From Dipteris shenzhenensis (lineage: Eukaryota): a stretch of 64,000 bases of DNA. The stretch lies in NCBI GenBank assembly GCA_047967505.1, contig CM106538.1. The stretch is one strand, 5' to 3'. Below, in pieces: positions 1 through 64,000 of this stretch. Within the stretch, counting starts at the first letter, position 1. Each line of letters begins with the position of its first letter. The position numbers and the translations under genes were made by a program. The notes under the pieces are model-generated. The model was not told where the DNA came from. It worked only from the letters and a program-made list of their open reading frames with translations, and did not search any database.

Positions 1-3000
1 CGTGTGATAGTCAGATATATAAGAGATCCAATGAGTTGCATGTAGTACCTGTCATTGACTGTAGGCTTTTCTGAATCTTTTGTAAGCTTCAAACTCTGTT
101 CCATGGGAGTGGTTGCAATCTTGCAATCTGCCATATGAAACGTATTCAGGAGATTGTCAACATATTTGAGCTGACTCATAAAGGTGCTGTCTGAATCTCT
201 CCAGAACTCAATTCCAAGACAATAGTGCATAAGTTCTTTCATGTCGAACTCTACAGATAAGTCTTGTTTTAGTTTTTTGATGAAGCTATCCTTGCTTCCA
301 ATCACAATCAGATCATCTACGTACAAAAGTGCAATAGTAATGTCTTCCCCTTGAAATTTGTAGTAGAGTGTATGATCTACATTGGACTTCATGTATCCCA
401 GATCAGCAAAATACTTGTCAATTCTATTGTACTAACTTCTGGGTGCTTGCTTTAAGTCGTAGAGACTTTTCTTGAGATGGCAAACCTTATTCTCCTTTCC
501 TGGTTCAACATAACCTACTGGTTGTTGCATGTAGACTTCCTCGTCTGGATAACCATTGAGAAATGCATTCTTAACATCGAGTTGATACACATTCCATCTG
601 CTGAGTGTTGCTAGTGATATCAAGAACCATATGGAATCCATCTTTGCTATTGGAGCATAAGTCTCATCATAGTCTTGACCATATTGCCGTGCAAATCCTT
701 TTGCGACTAGTCTGGCTTTATATCTTGGAATACTTCCATCTGGATTGTACTTCACTTTGTATACCCATTTGTTTGCTATGGTCTTCTTTCCTAGTGGAAG
801 GTCGCATAATTCCCAAGTATTATTCTTATACAAAGTATCCATTTCTTCATTCATAGCAGTTTGCCATTCTGGCTTGTCTACTACATCTTCGAAGTACACT
901 GGCTCTTCTGTAGTCATGATGGTAGTCATAAGAGCATAGTTGGTGGTTTCAACCTGAATTGCTTGTGGTGTTTTGGGCCATTCTTGCTCTTCTTCATCAA
1001 CCTTTTCTGTAGATGATTGAGTAATCGGTGCGTCTATCTCTTTACATCTCTGGAGATAATGACCTTTCGATTGATGGGATCATACAACTTGTATGCTTTG
1101 CTTTCTTCACTGTAGCCAACCATGATGCATTTGTGTGACTTCACATCCAATTTTTTGCAATGATCATCATGTATGTGGGCATATGCTATGCAACCAAATA
1201 TGTGGAGATGCCCAATGTGTGGCTTGTGTCTAGTGAATGCTTCATAAGGTGTCATACCCTGAATTAGTTTGGTAGGAAGCTGATTAAGCAAATAGTTTGT
1301 AGTGGTTATTGCTTCTACCCAATACTGATTTGGAAGATGCTTCTCACTAAGCATTGCTCTAGCACTATCTGCTAAAGTACCATTCTTCCTTTTAGCTCTT
1401 GCATTCTGTTGAGGAGTATCTGCACAAGTGAATTGTCTTCATATGCCATGACTTCTGCAAAAGTTCATGAATGCTGAAGACATGTATACACCTCCTCTAT
1501 CTGATCTCATGACTTTGATCTTTCTACCTATCTGGTTTTCTACCATGGCTTTGAATTCTTGAAATCTAAAAAACACTTCAGATTTCTCTTTCAGAAAGTA
1601 GACCCAACAATATCTACCATAGTCATCGATGAAAGTCAAGTAGTAAAGTGAATCATTGATGTTGCGGGTCTGGGCATAACCCCATACATCTGTGTGTATC
1701 AAATCAAGAATACCTCATGCACGAGAGGTACTTCTACTGAAGTTGGTTCACTTTTGTTTGCCGAAGCAGCATGCTTCACAAACTTTTCCAAGAAACTGTA
1801 GCTTTGGAATCTTGATTGTCATATTTTGATTCTTGAGATCTAGCAAGCTCTTGAATTTGACATGACCATATCTCCTGTGCCATTTTGCGGATAGTGGCAT
1901 CTGTTGTGGTTGAGTTGACATGGCATGCTTATCTGGTATTGCGCTAGCATTCTATACAAGCGTCCTTCCTTAACACCTTTTGCTACTAGCTAAAATCTTT
2001 TGGATTTGTCTCTGATAGTGCATTCATCTCCGTCAAATACGACTTGGTAGTTGTGTTCCATCATTTGGCCTACTGATAAAAGGTTCTTGCTGAGCATCGG
2101 AACATAGAGTACATCTTTCACCAATTCTTTCATACCAGTGAAATTGTTCATAGGGATAATGCTTGTCCCTTGAACTAGATTTGGTGTATTATTTGCTGTG
2201 TAAATGACATTCTTTTGACCTTCTAATGGTTTCATCTCTGTGAATCATTCTTAATGATTTGTCATGTGAGATGATGCATCGATGTCGATATACCAAGGAT
2301 CTTGTTCTGCTTGGTCGACTTGATAGCTAAAACCTTCTTTTGGATTGTCTTTTGGATTGCAATCCATGTCTAGGTACACTGTACCAGTTTGCTGCATTTC
2401 CTCGTTTGTAAGAAACATATTCCCATGTTCATTTGCAAAATGACTGTAACTAGAATGTCCACCACGATGATTTCCTCTACCTCAAAAATTTCCTTGATTA
2501 CTACTAGATTGATCGCCTTGATCGTAATGCTTCTTGTGGCAATCTCTTTCATAGTGTCCAAACTTATGACAATAGTTGCACTAGATGTTTGACACGGTGG
2601 ATGCATTCCCTCATCCTTGGAATCTTCCTCAATTGGAATGATTTTCTCTTTGTTGATTCTGATGTTGTTGATGTTGATGCTGACTTTGCTTATGACTTTG
2701 TCATTGATGATGATGACCACTTCTCTGGAATGATCTACCTCTGCCTTTGCCTTTACCTTTGCTTTTGTGTGAAGCTATGAATGCCTAATCATTAGAATGA
2801 TCTTTGTGTGCATGAATGGCTTGAGTCCTATTCACCAAGTAAGACTGATTGAAGTTCTTCAAGTGTCAAAATTTACCATTGAATGGCAATACATTAGACT
2901 AGATTCTCGTATCCCTCTCCTAGTCCATTCAGGATGACTTGAACTATTTTTGTGGGATTCATAGTCTATCCTGCTGCTGCGAGTTGATTGTTGTAGTCTT

Positions 3001-3480
3001 TGATCGGTAGTACATAAGCACGATCTGTTTTGCTGCTGTTGTGAAAAATCTGGTTGATTTGGTTTCTCAATGTGAGAATCCTGGAAGTGTTATTGGACTC
3101 ATAGAGGGCTGCAAACATATCCCATGCTTTTTTCAATGTCTTGACGGTGTTGAGCTATCCTAGCATGACATCTTGCACATTCTGCTTGATCAGATGATAT
3201 GCATACTTGTCTTTCTTATCCCATTATCGGGCAACGATAGGATCTGCTACAAGTGCAGAAACTATTTGTCTAGCTATAAATCTTGGTGTAGATCCTGCTG
3301 CTGGTGCTATGACAATAGGTGGAGTAGAGCTACTACTGGCTAGATCGTCCAATGGTCTAGGTGTAGATCTGTTGACATACTCCCATTTGTCTTGAAGTAC
3401 AAGAATGGTCTCCATTCAGTATTTCCATGTGTCATAATTGGAGTTGTCTAGCTTAGTAGATGCCTCCAGATTGAGGTTGC
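1..3480 (-). pseudogene. Degenerate copia gag-pol polyprotein
   Basis: RT motifs KWVYKVK, YKARLVAKGF and QLDVKNAFLNG (432-929). Integrase motifs IHTDVWG and SDRGG (1439-1702) and HIFGCIAY (1034-1354). Protease-region VLYVPMLSKNLLSVGQ (1990-2235). Many stops and frameshifts. Confidence 0.92.
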
Positions 3481-5291
3481 TAGTTGTAGACACAGTGCAA
3501 GAAATGTACTCAAAGTGTCATGAAAATCACTGTATGAAACAACTGCAAAACACTCACTATGACAACTGAAATCTGAACTATTGGTGTAGATAGCACTGCA
3601 ATATATAATTCAATCTGAATTACAAGGCTTGTGGCAAATTATGCTAGAATAGCCAAGAGGCTTTATAAGGCTGAAATGATGTGCACAATGCCGTGAAATA
3701 GCCAAGTAGGCTTTACAATGATGGCATGTGTGTGTGAAATCAAATCATGTGCTATCTGCCCACTGAACAATCGGCAATGCCTCTGAACACTCTGAAGTCT
3801 GCTCACTGAACTGATGAACATAAGGTTTCAGATAATGTGATGATGTGAAACCGTATGTGAGCATATGGACTGACTCCGAGTAGGTGCTAGTTAGGAATTT
3901 TGGGCATGGCTTAGATTGGCAACTTGGGGAGATTCAAAGCATCCCCTCTATGGCGATCTAGTCTACTTTGATCTAGATCTATACCAATTGTCGATTAATG
4001 AAAGAACTGAAAATAATTTCTTTTATCTGGTTCTTTTTATGTGGTGGGTCAGATGCTCGATGTAGAGGCTGATGTGCATGTAGGAAGTGGATTTGTCAGC
4101 GAAGGTCAAAAGTGAGTGATACTTGCATTAAAAAGTGCATGTGATGTGACGAGCACGTAGAGCATGAAAAATCTCTGAGTGCGGAGTCAACCGTCTCTGA
4201 GTGCCCAGGTGTTTATGGAGGCTGTGCACCTAGTAGACCGCTTGTAGTTGCAAATGAGCCATGGATGATCGTGTCCATGGTATAAGGTTGATGCTTGCTA
4301 GCCCGTAGCTTTAGAGCCCATCGTGGATTCACAATTGGAGCTTGAGTATAGGAGTCATTGCTCATGGGTGCTGGTGTAGCTTGAGAGCTCAGAAGGTCGA
4401 TTGATTGGAGGCAATGAAGCATGGTCACTGGAGCAGGAGGTCGCGTGCTGAGGCTAGAGCCATTGGTTAGCTTGGCGGTCTTGCAGGTTGTTTTGGAGTC
4501 CTTGAACTCCGCCTTGCAACATCGTAGTAGTTTGGTGGTGCTTACGAGTTGGAGACCAACATGGTCATTGGAGCTAGCTTGGGATGTGGGTGTGCCTTGC
4601 AGGATGATCATTTGGCCCTTAGAGAGGCGTTAGCCTTAGAGCTGCTATTACTAGCCTTTGTGAGCTGCTTGAGCATGGGAGTTGCTGGCGGCAATTCATT
4701 GCAGAGCTATGTGATAGATGGTGTTGAAGCTTCATCTGTCATCTTTAGCCATGGAGGTCCACTTTATGGAGCTGCCTTCACTGCTAGGTAGTAGAGCTTA
4801 GGCTCTTTGTGTGAGTTGGGCCCTTAGTTGTTGCCATTGAAGGTTAATCGGCACCGTGAAGCTATAGGACTCCGGAGCCTACTAGGATGTTGAGTCTTTG
4901 CTTATGAGTTGAAAGCTACAGAGACCTAAAAGTCTCTCTCGAAATGAACAAAAGCTCTCAAACTAGTAGAAATGAAAAAGAACTCTCTCTCAGTCTCTTT
5001 GAAAAAAAACAGATGTCTCTTTGAAAAAATAGATCTCGCAAGGTGCTAAATATCTCACAATCACTCAAAAGAGATGAACTCTCAACACTCACAACTGAAA
5101 CCTTTCTCTCTTTCTCTTGAAGAATGAATACTCAATCTCTCAAAGAACTCTCAAGAAAGTGAATGGACGGAAATTCTTCCAAGTGGATGGAAATTTCTTT
5201 CAAAGAAAAGCGGAGGGTCTCTCAATGGAAGAGAACACTCAATCTCTCAATCTCAATCAAGAATTGTAATGCCTCAGTGGAAGGCAAGGGA

Positions 5292-5303
5292 GCTCTAATA
5301 CCA
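5292..5303 (-). other. Primer binding site (tRNA-iMet type) of copia A
   Basis: Reverse complement reads TGGTATTAGAGC, one mismatch from the canonical TGGTATCAGAGC, immediately after the LTR CA. Confidence 0.88.
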
Positions 5304-5533
5304 TGACAAAATATGAAGAGGGGAGAAGAGAAGAGTGGAGATGAGGAGAGAGGGCACAACTAGAGAGCACACCACAAATGACTAATTGTACACTAGATTT
5401 AGTTGAAAATGTAGAATATATACAAACCCATTTAGGGTTAGAGTTAGGGCATCTAACCCTTTTGTTTATAGCACTCTATTGGGTTAGTGCTATGCACATA
5501 TGATCACATGATGTTGAGCGTGAACTCTCAACA
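5304..5533 (-). repeat. 5' LTR of copia A (~230 bp)
   Basis: Minus strand reads TGTTGAGAG...TTTGTCA. It lies between the PBS and a (TG)n tract. The partner LTR is outside the window, so the outer boundary is unconfirmed. Confidence 0.7.
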
Positions 5534-5565
5534 TGTGTGTGTGTGTATTGGGGGAGGGGTGCATG

Positions 5566-5599
<34 letters not shown>

Positions 5600-5601
5600 A
5601 C

Positions 5602-5651
<50 letters not shown>
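5534..5651. repeat. Compound (TG)n/(GA)n microsatellite
   Basis: Directly visible dinucleotide runs. Confidence 0.97.
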
Positions 5652-5655
<4 letters not shown>

Positions 5656-6767
5656 CTATGAGTACAAGACACAATATTATTCAAGCAACATGTCCATAAT
5701 GTGCATAGGTACCTTGTGCTCTTTTTCATATATTCATTGAGGTAACATTCTTTTATAATACTTCATTGATCACTCATGATTTCTTAGCTTCATATAACGC
5801 CTCACAATAGTTGTGAGGGAAATAGAGAAGTAGTCAATAAATTTTGGTTCTTAAATGCAGTGACTTTAAATCCTTGTATATTGAATACTATCTAAGGGTT
5901 CACCTTTCTACTTTTGGGGTCGTTAATGATTCTCTTTCAAAGGAATTCGTGCAAATCAAAATATTTAATCATTTATACACTAATAATGCTATTGATCAAT
6001 GCATAAGGTGAAGGATGTATTGAATCTATTACCATTATGTACAAAGCTCATTTGATTGCTCACCTACTCTTCTGCTCTCTATGTTTTCTTGGTGAATGGA
6101 TAAGCATCTTTGTGTCTTAGCTACATTGAAATCAACAAAGGGCCTTCAAGTATAAAATAGAAACCTTTTTAAGTCAAATAACACTATATTGTTTTTATCA
6201 AAGGTTGAAAGGCAAACTTCGTTATGGCTATCATAATTGAGAACTTCATATGAAAGGGAAACTTGTTAAAGGGAGTAAATTGGAATTGAGGTGCAAGTAG
6301 AGATTATGCCACTCCAAAGATCATGAGTGGGTATGCCTACAAGTACAATGAGGATAAAGGAAGATGCAAATAAAATCTATTGCCACTATAATAATCATGA
6401 GTATGCGTGTTTATGAGTACCATTAACAAGATTTTATAAGGTGACTCTTCAACCTCCCACGTACTTAAGGCAAGTCTCATGTTGTATGACAAGTACAGGA
6501 GATAACCTTCAAGTTTCTAATCAAGACTTTTTGCATCCATATGAATGAATCAACTATCTTTGAGATTCCAATGATGTTGAAATATATAGAGTATTTGTTA
6601 AGACATCATACATTGAAAATTAATACTAAGTGGCATCTTCCTTTTGATTGAGTTGTAAAGTCACATCTCAACTTTGAGTCATATTCAAAAAATGCTTTGA
6701 GGGGTATAATGTCTTGTCATCTAACATATCATAAAACTCTTATGGAGAGAATGTTGAAGATTCATGT

Positions 6768-6884
6768 CTACATATACATATACATATACATATACATACA
6801 TACATACATACGTACGTACGTACGTACGTACGTACACATAAACACACGCATGCACATGCGCACGCGCACACACACACACACACA
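6768..6884. repeat. Compound microsatellite (TACATA)n-(TACA)n-(TACG)n-(CA)n
   Basis: Directly visible. Confidence 0.95.
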
Positions 6885-6928
6885 TCCCCCCTTCTATTCC
6901 CCTTGAAAAAAAGGGGGTGATAAAGCAT

Positions 6929-8101
6929 GAGTAAGTCGAAACATCAAGCAATTGCGTTTGAGTGAGCCGAGAGTTCAAGCGATGCTTGTGATGAACTTTT
7001 TCTAAACCTATAGTAGCAATACTTTTTAACTAGAAATGCTTGAATCTACATGACACTATTAGAGATTGTTCTTACTTATTTTTGGTATGATTCTTGGCAA
7101 GATACAAAGATAAAACTTACTATTGGGGATAACTCGCAAGTCCATGCAAGTCAGCAATGATTCAATGAATCCCAAATGAAAAATTATTAGCAACATACAA
7201 AGAGAAAACCTATTATTTGATAAATAATAAATCTATGCAAAAGGGGAAATGCTTCAATGTCTACACCTTGAGGTAGTCACTCAAAATTATGTAAGGTAGC
7301 ACGTGAGTTGGACAGGTTTCTTTATTTTGCGGACTTACATACAAATAACAATAGTCCCACCCATGATATAGAAGCTCCTCCTCGAATAATCCTTCACAAA
7401 AAACTATTTGTAGCTCATCGATTTTTATGCTATCCATATGATTTGATCCATTTTGTACACAAAATGATCACATGAATAAAATGTTTAAACTGTGAAACTA
7501 ATAAATTATTGATCACCTTATGACCATGATGCTAACAAAATATGGATCACCTTCATATGTCCATGACCATGTATATGCCTATGAACAAAGGACCCGAATT
7601 CTATATGAGAAAATTTTAAGAAAATATATAGTTTGATAAGGTTTAGATCTCATGAAATGAAGATAAGTACAAACTTTCTAAAGCTCTAGACTTTTGACAC
7701 TCTAACATGATAAATGGATTCATTCATATCATATTATTTATATCATTTTGACTACAAACATGACCACATTTGGAGTTTGATTGACCAAGTTATGGCCCAA
7801 ATAAAATTGGCAGGAGGAGCCTCCAGGGAGGCCGCGATAAGGAGGCTAACCCCTTTCTTCCACCCCTCCTTCTTCCTTGACCCTGGCAAAAACATTGCCA
7901 AACATTTTCAGAAATTGTTGTTTGTATGTAAGATAATTGGTTACTCACAATATCATGGGTAGGACAACAATTGTAAAGGTAAGCAATGCATGCTAATTTT
8001 TGAGCATAAAGCATCACACTAAAATGTCAATTTTATTATGAAAGTCCTCACTCAAACTATCACCTCACTCGAACATAGTCACTCAAATTCTAGTAATCCT
8101 C
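6929..8101. mobile_element. ~1.17 kb non-coding segment flanked by a 9-bp direct repeat; possible non-autonomous Mutator-like insertion
   Basis: ATAAAGCAT at 6920-6928 and 8102-8110. Absent from the paralogous site at about 17037-17045. Ends are GAG...CTC, with TTTGAGTGA-type motifs in inverted orientation near both ends. Confidence 0.5.
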
Positions 8102-9419
8102 ATAAAGCATGGGACTCACCTCCTAGGTAATAGACATGGAGATCAAACCTTATAATTAGACAACATCTGATGTGATGTATACTGGCAAGGATAGCCCCGA
8201 CTAAACCAATGCATGGCATCAAAAAGTATAGAATAGCCTATGGGAGCAAACGAAGATACTACAATGACTACCTGAACTAGAAATAGCCAGGTATACTATG
8301 ATGACCAAGGAGTAGACCCTTTACTAGATGATGCTTACTAGAGAAGGAGAGTACAAAAAATGAGGTCTAATTAATAATGAAACCGCTATATCTCTAGGGG
8401 GGTATATTATGAACTACAAAGGAATAGAAAAATCCCATTTGATTATAGATGGGCCTCATTATTAGTATTGCATCTATCAATGGATGGACTAGAACACTTT
8501 ACAACTAAGTTGATTATACTAAGGAACCCATAAAAAATCCACCTTTGATTTATTTGAACCTTCCCAGGAAAACATGGAAAATCCACCTTCCTAGGAACCC
8601 ATTGAACAGCTACCTTTGATTTATTTGAACACTGGGATAGCCATACATGAACATAGAAAACCCTGGGATATAGGCTTTGGATATGGGGGAAATATGTAGA
8701 CCTAGGGCTAATTGGCAAGTGGTGCAAGGGAATATAGTATTAATGATTTTGAAAAGGGAAAAATAGATGGAGAATGTTAGGAAAAAGTGGAAATTATGGG
8801 CAGCCAAGGGAATGAATATGGAGCACCCCCAGTACCCCTTTGGATATTGACAGGCAATGTGTGGTTAGAAGATGAACTAGTGGGGACCCCTCGGGATACT
8901 ACCGCCTTATTGGTGGAAAGACCTCTAGACAGTGGGTAAAAAGGAGTATACTAGGATTTGAAAGAATGCAAAAGGGGTATGGCAAGGTACCCATAAGAGA
9001 GGAATGCACCATTGGAGGAAGGACACATTATGAAGTAATGGGTGTACTGGTACATGTACTAAAGGCAAAAGGTACAAGTCAGTATGGCTAAGTCCTTGGT
9101 GCCAAAGGGGTGTAGAGGCTTGGAGTTATGAGCTCCATGCCTAGGTGAGAGGAAGAGACTAGGTTCACTCGAGAACAGAACCCGAGAATCTTTGGATGCC
9201 TCGGAATACGTGGCAGCCTTAAAGGAATAGACCTTGGTGCAAGAATCAGTGGATATATCTAAGCAACACTCAAGTAAAGCCACTGAGCTCCAGGTGGCTA
9301 GACTGATGACCTTGAGGTGTGAACCCTAACAAGGGGTAGACCATGAAATGAATGAGGAGAACTGCTCACACCTCGCTCCCTTGGAAATATGGATGATACC
9401 CAGGTATTACCTACCTTCT

Positions 9420-10383
9420 TTTTTTCTTTTTTTTTTCAAAGAAAGGAACCTTCTATTAATTCTTGAAAGACTTCATACAAGACAGTAGCCCCAAAGGTGC
9501 TCAGTATGGAAAAATTTGAAAAAGGGTAAAAGAAAAGAACCAACCTATTCTAGAGAAACCCAGCTCACTGCCTAGGGGATCTCTGGTACTGGGGCTAACA
9601 ACCAAGTGGGGGGACTATACAACTAGAGAATCCCTCATGGGGTGAAGATGTAGAAAACTCATGCAGGCCAAGCCTTGCAGAAACGAGCACACCTCTCGAT
9701 AGTTGCCCTAGAGCTTGGAGTCCCATGCTCCCAGGTGGATCATAGTGTGTAGATGATATCTTGCCAGATGGCAACTAGGGCAGCCGAGGGTGGAACTGGG
9801 TGCTCACTCATCACGAGATTGCAAAAAGCCACCCAAATGTTCGACGCAGTGATGCTGGCTACCACCTCCCAAATGCTGTCCTCCATAGGAGAAGGAGGAG
9901 CTAGGCTATTAGGAGGGACTGCCTCATGGAGTGCTATCCTTTGGATGCTTTGACCCTATATCCGGTAGGCTAGGGAGATCTCATCAATCTAGAATGTGTG
10001 TCCTCCCTCTGTCAACTAGGCCACCATCCCCTAGGTGTAGTCTCTCTGAAGACTCTGCATACATGTCATGATCCTGAGGGCTTCCATCCAAATCCTTGCT
10101 ATGCTATGACAACTCCACAGGCAGTGTGGGATAGTCTCTAGGAGACCATCGGAGCAACAATGGCACTACCCCTCCACTTGCCATCTACTCCAATTCCTCT
10201 CCAACCATGGTCTGATGGGAAAGCTTTCGTGGGCAGGCAACTAGAAGAAGTAGGACCATAATCGCATCCAAAACCTAGAACGGACATCCCGAGGCACTCT
10301 CTGGGTCACTCAAATCCTCTCCCTTGAGGGGGTCCACCTCAATGAGTCCATCTAAAGACTCTTGCAATTCTGTGTGGTGTAGG
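9420..10383 (-). mobile_element. 5'-truncated L1-like LINE
   Basis: 18-bp TSD AGGTATTACCTACCTTCT (9402-9419 and 10384-10401). Poly(T) at the left end. Minus-strand zf-RVT-like remnant CHCCSDGLLETIPHCLWSC near 10105-10170. Empty site at about 38728-38745. Confidence 0.88.
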
Positions 10384-10511
10384 AGGTATTACCTACCTTC
10401 TATGCAAAGCCTTGTGCTGTCACTCCCTAGAGCTCTGTTTGCAAGGAAGAGGCTGCAATACTCAATAGACCTGAGTGCTACAAAAAAAGCACAAGAGTCA
10501 AACGAGAAACC

Positions 10512-11234
10512 TGTAAGAAAATAGTACGCAGCGGAAGATAACAACAAAACGCAAGTACACGATGGAAAGCTGGAGAGAATACAAAACGCAAGTACACGAT
10601 GGAAAGCTGGAGAGAATACAAAAATTCTGATATACCAAACTGCTGATACAACTGATGGTTGGCTGTCCACCCGTGCGCTCTACAGACAGAGCTTCGATGG
10701 TGATCTAGACAGATGCTGGACGGAGGACTATGAGCGTGAAGAACTGGTGATCTGATGATAGGGGGTGGCCACTTATATAGTGTAAGTGGTTGACGGTCGG
10801 CCCTGTAATAGGCAGTCGGCCTAATAGACAGTCGGCCTGGAAGACCACCGACCCTTCAGAAAACATACCGGCGGGCAGATGAAGGATCGCGCATAGGTCA
10901 TACCGTCGGGCTACCGGCAGCCCCCGGACCCTGCCGCTGGGGGCTTTGCCCCCAGACCCCCACCGGGGGCCTGCGCCCCCCGGACCCCCTGCTATCGGGG
11001 GGGCTATCGCCCCCCCGAACCCCCCCTTTGTGCAGACGGGTATCTACTCTTGGCTCCTAAGCCGTCTCATAACCATCTGGTCTACTCTAAGACCCCTTCC
11101 AGTGTCTAAACTGGGGATCCCTCCCAATATCTGATACCCATCATGGCTTCTCCTCATATGGGGGCCTTACAACATTGGGTACACAGAATATTGGTGGGTT
11201 ACATGAGAGGTGGACATTTGAGCTAACTCTAACA
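10512..11234. mobile_element. Solo-LTR-like insertion (723 bp)
   Basis: TG...CA ends. 5-bp TSD AAACC (10507-10511 and 11235-11239). Absent at the paralogous site near 38857-38861. Confidence 0.8.
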
Positions 11235-14200
11235 AAACCCCTCTTGGGGATGATGAGCCTTCTACCACTGTGGCTGCCTAGTCGGAAGAGCCACTTACTT
11301 CTGCTCATATCTAAGCATCCTCTAGAGACACAGGGATTATCCCAAGCTAGCTTCGTGCATGAAGGAACTCTACTACATGGTATAGCTCTACCTGGTCACA
11401 ATGACCCATTCACGATAATGCATAGACAACGCTCACCGTATGCATGTTTGTCGAACAACCTCATGAGAGATACAACATGTTGCTGAAGAGTTTTTGAGGA
11501 TCGCCAGTGGACATATGATTTTTTTATATCTCTTATGTGGTTGGCTTGATAGATTTTCATATGGTTTTCATGTATCTCTTGTTTGGGTGGCCAGTGAGGA
11601 GCTAGCCAAGGTCAAGTGGTAAGTCGACACCCCTCCCTACCACTGTAATGGTAGAACTACAAGCTTCCATAAAGGATTGTGACAACATATAGTTGCTAGT
11701 ACTACGCGAACTAGATGCAAAATGGCTATAGACTACGTAGAACATATAGCCTATGTTTGTATACACCTCATGGTGCTAGAAGTAATCAACGATTTGGTCT
11801 CATATTGGCACCAAAAAGTTGTCCTTCGCTTCTGCCCATCAGCTCCTAGAGTTGTGAAATAAGCAAGATGCAAAGTGGTTTGTTAGCTCAGTGCCCTAGT
11901 CATGGCATAGTGAGGTTTGCCACCACAACGGTCTACACACATGGAGCTCGGAGGGATGAAGTACCACCTTTGATATATTAGACATTCAGTTTGTGTATGA
12001 AGGCATTATACATTGCTATTACAAACATCAAGTCCCATAGAAGGTCTCGCGTATAGCTAGCTACCTTGTATGGCTCAGTAGTGACTAGAGATAGTATATC
12101 CTTTGAGGAGCGTTTCCCTTTAAAGTTTTTTTTGCAACGTTGCATCCACTGGTTGTAGCATGGAGTTCAGACACGATCCCATCGGTCTTTGGAGCTCTGA
12201 AAGTTCATTTTAAATAAAAACGGTGGTATTACGGGTTGCCTTGACCTGGAGGAGTGCATCTAGATGCACAAGGAATCTAGGGATACAAAGTGAAGACACT
12301 ATACTCATACTCTACAAACTATGGCTTGCGTATTGCTTACTATACCTCTGGATAGTATATATTGAGAGTAAAAATAGTTTCGTCCTCAGCAAACATATGC
12401 TATATAATATGCTCACGGCAAGTATACAATGAGTGGCATTTTGTTTTCTACAATAGCCTTAGAAGTTTGGCTTCTTGCCACTGTGTTTCTTCTATGGAAC
12501 CATGTAGAAAACTATTTGTGTGTAGAGAATCAATGGGTTGGAGACTTGACTACGTGTTAACACGATGATAGAGGTGAACAAATTGGAAATATTGCCGGCT
12601 AAGTGCAACCCTCCATTGGTTTTGTGCAGGTTTCGATTAAGGATTAGGTGGGAAATGGAATAATTTATTGTTATGGTGGAAGGACGAGTGACATCATATG
12701 CTTGGATGATTCTTAATAGAACAATGTTGGAGTACTATATAGTCGCTTGAACCCGGAGAGATGGCCTACATAGTTGATATGGTGTCACATAGAGGATAGA
12801 ATATTGAAATGGGAGAAAAAAACTAGAATATATAATGGGAGATTCATTGATAACTACAAACACTGGCAGTCCCTTGAAAACTTGGAAAGTTAGTAGGACC
12901 TTATGTAAATCTTCATTGCTGGCTAAGATGTGTAACAGATTATCATGGTGCTTAAAATAGTCTAAAGGACTTAATAAAAAATTCAATGAAAAGAATTACA
13001 TTTATTACACGGTTTTGTTTAACATTATATGACATAGCATATATGGGAACATTTTCACGACTATTTAGATTTGATTTACCCCCAAGAAGCTAAAATTTCA
13101 TAGGATTTTTCTGATGGATTGTGTGGATGGACATGGATAACAAATGTCTAGGGGTTTTGATGCCTACCTTCCCACTGAAATCTACCTAACATGGTTTTCT
13201 TTGGATGGTGGCAAGTGAGTCCCTGCACTTCTCTGCAAGATTCTATGAGGATAATTAGGATGGCTTGGGTGATGCAACAAAAACAACATTGGCATAGGTA
13301 GTTTTGCCACTGGGACAAGAGATGGAATTATAATATTGCCTTTGTCTTGGTGATAGACCTATAGTGGATTTTTTTATATTTTTGAATGTATAGAAAAAAA
13401 CATTTTTACCATTAGGAGGCCTATAAGTCTAGATATGATTTCATATAAATAGAATGATTACTGAGAAGCTTGAGACATGGGACCCATGCCTAATAGTTTT
13501 GATGCAAATATAGCAAAACTTTTGAATGACATGTGAAATTCTGCAGTTATATTGGCTATGCTAAGAAATCACCTGAGACAATGAGAAATTTGTTCAAACT
13601 TACCACCTATAGTAGGTCCATTGTCGCTAGATAATCTGGGATTAAAATGCTTTTCACTACCTGAAACAACTTCTAATGGGCTATATACTCAGACCAGCTT
13701 ATGACTACCACAATCACCCCCAAAAAGAACTCATCACATACCTACATAAACCCCTTTTTTCCACCTTGGTTATTGGAAGTAGAATTGATGGCATATGACA
13801 ACAAAAATTGGGAAATACATGACATGAACTTGTTGGCACCATTCTCCCTGGATACTTGGATGTTTCTAGCAGACTTGGTGGCAAATTAAAAACCCATCAA
13901 AGCAGAAGAAAAGAGAGCAACACATAATTTCCAAATCAGATTGGTACATAACTATCCATTGGCAAGTTTCTTTCCCATGTCAACATTTGCCATAGGGAGA
14001 TGTGCATCACCCGTTGGGGTCTTCAGGAGAAGCAAAATTAAAACATCAAAAATTGAGAGGAGGATGCCCAAATATTTAAATGGCATTTTCAATGTTGGAA
14101 GCCCTTACTTGAAATGTAGATGCGTGGAGGAATGCATTGATTGTAAAGCCCTGCCATTATGGTTTGACCATGCAATATGGTTCATTGCTTATAACCTCCC

Positions 14201-14761
14201 CTCCTTTTCCCCCAACTGCCCCTTGAAAGCCGCATTCAACTCCTTTTTACTCTTTATGAAGACCAATGACATGTTACAATTTTGCAAGGCATCACTCAGT
14301 TTCTACTACATGAGGGAGTTGGTTCTGATGGCAATCAAGAACTTGGAAAAGAACTTGTAGGCCCCTTTACTCTCGTAGCCATCCTTGGGCATCATGTCCT
14401 ATGGGGATCTGATGCTAAGGTCACTAGAAGCACAACCATTATGGTCCATTGGACTTGCGAAAAGAGCTAGGTTTGCTGGTTGCATAGGAATGACATGGGG
14501 ACATATACGCAGCACGTCATATGAACAAAGAACATAAGGAGTTGATAGACTTATTGATTGGCAGCCATCCTCATAAAGTTTAGTCCATTTGGACAGCCCG
14601 AAATCACAGACAGGTAAGAACTACTAAAGCACTTAGAGGGGGCAAGGCAATCTCATACACAAGTTTGAAGAGTGGTACACTCCCCGTGCGCCATTTGTTA
14701 TATGATGACAAGGATTGATGACTAAAAGATATGTTTGTTTTTTTAGGGAAGCTTATCCCTA

Positions 14762-16766
14762 ATGCCTCATGGAAGAATAACATTGGAATGTAACAAAAAT
14801 GCCTCGAGCCTATTTATACATGTATTGTTTGATAATTCCTTATTGGAAATGTTCTCCATAAAAGAATTGATGTTTGAATTTTTCATAAAATGGGACTATG
14901 AACAAGGAATTGCTTTGTTGGATGAATTATCCTTTGCTTGGAAATTTCATAAACTACTATCAACAATACTCTACAAACCTGAAATAACATTCATAAGAGG
15001 TGTAGGTAATAGTTGCAATTGCCATGCAAAGGATCTTGCTGGTTTTATAAACAAAAGGTGGGGTCATGTAGTGACACTTGATACAAGGATTATAAAGTGA
15101 AGGCCTTACAAAAGGAGGTCTAAAAGGGGTTAAACCATATTGTCCAACATAACTATGACATCGAAGGGGTGTTACAAGCTTTACGAGAGGTATGGTATAA
15201 ATTAGAATCACTTTGTACGGCCTCTACGATCCCCTTTGGATGTTTGGAACATCACTTTGTTAACTTTAGCAGAGAGAAAGTATACGATATAGCCAAAGAA
15301 GGATTAAGAACTACAAGGACATCCCTCTAACCATGGAAGATGCAGAAGTTAATGAGGAGATTGACCATCTTAAGTCATGCCTACTTATTACTTTGACTGA
15401 TAAGTCATCAATCACACCAACATTTATCTACAAGAGTTTCATATTCACCCAAGCAAGGGAGAGAATGAGGAGCAATGACTTCCAAATTGTGAAGGACCCA
15501 CATATCCTCGACCGATTGGTCAGAGAGATAAATCACTTTGACTTACACTACAGTCACTTTGACATTACCTTACTTAATGGCCACTTATAAGGCCCATGTA
15601 GAAGCATTCCAGTGGACCACCAATGCCCATGCATGTGTGCTCTCAGAAATAGCATCAATTATGACGTTGATCCTACAAGGGTGTATGGAACCGATTATGA
15701 GATATGCTAATGACCTCCAAAAGGAAATTTGGAATAGCACAGAGATCCAAACTTGCACTTTTTGGATTGTGAACTCAATTTATGAAGTCAAGCTTAACCT
15801 ACCCAAGAAGATTCATTATGTGTTCACAACTGACATTGGGAAGTGTTATGAAAACATCCCATTGGAAGGAGAACCAGGTTTGAAGGATGTTATGAAACAA
15901 GTGATTGCATGTGCATTTGAAAAACAAGACCAACAATACATTTGTGTCCACCTTCATAAGAAGAAAGTTACTGGGACAGACATAAAAACAGGAATAGGGA
16001 CATGCATGACTTAAGAGCAATGCATTGAACTGAATGATTGGCTATTGGGAAGCATGCACATCCATTTAGGAGGGGAGGTGTTTAAACAAATAGATGGGAT
16101 CCCTATAGGTTTCTCATGCTCACCCTTATGGTGCAATCTATACCCCTTTTGGTTTGAATTTAAAGCTATGCTCCAGATCTAGAAACTAGATCAATGGGAT
16201 TTGCTTAGGAACTTTGAGAACACTTATAGGTTTATGGATGATATACTTATCATAAATGCGAAAACACCTACAACATTCTTTAACCCTGCACATCAAGGAG
16301 ATGATGATCCTTGGTGGGTCTATCCCCTACAATTCTCGGAGATAAAGGAAACAATAGACACTAAGGACCTGGACCCAAAGGGCCGAGAGATTGGCACGAA
16401 AGCCAATTTCCTTAATATGACTATCACGATCACCCAAAGGAACAATGGGAATACGGTTATGACTAAGTATGATAAGATAGACTCCCTTACTCCCTTCCAT
16501 ATCAGGTTTGTAAATACATTTGGGTAGACGAGAATAGACCAAAATCCTTTGCGGAAAAAGTGATTCTTTCACAAATAATGCCGATTCTATACATGGAGAA
16601 ACATGAGTTCAATGCCTTCTTAAAATTGAAAGGTTTAATTGAGGCCTTTGGGAGGAATGGATTTGATACAAAGAGGAGCAGGAAACTAGTCACGAAGTTC
16701 CTGAATCAACCCTTCCCAGGGTGCGACCTCGATGTAAAAAGGATAAAAAAATGGATAGGTAAATAA
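14762..16766 (+). pseudogene. PLE-type (telomerase-related) reverse transcriptase with upstream CxC linker, disrupted
   Basis: Motifs in order: CNC...GHVVTLDTRII, TLTDKSS (DKG-like), LPYLMATYKAH, FWIVNS, TDIGKCYENIP, QIDGIPIGFSCSPLWCNLY, YRFMDD, NFLNMTI, YDK. The frame ends after the thumb with no C-terminal nuclease. Confidence 0.87.
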
Positions 16767-16911
16767 AATGATTACTCTCTTGACTGTTTTGATTTTAAAA
16801 AAAAAAGTGATATACGTTTGGGTAGTAGTCCGACCCACTCCTATGTGAGGGGCAGATTATGACCCCTACTAAGAGTGTGTGTCGGGACCTGTGGGTTTGT
16901 GGTTGGTGGGA

Positions 16912-16976
16912 ACACACACACACACACACATACACACACACCCCACCCACCCACCCGCACACGCCCACACACAAAG

Positions 16977-17009
<33 letters not shown>
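16912..17009. repeat. Interrupted (CA)n microsatellite separating the two PLE copies
   Basis: Directly visible. Confidence 0.95.
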
Positions 17010-17010
<1 letters not shown>

Positions 17011-18138
17011 CCCTTGCCCTTGAAAAAAAGGGGGTGATAAAGCATGGGACTTGGCTCCTAGGTAATAGATATGGAGATCAAACCTTATAATAAGACATCT
17101 GATGTGATGTATATTGGGACAAGGATAATGCATAGCATCAAAAAGTATAGAATAGCCTGTGGGACCAAACGAAGATACTACAATGATTGCCTGAACTAGA
17201 AATAGCCAAGTATACTGTAATGACCAAGAAGGAGACCCCTTTAGTAGACGATGCTTACTAGAGAAGGAGAGTAGAAAAAAGGAGGTCTAATTAATAATGA
17301 AACCCCTATGGCTCTAGGGGAGTATATTAAGAACTACAAAGGAATCGTGAAAAAAATGGGAGTCGCGAGCTAGAGATCCCATTTGATTATAGGCACGCCC
17401 TGTTATTAATATTGCATCTGTCAATGGATTGACTAGAATACTTTTTAACTAAGTTAATTATACTAGGGAACCCATCGAAAATCCACCTTCGATCTATTTG
17501 AACCTTCCCAGGAAACCATGGAAAATCCACCTTCCTAGGAATCCATTGAAAAGCTACCTTCGACTTATTTGAACACTGGGATAGCCATACATGAACATAG
17601 AAAACCCTGGGATATAGGCTTTGGATATGGGGGAAATATGTGGACCTAGGGCTAAATGGGAAGTGGTGTGCAAGGGAATATAGTATTAATGATTTTGAAA
17701 AAGGAAAAATAGATGGAGAACGTTGGGAAAAATTGAAAATTATGGACAGCCAAGGGGATGAATATGGAGTACCCCTAGTATCCCTCTAGGTATTGACAGG
17801 CAATGTGTGGTTACAAGATGAACTAGTGGGGACCCCTTGGATACTACCGCCTTATTAGTGAAAAGCCCTCAAACTGGTGGGTAAAAAGGAGTATACTAGG
17901 ATTTGAAAGAATGAAAAGGGGTATGGCAAGATACCCATAGGAGAGGAATGCACCATTGGAGGAAGGACACATTATGAAGTAATGGGTGTACTAGCACGTG
18001 CACTAAAAGCAAAAGGTACGAGCTACTATGGCTAAGTCCTTGGTGCCAAAAAGGGTGTAAAGACTTGGTGTTATGAGCTCCATGCCTCGATGAGAGGAAG
18101 AGACTAGGTTCACTCAAGAACAAAACCTGAGAATCTTT
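17010..18138 (+). mobile_element. PLE copy 2, left part
   Basis: Colinear with 6885-6928 plus 8111-9193. Confidence 0.8.
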
Positions 18139-19317
18139 TGTTGTGGGTCTCGGTGGTGACTCAAGTGTCATGGGGATGTTGAAGATATGCCAATGGAGCC
18201 TCCACTCCTAGCTACTCCTTGTGGGACCAATGCAAGGCACGAGCTATCCGCAAGTGTCATGCAAGCAGCCTCCAAATTGTTGCAATGTGGTTCCATGCGA
18301 GAAGGAGGGAACAGAAAGAGGGGAGAGGAGAGGGAGAATGGAGGGAGAAGGAGAAAGGAAGAGGAGAAGGGAAGGAAGAGTGAAGGGGGATAGAGTGGCA
18401 ACCACAAGGGTACTACAATGGAAACAAAGAACACCCAAAACACTCTCTTGGAAGAGAAGAGGGAGCTTGTATTCAAACTTGTGCAAACAACAATGAAGAC
18501 CAAAGTCAACCATTTGGCCTTTTATACAAGTCACCTTTTGAGGGGAGGGTCAACCCTTTTCCTTTTTAGCACTCTCCCTCTCTTTACAATGAAAGGCTCT
18601 TAGGCCCATAGGGTGCCAAGGCATATTGCTATTCTTCCCATCTCTCCCTACTAGCAGAAATAGCGCTTGTGTTAACCATATTAGAGTGCTTAGGACAAGC
18701 TTGGCATTAGGAGGTGTTCCTAACCGGCTCCCAAATAGCGCTTGTGTTAGCCTCATGCCTCCTAGGCTTAGGTGATTTGGGGCTCAAACTCCCTGACTGC
18801 CCTCATGCCTTAAACCATTTGTGGTTCAAATCCCATGCCTGAGGCTCAAAACCTAGAGTGGCGAGGCTTAACTTCCGCAAGACACTCAATGGTAACCCTG
18901 CATGTTGCCTACAATCTTTTGCCTTAGGATATTTAGGGATCAAACTCCCCGAGTTTAAGTTATACTTCTTTCATGGCTATTTTCATTGGCATGGCTATTT
19001 TCATTGGTGTGGCTATTTCTGTGGATGTAGGCCTGAAATGTGCATGTTGCTTGCACTCTTTGGTCTTGGTGTTAGCTGGAACATACAACCTATGCATGGA
19101 ATCCTTGAATCCTTGGACTTTGGGGTGGACTTTGGATATTTGGGGATCAAACTCCCTAAGTTTGAGCTATACTCCTTCCATGTACACATTACTTGTAATC
19201 ACTAGCCTTGGGGTATTTGGGAGTCAAACTCCCTGAGCTTGTCCATTGCAATGGATCATGTGGCCTGATCACCTTTAATCCTGCATTCACAACAACTGTA
19301 CTCTGTGGATGTTAACA
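18139..19317 (-). repeat. 3' LTR of gypsy 1
   Basis: Homologous to 37348-38512; TG..CA ends. Confidence 0.93.
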
Positions 19318-19330
19318 TGCCCCCTTTCCT
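19318..19330 (-). other. Polypurine tract of gypsy 1
   Basis: Minus strand AGGAAAGGGGGCA immediately precedes the LTR start TGTTAACA. Confidence 0.85.
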
Positions 19331-19599
19331 GTTGCTGATCCGTCCTCAGGTCAGCCCTATTAGAGGAGGTTGGTGGTGAGGACGGTTTGTAGAATGGCAT
19401 AGCGGTCCAGCTATCATGATGTGAGGCGTGAGTGAGGTATGAGCGGTGCTTCCAAAAATGAGTGGCGTGCATATCCTCGTATGTGCGGAGGTGATGTCCG
19501 TGGAGATTGCGGAAGTTGAGGGGCGGAGGTCATGAAATTGTGTTGGACCAATGTTGGGGTTGAAGACAATCTAATTGTTCAGATTGTGGAGGCAATTGT

Positions 19600-22500
19600 G
19601 GATGGGGCGATTGTGGATGGGAAGATCACGGAGGAGTAAGAGGAGGAGGGAGTTGAAATGTACTACTGTGGTGACACTAGGATCTGGCACTGAGCCGTAT
19701 GTGTCATGGAATGACTAGAGGAGAAAGCAAAATCTCTCCTAAGTCATCTCTTTGGGAAAGATGTACAACACATTTGGGTCCTTTTGTTGGAGGTCTCAAA
19801 ATGCGACCCAAGTCCATCATCGTTCCATGAGCATATAGAGGGGTGGACTCGACAATCGATGGGTGCACAATGGTAGTAGCGCCAAAATTTCTCTAGCTTA
19901 AAGAATGGGAGCTGCCATTGTGGTTGCAGACCAACATCGGCATAATCGTGAGAACTAGAGTGTTAGGGGTGAGGCTGTATCCTCCTCTTGTGTGCTTTGG
20001 ATGCGTGCAGTGCCAGTTGTCGAAGGACTGCGTGAGGGGGTGCACCTCAAGAATTTCATAAAGGTGGAGGTTGAGCCATCAAGCTAGTGCTTCCAATGGT
20101 GCATTAGTGCACTATCTGGTAGCCCCTGAAAGGATTGTAAGTTTGGGTGCTAGTGGACATCTTTAGGGGGGAAATTGGCGAGGATGGTGGAGCATCATCA
20201 TCTGCAAGTGGCATGGGCTCCAGATCCATTATGCCTGGAGGCATTGATCCATCAACTCTTTGTACAAAATTGGCTGCTTTGAGTAATGTGTTGAAGGCTT
20301 CATCAGGAAGATCGACTAGAGCATTGAAGGAGATCGACAGGGAGGGTCCATGCTGTGCAGTGGTGGTGTTAGAGGCGTTAGACAAGTACTCGGGCAATGT
20401 TGTCCGAGGGAGGGGAGGGTGGGTTGCTTGTTGGGTGGTAGGGCAAGGGATCTAGAGGAGGCAGTAGTGGAATGTCTGCAGGGGGGGCGGTGGTATTAAA
20501 GAGGGTGACTGCTTCATTTCCCTCTTCCTTGGTGACTTCCTCTAGGTAGTCTATGTGAATTGTTTCAAAATTGCTCACCAAGGACTCAAGTGAGTCTTGG
20601 AGAGCCTGTACCACCCTATTGAAGATGACTATAATGCCAAGGGGGTGGTAGGTTGTGGACTGGTAGGTGGTAAGGTGCCCTTGAGATTGGACGGTTGAGG
20701 CTCAGCCGTAGGTCTACATCTAATTGATGTTTGCATGCAGACTTGTGGATGTGCAAACCCATGGCGTGGGTTCCTCGGGCTTTGCGAGTTGCATCACTTC
20801 ATCGTCTGCAGGGTAATTAAGGGGCTCAGTGATGATGTGGTACCAGGCTTGAAAATTGAGGAGGATGGGATGGGCAGATAGTGTTTGGAGATTGGAAGGG
20901 CAGAGAAGAGATAGAGAAGTAGGTTGGAGATCAAGGGAGAACTATGACATGTCTAAGATGGGGCAGGAGTGGTTAGAGTTATGATGAAGGATAGTCTAGA
21001 GGGTGTTAGGTGGAAGTGGAGTAGTGAGGTCTAGGTGGAAGATGAGATTTTGTGCACAGAGTGCATCAAAGTGCATTTGGAGGGTTTGGGGGATGGTGCA
21101 TGGTGCAAATGTGTATGTGGCTAATTGTGCGGAGACCTCCCTGTACATCTAGTCTTCCAATCTTGACTCCTCTGATTGGCTAGTGGTGCACTGGTGTTTG
21201 TTTTCTTCTTGGAGGGAAACTGTTAGGTTCCTCTGTTGCATAAGGAGATCTTGTAAAGATCAGATCTATTGTTGATGATACTCTTGTGATCTGGCATACC
21301 GCTCCTCTGCCTGTGCCTATTATCCCAGCATTGTGCATAGGTTTAACTCTACCTTGTCAGCATGGTCCATGAGCGTCTGGACCAGGGATTCACTTGTGGT
21401 GAGGTAGTCCTTGAGCCTTGTAAGAGAGAGCTCAAGCTCCTCAACTTTGGCCCTGTATTCTTCGGCTCTATGTACTGTGGCATGGCCTGTTGCTTGGGCT
21501 GCAACCATTATCAATTGGCTTTCATATGCAGAAAGTTGGGACTAGCGGAGAGTTGTGAGGCTTGTTCCTTCCTCCTCTATAAAATCGTGTGGGTGACCTA
21601 TGGGAGTTGTGCCATGTCTTCAAAGAGGTTTAGTTCCATCAGGTCCACAGTGACAACTGCTCTACCATCATGTGGCTATAGCCACTTGATGCCCTATATT
21701 GGGGTGCACTGCAAAATTGTAAGGCCTTTGCTAGGCCTGGCCATGGAGTGGAAGAGGTGCCAGTGGTGAAGGATGTGGTCTCTTGAGGGGTGGTGGAGAC
21801 TGAGACATAGGGCATAGCAGGGGAGGTCGGCTTCTATATGGAGGTCGATTTCAATTGTTTCATCACCCCGGAGGTCATCGATGAGAATGGGCTCGTCTTG
21901 AACCCATCTGCCCTTGCTTTGAGGATCCACCCGCTGGAGACACAATTGTTGGTGTATGAATTCATGCAACTGGTAATCCTCATATTGGTCAAGCAGCTGA
22001 CTTGTGTTCGGTTGCACATGAACTGCTAGAGTGACACTGGGCATTGTCCTTGCTCTCTTGGGCTTCACCTCTGTTTCTTTTGGCTCTCAGTCTATACTGG
22101 GTCAGTGTCGGATTTCTCTACTAGGCCAAAGCCGACTGGTGGATGCTGACTCTTTAAGTATTAGAGGACGGGCATGTATAGCATGGGATTGTCGATAACA
22201 TCCTCGTGGGTGTCGAGATCGTCTTGCATTTGGCTACAGAAGTAGTCAGCCCAGTTGGTCTCCTAGAGCTCCACCATGTATAGCAAGATATTGGGCACAA
22301 TGGATTGATAATGATTTGTGTGCTTGACTTGAGTGAGCCATTGCAAGGCTCTTGCTAGTCGCTCCACTTCATGCTTGAGGATGGCTGTGAACTGGAGGCG
22401 GCCCTTGCCCTTGTGGTGGTCATAGTGATAGACCGTTTTGAGGGCGTCGAGCTTTTTCTTCTTGGAGTATTTCTCCCCGACCACTGCAAGTTGAAGGCTA

Positions 22501-23173
22501 CCCATACCGTGTCCTGATTGATTTGGTAGTGGTGGGGATTGCCTATTGCATCTTGTAGGATGCCAATGTTGGTGTTGCTATTGTACGCCTTGAGGAATTT
22601 TGCTAGTAGTGTCATGTCTAAGTGGCACGAGAGACAGGCGGCTATTCTGCTCAATCCTGCAAAGTTGAGTGCCTCCTCCACTGCTGGGTCCTAGAAAGCT
22701 ATGTATGTTGTTGCTGTATGGTAGTGGAGGGTGTAGTCGTGGCCCTCGTATGCAAATTACAAGTGTATCACACAAGCATTTAGTTCTTAGAGCCATGCTT
22801 CTCCAAGTGGCGAGTGTGCTTGGGAGTGCACGACTTTGTACTTGCCTGTTGTTGGCACCAAGGTGCACTTTCGTGACCTTGAGGGAGGCGTGCCTGCTGT
22901 GGTTGGATCCTCTTGAGTGGTCTGCCTGGTGGATGTTTCTTTGCCTTGCAAGTCTTTCAAGTGGATCTCGAAAGGCATGTGGATCATGGGATACGGAGTG
23001 CTTTGGGAGTCCGATGGGCCAGTGGCCTCTGGAATAGGGCGAGGGTGGAGTCCCAGGTATGTTTCCAACTTGAAGAACTCTTGTTCAATATCCATCAGAA
23101 ACAGGGTTGGAAGTTGAGTGACGAGGGAATCAATGGATGAGGAAGAGCAGGAAGACATAAACAGGCTGTTCAA
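19600..23173 (-). pseudogene. Degenerate extra ORF(s) between pol and the 3' LTR of gypsy 1 (env-position accessory gene, coiled-coil rich)
   Basis: Chain of co-oriented ORF fragments: 22787-23173, 22355-22681, 22263-22505, 21694-22068, 21320-21514, 20378-20614, 20104-20397. Heptad-like segment EEYRAKVEELELSLTRLKDYL. Confidence 0.6.
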
Positions 23174-23229
23174 ATTGTAATGGAAGGGGGCAAGAGACTG
23201 TCAGATTTCTGGGCAAATTTTGCAAGAGT

Positions 23230-23730
23230 TTGGGGGCGACTACTATGGCAATGACCCGACGGGATAAGCCTGTTTATATAGAGTTCATATCCCCCCAATT
23301 GATGGGATACGAGTATGGTGATGGTCAGTGTGGAAAATTGATGGTGACAGTTGGTAGAATGTGGCTAAGATCACGACTAGTGTGATACGGGATGACCATG
23401 GGTGGCGGTGTCTTTCCTTGGCATCGACTGGTGGGATGTTGGGATATGGATGGCAGGATACTTTGTTGGTGATGATTGGCAGAATGTGGCCAAGACTACA
23501 ACTAGTGTGATACAAGATGATGACGGGTGGTGCGATCTGGAATGGCGATGAGTGGTGGTGTCTTTCCTTGGTGTCGACCGGCGGGATGTTGGGATCACGA
23601 CGGGTGGCAAGATACTTCATTGGTGATGACCGGCGTGATTTGTCGATGGTGATGGCAATGATCAGTGGGATGTTGGGATCGCAACGGTCGATGGGATACC
23701 ATTATGGCGATGACCCAGCGGGATATTAAC
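23230..23730. repeat. Degenerate tandem repeat block upstream of the extra ORF
   Basis: Recurrent GGTGTCTTTCCTTGG..TCGAC.GG.GGGATGTTGGGAT and GGC.ATGACCC...GGGATA units. Confidence 0.75.
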
Positions 23731-24353
23731 TGTGTAAAAAGAGTGAAAGAAAGAGGGAGTGGTGTGTTAGGGGGGAAAAAGGGTGTGTGAGTAGAGTCCA
23801 CTTGTGCAGTGCAATAATGACAATGAGGTTAGCATGCAAGATTATCAATAAATGCAAAAATGGATTCTAATCACTTGGTGCTGACTGTGTGTATGCATGT
23901 GGTGTGTTCGGCAGGGACTAGTGGGCTGCGGGTGTCGAGTGAGATGCCTACCATATTGACTCACCTAGACTTGGACTTGATGATTATGATGAATGTGGTG
24001 TTGAGATATCCAGCTCCACTTGTGATACGCCAGGGTGACCATTGTGCATTTATGGCACCGACTTGTTAGCTGCAGATGCGGTTGGTACACCACCCATGAA
24101 TAATAGCTGGATGATAGCTATCTTTATGTACTCTAATCAGTGGCTCAGTTAGTATGCCACCTTAATTAGCTGATTTTGGTTTGAGACCCACATATAGGGT
24201 TCACCTATTCTTTTGTACTAGGAGAGTTCTTTTGGCTTTCACAACTAAGAAGAGGAAAACTGTTTTCAGCCTCCACCTTTGTGTGTATTCCCCCATTGTG
24301 TATGTGAGAAAGCCACAAGTGAGACTCCTTCCTTCTCTCCCACTCTCTTCACA

Positions 24354-24365
24354 TGGTATCAGAGC
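24354..24365 (+). other. PBS (tRNA-iMet) of copia B
   Basis: Exact TGGTATCAGAGC after the LTR CA. Confidence 0.93.
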
Positions 24366-24897
24366 TCAGTTCATGGTAAGGAGCTCAAGAAAGCAAACCA
24401 AGTTCACGGTGTCTTGGTAAGAGGATCAATGTTACTTTCCTTTTTTGAGTTTGGGAGCAAATCTCTGTAGGTAGCATAGTCGAAAATTGTAAGAGTGCAC
24501 TGTCTCAGATTAGGACGCCCTTCGCGGTGTGGCGAGAGGGTAGTATATGCTGTGGGACTGGGCGAAGCTCTTGGTGACATTACTTTTTTGATTCGAGACC
24601 ATTTCGGGGCCCATTTTGGTGGCGGAAGTTTTCTGCAGGCACTCAAGAAAGTGCCCCGTTTTTGCAATGTGACCACTGTTCTGCAGGTCGGTGAAAGTTG
24701 CCATAGAAATTGCATCGTATGCCAGTGCACAGAGATATTTGGAGTGATAGAATCATTCTTATTTCCTATTGATGCAAAATCGTCACTAGGAAGTGACTAT
24801 GTGGTTAAATACCACTCTCGTCAGTTTTGCAGATTTGCCCTTGTGAGGTAGAAGTTGTCTTTTTTTTTATAGTGAGAATATTTTGCAGTGTTTTGTA

Positions 24898-27657
24898 ATG
24901 GCATCTGATGCTCTTTCATAGATTGTCACTGAAAAGCTTGTCAAGAACAACTTCCAAGCATGGACGTTTAGAATGACGAATTTCCTTAAGGGAAAAGGTT
25001 ATTTGCAGTTCATTACTGGAGCTGAACAAGAACCAGTTATTCCTAATGTTCTCAATCAACAGGAGTTGCAGGCATTTAAAGGCTGGCATGAGAGAGCCAG
25101 AAAAGTTATGTACTAGCTGTCTATCAGTATTTCAAATTCTATGATTGTGCATATTCAGGATGCAAGCACACCAAAGGAGGCGTGGGATACTTTGACAAAA
25201 ATATATAGCACAAATACGCAAGCCAGGAAAATGCAGCTCAAGTAGGAGTTGCATAATGTGCAGAGAGAAAATATGAGCATCAATGACTACCACATGAAGG
25301 TGAAGAAGATTGCAGATGCACTTGCTTCCATTGGGTCGCTAGTGGAAGATGATGATTTAGTTTCTGTGACCTTGAATGGTCTAGGAAAGGATTATACACA
25401 GTTTCGGACATCCATTGCCGTCCATGAGAATTTTCCTGATTTTGGGGAGTTGATTGCTCTTCTAATTTTTGAAGAGCAGAGAAATGGTGGTGCATCTTCT
25501 TCAGGAGGAACCTCAAAAGAAACTGTCTTCTACTCAAATGCTGGAAGAGGTAGAGGCAGAGGTAGAGCAAGCCAATCTGGAAACCGTGGCAGAAATCAGA
25601 ATATGCAGCAAATTCAAGAAAACCAGTTTTATGGAGGAGGACGTGGTAACCTTAGAGGCAGGGGGAGCCAAAGAGGTCATGGTGGATGGCAGAGAGGCCA
25701 AAATGCAAACAGCAATGCTGAATGCTACTACTATGGTAAAATGGGTCATATGGTTAAAGACTACTATAAAAAGTAGAATGACATCATGACTGGAAAATTG
25801 CAGCAAGGCAATTATGCATCCTCTAGTAGACAGGTGATGATAGAAATGAGCATCTGTTTATGGTGCAGCACATGACCAATTCTGTGACAAGTGCAGAAGA
25901 AAGCAATGATGTGTGGTATGTTGACTGAAGTGTGCGTCAAACCACATGACAGGTCATGCAAAATGGATACAGGATGCAAAGAAAATGGAAAGACTAGGAT
26001 TTGTGGAGATTGGTGATAATACTACACATCCTATTGTGCAGATTGGTAAAATTCCTTTGTCTATGTAGGATGGAAAAAAGAAATACCTGTCTAATGTATT
26101 TCATGTCGCGAATATCACCAAGAACCTGGTTTCTGTTGGTCAAATGGTTGAGCAATGCTTGCAGGTCAGATTTAATCCTTATGGATGCTTTGCTAAGGAT
26201 ATGAAAAATAAAGGTCGCTTGATAGCAAAAGGGAAGAAGAAGGGCAGGATGTTTACGTTGGATGCGGACATGCCTGAATTGAGTGCAGCAATGTTTGCAC
26301 ATGGGACCGGTGTAGTTGCAAATATTGATATTTGGCATAAACGCATTGGTCATGTTAATTTACAATGACTTAAATTAATGCAGGCCCAAAATATTGTTAC
26401 AGGATTGCCTAAGTTCAAGGTTGCAAAAATGAGGTATGTGAAGTCTGTCAATTTGGAAAATAGGCAAGGAGACCATTTCCTAGACATGTTGAAGAGAGTA
26501 AGAGGCCATTGGAATTAATCCACTCTGATGTGTGGACTACTAAAGTTGCATCTATTAGAGGCTATCATTTTTTTGTCACTTTTATTGATGACTATAGCAG
26601 AAAAGTTTGGGTGTATTTTATAAAAAAGAAAAGTGAAGTGTTTGGGCATTTCAAAGCTTTTAAAGCTATGGTTGAAAAAGAAACAGGCCTGCAAATAAAA
26701 TGCCTAAGGTCAAATGGAGGGGGAGAGTACCTCTCAAATGAGTTTGCAAGTTTCCTGCAAGAGCATGGCATAAAGCAACAATATTCATGCAGTCATACCC
26801 CACAGCAAAATGGACTTGTACAAAGGAAAAACAGGCATATTGGAGAGGTATCTCGTGCCATGCTCAACGAAAAAGACCTACCAGATTATTATTGGGCTGA
26901 AGCAGTTGCTACAGTAGTCTACATAATGAACATGACTCCCACTACAGCAATACATGGCATAACACTAGAGGAGACGTATACTGGTAGGAAATCGTATATT
27001 TCTCATTTAAAAGTTTTTGGTTGCATTGCCTATGTTCATGTGCCAGATGAGTAAGTTGGATCCAAAAGCTGAGAAGTACATCTTTATTGGTTATTCTCTA
27101 AAGCAGAAAGGGTATAGATGCTATAACCCTTCTACTCGTAAGTTTATAGTGAGCAGAGATGTTGTTTTTGATGAGATGAGTAGTTGGTATAAACCAGTAA
27201 ATGTGATTGATGATGTAGATGCAAAAAATGGTAATGCTACACAGAATTCATAGGAGCAATCACAAAATATTAGTGGACTTGTAATGTCCTCTAGTAGTGG
27301 TTCACATACTTTGCCATGGACAGGCAGATTGAGATCAAGAGAATCTCCTCAAAGCGATGCAGATAGTGGTATGCAAGTATCACAAAAGGAAAAAGAGAAA
27401 GTAGATTATCCCATGGTTGATGTGAATGCAGGTCTCTCTTCTGTGGATGGTGAATCCAGTGGCTTAGAATAGAGCCTTGATGATGAGTTGGGTATTCCTT
27501 CTGTTGTTACACCTGGAGTGAGGAAGACAAGGGATGTTTTGAGAGCACCTGGTAGTGAGCCTACTTTGTGCAAGTCTACCATAGTTAAGTATCCTGTGGA
27601 TAGGCTGAAATATGATGGATTTACAGCCATTCACTATGCCTATATGGTCAAAGTGAT
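24898..27657 (+). pseudogene. Copia B gag-PR-integrase, degenerate
   Basis: UBN2-type gag (MSINDYHMKVKKIADALASIG, LNGL), a decayed zinc knuckle, [35 protein letters not shown]. Confidence 0.9.
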
Positions 27658-27819
27658 ACAGCCATTCACTATGCCTATATGGTCAAAGTGATACAATATG
27701 ATGGACCTTAGGTGGGGTGCTAGTGGGGGCTAGGGCTTCTGGTCCATGCTGTTGTGTAGCTTCGTCATCGTGGATCGACGAGGTCAAAACTAGAGGGGGG
27801 CTTGGTCCACATAGCGGAA

Positions 27820-30800
27820 CTATTGCCGTTTGGCCACCATTGGTGAGCGAAGCAGTTTGGGCATGCCAATCAATTTGATAATTGATGGCATAGCACCAGT
27901 TCTTCCTAGTATAATATGTTCTTCGGTTGCTTTTGTGGGGAGAACATAAAATCGTATATCCACTGCTTGGCGAACAACCATTAGACTTAAATTTACAAAA
28001 CCCAAAGTTTGTAGGAGTTGGCCATTTATGGCTCTTATTGAAGCGACTATGAGGTTTAGGGGTACCTGTAGCTTTTCCCATACCTCTAGGGAGAGGAAGT
28101 TGTGGCTCACTCTTGGATCTATGAGTGCTTTGATGCACATGTGTGGGACATATAGTTGAATAAGCAACCTGGCTGGCTCTACCATTAGCTCCTCCATTAG
28201 TTGCTCTTGTTCAATCATTGCCTTAAGCAGTGCCATTTGCCTATGCTCTCGGAGCTTAGCATTATAAATTCTGGATTCCTTGATGGCCTGACATTTCATC
28301 CTGGCCACCTCGGCGTTGAGTTCTTTTCCTCTATGCACAGCTTGAAGGGTGGAGGGAGTGAGTGATCTGTAGTATCTTTTAAATTTGCTCCTGTTAAGGT
28401 AGCCATCCATTTTTATCCCATCAAGGGTGGCTATTTGGCACGACCCTTGGGGAGTGATCTCAACTACGTGATACAGACCCATTTCTTGGTACTTAATCTT
28501 GCATTTGGTATTACGGGTGCTATATAGGAGCGCCAAATCTCCTTCTACTAGGTCGTTGCTCTTGAGGTTGTGATCAAACCACCTTTTGCGTCGAGCCTTT
28601 TCTACCTTGAGAGAGAGGCTACACGCAACCGTGTCTCTTCTAACTTTTCAAGGTCGACTAGCCGTTCCACTAGCACATTTTCTATGAGTCTTTCCTTCAT
28701 GGCAAGATGGAGGCTAGGCACTACAAACTCCATTGGCATTATTGCCTCCACCCTGAAGGCTAACATGAAGGGGGTACAATGTGTGACCACTTTGTAGGAG
28801 GTTCTGTAGGCCCATAACGTTGCTATGAGCTTATGCTCCTAGTTGGTATGACTGGCTTCTACTGTACATGTGATGATTTTACATGTTTTGTCGGAGCTCT
28901 TGGCCAAGCCATTTGCCCTAGGGTAGTATGGCGTTGACTTCCTATGAATGATCATAAACTCACTAGTCATGATTGCTATTATTTCATTGAGGAATTGAGT
29001 TTCGACTAACTCCAATGGACATCCAAACCATGTAACAACTTGTTCATATAAGAATTTGGCAGTGGATCTTGCATCAGCCTTCACCGTGGCTCTTCCTTCT
29101 ACCCACTTGGTGAAGTAGTCGGTGGCCAAGATGATGTATTTGGCCCCAGTCCCCTTAGTTGTTGGGCTTATGGTACCAATGAAATCGATGCCTCATTTTT
29201 CAAAGGGTTGGTCGGCCAAGATTTCGGTCAGTGGCATCATGTCTGCGTTGTGTGGGATTAGGATATGTTGATAAGGGTTGCATCATTTGATGAATTTGGC
29301 CGTGTCTTCGAAGAGTGTCGGCCACCAAAGACTAGCTTGCAGCACTTTACGTGTTGTAACATTAGCGGCAAAATGACCTCTTGCGATTCTTGAGTGGGCT
29401 TCTACAAGCACATCGATGTGTTCGTGTTTGCACATGCATCTTCGCAATATTCCATCCTTGCCCATGTGGTATAGTTGGGCTGCTATCAGCAGCTGATATG
29501 GTGCTATGTCCTTAATGAGTTTGCAGGCTCTATCCTTCTTAAGGGCCTGGCCTAGGGGTAATCCATTGGCCAAGTAGTGGCCAATTTCGGTGGCCCATTT
29601 AGGAATGATGTCAAGGAAGAAGAGAGAAGTGTTAGGGAGATCATCTTCTACTCCCGGTGGAGCTTCACCATTCGGGATCCTCAATAGGTGGTTGGCCAGG
29701 ATGTGGGTTTTGCCTTTACGTACAATGACTGTGAAGTTGAATTCTAGCAGGATTAGCATCAACCTGGTGATGTGTCCCATCATGCAGGGTTTTTTGACCA
29801 AGTATAGCAATGCTTGATGGTCCACAAAGAAGACAAACTTGTTAGCTAACAAGTAGTGCTTGAACTTCTTGACTGCATAGACCATGGCGAGACCTTCCCT
29901 CTTAGTGGTAGTGTAGTTAACCTCGGCCTCATTTAGTTGCTGGCTCACAAAATATACCAGGTAATCTAAATTATGCTCCCCGGGTTGGGCTAACACACAT
30001 CTGATGGCAAAGTTAGAGGCATCAATATGGACATGGAATATTAAATTCCAGTCGAGTGACCTCAACACTGGTGCAGTGGCTAGAGCTAGTTTGAGGGTTT
30101 CAAAGGATGTTTGACATTCCTTGGCCCCACCCAAAGGATACTAGTAGCTTGTATAATGGGTGGGCTATGTTCGCATAGAGCACGATGAATCTCTAGTAAT
30201 AGCTCGTGTGGCCCGTAAATCTTTGTACTCCCTTGACATTGGTGGGGGGCGGTAACTCCAAGATGAGTTTGATTTTATTATGGTCCATAGAGATTCCATT
30301 TGGGGACACTATGTGGCCCAGGATGACACCATGTTTGACCCAAAAGTGGCACTTAAGGGGGTTGAGGGATATGCAGTATAAGTGGCACTTCTTGAGGATG
30401 AGCTTGAGATACTTTAGGTGGCCATCCCATTTTGAGTTTATGCAGATATCTTCCAAGAAGACTTCCACAAAGTCCCTCAGATATTCCTTGAATATCATAA
30501 TCATCATCCGTTGGAAGGTAGCAAGGGCATTGGTTAATCCGAATTTCATCACCCTAGTTGCATATACACCCCATTTGGTTGTGAAGGTGGTCTTATGTTG
30601 ATCTTGGGGTGCGATCGACACTTGTTTGTAACCTAAAAATCCATTTAGGAAGCTATACGCTTCCTTTCTGGGTACCCTCTCTAGAACATGTTCCATGAAT
30701 GGCAAGGGGTAGTGGTCACATCTCGTGGCAACATTAACCTTTTTCAAATCCACGCATACTCTAATTTTTCCATTTTTCTTTAGGACTATCATGATGGGTG

Positions 30801-32600
30801 ATACCCAGTCCATATGCTCAATCTCATAGATGAATCTAGCATCTATGAGTTTTTGGATTTCTTCCCTCACTATGAGCGCGCATTTAGGATTCATAGGGTA
30901 GGGGCATTGCTGTAGTGGCCTAGAATCATCTAGCATGGTGATTGTGTGCTGCACTACTATGACATGCACCCCTTTCATGTCAGTGTACTTCCAGGCCATG
31001 CAATCCTTGTATTTTTGTAGGAGAGCTATTAAGGCATTCTCCTCATTGGGGGTGAGGTCATCGGTGACAAATATTGGTTGTGGGTCCTGCCCTTCTAGGG
31101 GTAGGTTTACCTCTTTGATCGAGGCTGGCCCATCATACCCTTGAGAACAACCATCCTCCCAAGACCTTTTGGCCTGTTAGTATAAGATCTTATGTTCTTG
31201 AGTAGTATAGGCCTTGTAGTGGGCTGGTACCTATCATAGGTCCTCTTTATCCTCAATTTCTTTCACTTTTTTTGCCAGAGCAGTGGTCTTTTTGGCTTAG
31301 CCTTGCCTTTAGATATAGGGGATTTTGGTCTTGATTTCCCTTGTACTTATAGAGCTAATAGGGGTGGTTACCCTACTTACCCTATTTTCCTAGTTGGAGG
31401 AGAACTCGTGGTGAGCAGTCGTGGCACCTACGTAGGAAAGCCAGTGAAGATCTGATTTTACCCTCATGATTCCCTTGCTTACCTCTCATGGTTTGAGCAT
31501 GTTAAACATTCTTAGGGGAACCACTGAGGTCAAACCCTCAAGCTCTGGGGTGGTGATTTGAAACCCCACTCTTTTGGGGACATATACATTGGCTAAGATG
31601 CGCATCTAGTTCTGTGATAATTTTGGCTCGGGGAGAGGTGCATACCAGAAGTCATCAGACTCCTTCTCATCCTCTTCCTTGTCATAGGGTTGGAATAGCT
31701 TTATGGAGGCGGTTAGGGTGGTGGTGTCGAACTCTGCAGCAAAGAGGTGTCCTGACAATGGGTGGGCCTTGTAGGTGTGTAGGTCCACTCTCATGGTTTG
31801 CTCCTCGTGCTGCAAGTAGATGTTATCATTACGCCAGTCATGCACGAGTCTGGACATTCGCAAGGACCTACCTAAGATAGCTTCATATCCTAGATGTCGA
31901 GTGAAGTCCATGACCATGGACCTGACAGGGTACATGAACCCAAATACCTTAATATTTATGCGAATCAGCACTCCCAGGGGTTCAACAGTTCCCCCATTGG
32001 TTAACTTTACTACCAGATGGGTCTGCTCAAGTGCGGGTTTTCCCCATTTCTCCTAGCTTTCATTGGTGTAGACACTCACTCCTGCTCCCCCATCTAGGAT
32101 GGCTTCCACTTCTGGTTTTGATAGACTATGGGGATAGAGGCATTCGTGTCATCACCCTCGAAGTACTGGCCTAGCTTGTTGATGGGAACCTTAGGTAGGT
32201 TATGCCCCTTTTCTAATGTTGATTGGTTGGCAGGGGTTGGAGGTAAGAATGGTTTGTTCATCCAATTGGACAGATCACACCATAGGATGGGATTTCCTCT
32301 TAGCAGGGAAGTGATCGGCATTTTTACCTCTGTCAATAGGAAAGCAGCCAACCTGGTGCTATCATAGAGCTTCGGTGAAGCTTCTTACTCCATGGACAAC
32401 ATGTCCTCAAAGTCGTACATGTCTCCTTTCATGCAACACTAGGTCTTCTTGGAACATCAGATTCAAAGCTTCTGTCTGCTCAAAGATGAGGTGTTTCTCT
32501 TCCTCCACCCTTTTTGGCACCTTGGCGATTTTACCCCTCGGTGGCCCATCAGGTAGGCTGGATGAATAGTATCTGATCCCATAGTACTGGCCTTTAGTCA
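27820..32600 (-). pseudogene. Gypsy 1 pol (PR-RT-RNaseH-IN plus C-terminal second protease), degenerate
   Basis: PR ILDGGAGVS...EAILGR (31860-32110). RT WVSPIMIVLKKNGKIRVCVD and FGLTNA (30193-30999). RH DASNFAI (29283-30134). IN DYFTKWVE and YYPRANG (28839-29129). GPY/F-like module (28370-28536). Confidence 0.93.
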
Positions 32601-32912
32601 ATGCTCAAACTTATCTTGGTAATCCTGTACCAAGTTCTAGATCCTTTATGTATTGCTTTTCTAAGACCGGGGTTCGGATAGGTCTCCTTATAGGTGGGTG
32701 AGGGTGCCAAGCCTTGGGCTTGCACTGGTTTGTTCACCTCTGGGACTAGAAATACCTTAGGGTCACCTTGGGTGGAAGACTATTCGGAAGCAAAGGAGGT
32801 GGCACGAATAGCTGTCTCCTCATCATAACCATTTTGGATGAGCACCTAGCCGGAGCTGTTACCTACTCAAATGGCCTTCTTGGATTGGGTTAGAGGATGT
32901 GGGGGAATCTTG

Positions 32913-34639
32913 GGGCTTCTTCAACCAAAAAACTTTGCTAGAAGTGCTTTGCTGTGCATACAATGTCACTAATCTCTGCCATGCATCCCATGCAGTGTTC
33001 TCATTCCGAATGCTCATAACAATGTCATCACAACATGTCAACATAATAGTGGCTTTAGCAAGTGTGTTTAGCCTCCACCATTCAGCATCTGTCATAGACA
33101 TAGGCTTCCTGCCTTGCTCTTGAATGGGAACATATTGCTCCTTGAGATACAGTATGTTCATGCATTGTGTCTGCCACACATCAAAGTTGCTAGTTCCCTC
33201 TAGCTTTTTAATGTTCATCATAGATGACGAATCTGCCATAATGTCCAAGCCACAACAACAAGACAATAATGATGCTCAAACACTTAGCTCCTTGCAAGCA
33301 CTCAATGCCACCAAAGAGTGAAATGCACTACAAGTGCACAGCCTGTATAGCAAGTGCCCGCACTTAAACCAGTGCCAAAACCTTCAGCAACAAGTGCAAA
33401 ATCCTTGCATACAATTGCATTGACCCAACATGGCATATGACATCCAAACTGTAGCATTTACCAATTGCAACTGTTGCCCAAAAATTCATTGCATATGGCA
33501 TCCAAAATGCCTTAAAAAAACTTGCTCAAGTTTGCACTTTACATTGTGTCAAATTTGTGTCCTGCACCAAACCTCACCACCACTCTACCAAATGGCAAGC
33601 TCTACCACCACATCCGGTGGGCCATGCCAAGAAGAAAATATTGCAACAAATGCAAAAAACAAAATAAGGTAGAGACAAGTGCAAGAAATAGCCTCTTACT
33701 TGGTCCTTCACCGAATTGTGAAAAAAATGCCAAATGACATGCTAAAAGAGCGCTATATCTCACAAAGTAGTGGTCAAATGGCAAAGCGATGGTGATTGTC
33801 ACACAAAATGTCTGCAAATTTTATGAGCAGGTTTCGCCAGTGAATATCTCCCAAACGGAATGTCGGATGGCTTTACTGCAGAAGGCAAACTTGTAGAAAA
33901 TCCAAAAATCTTCAAGTCTTGTGTTGACCATGAGTCTAAATTACTGACAGAAAAAAGAGATATTAAATGTCAAAAATTGTTGTCCAGTAAAAGATGATTG
34001 TCTGAGAATTTTGAAACAGCGATTTGGGGCTGTAAACGATCGAATTCGGAAAAAAAATAGTAGACCCAAGTCCAAAGGACCTGAAATTGCTCAGAGCGTC
34101 AAGATTGAGTAAAATAGAGTATTTGTTTGCAAAATTTCGACGTCATGACCAAAAACTGCCTGTAGAAGGAAATTTCGACGTCGACCAAAAACTGCCTCTG
34201 GAAGGGAGGACAAGCCAGAGATTCGTCTCTCTTATCCTCAACCACGACCAAGGTTCTCCCTCAGCACACCAGAGATTTCTTTTCCACAGCTGCAAGTAGC
34301 TCAAGGGTCTCTCACTCTTCACCTCTCTCTCAAACTCTCCAGGAAATAGAACTCCTTACTCCACCGAGTGGCTCTGGTCTACCACCAAGCTACTCAAGGT
34401 CATCGGGCTATCACCAAGCTTCCCAGAGCTCTGATACCAGTTTAAAGGGGATCAGGGACAGCAAAGGGCAACAAGAAGGAGAGGAGAACACACAATGTGG
34501 GGGTGTCAAGAGACACCAAAGAATAGGTATGCATAGTATATATAGTGGAAGCATAGTATACTATGTACATGGGACTGGTCACATGGCCTTTACCCCATAC
34601 TATGTACATGGGACTAACCACATGGCCTTTACCCCAACA
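32913..34639 (-). mobile_element. Ty1/copia element C fragment (LTR about 34442-34639, PBS, leader, gag N-terminus), nested in gypsy 1 gag
   Basis: Exact PBS TGGTATCAGAGC (34428-34439, minus). LTR starts TGTTGGGG and has a ~43-bp internal duplication. Gag start KKLEGTSNFDVW...TAWDAWQRL. Confidence 0.87.
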
Positions 34640-36001
34640 AAGGAAGCAAGGTAACAGTCGTTTGTCGCTCATCCACTCATATGGCTCACAATGGGCATTG
34701 AGATGCTTGATCCTAGCAATGTAATCCCTCAAGGATTCCTTGTCATTTTGTTTTACCCCATACAATTGGTTGATCGGGCTCCATTTATGGCTGTTGGGGG
34801 AGAACCCCACAATAAAAGCCTTTCTCAATGTCTCCCAATTGATCTTTTCTTTTGGGATGAGAGCCATATACCATTGGCCTACCTTGCCATCCAGGTTGAG
34901 GCCAAATGCATTGGCCATCTCTAGGACTCCGAGAGCACCAAAGTCTTCACAAATTTGTTCAAACTACTCATGTGGGAGATTGGGTCTCCTTCTTCTAGGA
35001 ACTTGGTCATTAGCTTGGAAATGGCTATGGGATGGCTCTTCGAGGGATTCATAATTCCTGTAGGAAACACTGGGGTGGGTGGAGGTGGTGTTTCCCCCCT
35101 TCCTAGGGCGTTCACCAAAATACAGATTGCCTCATCAGTCAACACCATTTGAGCGGCTAGCAGAGGTGGTGTTGCTGTGGGCCTAATGAGATGTAGCACT
35201 GGCCTTAGGCTTGGCCCAAGTGGTGGTCCCCACATAGTTGCTAGTACTGGCATTGGAATGGAGGTACCAAGGCCTGCATTCATTGGTGCAACTGGTTTAG
35301 ATGGGAAGGGACGAACCCTCAGAGGCGGTGGGTCTTGGGGCATGGTAACGTTGGTTCCATGTAGCGGTGGATGGTAGGGTGGAAACTATGGTGCCCCATA
35401 GTTGACGAAGGCTAGTGGCGTCGGGGCTATTAGAGGTTCATAAGGCACTCCACCTTGGAAGTTCCTAGTATCCCCTCAGCTTGGGTCTTGCCTTCGAAAT
35501 TCCCTCATCCATGGATGTTCATCATCCATGTTTTCCCACTAGGGAGGTTCGGCATAGGCAGAGGGTCCTAGATCGACGAAGTTGGTTTCCATCCCGATCT
35601 GTGGTTCGGGAGCTGGCTATTGCTGGCATTCTCTCCTTGCGGACATGATAGCAAAGGGGTTCTCCATGTCTGCTGACTCTATTCAGCCTAAACGGATGAA
35701 CATGTCGGAGAACGTGCCCCTAAGCCTAGATGCAACCGAAGGTGCAGGAGAGTTGGGAGAGGCCACAATGTGAATGGAGCTTCTGATGCCCTTGAACCCG
35801 AGGGGTCTTGCATTACTTCTTCCAGACTCTCGTTTTGTTAGAACTAGATAAAGTTTCTAGTTGGGGACCTACTAACGAGTGGAGGCTCGGGATCGAGCTT
35901 TTAGATTCCCAGCTAGGATAGAGGGTGGGATGAGCATAGCTCGAAGCGCTTTCTTCCGGCACGGTATCCTTTGGCAAAATCCTTCCGAACGTCAAGTGCA
36001 T
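34640..36001 (-). pseudogene. Gypsy 1 gag (retrotrans_gag), degenerate
   Basis: FGLNLDGKVGQWY...WETLRKAF...KQNDKESLRDYIARIK. Homologous to 57081-57979. Confidence 0.87.
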
Positions 36002-37325
36002 GTGGGATGCCTCTGGCTGGGCACACTCAGGCTAAACTGAGGTTCTGGAATTTTCTTTTAATTCTTTAACTACCCCATCGGTATCACACTAGTCGATGGG
36101 ATAGCTCTATAGTGATGATCGGAGGGATCTGGTATCACACTGGGCAGTGGGATACGGGTTTAGTAGCAGGCGGCCATTTAAGTGTATTGCAATGGCGATG
36201 GAGTAAGAATAACCACAGGAAATGGGATAGATGTATCGTGATAATCAGCAGGATAGATCTTGCCATGTGGTTAACATGAATAGCTGCAAGTGCTATCCCT
36301 ACGGGTGTAGGTATACGGTTAAGACAGTGGGTGGCAGAATAGGGAATCGGTGGGATCTTACCAATGTGCCAGTCTGTGGTATAGTTATTGCGATGAGCAT
36401 GGGGATCAAAATGGTGACAATCGGTAGAATAAGCATATCGCAACGATGGCAGAGTAAGCGTATAACATCGAGCGATGGGATAAAAATAGTGACGATCATC
36501 CGAACAAAAATAGTGATGGGTGGCATGATGGGCGTAACGTGACGAGTGGAGGGATACGAATATGACCACGGGCATGGGGGTGGGTTCATTACACTGGAGG
36601 CGGAGTAGCAAGATAGCAACAGTCAGTGGGATAGCCCTAAAGCCACGGGTCAATGGCTATCAGATCGGTGGGATAATAACTCTGACACGCATTAAATCGG
36701 GGCGGTGGGTTAGGCCATGGTTAGAAGTTAGGTTGGCGGGATAGCTCTATGGCATCAGGTCAACGTGGTTTGATCAGAGGGATATGGCTAACGCATCGAT
36801 CGATGGGATATTTGGTTGATGAGATAGCTCTATGGCCTCGACTCGGCAGGATAGGAAAACATAGTGTCGTCGACTGATTCTTGATGATTTCTGAAGATTT
36901 AGAAGGTTTTTTCATGATTTTTTGTGATGGGGGGATGCTAAACTACCTAATCTAACTACTCAATGGAAAAACTTGAAAACAAAACACCTTTTGAAAGCCA
37001 AAATGCAAAATTTCATAAAGGGTGAGTTCTATGACACAAAACTACTTCAAGATTTGTCAAGAATCCTCATTTTTGTTATCTTTTGAGGTGTTTGGACCTC
37101 ACACACACCTTAGCAATCAAACCCACTAAGTTTGTATCAAATTGAAGTACTAAATGCTCCCAAATGGCTTTCACACAAGAAAAAATAGTTTTCCATCCTC
37201 ACTCTCACTTTCTCGCTCTGCTTTCTCCTACAACTCCACTAACAAGCTCTAAGTTACGCTTGAAGACTTGTGCAATGGGAATACATCAAAGGAAAACATG
37301 TGCAAATGCAAAAGCATATCTTTTC

Positions 37326-37343
37326 TCCCCGACAGCAGTGCCA
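37326..37343 (-). other. PBS of gypsy 1 (tRNA-Asp/Athila type)
   Basis: Minus strand TGGCACTGCTGTCGGGGA, a transition-decayed version of TGGCGCCGTTGCCGGGGA. Confidence 0.8.
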
Positions 37344-37347
37344 AAAA

Positions 37348-38512
37348 TTTTGTGGGTCTCAGAAGTGACTCACATGTCATGGGGATGTTGAAGATATGCT
37401 AATGGAGCCTCCACTCCTAGCTACTCCTTGTGGGAGCAATGCAAGGCACGAGCCATCTGCAAGTGTCATGCAAGTGGCCTTGGGATTGTTGCAATCTGGT
37501 TCCATGTGAGAAACAGGGAAGGGGAAGAGGGGAGAGGAGAGGAAGAAGGGAGGGAGAAGGAGAAGGGAAGAGGAGAAGGGAAGGGAGGAGTGAAGGGGGA
37601 TAGAGTGGCAACCACAAGGGCACTACAATGGAAACAATAGAACACCCAAAACACTCTCTTGGAAGAGAAGAGGGAGCTTGTATTCAAACTTGTGCAAACA
37701 AAAATGAAGACCACAGTCAACCATTTGGCCTTTTATACAAGTCACATTTTGAGGGGAGGGAAAACCCTTTTCCTTTTCAGCACTCTCCCTCTCTTTACAA
37801 CCAAAGGCTCTTGGGCTGGTAGGGTGCCAAGGCATATTGCTATTCTTTCCATCTCTCTTTACTAGCAGAAATAGTGCTTGTGTTAGCCATATTAGAGTTC
37901 TTGGGACAAGCTTGGCGTTAGGAGGTGTTCCTAATCAGCTCCCAAATAGCGCTTGTGTTAGCCTCATGCCTCCTAGGCTTAGGTGATTTGGGGCTCGAAC
38001 TCCCTGAGCACCCTCACGCCTTAAACCATTTGTGGTTCAAATTCCATGCTTGAGGCTCAAAACCTAGAGTGGTGAGGCTTCCACAAGACACTCAAAGGTA
38101 ACCTTGCACATTGCCTACAATCTTTTGCCTCGGGATATTTGGGATCAAAATCCCTCAGTTTGAGTTGTACTCCTTTTGTGGCTATTTTCATTGGTGTGGC
38201 TATTTTCATGGATATAGACCTAAAATGTACACATTGCCTGCACTCTTTGGTCTTGATGTTAGCTGGAACATACAACTTGTGCCTAGAATCCTTGAATCCT
38301 TAGACTTTTGGGTGGACTTTGGATATTTGGAGATCAAATTCTGTGAGTTTGAGCTATACTCCTTTCATGTACACATTGCTTATAATCATTGGAGTTGGGG
38401 TATTTGGGGGTCAAACACCCTGAGCTTGTTTGTTGCAGTAGATCATGCGGCCTGATCACCTTTAATCACTGATTACCTTGCATTCAACTGCTGTACTCTA
38501 TGGATGTTAACA
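37348..38512 (-). repeat. 5' LTR of gypsy 1
   Basis: Homologous to 18139-19317; adjacent to the PBS. Confidence 0.93.
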
Positions 38513-39823
38513 ACTTTGGATGCCTCAAAATACATGGGAGCCTTGAAGGAACAAAACTTGGGTGCAAAAATCGATGGAGATAATTACAACAACAGTCAAG
38601 TAGAGCCACTGAAATTGGGTGGCTAGACTAACAACCTTGAGGTGAGAATCCCTGACAAGGGGCAAACCATTAAACCAATGGGGAGAACCGCTCATGCCTC
38701 CCTCCCTTGGTGATATGGACAATACCCAGGTATTACCTACCTTTTATGCAAAGCCTTGCACTGAGTCGCTCCCCAAAGCCACATTTGCAAGGAAGAGGCC
38801 ACAATACTCAGTAGACCTGAGTGCTACAAAAAAATCATGAGGAAGGGTCAAACGAGAAACCCATCTCCTGGGGACGACAAGCCTTCTACCATTGTGGCCT
38901 CCGACTGGGAAGAGCCACTTACTTTTGCTCATACTTGAGTGTCCTTTAGAGACACATGGATTCTCCCAAGCCAGTTTCGTGTGTGAAGGAGCTCTACTAC
39001 ATGGTATAGCTCTAGTTGGTCACAATGACCCATTCACGATAATGCGTAGACAAGGCTCACCAAATGCGTGTTTGTTGCACAACCTCACGAATGGGTTGCT
39101 AAAGAGTTTTTGAGGATCGCTTGGTTGCCAGTGGACGTATGATTTTTGTATATCTCTTGTGTGGTTGGCTTGATAGATTTTCGTATGGTTTTCATGTATC
39201 TCTTGTTTGGGTGGCCAGTGAGGAGCCAACCAAGGTCGGGTGGTAAGTCAACACCCCTCCCCGCCACTGGGATGGCAGAGCTACAAGCGTCCATAATGGA
39301 TTGTGACAACATATAGTCACTAGTATTACATGAACTAGATGCAAAATCATTACAGACTATGTAGAACATATAGCTTGTGTTTGTATACACCTCATGGTGC
39401 TCTATGGTACCACAGTAAAAACTATTAGTGTGCAGAGAATCAATGGTTTGGAGCCTTGACTATGTGTTAACACAATGATATACGTGAACAAACTGGAAAT
39501 GTTGCTGGCTAAGTGCGATCCTCCATTAGTTTTGTGCGGGTTTCGATTATGGGTTAGGTGGGAAATGGAATAGTTTATTGTTATGGTGGAGGGACAAGTG
39601 ACATTATATGCTTGGTTGATTCTTAATAGAACAATGTTGGATTGCTATATAGTTGCTTGCCCTAAGAAATGGCCTTTATAGTTGATATGGTGTGACTTTG
39701 AGGATAGAACTTTGAAATGGGAGAAAAAAACAAGAATATATAATGGGAGATTCATTGATAACTACAAACACTAGCAGTCCCTTGAAAACTTAGAAAGTTA
39801 GTAGGACCTTATGTAAATCTTCA
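38513..39823 (+). mobile_element. PLE copy 2, right part (3'-truncated; lacks about 11777-12490 of copy 1)
   Basis: Colinear with 9189-9419, 10402-10511, 11240-11776 and 12491-12915. Confidence 0.8.
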
Positions 39824-39829
39824 GGAAAA

Positions 39830-41150
39830 AGATATTTTTTTCATCTTCGGACAAGTATTGGCAAATTATGTGTAGAGTTTCGGCCCCTATGGAACATTCC
39901 CATTTGATGTTTGGATGAGCTGATATGATCCTGAGTTGGAGTTGCTTCCATTGGATAAGCACTCGTGCTTTTAGGTGATCTTTCGCTTGTAGAGTGAGCA
40001 CAAGCTCTTGGTACACCACCGTTGTGCATTGTAGTGGGACTTCATTGGTGATGTTTTACACTAGCAATTGTAGTTCAAGCTTGGAGATGACTATCTTTTG
40101 GGATTGCATCTCATCCATTTTTCCTTATACTTATGGTAGATGGATGTATATGCCTCCTTAAGCTTTTTCATTCGCAAGGTGACTTGTGCTTGTTGAGGAA
40201 TGACTTCAGTGGTATTGGACAATTGGTCCAAGACTTGTGCTTGAGAATTGTTGGCCTCTTTAGCGGTAGCAAGTTGGTTCTCTAGATTTGGCAGTCCCTT
40301 GTAAGCTCTTCGATGCTAAATGGGCGCATTGCCAAAGACTGTTGCATGTCTTATAGCTTTTCTTGGCAATCCTGGAGCTCTTTTTCTTTTTGGATTAGAG
40401 TGCATCGAGCTTGTGCCAGTTCCTCCATCTGCTGAGCATGTGTTGACATCAAGTAATCATAAAAGGTCTGTAGGATTGCCGTAGCTTGTACTACTACTAT
40501 CAGTTGTATTTGGCTTTGGTGGAGGTTGGAGTTCACATCCCTCACTGCCTTCTCTTGAGCTTGGGCAGCTTGGTTCATGCACACTTCTTCAACCTCTTTC
40601 TCATCTATTTGTGCCCGAAGTGCCCTGACCTCTATGGCGGTTCCATGGAATTGGTCTTCGATGGCTACTATAGCCTCTCTTTCCAATTCTCATGCATGTT
40701 CCTCCTTGGCCAAGCTAGTGAATAGTTTTGAAATTTGAAGCATTTGGCTAGCTTGATGATGGTGAATGACAGACGGTGATGAGGATTGGTGATATTGTTA
40801 ATATAATTGGTGCCCATGTAGCCATCCTGATGATTCCATAGTACTTGTTAGGGGTTGTTCCAATGGAAAGTTAGTCACTTGGATACAGTGGTTGTATTGT
40901 TGATCTAGCACTAGCTCTCCATGTGGGTCATTGACTGGCATGGCATTGATGGGTGGTCTCGTGGGGCAATTCCTCAATTCCAACCTCCAGAATAGGCATT
41001 TCTTATGAGGTATCCGCATTTGCCAATGTGATAGTAGGAGAAGATGGTGACAACTCCCATGCTGGTGAGAAGGGAATGTACAACTCCTTAATAGGTTTTA
41101 GTGTGACTGAGGTAGAGTCATTTCTCGTTCTTGTAGCTCTTTATTGATGA
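39830..41150 (-). pseudogene. Degenerate coiled-coil-encoding ORF of unknown, probably TE-accessory, origin
   Basis: ORF 40351-40686 is E/Q/K/A-rich with heptad character. Neighbouring fragments are co-oriented. Confidence 0.4.
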
Positions 41151-43479
41151 TTATAGCCAATAAGTGTGGAATTTTACATTTCTGGCAGTGATACATGTCA
41201 GCAGAATTGGATATCCCAAACAAGTGCAATGTGGCCTAAAATGGTTTAAAACACTAATAGGCCAAAGGGCATGCTATTGGGTTTGATGATATGCATTATG
41301 AAATGAAATGACCTTTGGCATGCTTATGAGCATAAGCAAGCGAATGCATGGAAAAAGAAACAATTCAAAATTGTAAATAGGATTGGATTTATTAAAAGTT
41401 CTTTGCACATGCACAAATTGCACACTTCAACTTCTTCCATTCTAGGGTAAATCTATATACCAATATCAACAACTATTAATGTTTTAAGACCACCATGCAG
41501 TAGTCCCACTAGTTTGGATTCCAAATTTTCAATCCGTTTTGGTTTTCAACAAATCAAAACAACGTTATGGAGTGTGCTCTCAAATGGGTGTGCATCACTT
41601 AGCACAACATCAGAGGCTGTTAACCCATACCTAATGTTCTCATTTATGTGTGTCCTTGGATTGAGGAGAAAATCATGTAGTATACTTTTGAATAATCACT
41701 TGGTTGCATGTATATACAGAATAAAATTTTGATGTTTTGGAATAAATTGCTATTTCCTATACTCTTCAGGATGCATGCTTCACATGTAACATAGCACTTA
41801 TAATGCTTTAACGATCTTGTTCTAGATCATTATTCCATAATTTTTTAGTCTCATGTTCAAGTTTGGAATGTGTATTACAACTTGAAGACAAAGTTTGGAG
41901 AATTCCATTGAGCAATGCATAAGTTATGGGTCATGCAAGACACCTAGATATAAAAAATTCCTTGAACCTCAGCAAAAATGGCTACGCCCAAGCAAACAAT
42001 GACCCTACGAGCCACACCCTATCAAAGGGATTTGTATAGAAGGGAGTGAATGTGAGATAGTAGATAGGGTTGTGCTTATTGCTATTGTAGTGGGTGCATG
42101 TGCTGTGTTCAACCATCAAGCTAATTGTATTGCCATTGCATAAAAGACTTTCTATGTAAGCTTTCAATTAATTCATTGACTTGAGAAACTCTCTCTCTTC
42201 CCATTTGTTTTGAGAAATTATCTTATTTACTTGTCTTGCATTTGGCTATTTGTCTAATCATTGCAACCATCTTAGCACATGCTTCCATTGAATGCAAAAT
42301 TCTTTTGGTAGTTTGGAAATAGAAATCGACCTTGCAACACTTAAGACACAAATGCAGATGACAAATGCATGACCAAATAAACAAATTAGCATGTTGACCA
42401 CCACCATTTGTAGCTAAAACTCCTTACATTATTACATAAAATGGGCAAACGACTATGTAATATCCTCCAATGAGTCTATGTCTTTGCTCCCATACTATTT
42501 TATAAAATAGATTTCTTCAACCTATAGTTGCTCCATTTCATTGCTTGTAAATGTGTCACTTCTTCCTTTGGAAGGCGCCAACAATCACTTAGCACACAAT
42601 GTACAATGACAACACTTATTTCATTAATTTTGGACTTGTTAATGTACAAATCCATTTTATATATACTTTTGGACTAGTTTTTGGATAAAAATTAAGAAAA
42701 CACACTCTTCAAAGCACAATGAAAACATAAAAACAAGCCATTTTTTAGAGAATTTTGAAGGAAATGAAAATCAAAATTATAAAATTTAATGTGACACAAA
42801 TAAATTACACCAAAAGATAAGAAGCACTTGTAAACTCTCGTAATATATATAATGGTGTTAACAAACACCTTCAAACTAGTTACAATAAGCCTCTCATTGG
42901 AAGGCAAATATTAGTTACAATAAGCAAACCCTTATAATATATATAATGGTGTTAACAAACAACTTCTTACTGTAAGAGGCCTCTCATTGAAAGGCATTAA
43001 TATTTGCCATTTCAATCCGAGATATCCAAGATTCAACCGTTTCCTGTGCTGAGACAATCTCATCATGATCAATGTAGTTAAAACTACAAAAAAGAGAAGT
43101 AAGGAATTATAAAATTTTCCTTGGATAGCACTTTCTTGATTCCGTATGGCTTGCGCTTCACTGGGTGAAAATCTACCATAACGAGTGCTCTGCAAAGTAA
43201 CCTCACTTAGAAAGTCTGTTAGCTCTCTCCTATATGAAAGTAATCTATTTATTTCACTAGTAGACCTACTTATTTTTTATCTTTTATCTCTCCTCCTTCT
43301 CTAAGCGCTTCTGAAGAGAAAACTCCTCCTTCTCCTCGTGGGTTAATGGAGCTCTTTGTCTTTTTCTTTGCTTTTTGTTCACCTTGTTCTTAGCAATCGA
43401 TTCTTTAATGGTGCTGATGGCTTTCTCCACAGAATTGATGACTTCAAAAAGATCCATGAAAAAGAGGAAAGAAGGAACC

Positions 43480-43912
43480 AAGAGTGTGAGATAAGGGTAA
43501 GGAGAATGACGGAAGAAGGAACTGAGAGTGTGAGAGTAAGGCAATGGAAGCAAAAGAGAGAGTGTGAGAGTAAGGAGAAGGAAGCAAAAGAGAGAGATGA
43601 GAGTAAGGCAAAGGAGAATGGTGGAAGATCAAAGTGAGAGATGAGAGTAAGGTGAAGAATGGTGGAAGATCAAACTGAGAGTGTGAGAGTAAGATGAAGT
43701 AAAAGAGCGAGAGTAAGGCCGAGGATAGGAGAAAGGCGAAAGAAGACGGTGAGAGTCTGAGGGTGAAGGAAGCAAAAAAGTGAGAGTAAGGCCGAGGATA
43801 GGAGAAAGGTGAAAGAAGGAGTTGAGAGTCTGAGGGTAAGGGAAAGGAAGAAAAGAAGTGAGAGTAAGGCTGAGGATAGGAGAAAGGCGAGCTGAGAGTG
43901 TGAGAGTAAGGC
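43480..43912. repeat. Purine-rich minisatellite built on (TGAGAGTG)TGAGAGTAAGG
   Basis: About a dozen GAGAGTAAGG/GAGGGTAAGG cores with variable spacers. Confidence 0.85.
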
Positions 43913-44439
43913 ATGTTAAAGAGAGGAATTTAAGGGTTCTAGAGTGCACGCCATAATGTGAGATGAAAGGTAATTACAAATATAGTGATTGAAGTTAAAG
44001 GTTACTGAAAAAGTGAGTGAGGTGAAAGATTACGAGTGTGAAGTGACATGTGAAGAATCATAATGGCTGATAATGAGTGAGTGAGGTGAAAGATTACGAA
44101 TAAAGTGAGTTGAAGATTTGAAATAAAGATTTAGAGAATGCTCTACTAGATAGTGTGAAGTGACATGTGAAGAATCATAATGTGTGATAATGCTCATGAG
44201 AAAGGTTTACATTTTGCTATAATGACGGCATGATAACGCTCTGCTATAAACTATGAAGTGACAAGTGTAGAACCGTAACTTGAGCGAGGAAGTGCTTTTG
44301 CTATGATGAGGATGGGAGAACTCTCCACTTGACAATGTGGAGTGAAAGATAAAGAATCATGATGCAAGTATAGATTTCCATTTGACGTATAGCTGACCCT
44401 TGAACCAATCTTAGATCCCCCCACACAAAGATGGCTTTA

Positions 44440-46200
44440 CTTTCATCCTACGTTCGAGCATCAAAACATCATTCCTTACCATCTAGTATTGTTGCTATTG
44501 TGGGGAGCCCACATGAACATACAACACGTGATGAACTCTCTGATATCAGACTAACTTCTCAAATATGCAATGAAGGCAGAGCCCATGGAAAAATTAAACA
44601 TTCGACCAGAGGATGCAGCAAGATTGGAGTTCCAGAATCTCGACACTTTAAAATTGAAACTCATGGCAACAACTCTCCTATCAGAACAAGTGTCACCGAC
44701 AGAAGTTGTGCTCAAATGCTTGCAGATCCTAGTAATCACAAGGAGCGAGTGTGTTACTATGTTGACTCATCTCCTCCTACATTGCGTTAACAAATGATCT
44801 CAAGAAACCACAACGTCGTCATCCATCTGGTCGGTTGCTATTGTGGAAGGCCTATATGCCTTGAGGATACCACATTCTATGAGTATCACAGAACATACGT
44901 CACCCATAAGGCAAAACAAAACATCCATAACAAAAATCAAGAACGATGTTTTCGCGGTAATCATGTGGTGAAGAACAGCAGGGTCATTAGATTCATGGAA
45001 TACCACCCTGGTCATCAGCCCAAAGGGTTCTTATATAATGTGCTTTTGCAGAGAATGAGCTTCCAAAAGGAGGGCGATCTTATATTGATAAACAACACTA
45101 CAAAGCCATACTTTGTAAAATGCCAGATACATGGCCTTGTGTTGAATAACGATGACCTCGAAATGTATGTCACAGAGTACACACAATGAAACCTGCTTAC
45201 AACTAATCATATAGACCAACTCATCAATATGATTTTACATAAATTCACATTCTTTTGACACAATCCATTGGAGACACCAGTTGTTGATGACCAATGACTT
45301 TTTGAGAGTCGGACAAGACTAAAAATGCTACAAATCTTGCACGAGTTTAAGACGATCACCAATGCAACACTTATTATCAAGCAAGATTCGATCTGTAGGA
45401 AACTCGTAGCATCAAAGGTAGGATTTCACATCATCACTGGAACTCTAGGAATCGGAAAGACCTTTCTCATAAAGTACTACATCTTGTATCTAATCTCACA
45501 AAACAAGATAGTCCTATTGATCGTGTCAACTGGAGTAGCCGCGACATGATTGCATTATCAATGAAGAAGAAGCTCTTTGATTAGCTCTTTGATTCATCGA
45601 TAGAAGAACCACCATTATATGCACGCACAGAGTGGACATGCACACATACAACAAGCTATTGATTGAAAATTTTCATTTGCTAGAGTCAGTTGTTCATATA
45701 CCTCTTCACACGAACATGGCCGATGAACCAACAATTCATGAATGGATTAACAATGGCACTTTCAATGAGATAAAAAAAATTAGCATCGGATCAAGGGTGA
45801 TGATGATAGAAAACATTGACTTCACCATTGGTGCAGCAAACGGAGCAACATGTGAGATCCATGAACTTAGTACATCTGGAATGGGCAACAAAATTGGGAT
45901 TACTGTCATCATCGATCCAACTAGAGGAAAATTACGATATGCCATCCCAAACATCAGAGAAAGGCGGTCAATGGCAAATGGTACCACAAATCGACATTTT
46001 CTTTGGTACTCACATATGCAATAATGGGTCATAAATCACAAGGTGCAACAATCTCAAACAAAGTGTTGCTCATTTTTAGTGAAAGCATTTACACCCAGCC
46101 TTGGATACGTGATGCTATGTCGTGGAACCGAGAGATCAAAGCTACGAATCCTTGGACTTCCAGATCCAGACTTCTTCACCTCGATGTCGCTAGATATTCT
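44440..46200 (+). pseudogene. Helitron Rep-helicase (Helitron2/Helentron-like), degenerate and internally deleted
   Basis: Rep catalytic region PYHLVLLLLWGAHMNIQHV...*LLKYAMKAEP (44474-44585). YCGRP..LE motif. PIF1 motifs ITGTLGIGKT, VSTGVAA, GSRVMMIENID...NG and LTYAIMGHKSQGATI. Confidence 0.87.
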
Positions 46201-47319
46201 ACAACAGTTATTTTCATGACAAATTAGGCATTCAGATTTGCACTGTAGAACATGTATATATCTCTCCACCAGTATGCTACCCTCGAACATAATATTTTCA
46301 TTCTTGTTTCTTGCATCTTTTATTCTATAGGATTCAGTTGCAGATCAAAAGGTGTAAACAAAAAGCACAAATGGATACAAACAAGGTACAAATTACCAAA
46401 CCACGAAATAAAATAAAATGAAATTCTTCTCTTGTAACTTCGCTCCTATACTTATGATTACACTTTGTTGTAGTCGTTCAAGATGTACAAAAAGAATGCA
46501 AAAACAAGCTCACCCATGGTAGCCAGGAGAACACAAGACTTGACAACAAACCAAATGCAATTGGCCAATGTTATAGGCGACTGCCCAGCTATGTACATCA
46601 ATGGATCTAGCAATTACAGGGACCTTTGTGAGCATATGGGCAATTGCAACGACCAACAGTTAGCCAGATAGGAATCAAAAGGCAATAGATACACAAACGG
46701 TATGTTCCACTTTCCATTTCAAACATAGATTGCTTATATTCATTATCATAAATCTTAGTACCCACCATAGAAACAAACACTACACAATCGATTTGAACAC
46801 ACACTATGATTGTAACAGGCCTTTTGAAAGAGATACTTTATGAGCTTGACATTCACTTCGACGAGTTGAAGGCACCGCTTGATTACATCGAGGCTCAAAA
46901 ACTACTGGATTCAAAAACAAAGGGGATATCTACATATGCTTATGAGCTACTATGATTTGGATACAATGTGTCTTTGGATTTGTTGATGGACACAACAAGG
47001 CAAGGCAATGCAATGTTAGAATAGTTCATGAAACAATATGGGCATACACACAATGCCACGAACCCGCCTATTACAATCAAGAAGGCCACTTACTTTTTCA
47101 ACAAGATAATTTATGATCAAAGATTCAGTGTAGATACAGATCCATACAAACCTTCGGAAGCAAACCATGGCAAGTAAATGAAAACTATCGCTTTTTCCAC
47201 AATCCGTACTTACTTAATGCCTTACTCATGCATGCTTCTCCTATTTTCTGCACAGACAAAACAAACTTGGAGAGCAACATTGACAGAGCAAAGAAGAGCC
47301 AGCAACAAAGTGCCAATGC

Positions 47320-47657
47320 AAACAAACGAACAGAAGCACATAGTTTATAGCATTATGTGCATTCTGACTGGTAGACAATATATAGGACACATGACAAACC
47401 TCTCCAGGAGGATTGCCTAACATAGGAGGAACCCACTGACAAAAATGGTGAGAAATTTTGCTACTCATCAACTGTTCAATGAGAATTTTGAAGTGAGAAT
47501 TCTGGAAACTTCTGATAACGTAGACAAATCTCGCAAACTAGAACATTATTACATTAAAAAAAACAATGCCACTAGACCATTAGGATACAGTAATCTTGAT
47601 GGTCATCTTGCACAATCTCGAAAGTATTATTTTTTGAAAAGAAGAAAACTACTATAA
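47320..47657 (+). pseudogene. GIY-YIG endonuclease domain (one in-frame stop)
   Basis: IVYSIMCILTGRQYIGHMTNLSRRIA*H...RILE...RKLEHYYIKKNNATRPLGYSN. This shows VY-x10-YIG, the conserved R and E, and a P.GY(N)-like terminal motif. Confidence 0.85.
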
Positions 47658-48084
47658 ATAAAAGGTCCATCTTTTTTGGAAACTGTCGCATCGTAATTCT
47701 GCATTGCTTGAGTTCTATAATTTAAACACCGCTTATCTCTTCGCGACGTTGTCTATAGTTTCTCAATTAGAATAGCCATAACTTGCCATGATAAAGTTCT
47801 TTATCACTTAACCATCCTAGCAAAAGGGTTTTGTGTCATTCAAGTTCTACAGTTTCAAGCACATTTAACTCTTCATGTCAAAACTAACGGGTCCAATACC
47901 CTACATCTCCCATAAATTTGTTACAAGTGCTTTCATGTATCGTACTTACAACATCCACATCTATCCGTACTTTAGCTCATTATCCCTTACTTGATCATTC
48001 TAGCCAAGCACACTCGTTTAGAAATTAGCATTTTGATTTTTATGATTGGGCCAAGTTGCACTTGTATCCCATCTTTTTCTCCCC

Positions 48085-48216
48085 CTTTCTCTCTCTCTTC
48101 CTTCTTCTCTCTCTTTCTCTTGCTATTTGCATCCTATCTTTTTCTCTCCCCCCCACCTCCCCCTCCCCCCCCCCTCTCTCTCTCTCTCCTCTCTCTCTCT
48201 CCCTCTCTGCCTCCCT

Positions 48217-48277
<61 letters not shown>

Positions 48278-48290
48278 TCCTTCTTCTTTT

Positions 48291-48338
<48 letters not shown>
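48085..48338. repeat. (CT)n / pyrimidine-rich microsatellite
   Basis: Directly visible. Confidence 0.96.
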
Positions 48339-48342
<4 letters not shown>

Positions 48343-51300
48343 GGCAGGCCACATGAATAAAATTCATCTTGTTGTACATATGCATGCACATTTTCTAGGA
48401 TGCCATTCGCCATAGAAGGAGTAACTTCAGACCCATCCTCTTCTACCTTCCCCCATTTATGCACCTAAGCCTTTGAGAGATCTCAACAATAGAAGTGGAA
48501 TGGAAGAAGGTAAGAGAGACAGGGAACACCCCAATCTTCTATGTCATCCATATATATATGTGTTTGAGTATTGTACATAACCAGGGTTAAGATACAGTGG
48601 CTTTTGATCCCCACAACCTCCCACTTAAAGGCCAATGTGCCTATAAGGGAGAACAACCAAAGAGCATACTATCCAATGCCCATCAATACACGACAATACT
48701 CAAATTGTTGACTAGGTAGACTCTTTGTCAGCATATCTGCAGGGTTATCATCTGTATGAACCTTGACAAGCTCTATGCGCTTGTCCTCAAGTACCTCCCT
48801 AATAAAATGGTACCTGACCTCAATGTGTTTGGTCTTTGCATGAAATACTAGATTTCGTGCTAGCTGAATAGCACTCATGGAATCACTATGTAATGTCAGT
48901 ACACCTATATGAATCCCCAAATCTCTCAATAGCCAATCAAGCCATATATCCTCCTTGCAACCCTGTGTGGCTGCAACATACTCATCCTCTGTGGTAGACA
49001 AAGCAATGCACTTGTGTGCATGAGCCATCCACGACACTGCACCACCTGCAGATGAACACATAACCAAAAGTGGATCTCCTATTATCCACATCCTGCATAG
49101 TCTGAATCTGTGTACCCAAATACATGCATCTCTCCTCTACCAAAGAAGATACACACCTCCTTGTTATGCTTCATGTACCTCATGATGCACTTAACTGGCT
49201 CCCAATGCCTCTTTCTTAGATTAGCCATATACCGACTAACAACTCCCACTTCAAATGCAATGTCTGGTCTAGTAGCTATCATGAATAGCATACATAAGAC
49301 TCCCAACCGCTGATGCATAAGGAACCTTGGCCATCATGGCCCTCTCCTCATCTGTGGGACTATCTATCTAACTCAGTTTCACATATGGAGGCAATGGAGT
49401 ACTTACTACCTTCCCCCCCTCCATATTGAAACGCTGCAACACTTTTGTAACATACTCCTTTTGTGATAGCCAAAGGAATTTCCTACTCCGGTCATGCGTG
49501 ATGCGCATACCAAGAGTATGACCTGTAGGTCCCAAATCCTTCATGTCAAAGGCCTCATGCAACTTGGCCTTCAATGCATCAAGCTCATAAGTGTTTTTGC
49601 TAGCCAATAAGATATCATCCACATAAAGTGCCAGTAGTATCAGGCTATTATCCTTAGCCCTTTTAGTGTAGAGGTAGTGATCAATCTCACTTCTTTTGAA
49701 ACCCTGGGACCAAATGAAAGCATCAAACTTGTGATACCATTCTCTAGGTGCTTGCTTAAGTCCATAGAGACTCTTTTTTAGCTTGCAAACTGAATGCTCT
49801 TTGCCCTTTTCTTCAAAGCCTTCCGGCTGTACCATGTAAATTTCCTCATGCAAATCCCCATGCAAGAAAGTTGTCTTGACATCCATCTACATAAGCTCCA
49901 TATCCTCTATTGCCACAAGTCCAAGTACACATCTAAGTGTGGTCATCTTCACAACTGGAGAGAATATCTCATCAAAGTCCACACCCTTCTCTTGCTTGAA
50001 CCCTTTAACAACTAGATGGGCCTTGTACTTAAGCACATCATCACTTGTGACCTTCATCTTGTAGACCCATTTACATGTCAATGCTTTCTTTCCATGTGGC
50101 AAAGAAACCAAATGCCAAGTCTTATTCTTTATGAGTGAACTCATCTCTGATTGCATAGCATACTCCCCCTTGGGCTGATCCTTGCGCATCATAGCCACAA
50201 GAAGGCTCCCTGCAATCAGTAAGCATCACATAGTCTACCCCTAGAACAAATCTCTCAGGTGGTCTAGACACTCTAGATGTTCTTCTCAAGGGCATTTCAG
50301 CTTGCTGTCCCACCTACATATCAGCCACATTTGGCTCATCATTGCCACCAATAGATGATCCATCATCTGCCCTTGATTGTGTACCTATGGGAGTACCTAG
50401 TAGCACCATTCCCTACACATTTGGTGCATGGACAGTTTGCTATCTATCAATATATGTGGGTGGATTCACATCTTGGAAAGTGATTCTCCTCATTTCCACA
50501 TCCCTCATGGGTGTCTTATGCATCTTGTTCTCATTGAATACCACATCATGGCTTCGTATGATTTTCTTTGCTTTTGGATCCCAGAGACGATAGCCCATCT
50601 CTCTACTTTCACCATAACCCAGAAAGATACATTTCTTAGACTTAGGATGTAGCTTCTTTCGAAGCTCTTTTGGCACATGTGCATATACCTCACACCCAAA
50701 TATACGTAAATGAGAGTAAGAGGGCTTCTTGCCACTCCGTGCTTCTTCAGGAATACCACCATCCAAGCTCTTGCTATGATCATGCATTGCAGTCTTCATT
50801 GCCTCACCCAAAAACCACCAGAAAGACTTGCATTGGAAAGCATACATTTGCAGCCTTTCCTGAATGGTGCGGTTCATCTATTCTGTAACTGGATTCTGCT
50901 CTAGAAAGCATACATTACAACTTTTCCTGAATGGTGCAGTTCATCTATTTTATTCTGCTTTGGTGGAGTATGAGGGGATGTGAGCTCCCTCTTGATACCA
51001 CGTGTATCACATGAATGCTAAAAGTCATGAGAGATATACACTCCACCATTATCAATCCATAGCACTCTACCTGACTGATTTTCAGCCAAAGCCAACCATT
51101 TTTGAAATACCTGGAACACGTCGCATTTTTGAGCTATGGCATAAGCCACACTTTCCTAGTTGCATCATCAATGAATGTCACATAGTATTCAGCCCCACCT
51201 AATGACCGTGTAGGCATGGGACCACATACTTTTGAATGCACTAGATCGAGCTTTTTAAGCTCTTTCTTTTCCCTTCTTTTATGGGTTGATTTAGTCTACT

Positions 51301-52000
51301 TCCCATAGAGACAGTGCTCACAAAATTCAAAATAAAAAAAACTCAAATGCAGTACATAACCCAAATGGCATAAGAGTTTCATTCCATTCAAGCTCATGTG
51401 CCCCAACTAGCAATGCCACAAAGAAGTACTTGGTCGCTCTATTATTGCAACAACATGATCAGACACCTCTGATACATGTAAAGGATACAATGTCCTACAA
51501 TTGGCACCCCTTGCCAAAACCATAGAGCCCTTTTGAATTTTTCAACTCTGAAAGCCAAATGTGGTCTAAAACTAGCATCATCTAGCTGACCTGCTGAAAT
51601 AAGACTCTTGGTCAGCTTAGGCAGATGCCCACATTGACAAAACAATTACAAATATAATGCCAATAAGATCTAAATGCCTCAAGCATAAACACCGTCCATG
51701 GGCATAAGCATCAATAATGTCTCATCCAAGAGATCAGGGCATAACCTGTGCATCCATTGCAATATTTTAAAGCTATCCCTCAGCATAAAATAACATCTGT
51801 GTGCTAAATGTCCATCAATAAAGCATCCCACAGGGCAATCTGGGCTTATCAACGCATCCAAAAAGGATCTCAATGCATCCAAATGGCCTATAAAGCATTC
51901 ACTACAACCCAATGCAAGTCACAAATGAGTGCACATGGCTCAAACTACAATCAAAGTGATTTGCATAAGGTATATCTAAGAAATCATAGCCCCACGGCAA
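48339..52000 (-). mobile_element. Ty1/copia element D (3' LTR about 48339-48615, PPT, RH-RT-IN; 5' end not resolved)
   Basis: RNase H (ALSTTEDEY, KHIEVRYHFIRE). RT (MDVKTTFLHGDL, LYVDD). IN (LRIFGCEVY). PPT AAGTGGGAGG at 48617-48626 before TGTGGGGATC. Confidence 0.9.
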
Positions 52001-52988
52001 TGACTGCTAGTGAAAATAAAACCTGGGATGTCTCAAAACATGGGCATCACTACATAATCAAACTCAACAAGACAATCTACAAATATCTCTCTTTTGCCAC
52101 AACTCCAAAATCTCATCCAAGGATGGAGTAAGAGCCAGTCAACCCTTGCATTTCTTTGCAAAAATGAATCTTAGGAAACTTAACCTTAGCCAAAATGCCA
52201 CATGGCAATCAATGAGAAGGTCTTGGAAACTTTGAGAAATTCCTTCGAAGAGATGATAGAAAAACACAAAAAATCACGACTCCCTCGATTCTTCATGGAA
52301 TGGCAAGCAGCTTTGTAGGCATATGTTTCATGCAATCCCAGATCCAATGGTATAGACAACTCTGCAAATGGAGGCTTGGATGTTGAGTTTCCACTCACAT
52401 AGGAAATGACAGAATGAAGATGCCTGTAGAAAGAGCTTCACTACAGCTTCAAAAATTCACAGAATCAGAAGTACCTTCACAAGTAGAAGTTTTGGATCGC
52501 TTTGAATCCATTGGGAGTGTCTGAACTACAAATGGTGGCCTCGCTATGGAGATCCAACACACAAAATCCACGTAAAAAATTGAATTTCATCACTTTTTGC
52601 AAGAGCTGTAACTTTTCACTAAAAACTCGGAGGCTAGAGATGTAAAAGCAAAAAATGAAGTACTTAAAGTCTTCTACAATGTTCACTCAGATCTCAGGGA
52701 GAGACTCAGCTTCTATAGAAAGATATCTTCATCACAAGACATCTATTACTTTGCTCAAAAACATTATAATGTCTTTCATTACCACATGTATACTTATTTT
52801 GCTTAGTAACATTATTACTCATACTTACCTTGCTCATAAACATTATTAAAGACATCACCTGTATGCAGCAAGCTAAACCCCTGAAGCTAATTTTGTGTTG
52901 TGGAAGGAATTTTTTGGAACTTTTTGAATCAATATCACAGATTTGATGGGCACATTGGACACAAGACCAGCAACAAACTCACCAAAAC

Positions 52989-52993
<5 letters not shown>

Positions 52994-53022
<29 letters not shown>
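52994..53022. repeat. (GA)n microsatellite
   Basis: Directly visible. Confidence 0.95.
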
Positions 53023-53024
<2 letters not shown>

Positions 53025-53199
53025 CAAAGCACCATCCTCTTGCATAGGGTGAAAGATAAACAAACAGAGCGATGCAAGGAGGGAGAACGAGAGAGAAAGA
53101 GATAGAGAGGAGGTCATGGGGGGAAGAGACACAACGTGGAGGTCATTACCAATTTGCATTGCAGGATTGTTACAAGAAGACGTGGAGCTGAATTCAGTT

Positions 53200-54600
53200 A
53201 TGGGCTAGAATTTTTAATGTTCAAACATTCTACACTACAAAGCACTATTAAAAGCACCAACATAGCAATGTCCCGGGCATCACTTTTTGTAACACCTTAT
53301 CATGCATTCACCTGGTCCACATCAAGATTCGCCTGATCAAAATATCATTGGTATGTCTAGGAGCTCTGGAAATATCAAAGACATGTATGCCTCTCCATAA
53401 GATCTATAACTCCTCTATCAAAGGTGCCATGTACACGTCCATATTTTTGGCCTTGTACTTCCGTGGCACAAGCAGTGCAAGCATGAGGTGTCCCTTCTTT
53501 ATTGTTAGCCATGGTGGGATATTGTAATTCACCAAGACTATAGGCCATGTTAACTAAGATGTCGAGCATAACCCGAAAGGGTACATGCCATCCATGGCAA
53601 GCCCAAGATGTAAGTTGTATGGCTCCCTTGCAAAGTCTGGCCACTGATTGTCTATGTGCTTCCAAGTAGCCCAATCTGCAGGAATCCTCAATGTGTCATC
53701 AGCGAACCGATGTGTAGCATGCCAAGTCATCAACTTCGCTATGGATTTGCATTGAAACATGTGATGTATTCTAGCAATGATGGGAAAGTGTCTCAAGACC
53801 TTTATTAGACTCTGCTCACCCTGAAGTCATCTCTATATCATTGTTCCCCACACTCTAAACAACTAGACAAATCTCCATCCTCATGATAAAAGAGAATACA
53901 ATCATTATGACAAGCATGGATGGTATCATAATCCATACCCACCATTGTCAGCATCTTCTTTGCTTCATCTCTTGATGCGAGCATGGTATTTGGTGCAGGC
54001 AACATCTTCTGGAGCAACCTATCGTAATTCAAACATACATAGGCTTTGAATAATGAGAAACTATGATGATTCTCAAAACAAACAATGTCCAAATTATGAG
54101 ACAAATTAACGCAGGAGCTGACTTCATTAAGGCCGAGACACTTGTATCAAACCACCCATACTTTGCTTGTAGATTCAAGATTGAGAGACAAGCCCAAAGT
54201 TTTGACATCCCACCAAACTCATACAACCGTGTTGATTGCAACTCTCACATATTGGCCTCAAAATCGAACATCATGTGTACATGTGACGTAGTGCCCCTAA
54301 AAATAAAATCCATCATGTCCACCAAACACTCGTCATCATCTAGCACATTTGGGAGACTATCCTCCTACTCAAAGTGTGAAGGTATACATGCACCCTCGCC
54401 ACCCTCCTCATCCTATCTCAAGGTTTCTTGTAAATGTAAGATCATGTCTTAAGGTTTTGTGTAAAGTACACATGCAATATTAATCACAAACTCAAATAGC
54501 ATCGACTTACCTTTGACTATCACCACATACACTACCAATGATGGGTATTGGTGGAGGCTCCTTCCCATACATCTGGAAGTGGCATATGACAATACGGCAT
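53200..54600 (-). pseudogene. CACTA/En-Spm TnpD (Transposase_21-type) transposase relic
   Basis: IHACHNDCILF...CLECGE; RHFPIIARI...MTWH...WKHID..WPDFAREPYNLHLGLAMDGMYPF; NLQAKYGW.DTS. Confidence 0.9.
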
Positions 54601-55694
54601 TGATGTCATACTTCTTGCTTGCAATGAGTGCAATGATAATATAACCTCTCCATAAGCCACTTTGTGCTCTTGGGCATTGGCACATCATTTGATGAGCTTC
54701 CACTCTTCCCTTCCATCTGCACACCTCAAAAATCACAACACAAAATGCAAGGAAATCCACTCAAGATCCAAAAAATAGCCACCCATGAGCTTTTATGTCT
54801 ATTGCTAGATTTTGTGCCTTGTACCATTGGTAAATACCAACATCATAACCTGTTCCGTTGGTATATACAAATTCTTATAGGATATACAGAGTTGGTATAT
54901 ATCGATGGAGTAGTCTCGATATACATCGACCCTGGGAGCTAAAACCTGAAACCCGCACGTCACCACTCCTCACAACTCTATTGTAGGAAAGCAAAAAACT
55001 CTCCTCCTTCATTATATTTGGTGACCTCACTTTCGTCCGTCCTCTTTCCCACACTCCTCACCCCTACCTAGCCCCTCTGCCAACACTTGTGCTCCCTCTC
55101 CACCCTTCTCCCTCTCTGCTCATGTGAAAGGACGTTTTTCAAGAAGGTGTGTCTATTTAAGCAATGTAGGTTAATTTTTTATGATATTTCATTTTGTGAG
55201 TGTTGAAGCATGTTTGCATTGATAAGCCCATGTGCTAATTTTCATGCTTGATTTTCAGAGTTGAAGGACCAAAAACGAGATTTGGTGAAAGAAAGAAGGC
55301 TCACTCTTCTTTTTTTGGTATTTCTCTACTTTCACTTTCCCTTCCTTTCGTGCTTTCTCCTTGTTTGTAGGCTTCTCTTTGTCCCCCCAATCCAATCCCT
55401 TTGGCCTAGTTGCTTTTCCAAACTCCTCCTTTCCTTAATTAGTTATCTAAAAAATGGTATGTTTTCTCTCTTTTGTAGGGCCAATACACGAAACACCTCC
55501 TCTTCTGAGTGGGATTTTTCTAGGTAAGAAAGTGCTTCCTCTCTTTTCCTATTTCTCTTTTTGTGATTGCATTGGCTTGCAGCTAGCTGTAGTGATGGGC
55601 GTAGGAACCCTCTCTTCCCCTCTCTTCTCTTATTTCCTCTCTTATTTCCTCTTCTTCTCCCTCTTTTCCCCCCCTTTCCCTCCCTCTTCCTCCC

Positions 55695-56220
55695 TGTTAA
55701 CAGATTGGTTAACAATATGCCACCGCTGGTTTAGTAATGTGATTTGATGGACAGTGGCAAGTCCATAGAGCCAAGATTATGTCTTGGGGCCCAAGAGGAT
55801 GGTAAAAGAATGAGAAGGAAGAGTGCTCTAAAGAGATTAGGGTTGGCCCTCCCTTCAAAAGGTGACTTGTATAAAAGGCCAAATGGTTGACTTTGGTTTT
55901 CATTGTTGTTTGCACAAGTTTGAATACAAGCTCCCTCTTCTCTTCCAAGAGTGTTTTGGGTGTTCCCTTGTTTCCATTGTAGTGCCCTTGTGTTTGCCAC
56001 TCCATCCCCCTTCACTCTCCTCTTCCCTTCTCCGTCTCCCTGCCTTATCCCCTCTCTTCTCCCCCCTCTCCCTTCCCTCTTTCTCTCGTAGAAACACATT
56101 GCAATAATCTGGAGGCCGCTTGAGTGACACATGCGGATGGCTTGTGCCTTGCATTTCTCTCACACGGAGTAGCTTGGAGCGGAGGCTCCATTGGAGTGGA
56201 GTCACCGTCGAGACCACACA
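55695..56220 (+). repeat. 5' LTR of gypsy 2
   Basis: TGTTAACAG...CCACACA; matches 63457-63997. Confidence 0.93.
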
Positions 56221-56224
56221 TTTT

Positions 56225-56242
56225 TGGCATCATTGCCAAGGA
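56225..56242 (+). other. PBS of gypsy 2 (decayed tRNA-Asp type)
   Basis: TGGCATCATTGCCAAGGA after the LTR and a short T run. Confidence 0.72.
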
Positions 56243-56624
56243 ATGGAGGTATGCTTTTGCATTACACTTGTCTTCCTTTGTTATCTACCCATTGCACAAA
56301 GCTTCAAGCTTAACTTGGAGCTTTGTTAGTGGAGTTGTAGGAGAGGAAAGGGTGAAGAAGTGAGAGTTTTGGACAGAAAAGTTAGGAAAGCTATCATTTC
56401 TATTGGAGAGTCTGTTTGATCATTTGAAGCTTGTTTTTCATGTTTTTTAGTGTTTTGAGTTGGTGGGAAGATAGTTTGTAAGATTGCTAAGGAGTGTATG
56501 ATGTCTAAACACACAAAAAACAACAAAAATTGATGATCTGATTGAATTTCAAAGTTGTTTTGTGTGGTAAAACTCACCCCCAAGAAATCTTGCATTTTGG
56601 CTTGCAAAAGTTGTTTTTCTTGCC

Positions 56625-57010
56625 TTAGCTCTATCCCGCCGGTCAAATAGGCATCGACTCATTGCCATAGCTCTATCCCACCGGCCATTGCCTTAACTCT
56701 ATCCCACCAATGGTTGCCTTAACTCTATCCCGCTGATCAAACTTGCATTGACCCATTGCTTTAACTCTATCCCGCCGACTATTGCCTTAACCCTATCCCA
56801 CCGATTTGCTATCCCCACGGCTCATTGCCATAACTCTATCCCCATGAGTCATTGCCATAGCCCTATCCCCATGGTTCATCACCATAACCCTATCCCCACG
56901 GCCGTAGGGATAGCTTTGGGAACACAAAAATCAAGAAAAAGCAGACGAAAATTGGGACCCCGAGAATCAAGAAATGATGAAATTTGCATGCATTGCCATA
57001 GCCCTATCAA
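56625..57010 (+). repeat. Tandem repeat array in the 5' leader of gypsy 2
   Basis: About ten units of TTGCC(A/T)TA(G/A)C(T/C)CTATCCC. A related array lies at about 36080-36855 in gypsy 1. Confidence 0.88.
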
Positions 57011-57080
57011 GCAAGCCCCTTGACCCTACGTTGAGGCGGACTCAACCTAGAATTGAGGCCTCAACCGTGCCAATGAACAC

Positions 57081-60000
57081 ATGATCTTGAGATCAGGAAG
57101 ATTCCTACAAGATCAAATTGAGCCTAAAGACAGTGCCTCAAATACCATATTGTCGACCTCCATACCTACCTTGGCATCCTTAGGGTCAGTAAGCTCAAAA
57201 GTCAGTTCTCACTCATTGCAAGATCCACCACCAGGTGATTTATCTAGCTCAGAGGAGTCCCTGAGTCAGGATAGAGACATGGGTGAACCCTCCAATGTTA
57301 GAGTCTCAGTAGCCTACAGGGGACATACCATCCCTAAAGGACCTCCAGTCCAACCTATTAGGCCCAACCTGATCCAAGTCACAATGCCAATCCCTAGTGG
57401 GCCTGGATCCTCCCATCCCAACCTTGTGGCATTTAATCCATGGAACCCTTCATCAAGACCACCAATGTATAGGACAGGGCCCACCATTCCACAAGCTCCT
57501 CCTACATCGCAAATGCCTATATCGCAAACGGTCCTTACAGACGAAGCTATGAGAATCCTAGTGCAAGCACTAGGAAGGGGGCCGCCGCTCCACCACCAAT
57601 GTTTCTAGGAAGAGATAACAACCCCTCAAGGAGTAAGCCTATCACAATCTCCAAGCTAATCACCAAGTTTGTAGGAGAAGGAGAACCAGTCTCCCATGCT
57701 GAGAGATTTGAACAAATTTGTGAGACCATTGGTGATATTGGGGATGTAGACAAGGTCAATGCTTTTAGCTTGAGTCTTGATGGCAAGGATGGACAATGGT
57801 TTAGAGCCTTAAACCCAGAGGAGAAAATAAATCAAGACACTTTGCATAAATCTTTCATTGTGGGGTTAGCCCCAAGTGGTCCCAAGTGGAGCCCGCTTAA
57901 CCAGCTTTATGAGGTGAAGCAAAAGGACACTAAGTCCTTAAGAGTCTACATTACTAGGATTAAGCATATGAACTCGTGATGTGAATCCCACGAGAGGATG
58001 AGTGATGTGCAACTTCTACCATGCTTCCTCATAGGGCTACAACATGCTAAGCTGCATGATCATTTGTTTGGTATGAATCCCACATCGTTTTGAGCTATGT
58101 AGCAAGACGGCGATACACCCAGGGGATAACATGAGGGAGATCCCCCAAAAGGATAGATCCTTAGGTTCCTCTGATATGTCCCAAATAGCACAGGCTTCAA
58201 TCAATCTCAGAAGCAACTAGGGATGCAAGCATTATGGCCAAGGTTCTCAACATGGAAGAGTTGGCCACAGATCTATTAAACAAATTGAGCCAACAATGGA
58301 AGATAGAAGCACCAAAAGATGCTCCTAGTAACCCACATCTATTTTCACAAAGGGATAGCATACGGTGTGGGGTATGCACTGGAAATCATCCCACTAAGGA
58401 ATGCCCTTGTCTTAGAGCCAGGCTAACACTCTACTATGCCCATTATGTTCATTGGGGAAGTCACGACACATCCCAATGTCATTATCCTAGGGTGATTCCT
58501 CAACCCACGTATCAACAAAGGCTACATCTACCATTGCCTGCACCACCCAATCCATCCAATGAGGCACAATTGGCAATACAAGGAGCCACATCATCCAATC
58601 AAGGGCAATTTAGTGCTCAAAATATTCCATTACCCCCACCAGTACTGAGACCCCAACCACCACCTCCACGAATTACTCCCTTGAATCAAGTATTGGTGGA
58701 AGAGCTACCTAGTGATTGGGGAGACCCCAAACCTACCTACAGTGGATACAACTATCCCCAAAATGGTGACAATGCAAATCAGTCTAGCATTATAAGTCAC
58801 CACCTTAAACAAGGTGACCAATATATTCCGGTTTACTAGACATCACCAATTCCTTAAAAAATGGGTTATACAAACATCGGGGAAATCAAAGTAGCCAATC
58901 ACATGTGCACCAGCATCTAATACACCACTGCCATAATGCACTGGGTGTGGTGTGGACCATCTTTTTAAGGATTGCTCAATGAGAATGCCATCTAAGTCCA
59001 CAAGCCTTAACTTGTTAAGCATTGAGAAAGGCCAAGTGTCATCAATATCCTTGAATGTAATCACGAGGTTACTTAAAGCCCTTAATAAAGAGCTTCACAA
59101 ACAAGCCAAAAGGGATAAAGCCAGCATGTCATAGCCTAGAGAGGCAACTGAATCAACATGAGTAAGCACCAAGGGTGCAACAAAGATTGGGAAGGGAAAA
59201 AATAAGGTCATCATCCAAGATGGGTGGGATGAAGATACAGCCTCCCTAGCAACATTATCTTCATCTAGTGATACTCTCTCAAATGGTACCAACAACAACC
59301 ACTCACATGAGGGAAATGAGGCAACACTAATGGCTTCAGCCCATGGCCAAGCTACAACACCTAAGGGTTAGGTGAATATACCAATTCATGGGTGGGGAAA
59401 CTGTGGGGGTTAAAGGTCATTGTGCCTTTACCCCAGTTATGTACAATACTCAAACACATATATAAATGAATGAAAAAGAAGATTAGGCGTTTTTGCACCC
59501 ACCAAAACTTTTTTGGCTCTCTATCTCTCTCTCTCTCCTTCTTCCATTCTTGCTTCCGTTGAGAGCACTCTCAGAAACAAGGTCTCAATGAGATGCATAA
59601 ATTGGTACACAAGTGCCAAGAGGAATGTCAGCAGAGTCTCAAGCCAAGCAAGAATACTAATATAATTCATCCTAAACATGGGATAAATGCTCGAGCCTCA
59701 AAAGCCTTACAAATACATAAAGGGTAGAGGAAGAAGGTGTGTCATGCCCTTCAACAGAGGGATCCACCCTAATGCAACAGATGTTTGAAGAAGACCCCAC
59801 CTTGCAACAACTAAAGGAGGAAGACAACATGCCCTTATATGGATTAGAAGGGTCTAAATCAATAGGCATGGAATCTATCATTGGTCCCTGTGACATCGTA
59901 GGATTAGCCTCATTCCTATCCACTGAGATCAAGGTGCCCATCATGACACTATTATAGGGTAATCCTACTCTATGGAGAGACCTCTTAGATTGGATGAATG

Positions 60001-60534
60001 GGCAAATAGTGACACCCCAACCCAAAAATCCTGATAATGTTGAATCTCCCAATCATGCTCAAGACCTTGCAAGGGTGCCAGTCAACGAATTAGGCCAATA
60101 TTTTGAGAATGATGACATGAATGCAGTGTTACCCATATTCTTTCTTGATAAGAAAACTATGGCAATCTTAGACAGAGGAGTAGGTGTTAGCATTATCTTG
60201 GAAGAATACTGGGAAAAGTGGGGAAGTCCCAACCGAGAAAGTACTTCCTTGGAAGTTGGTAGTTAAATTAGCTGATGGAGGCACGACTCATCCCATAGGA
60301 GTACTCAAGGACATTAAAATCAAAACCTTTGGTCTCACATATCGGGTGTGCCTTGTTGTAATGGATTTCCAAAACAACCCTAGGTATGAGGCTATTCTAG
60401 GGAGACCTTTCTTGCGTATGGTAGGATTGATCCATGATTGGCGCTCCAACAACATTAATCTAAGGAAAGATCAGCAAGTTAGATCTTCAAACATGGAAGG
60501 CTCACAGTATGTCCAAAAATCTATTTGTAGCTGA
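57081..60534 (+). pseudogene. Gypsy 2 gag and aspartic protease, degenerate
   Basis: MILRSGR start; FSLSLDGKDGQWF; zinc knuckle CGVCTGNHPTKEC; PR AILDRGVGVSII...VKLADG...EAILGRPFL. Confidence 0.88.
59367..59678. mobile_element. ~310 bp insertion in the gypsy 2 gag-PR linker, solo-LTR-like
   Basis: Imperfect inverted ends GTTAGGTGAATATA / TATAATTCATCCTAAACA, TATA-like and CT-rich interior. It interrupts the coding-like sequence. No clean TSD found. Confidence 0.45.
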
Positions 60535-63443
60535 ATCAGATACCACCAATAGGTCTGTGTCGGTAAAGTTGGTTTAAAAAATATGAGAAAGAAGAGTCTT
60601 GATAAACCTTGGTGTGATCCTTTACCAAAACTAGAATAATCACTTGATTGGATGCATACACTGGCGACAATAGATCTACCAACTACTGAGGGCACTCAGA
60701 CGATGTACCTTGATGACGGACAACTTAACTCCATTACAACTTTTTACACCATAAGAGCAGTACTACCTAATCAAGGAATTGAAAGTTCCCTTGATCCTGA
60801 CAAGATAGATATGACTCCATCTCAACTTTGGGTAGAGCTGACATCAATAGGTGTAACATACTAAATACAAACCATGGTAGATGGGCGAGCAGGCCACAAC
60901 CTCATCTCCTGGAGACATTAAAGCATCTTGGCCAGGTACGCCTTCAAGTATGTGATTTTGAAATTCAATCCATAGGGGGTACCTCTATTAAGGTTATTGG
61001 TTCTTTAATGTTGAATGTCTCCTTGGACAATTAAGCAACCAAGCAAATATGGGTCCAAAAGAATCCATTGAAGGCTCAAGGATACTTTGAGGGTGAATCA
61101 TATTTTTGGATTCCAAAGAAACCTCAACATATAAATCCACCCCCTCCTCTAAACATCAAGCCTCACCATCACCAGCCACCTCATCATGTAAACAACAAAC
61201 CTCAACATCAAAGAAGAAGATGATGCCATCCAACAAGGAAGGTACATTACCAATGGGTTCCCACAAGACTACTACTCGAGGCCCAGGGATATTACTTTGG
61301 CAACTCTTATATATGGGTACCCAAGCCTTGCTAGAGAAATCAACAACCCATTCATGCTTGCCCCAAGCCTAAATGCACACCAGCACCATCACAAAATCAG
61401 GAGCAAAGCCCCAAATCTAGCAATACAAAAGCATCAATGAGTGTAGATGCACCATTAGTAGTCACATAAGAACCTGATCTACAAAGATGCCATGAGCAGT
61501 GAGAACCTGCTTGCAAGGATAAGGGAAAAGCACCAATGTAGGAGGACCATATGTAAAGGAATTCATCTACCTCCTCTCGAGTAGTTACACGAGAAACTAT
61601 CTCAAAAAGGGAGATAGTAACACAAGAACCTACTCGATTGCAAGTCTACCAGAAGGGATGTCAATTTATTGCATCATCTTCAAGGCAACTAGTAGAAACA
61701 TAAGAACGTGTCTTGAAAAAAGAGACGGTAACACAAGAACCTACCAAGAGAAATGTTGAATCCATGTTGGGAGCCTCACAAGAACTTCTTATTGAGAAAT
61801 TTGGCATCTATCATTAGGGTTGCTATGCAAGAATCGACCACACAAGTAATGCCCATCACAACGAAAGTCCCACAAGAACCTTCCAATGTGAACAATGAAT
61901 TATCTTCATCCCTGACAACTTTCACATTGGGCTCAACAAAAGCAAAAGATCTCAGAGACATTGCAATCCTACTCACATTTGATACATAGAACACATATCA
62001 CTTTATTACGATGAGTATCATAGAAGTGGTACATGTGGGAGACTGCAATGCTCAATGATGCAACACTGACAATAAGAAACATGCCAAAAACAATAGATTC
62101 ACAAGAACTTGCTCCTAAAAATGGAGTAGCTCCACAAGAACCTACTGCTATAATCAAGGATCTCGAAGGACTTCAAGCAACGTTGCTGTCAATGGGATGA
62201 CAACTGCTTACCAAGAAAGATCTTCAGTGATGTCTTAGTGACTCTCCTTCCAAGTGATTATTAGACTTACATCAGGTTCCAAATAGCTATACAAGTCATA
62301 TTTCTCTGTTGGTCTACAAAATGATGTTCTTGCTAGGTCTGGGTCACAATTGGTAAATATGTCACATGTGGAAGTCCTAGGTGAAAATAGGCAGTCAATC
62401 CTCTTCAGATTCTCAACATGGCACACTCAAAAAATCATGAGTACATTAGCCCAATGGATCCTTGGTCGGGAAGATAAGCTACAAAAACTATGGAAAGTCA
62501 ATACACCAATCAGCATTAATAACACACCCCTTTAACAGAGCCAAAATAGAACACGGCATTCACTTATTCTTGAATTTGAGTTCACACATGGAATGGCAAG
62601 TGGTTCTACACAAGCAGCTCTTGAGGATGCATTTAACTCCGGGGTGAAGGTGATTACATAAATATGGTTTTGGATGAGTTTCTTGTGACTCTCAAAGTAG
62701 TTTTTTTCACATTCCTTTACTAACATCACCATTAACTATCTAACTTCTACTCATCCTCTTTTCTTTATTTTTCTTTTGTTTCAGTTCTAGCTTAGAAGCC
62801 TTTCCTAGAATCCCCCTTCTATAACCCTCTTCAACCATAGTCCTCATTTTAGGGATTTGTATGGTGTATTCTCAGACTCCTCGCAATTTAATGACTTAGA
62901 CAAATAAAGCTCTAGATGGTGCCACAACCTTATTGGACTCAAATACTTCCAAGCAAAGCCTTGAATGAAATGGATTTTAAAGAAACTTCGATATTGAGAA
63001 GCAAGACAAGATGTCATGCACAACTCCATACGTTCAAATGTGGCATGACAAAGACATAGTCTGATGACAATCCATTAGAAGTCCAACTCAAATCAAATAT
63101 GGGACTTAAGATGAGCATGAGAATGCACTTTACTTACTCTGCTAACACTAACACCACTAGGATATACATTCCCTACTAAGACCTTCTTCCTAATAACTTA
63201 CCCCTTAGATTTTTCTTTTCCTTTTTCTATTCCTTCTTTCACTCAAACCCTAAAGTGCTAGACGAATCACTCATCCATACTTCTAGCAAGCATTCCATCA
63301 CAAGGAGCCACTATATCCCTCTGCTACAACATACTGAAAGAAAATTCATCCTAGTACACACAAAAGACTACTTCTCATTATCTTCATTGACAACACTTCA
63401 ACAACTAGGAACGTTACACGATCTAGAGGACTGGATTGAAATT

Positions 63444-63456
63444 AGAAAGGGGGGCA
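63444..63456 (+). other. Polypurine tract of gypsy 2
   Basis: AGAAAGGGGGGCA directly before the 3' LTR. Confidence 0.88.
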
Positions 63457-63997
63457 TGTTAACAGATTGGTTAACAATATGCCACCCTTGGTTAAGTGAT
63501 GTGATTTGATGGATAGTGGCAAGTCCGTAGAGCCAGGATTATGTCTTGGAGCTAGATGGCCCAAGAGGATGGTAAAAGATGAGAAGGGAGAGTGGTATAA
63601 AGAGATTAGGGTTGGCCCTCCCTTCAAAAGGTGACTTGTATAAAAGGCCAAATGGTTGATTTTAGTCTTCATTATTGTTTGCACAAGTTTGAATACAAGC
63701 TCCCGTTTTGGGTGTTCCCTTGTTTCCATTGTAGTTCCCTTGTGTTTGCCACTCCATCCCCCTTCACTCTTCTCTTCCCTTCTCCTTCTCCCTCCCTTAT
63801 TCCCTCTCTTCTCCCCTCTTCCCCTTCCCTGTTTCTCTCGTGGAAACACATTGCAACTAGGGCCGGAGGCCGCTTGAGTGACACATGCGGACAGCTCATG
63901 CCTTGCATTACTCTCAGAAGGAGTAGCTTGGAGTGGAGGTTCCATCGGCATCTCTTCAATATCCCCACAACACGTGAGTCACTGTCGAGACCACACA
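63457..63997 (+). repeat. 3' LTR of gypsy 2
   Basis: Matches 55695-56220. Confidence 0.93.
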
Positions 63998-64000
63998 CTC

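Follow-up and report, generated by a model that had tools for sequence, protein, structure and literature searches.

What kind of mobile element left the decayed reverse transcriptase (RT) coding region on the + strand at positions 14762-16766 of the 64-kb window (the whole stretch of DNA analysed here), and did that element possess an endonuclease (EN)? The preliminary description had assigned the region to a telomerase-related RT of the permuted, N-terminal-EN type of Chlamys/Naiad Penelope-like elements (PLEs), possibly representing an undescribed vascular-plant lineage. The features named in that description are present, but the span covers only ORF2 of a larger element. We assign a probability of about 85% to the reading that 14762-16766 is ORF2 of a dead, endonuclease-less PLE belonging to the PLE-X subgroup of the Chlamys/Naiad clade, with its CxC motif, IFD and TERT-like RT. 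PLE-X is the endonuclease-less Chlamys subgroup of Selaginella and Chara braunii (Craig, Yushenova, Rodriguez & Arkhipova 2021, Mol Biol Evol 38:5005, PMC8557442) and, in the available text of that study, has been curated so far only from Chara and two Selaginella species. The element described here adds a new family to a kind that is already known.

The element has two coding parts: an ORF1 remnant (13686-14477) with a Cys/His core of the form C...CxC...C...WFDH, and an ORF2 remnant (14747-16766, + strand) comprising a pre-CxC region, the CxC linker, a DK motif, the RT fingers and palm, and the thumb. The CxC...GHVVT.D linker noticed earlier was located at 15008-15082, from the CxC 'NSCNCH' (15008-15025) to 'GHVVTLD' (15062-15082), and is followed by 'GLNHI' (15127-15141). 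Likewise, the DKG-like motif corresponds to 'LTDKSS' (15393-15410), aligned with 'G.DKA' of the relatives. In a 22-row alignment (A1), the zf-CDGSH-like CxC columns C50, C52 and H66 (numbering of the intact relative P0002) and the DK columns D177, K178 and A179 are nearly invariant; a regular expression for the CxC linker matched 30 of the 53 hits of at least 560 aa. The PLE RT motif series was recovered as well. The RT core (15565-16527) begins with 'LPYLMATYKAH' (15565-15597) and runs through motif A (FTTDIGKCYENIP, 15823-15861), motif B (GIPIGFSCSPLWCNLY, 16096-16143) and motif C ('YRFMDDILI', 16225-16251) to the start of the thumb. Between the Asp of motif A and the Gly of motif B lie 88 residues, the spacing of an IFD-type insertion, and the Pfam RVT_1 match spans 165 protein residues versus 108 profile positions. 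Over 15532-16527, with X at stops, this match reaches E 2e-6 and 28.1 bits, against a cut-off of 29.6. The RT is of the CxC/IFD branch of PLEs (Naiad/Chlamys in the wide sense), the CxC motif being treated as diagnostic of Naiad/Chlamys by Craig et al. (PMC8557442), and, as had been proposed, neither of LTR nor of LINE type.

The thumb and C-terminus extend to a TAA stop (16764-16766). As claimed previously, no C-terminal GIY-YIG follows: ORF2 ends where intact relatives end (residues 662-749 of the 749 of P0014 align to 16494-16754), which leaves no room for a C-terminal endonuclease. Pfam detected no family in 16476-16766, and a GIY-YIG at the C-terminus, as in canonical Penelope/Poseidon/Neptune/Nematis/Hydra/Dryad elements, was found in none of the 48 hit proteins scanned. 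The broken reading frame implied by the preliminary description is also borne out, ORF2 containing at least four frameshifts (near 15083-15124, 15213-15273, 15530-15568 and 16491-16503) and two in-frame stops (16012-16014 and 16180-16182). The copy, the only one in the 64-kb window, is dead: it carries frameshifts in ORF2 and stops in both ORFs, is split by later transposable element insertions and has no functional consequence. It is interstitial, amid decayed Ty1/Ty3 elements in a repeat-rich land-plant genome.

Upstream of ORF2, a single-frame ORF1 remnant (13686-14477, + strand), corresponding to the so-called N-terminal extension of PLE-X, was identified by tblastn, HMM and BLASTP searches. 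Three in-frame stops interrupt it (13887-13889, 14358-14360 and ~14376). The ORF1s of five metagenomic relatives (L001-L004 and L006) detect it by tblastn with E 1e-13 to 3e-20, and an ORF1 HMM matches the window with E 3.9e-19 and 8.9e-6. By BLASTP, the piece matches Chara P0019 residues 36-161 (E 4e-12) and also P0013, P0054, P0085, P0024 and Selaginella P0153; its full length aligns both to the Chara/Selaginella N-terminal extension and to ORF1 in each of six intact metagenomic elements. Its most conserved parts are PYLKCRCVEECIDC (14103-14144, with 'KCRCVEECIDC', the PLE-X CxCx3C) and 'LWFDHAIW' (14157-14180, the WFDH motif), and across 12 rows the residues C320, C357, C359, W373, D375 and W379 are invariant. 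Stops and a frame change set this remnant apart from ORF2; PLE-X elements likewise have an upstream extension with CxCX1-8C (here C-R-C-VEE-C) that is separate from the main ORF (PMC8557442). The HMM matches cover only profile positions 194-395, all downstream of 13677, and no homology to the N-terminal third of ORF1 was detected with this HMM. The 5' part of the core (12916-13685, + strand), which would hold that third if it is present, has no second copy in the 64-kb window by self-BLAST.

What is called an 'extension' proves to be a complete ORF1 in the intact metagenomic relatives, 490-593 aa long and composed of a long helix, the Cys/His core and an RG-rich tail. Pfam searches of four of these ORF1s returned no family, GIY-YIG included. 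An AF2 model of ORF1 was poor (pLDDT 53 overall, about 70-89 in the core); Foldseek found nothing in the PDB at E≤0.001, VIA-align wide gave only single-helix or coiled-coil matches (Z 5.1-5.5, residues 142-189), and the protein atlas contained only unnamed clusters. On Chara P0013 there is a GRF-type zinc-ribbon Pfam match with E 0.006, below the cut-off, which we mention only as a lead. An alternative view of 14357-14746 as a GT...AG intron between an extension exon and ORF2 was abandoned, because the relatives' ORF1s align in-frame across 14358-14477; the phase is not preserved either.

To place the element, we turn to its relatives. With 15532-16527 as query, an exhaustive search of 1.84 billion representative proteins yielded 1216 matches at E≤1e-3, well beyond what chance would give, while a word-based homologue search for longer proteins gave nothing at E≤1e-3. 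The best matches are 662-aa proteins of Selaginella moellendorffii (E 2.5e-63, 40% identity) and proteins of Chara braunii, and their architecture fits PLE-X as described in the available text of PMC8557442. The nearest proteins, from Selaginella, a Diphasiastrum fragment and contig-derived sequences, are only 38-44% identical; the best alignment of the RT core, with residues 241-557 of P0002, shows 38% identity over 324 columns. In an RT tree (IQ-TREE, 56 rows, 357 columns), whose placements are relative to database matches labelled by Pfam and source names rather than to a curated Chlamys/Naiad/Hydra/Dryad/Athena/Coprina/TERT set, the window falls inside a 40-row clade together with the Selaginella and Chara proteins. 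A branch with 100/100 support separates this clade from the 16 other rows, among which are all five proteins of the tree that Pfam scores as GIY-YIG-positive. The rows nearest to the window are P0011 and P0012 (support 86/93), and a quick tree also groups it with a Diphasiastrum complanatum fragment (SH-aLRT 87). Deeper branches in the 40-row clade are weak (74/82 and 54/67), the node joining the window trio to Chara and Selaginella having 74/82.

The proposal of an undescribed vascular-plant lineage needs rewording. Selaginella, from which such elements are already described, is itself a vascular plant; what stands is a family at most 38-44% identical to anything found and located outside rDNA, Rfam giving no rRNA match in the window, which indicates that the element is not inserted in 28S rDNA. 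Selaginella PLE-X families do sit in 28S rDNA, but those of Chara are genome-wide, so an rDNA location does not define the group (PMC8557442). We found no report of PLE-X/Chlamys elements in ferns or homosporous lycophytes in the available parts of the Penelope-like-element literature (PMC10288648, PMC11630846).

Could the element instead be an N-terminal-EN Chlamys/Naiad element whose GIY-YIG was lost from this copy by 5' truncation or decay? The CxC motif, the DK motif, the long A-to-B spacing and a microsatellite association are common to the whole Chlamys/Naiad clade (PMC8557442) and would fit such an origin, and the undetectable N-terminal third of the upstream ORF implies that something has been lost. 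What lies upstream, however, is a recognisable ORF1, homologous to the EN-less Chara/Selaginella extension and to the ORF1 of the six intact relatives; Pfam finds GIY-YIG neither in the close relatives nor on the upstream ORF pieces. An EN HMM built from seven EN+ N-termini revealed no GIY-YIG in any of the 2016 pieces obtained by six-frame translation of the window (best match near the element E 3.7, nothing within 30 kb), although it recovered 12 EN+ matches at E≤1e-22 as a positive control. Among the 48 hit proteins scanned, Pfam GIY-YIG occurs in five, always N-terminally and only in distant matches, and the 100/100 branch lies between the RT of the element and every EN+ protein in the tree. 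We consider an N-terminal-EN origin very unlikely and the permuted layout claimed earlier largely refuted; the Chlamys/Naiad assignment holds for the clade in the wide sense, on the basis of CxC, DK and the IFD-type insertion, but not for strict N-terminal-EN membership. Within the CxC/IFD branch, the element belongs to the endonuclease-less PLE-X subgroup, with GIY-YIG in neither ORF1 nor ORF2. Even more improbable, to the point of being negligible, is a non-transposon origin as a domesticated RT or host gene (TERT paralogue, RT-derived gene). A TERT-like fold would suit it; at least four frameshifts, several stops and surroundings of decayed Ty1/Ty3 elements do not, nor do relatives found in multiple copies on individual Selaginella contigs and as repeated or tandem units in metagenomic ones.

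With an AF2 model of P0002 (pLDDT 89), Foldseek places TERT at every rank from 1 to 16 (E 3.5e-11 to 2.7e-5), and a group II intron RT at 4e-4. TERT is accordingly the closest solved fold of this intact relative, as judged from the predicted model, over ~640-660 alignment columns. Between motifs A and B the P0002 model has a helix/beta-strands/helix segment where the IFD of TERT sits, and the secondary-structure listing suggests that it may resemble an IFD/TRAP arrangement. Sequence identity between P0002 and TERT is only 10-14%. A PDB search with a single sequence returned 0 hits, and one with a profile of alignment A1 gave nothing significant, TERT appearing at E 1.4. Unlike TERT, moreover, the element is multi-copy mobile DNA with a second ORF, non-telomeric and decayed.

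The two ORFs lie in a core (12916-16910) that is probably, judging from one repeat pair in the window and from analogy with metagenomic contigs, the internal part of a composite of ~6.5 kb with 2.5-kb pseudo-LTRs, each starting with (CA)n. The upstream pseudo-LTR (6865-12915, + strand; self-BLAST), interpreted here as a tandem copy with a truncated 5' end, opens with (CA)n (6865-6884) and continues with a leader (6885-6929), block X (8102-9193) and block S2 (9190-12915). An insertion at 6930-8102 is flanked by the 10-bp duplication ATAAAGCATG, and the blocks at about 9418-10383, 10512-11234 and 11778-12490, absent from the other copy, are later insertions. The downstream pseudo-LTR, with the (AC)n from 16911, comprises a first part with leader and block X (17010-18138, + strand) and a second part with block S2 (38514-39823, + strand), both delimited by self-BLAST. 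Homology connects 6867-6929 with 16984-17046, block X at 8102-9193 with 17037-18138 (87% over 1122 columns) and four pieces of S2 with 38514-39823 (81-90%), and ends at 12915 upstream, corresponding to 39823 downstream, the end of the composite. A nested LTR retrotransposon of ~20 kb (18141-38512), flanked by TCTTT and ACTTT, splits the downstream X from S2. As X and S2 are adjacent in the upstream copy ('GAGAATCTTT|GGATGCC'), the latter represents the empty site for this LTR element. The K2P distance between the two copies of block X is 0.104 over 1074 aligned sites; pooled over 2424 sites, that of the pseudo-LTR pair is 0.125, making it older than the nested LTR pair (0.111).

Pseudo-LTRs arising from partial tandem insertion are a documented PLE layout (PMC8557442), and the intact metagenomic relatives likewise have two ORFs, with a microsatellite where the units join. 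In L006, the sequence past the microsatellite continues into the next ORF1; the two ends of the contig overlap by 123 nt in L001 and by 89 nt in L003, at 100% identity. In all three relatives that can be judged (L001, L003 and L006), one and the same block thus follows the microsatellite and precedes ORF1. A PLE-X-type element lacking pseudo-LTRs, that is a core of ~4 kb (12916-16910) inserted at (CA)n between two unrelated 2.5-kb tandem repeats, seems to us doubtful, if less so than the alternatives above. Chlamys elements do target (CA)n (PMC8557442); the 64-kb window holds only three (CA)n arrays, so that adjacency to one suggests targeting, and the (CA)n-X-S2 block has no detectable similarity to the relatives' leaders. 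Such an insertion would nevertheless have to strike the exact boundary of two repeat copies, and unrelated 2.5-kb tandem repeats starting with (CA)n correspond to no known type of transposable element. The shared arrangement of L001, L003 and L006 and its agreement with the documented layout likewise favor pseudo-LTRs.

At the 3' end of the core, a spacer (16767-16910, + strand) ends in the G-rich motif GGTTGGTGGG, directly adjoining a compound (AC)n microsatellite (16911-17009, + strand; Tandem Repeats Finder and pattern search) at the junction with the downstream pseudo-LTR. An alignment of L001-L004 and L006 shows that each ends with ACC(A)GGGG...GGTGG[A/T]GGG ahead of its own (CT)n. The microsatellite insertion bias put forward earlier is correct insofar as (AC)n adjoins the 3' side, but this repeat is better read as a pseudo-LTR or tandem junction than as a simple target flank. 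RNAalifold predicted 0 pairs for the 3' end in six sequences. Canonical hammerhead ribozymes have been reported for the Chara and Selaginella PLE-X families (PMC8557442). Rfam searches for this ribozyme gave 0 hits at the gathering score in the whole window, none at E≤10 on 12000-19000 and 0 hits in 20 related loci. Our own CUGANGA...GAAA scan had a single match in the window (3811-3850), distant from the element and unrelated to it by position. The missing hammerhead weakens membership in PLE-X without excluding it, given the decay of the copy and the difficulty of detecting minimal PLE hammerheads.

In sum of its traits, the element shares with the Selaginella/Chara PLE-X a CxC ahead of the RT, the lack of GIY-YIG, and a TERT-like RT whose motifs A and B are separated by a long insertion (PMC8557442), and its best database matches are proteins of these genera. 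It differs by amino-acid identities of 30-40%, a separate branch with P0011, P0012 and the Diphasiastrum fragment, the lack of a detected hammerhead, a location outside the 28S rDNA occupied by the Selaginella families, a microsatellite at the unit junction and, in its intact metagenomic relatives, a full ORF1 rather than a short leader exon (PMC8557442). With N-terminal-EN Chlamys/Naiad elements it has in common the CxC linker, the DK motif and the IFD-type insertion; most of those families also lack canonical hammerheads, and they show pseudo-LTR/tandem structure and (CA)n association (PMC8557442). Their defining N-terminal GIY-YIG, however, is absent from the element, whose RT is separated from the EN+ proteins in the tree by a branch with full support. 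Athena and Coprina PLEs are likewise devoid of endonuclease, hence dependent on existing DNA ends, whereas the present element is interstitial, among LTR retrotransposons, and its family has the CxC diagnostic of Naiad/Chlamys, a separation made by description (PMC8557442).

PLE-X elements are the least understood PLEs, combining a telomerase-like RT with no nuclease, and the locus documents that a distinct PLE-X-related family was formerly active away from rDNA in a further land-plant genome rich in repeats, probably that of a fern or lycophyte, the host having the look of a seed-free vascular plant. The family probably has pseudo-LTRs, with a microsatellite at the junction. From this structure a working mechanism can be sketched. 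Pseudo-LTRs would result when a full copy and a 5'-truncated one are inserted in tandem; the transcript would begin in the upstream block and extend to where the downstream block ends. At the target, ORF2 would then reverse-transcribe this RNA. As there is no nuclease, pre-existing 3'-OH ends would be needed, probably in simple repeats that could pair with the element's own (AC)n junction microsatellite or, in the case of the relatives, with (CT)n. ORF1, for which there is no family or fold match, may act as a nucleic-acid-binding or targeting partner.

Taken further, this copy and the intact metagenomic relatives would represent a PLE lineage of seed-free land plants that is uncurated, has two ORFs and lacks an endonuclease. 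In it, the junction repeat, (AC)n or (CT)n after the conserved GGTGGNGGG end, would be an integral working part, not just a target hit by chance. Its TERT-like RT would use such repeats for priming, or else generate them through telomerase-like reiterative copying; in place of GIY-YIG, DNA targeting or a cryptic nuclease would come from the conserved Cys/His core of ORF1. We regard this joint proposal as unlikely in its entirety; if true, it would answer how PLE-X integrates genome-wide without an endonuclease, a question left open in the available text of Craig et al. (PMC8557442). The conserved core of ORF1 and the conserved 3' end beside the repeat provide concrete test objects for the mechanism. 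Copies of this kind will be missed or mislabelled in annotation, because Pfam gives only the sub-threshold RVT_1 match.

The element is, with a probability of about 85%, a dead Penelope-like element (PLE) without a GIY-YIG endonuclease (EN), of the already described PLE-X kind, and not one with the N-terminal-EN layout. Five overlapping open pieces in changing frames on the + strand (14747-16766) jointly encode a reverse transcriptase (RT), the remnant of ORF2. The preliminary description had placed a broken, frameshifted PLE RT at 14762-16766, and both the RT and its frameshifts are borne out; 14762 proves to be the ATG of 'MPHGR'. The remnant carries, all on the + strand, the CxC motif 'NSCNCH' (15008-15025), 'GHVVTLD' (15062-15082), 'GLNHI' (15127-15141), the DK motif 'LTDKSS' (15393-15410), RT motifs A (FTTDIGKCYENIP, 15823-15861), B (GIPIGFSCSPLWCNLY, 16096-16143) and C ('YRFMDDILI', 16225-16251), and a C-terminal region closed by a TAA stop (16764-16766). 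A Pfam RVT_1 match (E 2e-6, slightly below the family cut-off) covers 15532-16527, with X at two in-frame stops. Frame changes are found near 15083-15124, 15213-15273, 15530-15568 and 16491-16503, and the in-frame stops at 16012 and 16180. This copy is inactive.

RT homologues were sought exhaustively with HMMER in 1.84 billion representative proteins (cut-off E<=1e-3), and 1216 were returned. The top match was a 662-aa protein of Selaginella moellendorffii (E 2.5e-63, 40% identity), which exists in many near-identical copies, several sharing one contig; Chara braunii proteins came next. A 195-aa fragment from Diphasiastrum complanatum was 44% identical across the matched stretch, and the bulk of the remaining homologues were metagenome or Logan proteins. 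Chara and Selaginella elements of exactly this type are named PLE-X by Craig et al. 2021 (PMC8557442).

Pfam detected a GIY-YIG domain in 5 of 48 scanned homologues, every time N-terminal (P0104, P0111, P0117, P0145 and, weakly, P0070); all five are distant homologues (E about 1e-11 to 1e-17), and no close relative among the 48 carries the domain. An EN HMM made from seven EN-positive N-termini recovered EN-positive proteins strongly. Run over all 2016 six-frame pieces of the window, it matched nothing near the element, and its top score was E 0.021, at 47178-47417. From a 60-row RT-core alignment, P0105, P0126 and P0136 (very long end branches) and P0055 (a half-filled row) were dropped, and a careful IQ-TREE analysis was run on 56 rows and 357 columns. 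A branch with 100/100 support separates a 40-row clade, including the window RT, the Selaginella pair and the Chara trio, from 16 rows that include all five GIY-YIG-positive proteins. An RT phylogeny was called for in the preliminary description; this one, built on database homologues, puts the window RT on the EN-less side. Within the clade, the window RT groups with P0011 and P0012 (86/93), and a node supported by 74/82 unites this trio with rows from Chara, Selaginella and metagenomes. The Diphasiastrum fragment groups with the window RT (SH-aLRT 87) in a quick LG+G4 tree, thinned to 50 rows and with 13 short rows added. By these placements, the window RT is a distinct lineage inside the EN-less group.

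The permuted N-terminal-EN layout proposed earlier is thus not upheld, since no GIY-YIG lies near the element by the EN HMM and the RT stands apart from the EN-positive rows. The suggestion of an undescribed vascular-plant lineage stands in part: the family is new and divergent and its host is new, but its kind, PLE-X, is already described. Literature searches turned up no PLE-X described in ferns or homosporous lycophytes, Repbase, Dfam and the supplements of Craig et al. lying outside their scope. The telomerase relationship also proposed is supported at family level by a structural model. The intact Selaginella relative was modelled with AF2 on a 22-row alignment including the window RT. 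The model was confident (pLDDT 89, pTM 0.86), and in Foldseek against the PDB its ranks 1-16 were all TERT chains (E 3.5e-11 to 2.7e-5), followed by a DRT2 RT, then viral RdRps and a group II intron RT at 4e-4. A sequence profile against the PDB found nothing significant.

Upstream of the RT, a 156-codon open piece (13890-14357) aligns from end to end with Chara P0019 in its N-terminal extension (residues 36-161, E 4e-12), and also with P0013, P0054, P0085, P0024 and Selaginella P0153. According to PMC8557442, PLE-X elements possess an N-terminal extension unique to them, which bears a CxCX1-8C motif and is probably set off by an intron. A metagenome contig scan found 21 related loci, six of them (L001-L006) intact or nearly so and each with two long ORFs: ORF1 of 490-593 aa stop to stop, with the extension mid-protein and an RG-rich tail, and ORF2 of about 756-760 aa, with CxC linker, RT and thumb. 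Compared with these ORF1s, the window remnant (13686-14477) is a single frame with three stops, and the first third has no detectable match in the window. The core motif PYLKCRCVEECIDC...LWFDHAIW is conserved (14103-14180), and an alignment of 12 rows shows C320, C357, C359, W373, D375 and W379 as invariant positions. Family and fold searches gave no assignment for ORF1. The two ORFs overlap by about 70 nt in L001 (2778-2847; ORF1 in frame 0, ORF2 in frame 2) and are about 120-200 nt apart in L002 and L003. The 15 other metagenomic loci (L007-L021; contigs of 3.5-59 kb) hold decayed RT copies of the same group with many stops, so dead PLE-X-like copies seem common in some eukaryotic genomes of those samples.

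The flanks of the 4-kb core (12916-16910) are duplicated. Each is a block that starts with (CA)n and a leader of 45 nt, followed by X (about 1.1 kb) and then S2 (about 1.3 kb). The upstream block (6865-12915) carries later insertions; the downstream block lies at 16911-18138 and resumes at 38514-39823, and homology stops at 12915 and 39823, respectively. The gap is filled by an LTR retrotransposon nested there, about 20.4 kb long (18141-38512), with TG...CA LTRs (18141-19317 and 37350-38512; K2P 0.111) flanked by TCTTT and ACTTT. In the upstream block the X|S2 junction is unbroken, at about 9190, and represents the empty site. K2P between the blocks is 0.125 (2424 sites), slightly larger than that of the nested LTR pair, as nesting demands. 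At an LTR-dating rate of 1.3e-8 per site per year, or at rates several times lower, which may not be the host's, the block divergence would date to roughly 5-15 million years ago. The nested retrotransposon contains copia gag and integrase (+ strand, 25246-27054) and gypsy RT, RNase H and gag (- strand, 29283-34963) and, since both lie inside it, is itself nested. Further partial copies of its LTR occur at 63585-63997 and 55816-56194 (both - strand, 80-85% identity). The upstream leader holds a 1.17-kb insertion (6930-8102) that is absent from the downstream copy; a direct duplication of 10 bp, ATAAAGCATG, bounds it on both sides (6920-6929 and 8103-8112).

We read the blocks as pseudo-LTRs of the PLE type: a copy truncated at its 5' end and, directly after it, a full one spanning 12916-39823 (about 6.5 kb once the nested element is subtracted). 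Alternatively, the core might have inserted where two copies of an unrelated repeat met, as its lack of a second copy within the window would allow; this appears unlikely, for L001, L003 and L006 show a unit-junction layout like the window's. The 3' spacers of L001-L004 and L006 end in 'ACC(A)GGGG...GGTGG[A/T]GGG' and adjoin a (CT)n run 160-540 nt past the ORF2 stop, and in the window the spacer end GGTTGGTGGG adjoins (AC)n. Sequence past (CT)n in L006 runs into the next ORF1, the contig spanning a unit junction. The contig ends are 100% identical in L001 (1-123 and 6609-6731; unit about 6.6 kb) and L003 (32-120 and 5424-5512; unit about 5.4 kb), which therefore assemble as circles or tandems. 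On the strength of these spacer ends and layouts, the microsatellite is the unit junction across the whole group. The composite's upstream edge falls in (CATA)n-(ACGT)n-(CA)n, a compound microsatellite (6770-6884), in keeping with microsatellite-associated integration.

Under the pseudo-LTR reading, ORF1 and ORF2 would both be encoded by an RNA that starts in the upstream block and reaches the end of the downstream one. Lacking a nuclease, the TERT-like RT would extend 3'-OH ends already present, most plausibly those of simple repeats that can pair with the element's own repeat, and template switching would yield tandems and pseudo-LTRs; ORF1 might bind nucleic acid or the target.

According to PMC8557442, PLE-X elements carry canonical hammerheads, and Selaginella families are located in 28S rDNA. 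Of the PLE-X features, the hammerhead is the one that was not found here. Rfam found none at gathering score in the whole window or in 20 related loci, nor at E<=10 in 12000-19000, and purpose-made motif scans found none at the element; decay or detection limits may account for this. A single CUGANGA...GAAA match whose helix II has 4 bp occurs in the window (3811-3850; 0.16 expected in shuffles); it is far from the element and without Rfam support.

Decayed Ty1/copia and Ty3/gypsy elements form a mosaic across the window. The closest named relatives of a gypsy RT (55-64% identity) and of a copia RT (68%) in it are from the fern Adiantum nelumboides; among PLE fragments, the closest named one comes from a lycophyte. 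The host is thus likely to be a seed-free vascular plant. A (TG)n run followed by a short simple repeat lies at 5534-5651, and this repeat recurs at 48078-48342 (opposite strand) and 52987-53022.

Follow-up and report, generated by a model that had tools for sequence, protein, structure and literature searches.

A probable second retropepsin behind the integrase of a fern Ty3/gypsy retrotransposon lineage

By the textbook account, the polyprotein of an LTR retrotransposon or a retrovirus contains one protease, placed upstream of the reverse transcriptase (RT). A 64,000-nucleotide stretch of contig CM106538.1 from Dipteris shenzhenensis, hereafter the window, raises the question of whether a Ty3/gypsy polyprotein can hold two. 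Reading the letters of this stretch alone, the original prediction had described a single open reading frame leading from an integrase tail through a helical linker into a protease-like end, in an element that holds a protease at the ordinary place as well. Here we call the ordinary protease PR1 and the domain behind integrase PR2, and ask whether PR2 is a retropepsin, whether it belongs where it is found, and what it may do there.

The domains concerned lie in a Ty3/gypsy element, element B, whose features are listed in Table 1 together with those of a relative in the same window, element C. Between the LTRs of element B, the minus strand carries gag, protease, RT, RNase H and integrase one after another (35385-28363), in the order gag-PR-RT-RH-INT that characterizes Ty3/gypsy elements. 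The 5' LTR has the termini TGTTAACA...CCCACA, a purine-rich run (GGAAAGGGGG), a possible polypurine tract, stands directly before the 3' LTR, and a stretch starting with TGG, a possible primer binding site, lies a few bases past the 5' LTR. Element B is one insertion and its empty site is visible: the element around it has a second LTR copy, in which 8102-9193 and 9190-9417 match the two flanks with a 4-base overlap, as for a target-site duplication, the flanks being CAAAG and CAAAA. By tblastn of relatives that carry the rve core, the integrase core of element B and the region after it are 52% identical to P0004 over 222 aa and 44% to P0108 over 351 aa. The element has decayed, with LTRs 87.7% identical and with stops and frameshifts throughout pol; a copia fragment cuts it off at 27.69 kb, and its tail was lost at this deletion junction.

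Table 1 Features of elements B and C in the window.
Feature	Position	Strand	Evidence
5' LTR, element B (Ty3/gypsy)	37350..38512	-	87.7% identity over 1187 columns to 18141-19317
gag, element B, two overlapping frames	34445..35385	-	Pfam Retrotrans_gag PF03732, E=1.8e-11, on 34445-34963
PR1, usual position upstream of RT	31750..32136	-	Translation; hhalign; PR2-only HMM
Reverse transcriptase	30193..31176	-	Pfam RVT_1, E=1.1e-14
RNase H and integrase zinc-binding domain	29283..30140	-	RT_RNaseH_2 4.2e-28, RT_RNaseH 3.2e-26, Integrase_H2C2 4.5e-4
Integrase catalytic core and following region, two frames	28602..29192	-	Pfam rve, weak, 0.066
Integrase C-terminal GPY/F (SH3-like) module	28363..28611	-	ORF A residues 13-95; aligns with relatives; beta strands at residues 26-79 of the P0087 model
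Charged helical linker, then short acidic spacer	28186..28362	-	One long helix in the relatives' models, low-confidence spacer after it
PR2, retropepsin-like domain behind integrase	27821..28185	-	PR2-only HMM, family profile, Foldseek, Pfam of relatives
Post-PR2 tail remnant, ends before the W-x-P-K repeats	27707..27820	-	tblastn: P0091 residues 156-222 match 27904-27707
Tandem duplication of 35 bp (2.1 copies) where element B meets the truncated copia fragment; no LTR here	27622..27695	.	
3' LTR, element B	18141..19317	-	LTR pair alignment
PR1 of element C, D-R-G, frameshifted	60162..60630	+	tblastn of element B PR1: 56% over 32 aa, 38% over 137 aa, E=3.8e-24
Element C remnant of PR2 without its C-terminal third; frameshifted, triplet D-G-R	60865..61028	+	PR2-only HMM
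W-x-P-K repeat tail, element C	61035..61331	+	Family HMM, E=7.7e-7 and 1.2e-5

The stop-to-stop frame that joins the integrase tail to PR2, ORF A, extends from 28647 to 27820 on the minus strand (275 codons, 275 aa) and encloses the reading frame originally placed at 27820-28536. In its translation, a GPY/F-type integrase tail (...MGLYHVVEITPQGSCQIATLDG...) is followed by a stretch rich in K, E, A and R and then by ...KALIDPRVSHNFLS...IRAINGQ...HIILGR. A frameshift (-1/+2) at ~27895-27901 splits PR2, and the continuation after ORF A, NWCYAINYQIDWHAQTASLTNGG, sits in the frame of the ORF 28210-27683, just as the shifted-frame WCYAINYQIDW of the original prediction implied. We searched the six-frame translation of the window (2668 segments) with a PR2-only HMM made from 32 relatives, the window row being left out. 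ORF A matched profile positions 4-103 with E=4.6e-25, and the shifted continuation matched positions 102-128 with E=5.4e-4; both frames together cover 125 of the 129 profile positions. The C-terminal G-R/Q-x-W motif, or ILG..W, is present as HIILGR and then NWCYAINYQIDW past the frameshift, and occurs in relatives as ILGRTW, ILGQSW and LLGLPW. The active site of the window copy, on the other hand, reads D-P-R in place of the catalytic triplet D-[ST]-G, so that the "full retropepsin-like pattern" first claimed for it is retropepsin-type by the family HMM and is not full. A Pfam scan of the window ORFs gave no family for ORF A (E<=1) or for the shifted continuation, and tblastn of both ORFs within the window returned self-matches alone (next match E=0.39), i.e. 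no second full copy. A promoter and terminator scan of 27-29 kb gave nothing above shuffles, its models being bacterial-type and not relevant to a eukaryotic element. The window copy of PR2 is a dead relic, a pseudogene, and because it is without D-[ST]-G, frameshifted and cut off, it says nothing on activity.

The same join is found elsewhere. The case envisaged against the original prediction was that other copies end after integrase; instead, 12 of 85 database relatives, 23-52% identical, combine PR2 with the integrase tail and the linker in a single protein, and so do the 13 among 40 profile-search matches that cover at least 60% of the query. One of these relatives carries a species name, the protein P0093 of the fern Ceratopteris richardii; the others are predicted proteins, many of them on contigs shorter than 3 kb. 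The rve core is carried as well by P0002, P0004, P0021 and P0108. Residues 1-242 of P0087 align by tblastn to 28611-27898, unbroken across the integrase/PR2 join, and in P0002, P0088, P0089 and P0090 integrase and PR2 are in frame with no stop or start between them. Downstream of PR2 the relatives run, in frame with Pol, into a tail and not into RT, and a Pfam scan of the relatives found no known family for this tail. A piece of an endogenous pararetrovirus was considered and rejected, a tail rather than RT following PR2. In the seven sequences that cover all regions, PR2 has a mean pairwise identity of 0.30, between that of the integrase tail (0.50) and that of the spacer (0.12). The relatives thus show, at the level of their predicted sequences, an in-frame union of integrase and PR2 in many diverged members, and judged from these alignments the layout has been inherited by the family and did not arise by accident.

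Is PR2 then a retropepsin? Against solved structures, the family profile matched ASPRV1 over the whole domain (E=6.5e-7; profile 188-288, chain residues 15-117), followed by DDI2 (0.01) and DDI1 (0.017). Pfam retropepsin families were matched by 7 of 13 relatives in one set and by 11 of 11 in another, with P0023, P0089, P0090 and P0102 above the curated cut-offs; of the six without a match, three hold the first PR2 residues alone, P0017 holds part of the domain, and P0045 and P0069 hold most of it. The profile search suggested at the outset therefore yields retropepsin matches from the family profile and the relatives, though none by Pfam for the window ORF itself. For the fold tests, AlphaFold models of the relatives P0087 and P0089 stood in for the broken copy in the window. 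Mean pLDDT is 81.6 for the P0087 model, with 85-97 for the 10-residue blocks over PR2, and the PR2 blocks of P0089 reach 90-97. Foldseek matched these models to the RVP domains of DDI1 with a target TM of up to 0.77 (P0087) and 0.86 (P0089), and also to the proteases of HIV-1, XMRV and EIAV. Both models place a long helix before PR2 (P0087 residues 86-125, block pLDDT ~92; P0089 residues 161-201). In the ESM Atlas the nearest clusters to P0087 are retroviral aspartyl-protease, with a score of 0.75, which is at most a lead. Taken as profile and model, these results show a domain with the sequence profile and the predicted fold of a retropepsin.

The active site varies over the family. The Asp is nearly invariant, and among 33 PR2 sequences the triplet is D-[ST]-G in 16, another D-x-G in 11 and ESP in one, with Gly lost in five; the 16 with a full D-[ST]-G continue with Ala, and 27 retain the third-position Gly. 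A D-[ST]-G consensus, proposed earlier as a check, is accordingly intact in part of the family and absent from the window copy and its clade. None of the 11 members of this clade has the triplet (D-P-G in four, D-L-G in two, the others single), the clade being taken from a FastTree phylogeny with midpoint root and no support values considered.

The ordinary protease, expected at about 31860-32110, was found close to there (Table 1). PR1 of element B reads ...AILDGGAGVS..., then an in-frame TAG, then ...EAILGRSLRMSRLVHDW, with D-G-G as its active site. From its sequence it is only weakly recognisable as a protease: hhalign aligned it to the PR2 family profile with E=1.1e-4, a probability of 56% and 19% identity over 98 columns, the PR2-only HMM matched it with E=2.8e-4, and its Pfam matches were below cut-off (Asp_protease 0.021, Asp_protease_2 0.059). 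Its matches to solved structures were at chance level, with no protease among them. PR2 as a recent duplicate of PR1 was rejected at this identity of 19%.

A second pairing of the two proteases is found in element C (55.7-64 kb), a diverged, internally deleted relative of element B in which PR1, the tail and what is left of PR2 are present. The PR2-only HMM matched the remnant at 60801-61031 (E=7.4e-4, profile 39-77) and, collinear with it, at 60865-60918 (E=0.43, profile 24-38), and W[IVLM]PK, sought in all six frames of the window, occurs at two sites only, both in the element C tail. PR1 and PR2 thus occur together in two diverged copies in the window, in line with the dual-protease architecture that had been proposed. 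This co-occurrence rests on two decayed copies in one window because the protein collections yielded no full-length two-protease polyprotein, either for ORF A over 483-2000 aa or for the family alignment over 1179-3365 aa, both being weak negatives.

We favour, with a probability of roughly 0.78, the reading that PR2 is a genuine extra retropepsin of the peptidase A2 type, inherited in the Pol of a Ty3/gypsy lineage with the order gag-PR1-RT-RNase H-integrase-long charged helix-PR2-basic W-x-P-K tail. It could instead be a catalytically silent pseudo-protease, kept as a pairing or scaffold module for integrase C-termini or W-x-P-K tails, at least in the clade of the window copy. The retropepsin domain of DDI1 serves as a dimer platform, and it is DDI1 and DDI2 rather than viral proteases that give the best fold matches to PR2. 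A long helix lies ahead of the domain, all 11 clade members are without Ser/Thr after the Asp, and in relatives such as P0087 and P0091 the open frames are nonetheless long and the domain is well conserved. Silence fits poorly, however, with an Asp that hardly varies, a Gly kept in 27/33 and a D-[ST]-G followed by Ala in 16/33 sequences. PR1 of elements B and C is also without Ser/Thr (D-G-G, D-R-G), and the position may therefore simply be tolerant in this lineage. On balance we regard a silent PR2 as unlikely.

Two further readings were weighed. A gag-PR piece of another element could have landed by chance in frame behind integrase, and the window, a mosaic of nested, deleted elements with a deletion junction ~130 bases downstream and no second full copy of the ORF, is a setting in which this might be suspected. 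It is already contradicted by the recurrence of join and linker in the Ceratopteris richardii protein and in relatives as little as 23% identical, by the unbroken alignment of P0087 over the join and by the tail, not RT, after PR2; one young rearranged progenitor of all relatives is argued against by their divergence, and the chance that PR2 is such a fragment seems to us close to nil. PR2 and the tail could also be in effect a separate foreign product, derived from a retropepsin-like gene taken over from a host or a virus; it would then have no part in processing the polyprotein and might act, for example, on a host factor. PR2 is indeed no closer to PR1 (19%) than to generic retropepsins, its best matches are ASPRV1 and DDI1, and the tail is without a known family, but PR2 is always in frame with integrase in P0002, P0088, P0089 and P0090, and among the protein-level matches there is no relative made of PR2 and tail alone with its own start, which makes a foreign product very improbable.

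If PR2 is a genuine extra retropepsin, its members with D-[ST]-G-A and ILG-x-W would act like other retropepsins. PR2 would pair into a homodimer, possibly aided by the long helix before it, and would cut the C-terminal end of Pol, parting integrase from PR2 and tail or releasing the tail, with the usual gag-pol processing left to PR1. In the D-P-G/D-L-G clade of the window copy, PR2 may be less active or mainly a pairing module. A bolder and rather doubtful extension is that this fern lineage has two retropepsins that divide the labour, PR1 having an atypical D-x-G and PR2 being ancestrally canonical (D-[ST]-G), dimerising via or with the long helix and controlling release of a W-x-P-K tail that steers integrase, e.g. 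to a chromatin target. Alternatively, PR1 and PR2 might pair with each other, and the heterodimer would then resemble a two-lobed pepsin split into separate halves.

Chromoviruses are Ty3/gypsy elements with a chromodomain fused behind integrase. Like them, the PR2 lineage has an extra folded domain in frame after the GPY/F module, inherited across the lineage; unlike them, it has a retropepsin there and then a basic repeat tail, and no chromodomain family was matched in Pfam scans of the window ORFs and the relatives. Ordinary Ty3/gypsy and retroviral proteases (peptidase family A2) resemble PR2 in profile, predicted fold, D-x-G-A and ILG-x-W, whereas PR2 is a second copy at the far C-terminal end of Pol and the window clade has D-P-G or D-L-G. 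Among solved structures, DDI1/DDI2 and ASPRV1 (SASPase) are the best fold and sequence-profile matches to PR2, at an identity of 10-19%, but these are encoded by host genes, where the partner domains are ubiquitin-like or of other types, and PR2 sits in a mobile-element polyprotein. The Athila elements, to which element B had been likened, share with it a non-chromovirus Ty3/gypsy type, long LTRs (~1.17 kb), a long internal region and the absence of an extra RNase H. Element B differs in that Pfam scans showed neither a separate env-like ORF nor the Athila ORF-1 family (PF03078, matched in neither window ORFs nor relatives), its region past PR2 being deleted. The Athila lineage is defined by RT/RH/INT phylogeny (PMC6317226).

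A further parallel is offered by Tat elements, which have a "post-integrase" extra RNase H, aRNH (PMC13468544, PMC6317226). Both they and the PR2 lineage carry a second copy of a Pol enzymatic domain downstream of integrase, the doubled domain being a protease in the PR2 lineage and not RNase H. Pfam found no extra RNase H in element B, where the native families matched once, at 29283-30140. Text searches found no published description of a protease behind integrase, the supplementary domain tables of PMC6317226 lying outside that search, and the dual-protease architecture may be undescribed. The main plant reference survey states that elements with multiple copies of one domain type were taken out as likely mispredictions (PMC6317226), and lineages like the PR2 one would therefore drop out of reference sets. 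The Ceratopteris "Peptidase A2 domain-containing protein" and similar annotated fern "genes" are probably pieces of the PR2 element family, whose locus in Ceratopteris richardii is KP509_10G070900.

Kept over deep divergence, down to 23% identity, PR2 joins the chromodomain and the extra RNase H on the short list of domains known behind the Ty3/gypsy integrase. Its presence raises the questions of how a polyprotein with two dimer-forming proteases matures, whether a retropepsin can serve as a pairing or release module for integrase, and what role the W-x-P-K tail plays.

The stop-to-stop frame that we call ORF A (275 codons in the translated window) consists of a GPY/F-type module of the integrase C-terminus, a stretch rich in K/E/A/R and then a retropepsin-like domain, PR2, reading ...KALIDPRVSHNFLS...IRAINGQ...HIILGR, after which a few further codons lead to the stop at 27820. 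PR2 would naturally continue as NWCYAINYQIDWHAQTASLTNGG..., which sits in the frame of an ORF at 28210-27683, indicating a -1/+2 shift at about 27895-27901. The original prediction had described and placed ORF A correctly, but the full retropepsin pattern it claimed does not extend to the catalytic triplet, which reads D-P-R instead of D-[ST]-G, and the window copy of PR2 is non-functional. ORF A of the window had no Pfam match, and the 64-kb window holds no second full copy of it.

The join between integrase and PR2 could be a local accident, with PR2 a chance nested fragment, or it could be inherited. Among 1.84 billion representative proteins, 85 matched ORF A at E<=1e-3, 19 of them at <=1e-10, and 12 of the 85 (23-52% identity) run in a single alignment from the integrase tail to the PR2 active site, that is, from query residue 95 or earlier to past the active site at residue 186 or later; the remaining matches are short fragments covering one part or the other. 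The integrase catalytic core is also present in the related proteins P0002, P0004 and P0021. A profile search of a 5.8-billion collection gave 40 matches at E<=1e-5, 13 of which align with 60% or more of the query, and the one named match is a hypothetical protein of the fern Ceratopteris richardii (UniRef "Peptidase A2 domain-containing protein"). When a PR2-only HMM, made from 32 relatives with the window row left out, was run on 2668 six-frame window segments, it matched ORF A (E=4.6e-25) and the frameshifted continuation (E=5.4e-4), which together cover profile positions 4-128 of 129. The spanning relatives and these HMM matches contradict a chance join and show that the join is inherited in a diverged family; the overall reading, in which PR2 is an inherited retropepsin domain behind integrase in Ty3/gypsy Pol, has in our view a probability of about 0.78.

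The profile comparison proposed with the original prediction came out positive: against solved structures, the family profile matched ASPRV1 (retroviral-like aspartic protease 1) over the whole domain (E=6.5e-7), followed by DDI2 (0.01), DDI1 (0.017) and, weakly, RSV protease (0.19). Pfam retropepsin families were matched in 7 of the 13 relatives of one set and in 11/11 of another, above the curated cut-offs in P0023, P0089, P0090 and P0102; among the six relatives without a match, three carry just the first PR2 residues, P0017 carries part of the domain, and P0045 and P0069 carry most of it. The closest intact relative, P0087, shares 45% identity with the window across 250 aligned positions. 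In its AlphaFold model (mean pLDDT 81.6; 85-97 in 10-residue blocks over the PR2 part), an SH3-like beta module is followed by a single helix of 40 residues, then by a disordered spacer and finally by a beta-rich domain. With this last domain, Foldseek found the retropepsin domains of DDI1/DDI2 (E of about 2e-6; target TM at most 0.77) and also the HIV-1 and XMRV proteases; with the model built for P0089, whose triplet is D-T-G, the target TM reached 0.86. The spanning relatives together with the profile and fold matches support the predicted second aspartic-protease domain fused behind integrase, and show that Pol of this lineage has, as an established component, a domain of retropepsin type placed after integrase and a long helix.

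The PR2 Asp is nearly invariant in the family alignment, and the ILG-x-W motif is conserved throughout. D-[ST]-G, which the original prediction proposed to check across the family, is intact in 16 of the 33 aligned sequences covering the site but absent from the window copy; in 11 the triplet is D-x-G, where x is Pro, Leu, Arg or Phe, five have lost the Gly (D-P-R in two, one of them the window; D-S-R in two; D-P-S in one) and one reads ESP. In a midpoint-rooted FastTree tree restricted to the 27 rows that have 75 or more PR2 residues (11/38 dropped for short coverage; topology taken without support values), the window copy lies in an 11-member clade with D-[ST]-G in 0/11, and 12 of the 16 sequences outside this clade have it.

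Features of the window (element B, the element carrying PR2; element C, its diverged relative)
Feature	Position	Strand	Remarks
Direct repeats, element B	18141-19317; 37350-38512		1.17 kb
gag, element B	35385-34445	-	sequence/Pfam scans
PR1, element B	32136-31750	-	protease-like; AILDGGAGVS, in-frame TAG, then EAILGRSLRMSRLVHDW
RT	31176-30193	-	
RNase H and integrase zinc-binding domain	30140-29283	-	
Integrase core	29192-28602	-	
ORF A	28647-27820	-	
PR2	28185-27821	-	
Older element, other LTR	8102-9193, then 9190-9417		
Long repeat pair	8102-12915; 17037-18138 + 38514-39823		
Truncated copia	24922-27695	+	
Tandem duplication	27622-27695		35 bp
Copia-type gag fragment	32862-33275	-	Retrotran_gag_2, E=4.3e-9
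Element C	55695-64000	+	
LTR copies, element C	55695-56194; 63457-63948	+	
gag, element C			present
PR1, element C	60162-60630	+	38-56% identical to element B PR1, E=3.8e-24
PR2 remnant, element C	60865-61028	+	E=7.4e-4 for larger piece
Family tail, element C	61035-61331	+	contains W-[IVLM]-P-K
Copia pol regions, two more	3-1714; 48672-50877	-	RVT_2, rve, SH3_retrovirus
CACTA-type transposase fragment	53557-53826	-	Transposase_21
Pif1-helicase-like match	45593-46021	+	weak
Low-complexity repeats, short	5597-5651; 48203-48342		matching in inverted orientation

All of the sequence between the 1.17-kb direct repeats, which are 87.7% identical in a self-comparison of the window, is one insertion, with TG...CA termini, into a long LTR that belongs to an older element. 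That element's second LTR copy aligns to both flanks of element B with an overlap of 4 bases, and so shows an empty site with target duplication; the single insertion and the empty site assign PR1, RT, RNase H, integrase and PR2 to one Ty3/gypsy element on the minus strand. Element B is old and broken, stops or frameshifts separating almost all of its domains. The very long repeat pair (81-90% identical, gapped) has the appearance of LTRs from a larger and more ancient element, and element B has inserted into one of the two copies, splitting it. About 130 bases past PR2, element B meets a truncated copia element of the opposite strand (24922-27690), which contains gag, pre-integrase, integrase core and SH3-like domain and ends in the integrase-RT linker. 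The join bears the tandem duplication and no LTR, and looks like a deletion junction at which the copia 3' half and the part of element B after PR2 were lost. The copia-type gag fragment that separates gag from PR1 in element B is probably nested. Between the element B 3' LTR and the copia fragment, 19318-24900 (about 47-49% G+C, strong G-over-C skew) has several minus-strand frames of 100-170 codons and matched neither Pfam nor the family profile.

A protease-like stretch lies between gag and RT, where the original prediction placed the canonical protease. This PR1 is distant from the PR2 family profile (hhalign E=1.1e-4, probability 56%, 19% identity over 98 columns; PR2-only HMM E=2.8e-4), its Pfam matches are weak and it matched no solved structure. 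We regard it as the ordinary protease because of its position, its D-x-G-A...ILGR...W pattern and its conservation in element C, which has diverged from B (63% identity in gag protein, 74% in 5' region DNA). Both PR1 active sites are atypical, having D-G-G (B) or D-R-G (C) without Ser/Thr after the Asp. Element C has no RT, RNase H or integrase and seems to be a non-autonomous copy with an internal deletion. Within the 64-kb window, PR1 and PR2 are both held by these two diverged copies; searches for longer relatives with ORF A (483-2000 aa) and the family alignment (1179-3365 aa) returned none.

In the relatives the frame runs on past PR2 for 100-330 residues rich in Ser/Thr/Pro/Gln/Lys, with repeated W-[IVLM]-P-K and a conserved LLQAQGYYQG...W-[LV]-P-K block. 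W-[IVLM]-P-K occurs in 10 of the 125 proteins collected, at most six times in each; a basic tail containing it is found in P0088, P0089, P0090, P0095, P0119, P0122 and P0124 and, within the window, in element C alone, element B ending about 40 codons short of it. No Pfam family matched the tail, which in the P0089 model is mostly of low confidence with a short ordered element at the conserved block.

The closest parallels to the placement of PR2 are the chromodomain behind integrase in chromoviruses and the extra post-integrase RNase H of some Tat elements, the latter described in passages of PMC13468544. Element B fits the definition of Ty3/gypsy; it is not Tat, because it has no extra RNase H, nor a chromovirus, because it has no chromodomain. 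The original prediction called it Athila-like, a lineage that is defined by phylogeny in passages of a plant-element reference survey (PMC6317226). The survey also states that elements carrying the same type of domain more than once were taken out as probable mispredictions, which could explain why a lineage such as this is absent from reference sets. Text searches of the literature, covering articles without their supplements, yielded no account of a further protease placed after integrase.

In retropepsins each subunit of an obligate homodimer contributes one Asp, and these proteases mature polyproteins by self-cleavage. By analogy, PR2 of the D-[ST]-G members would pair as a dimer, perhaps with the help of the long helix, and might cut close to the edges of the domain, which would either separate integrase from PR2 plus tail or set the tail free, with PR1 handling gag-pol processing. 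In the window's clade, with D-P-G or D-L-G, catalysis may be weaker or lost and the pairing role kept. D-L-G is frequent in Athila/Tat-group proteases, and since PR1 too has no Ser/Thr there, the D-x-G position may be tolerant; the chances that intact PR2 members are catalytically active seem about even. The window element has decayed into a pseudogene; the Ty3/gypsy lineage to which it belongs, with two retropepsin domains, is real and probably fern-associated.
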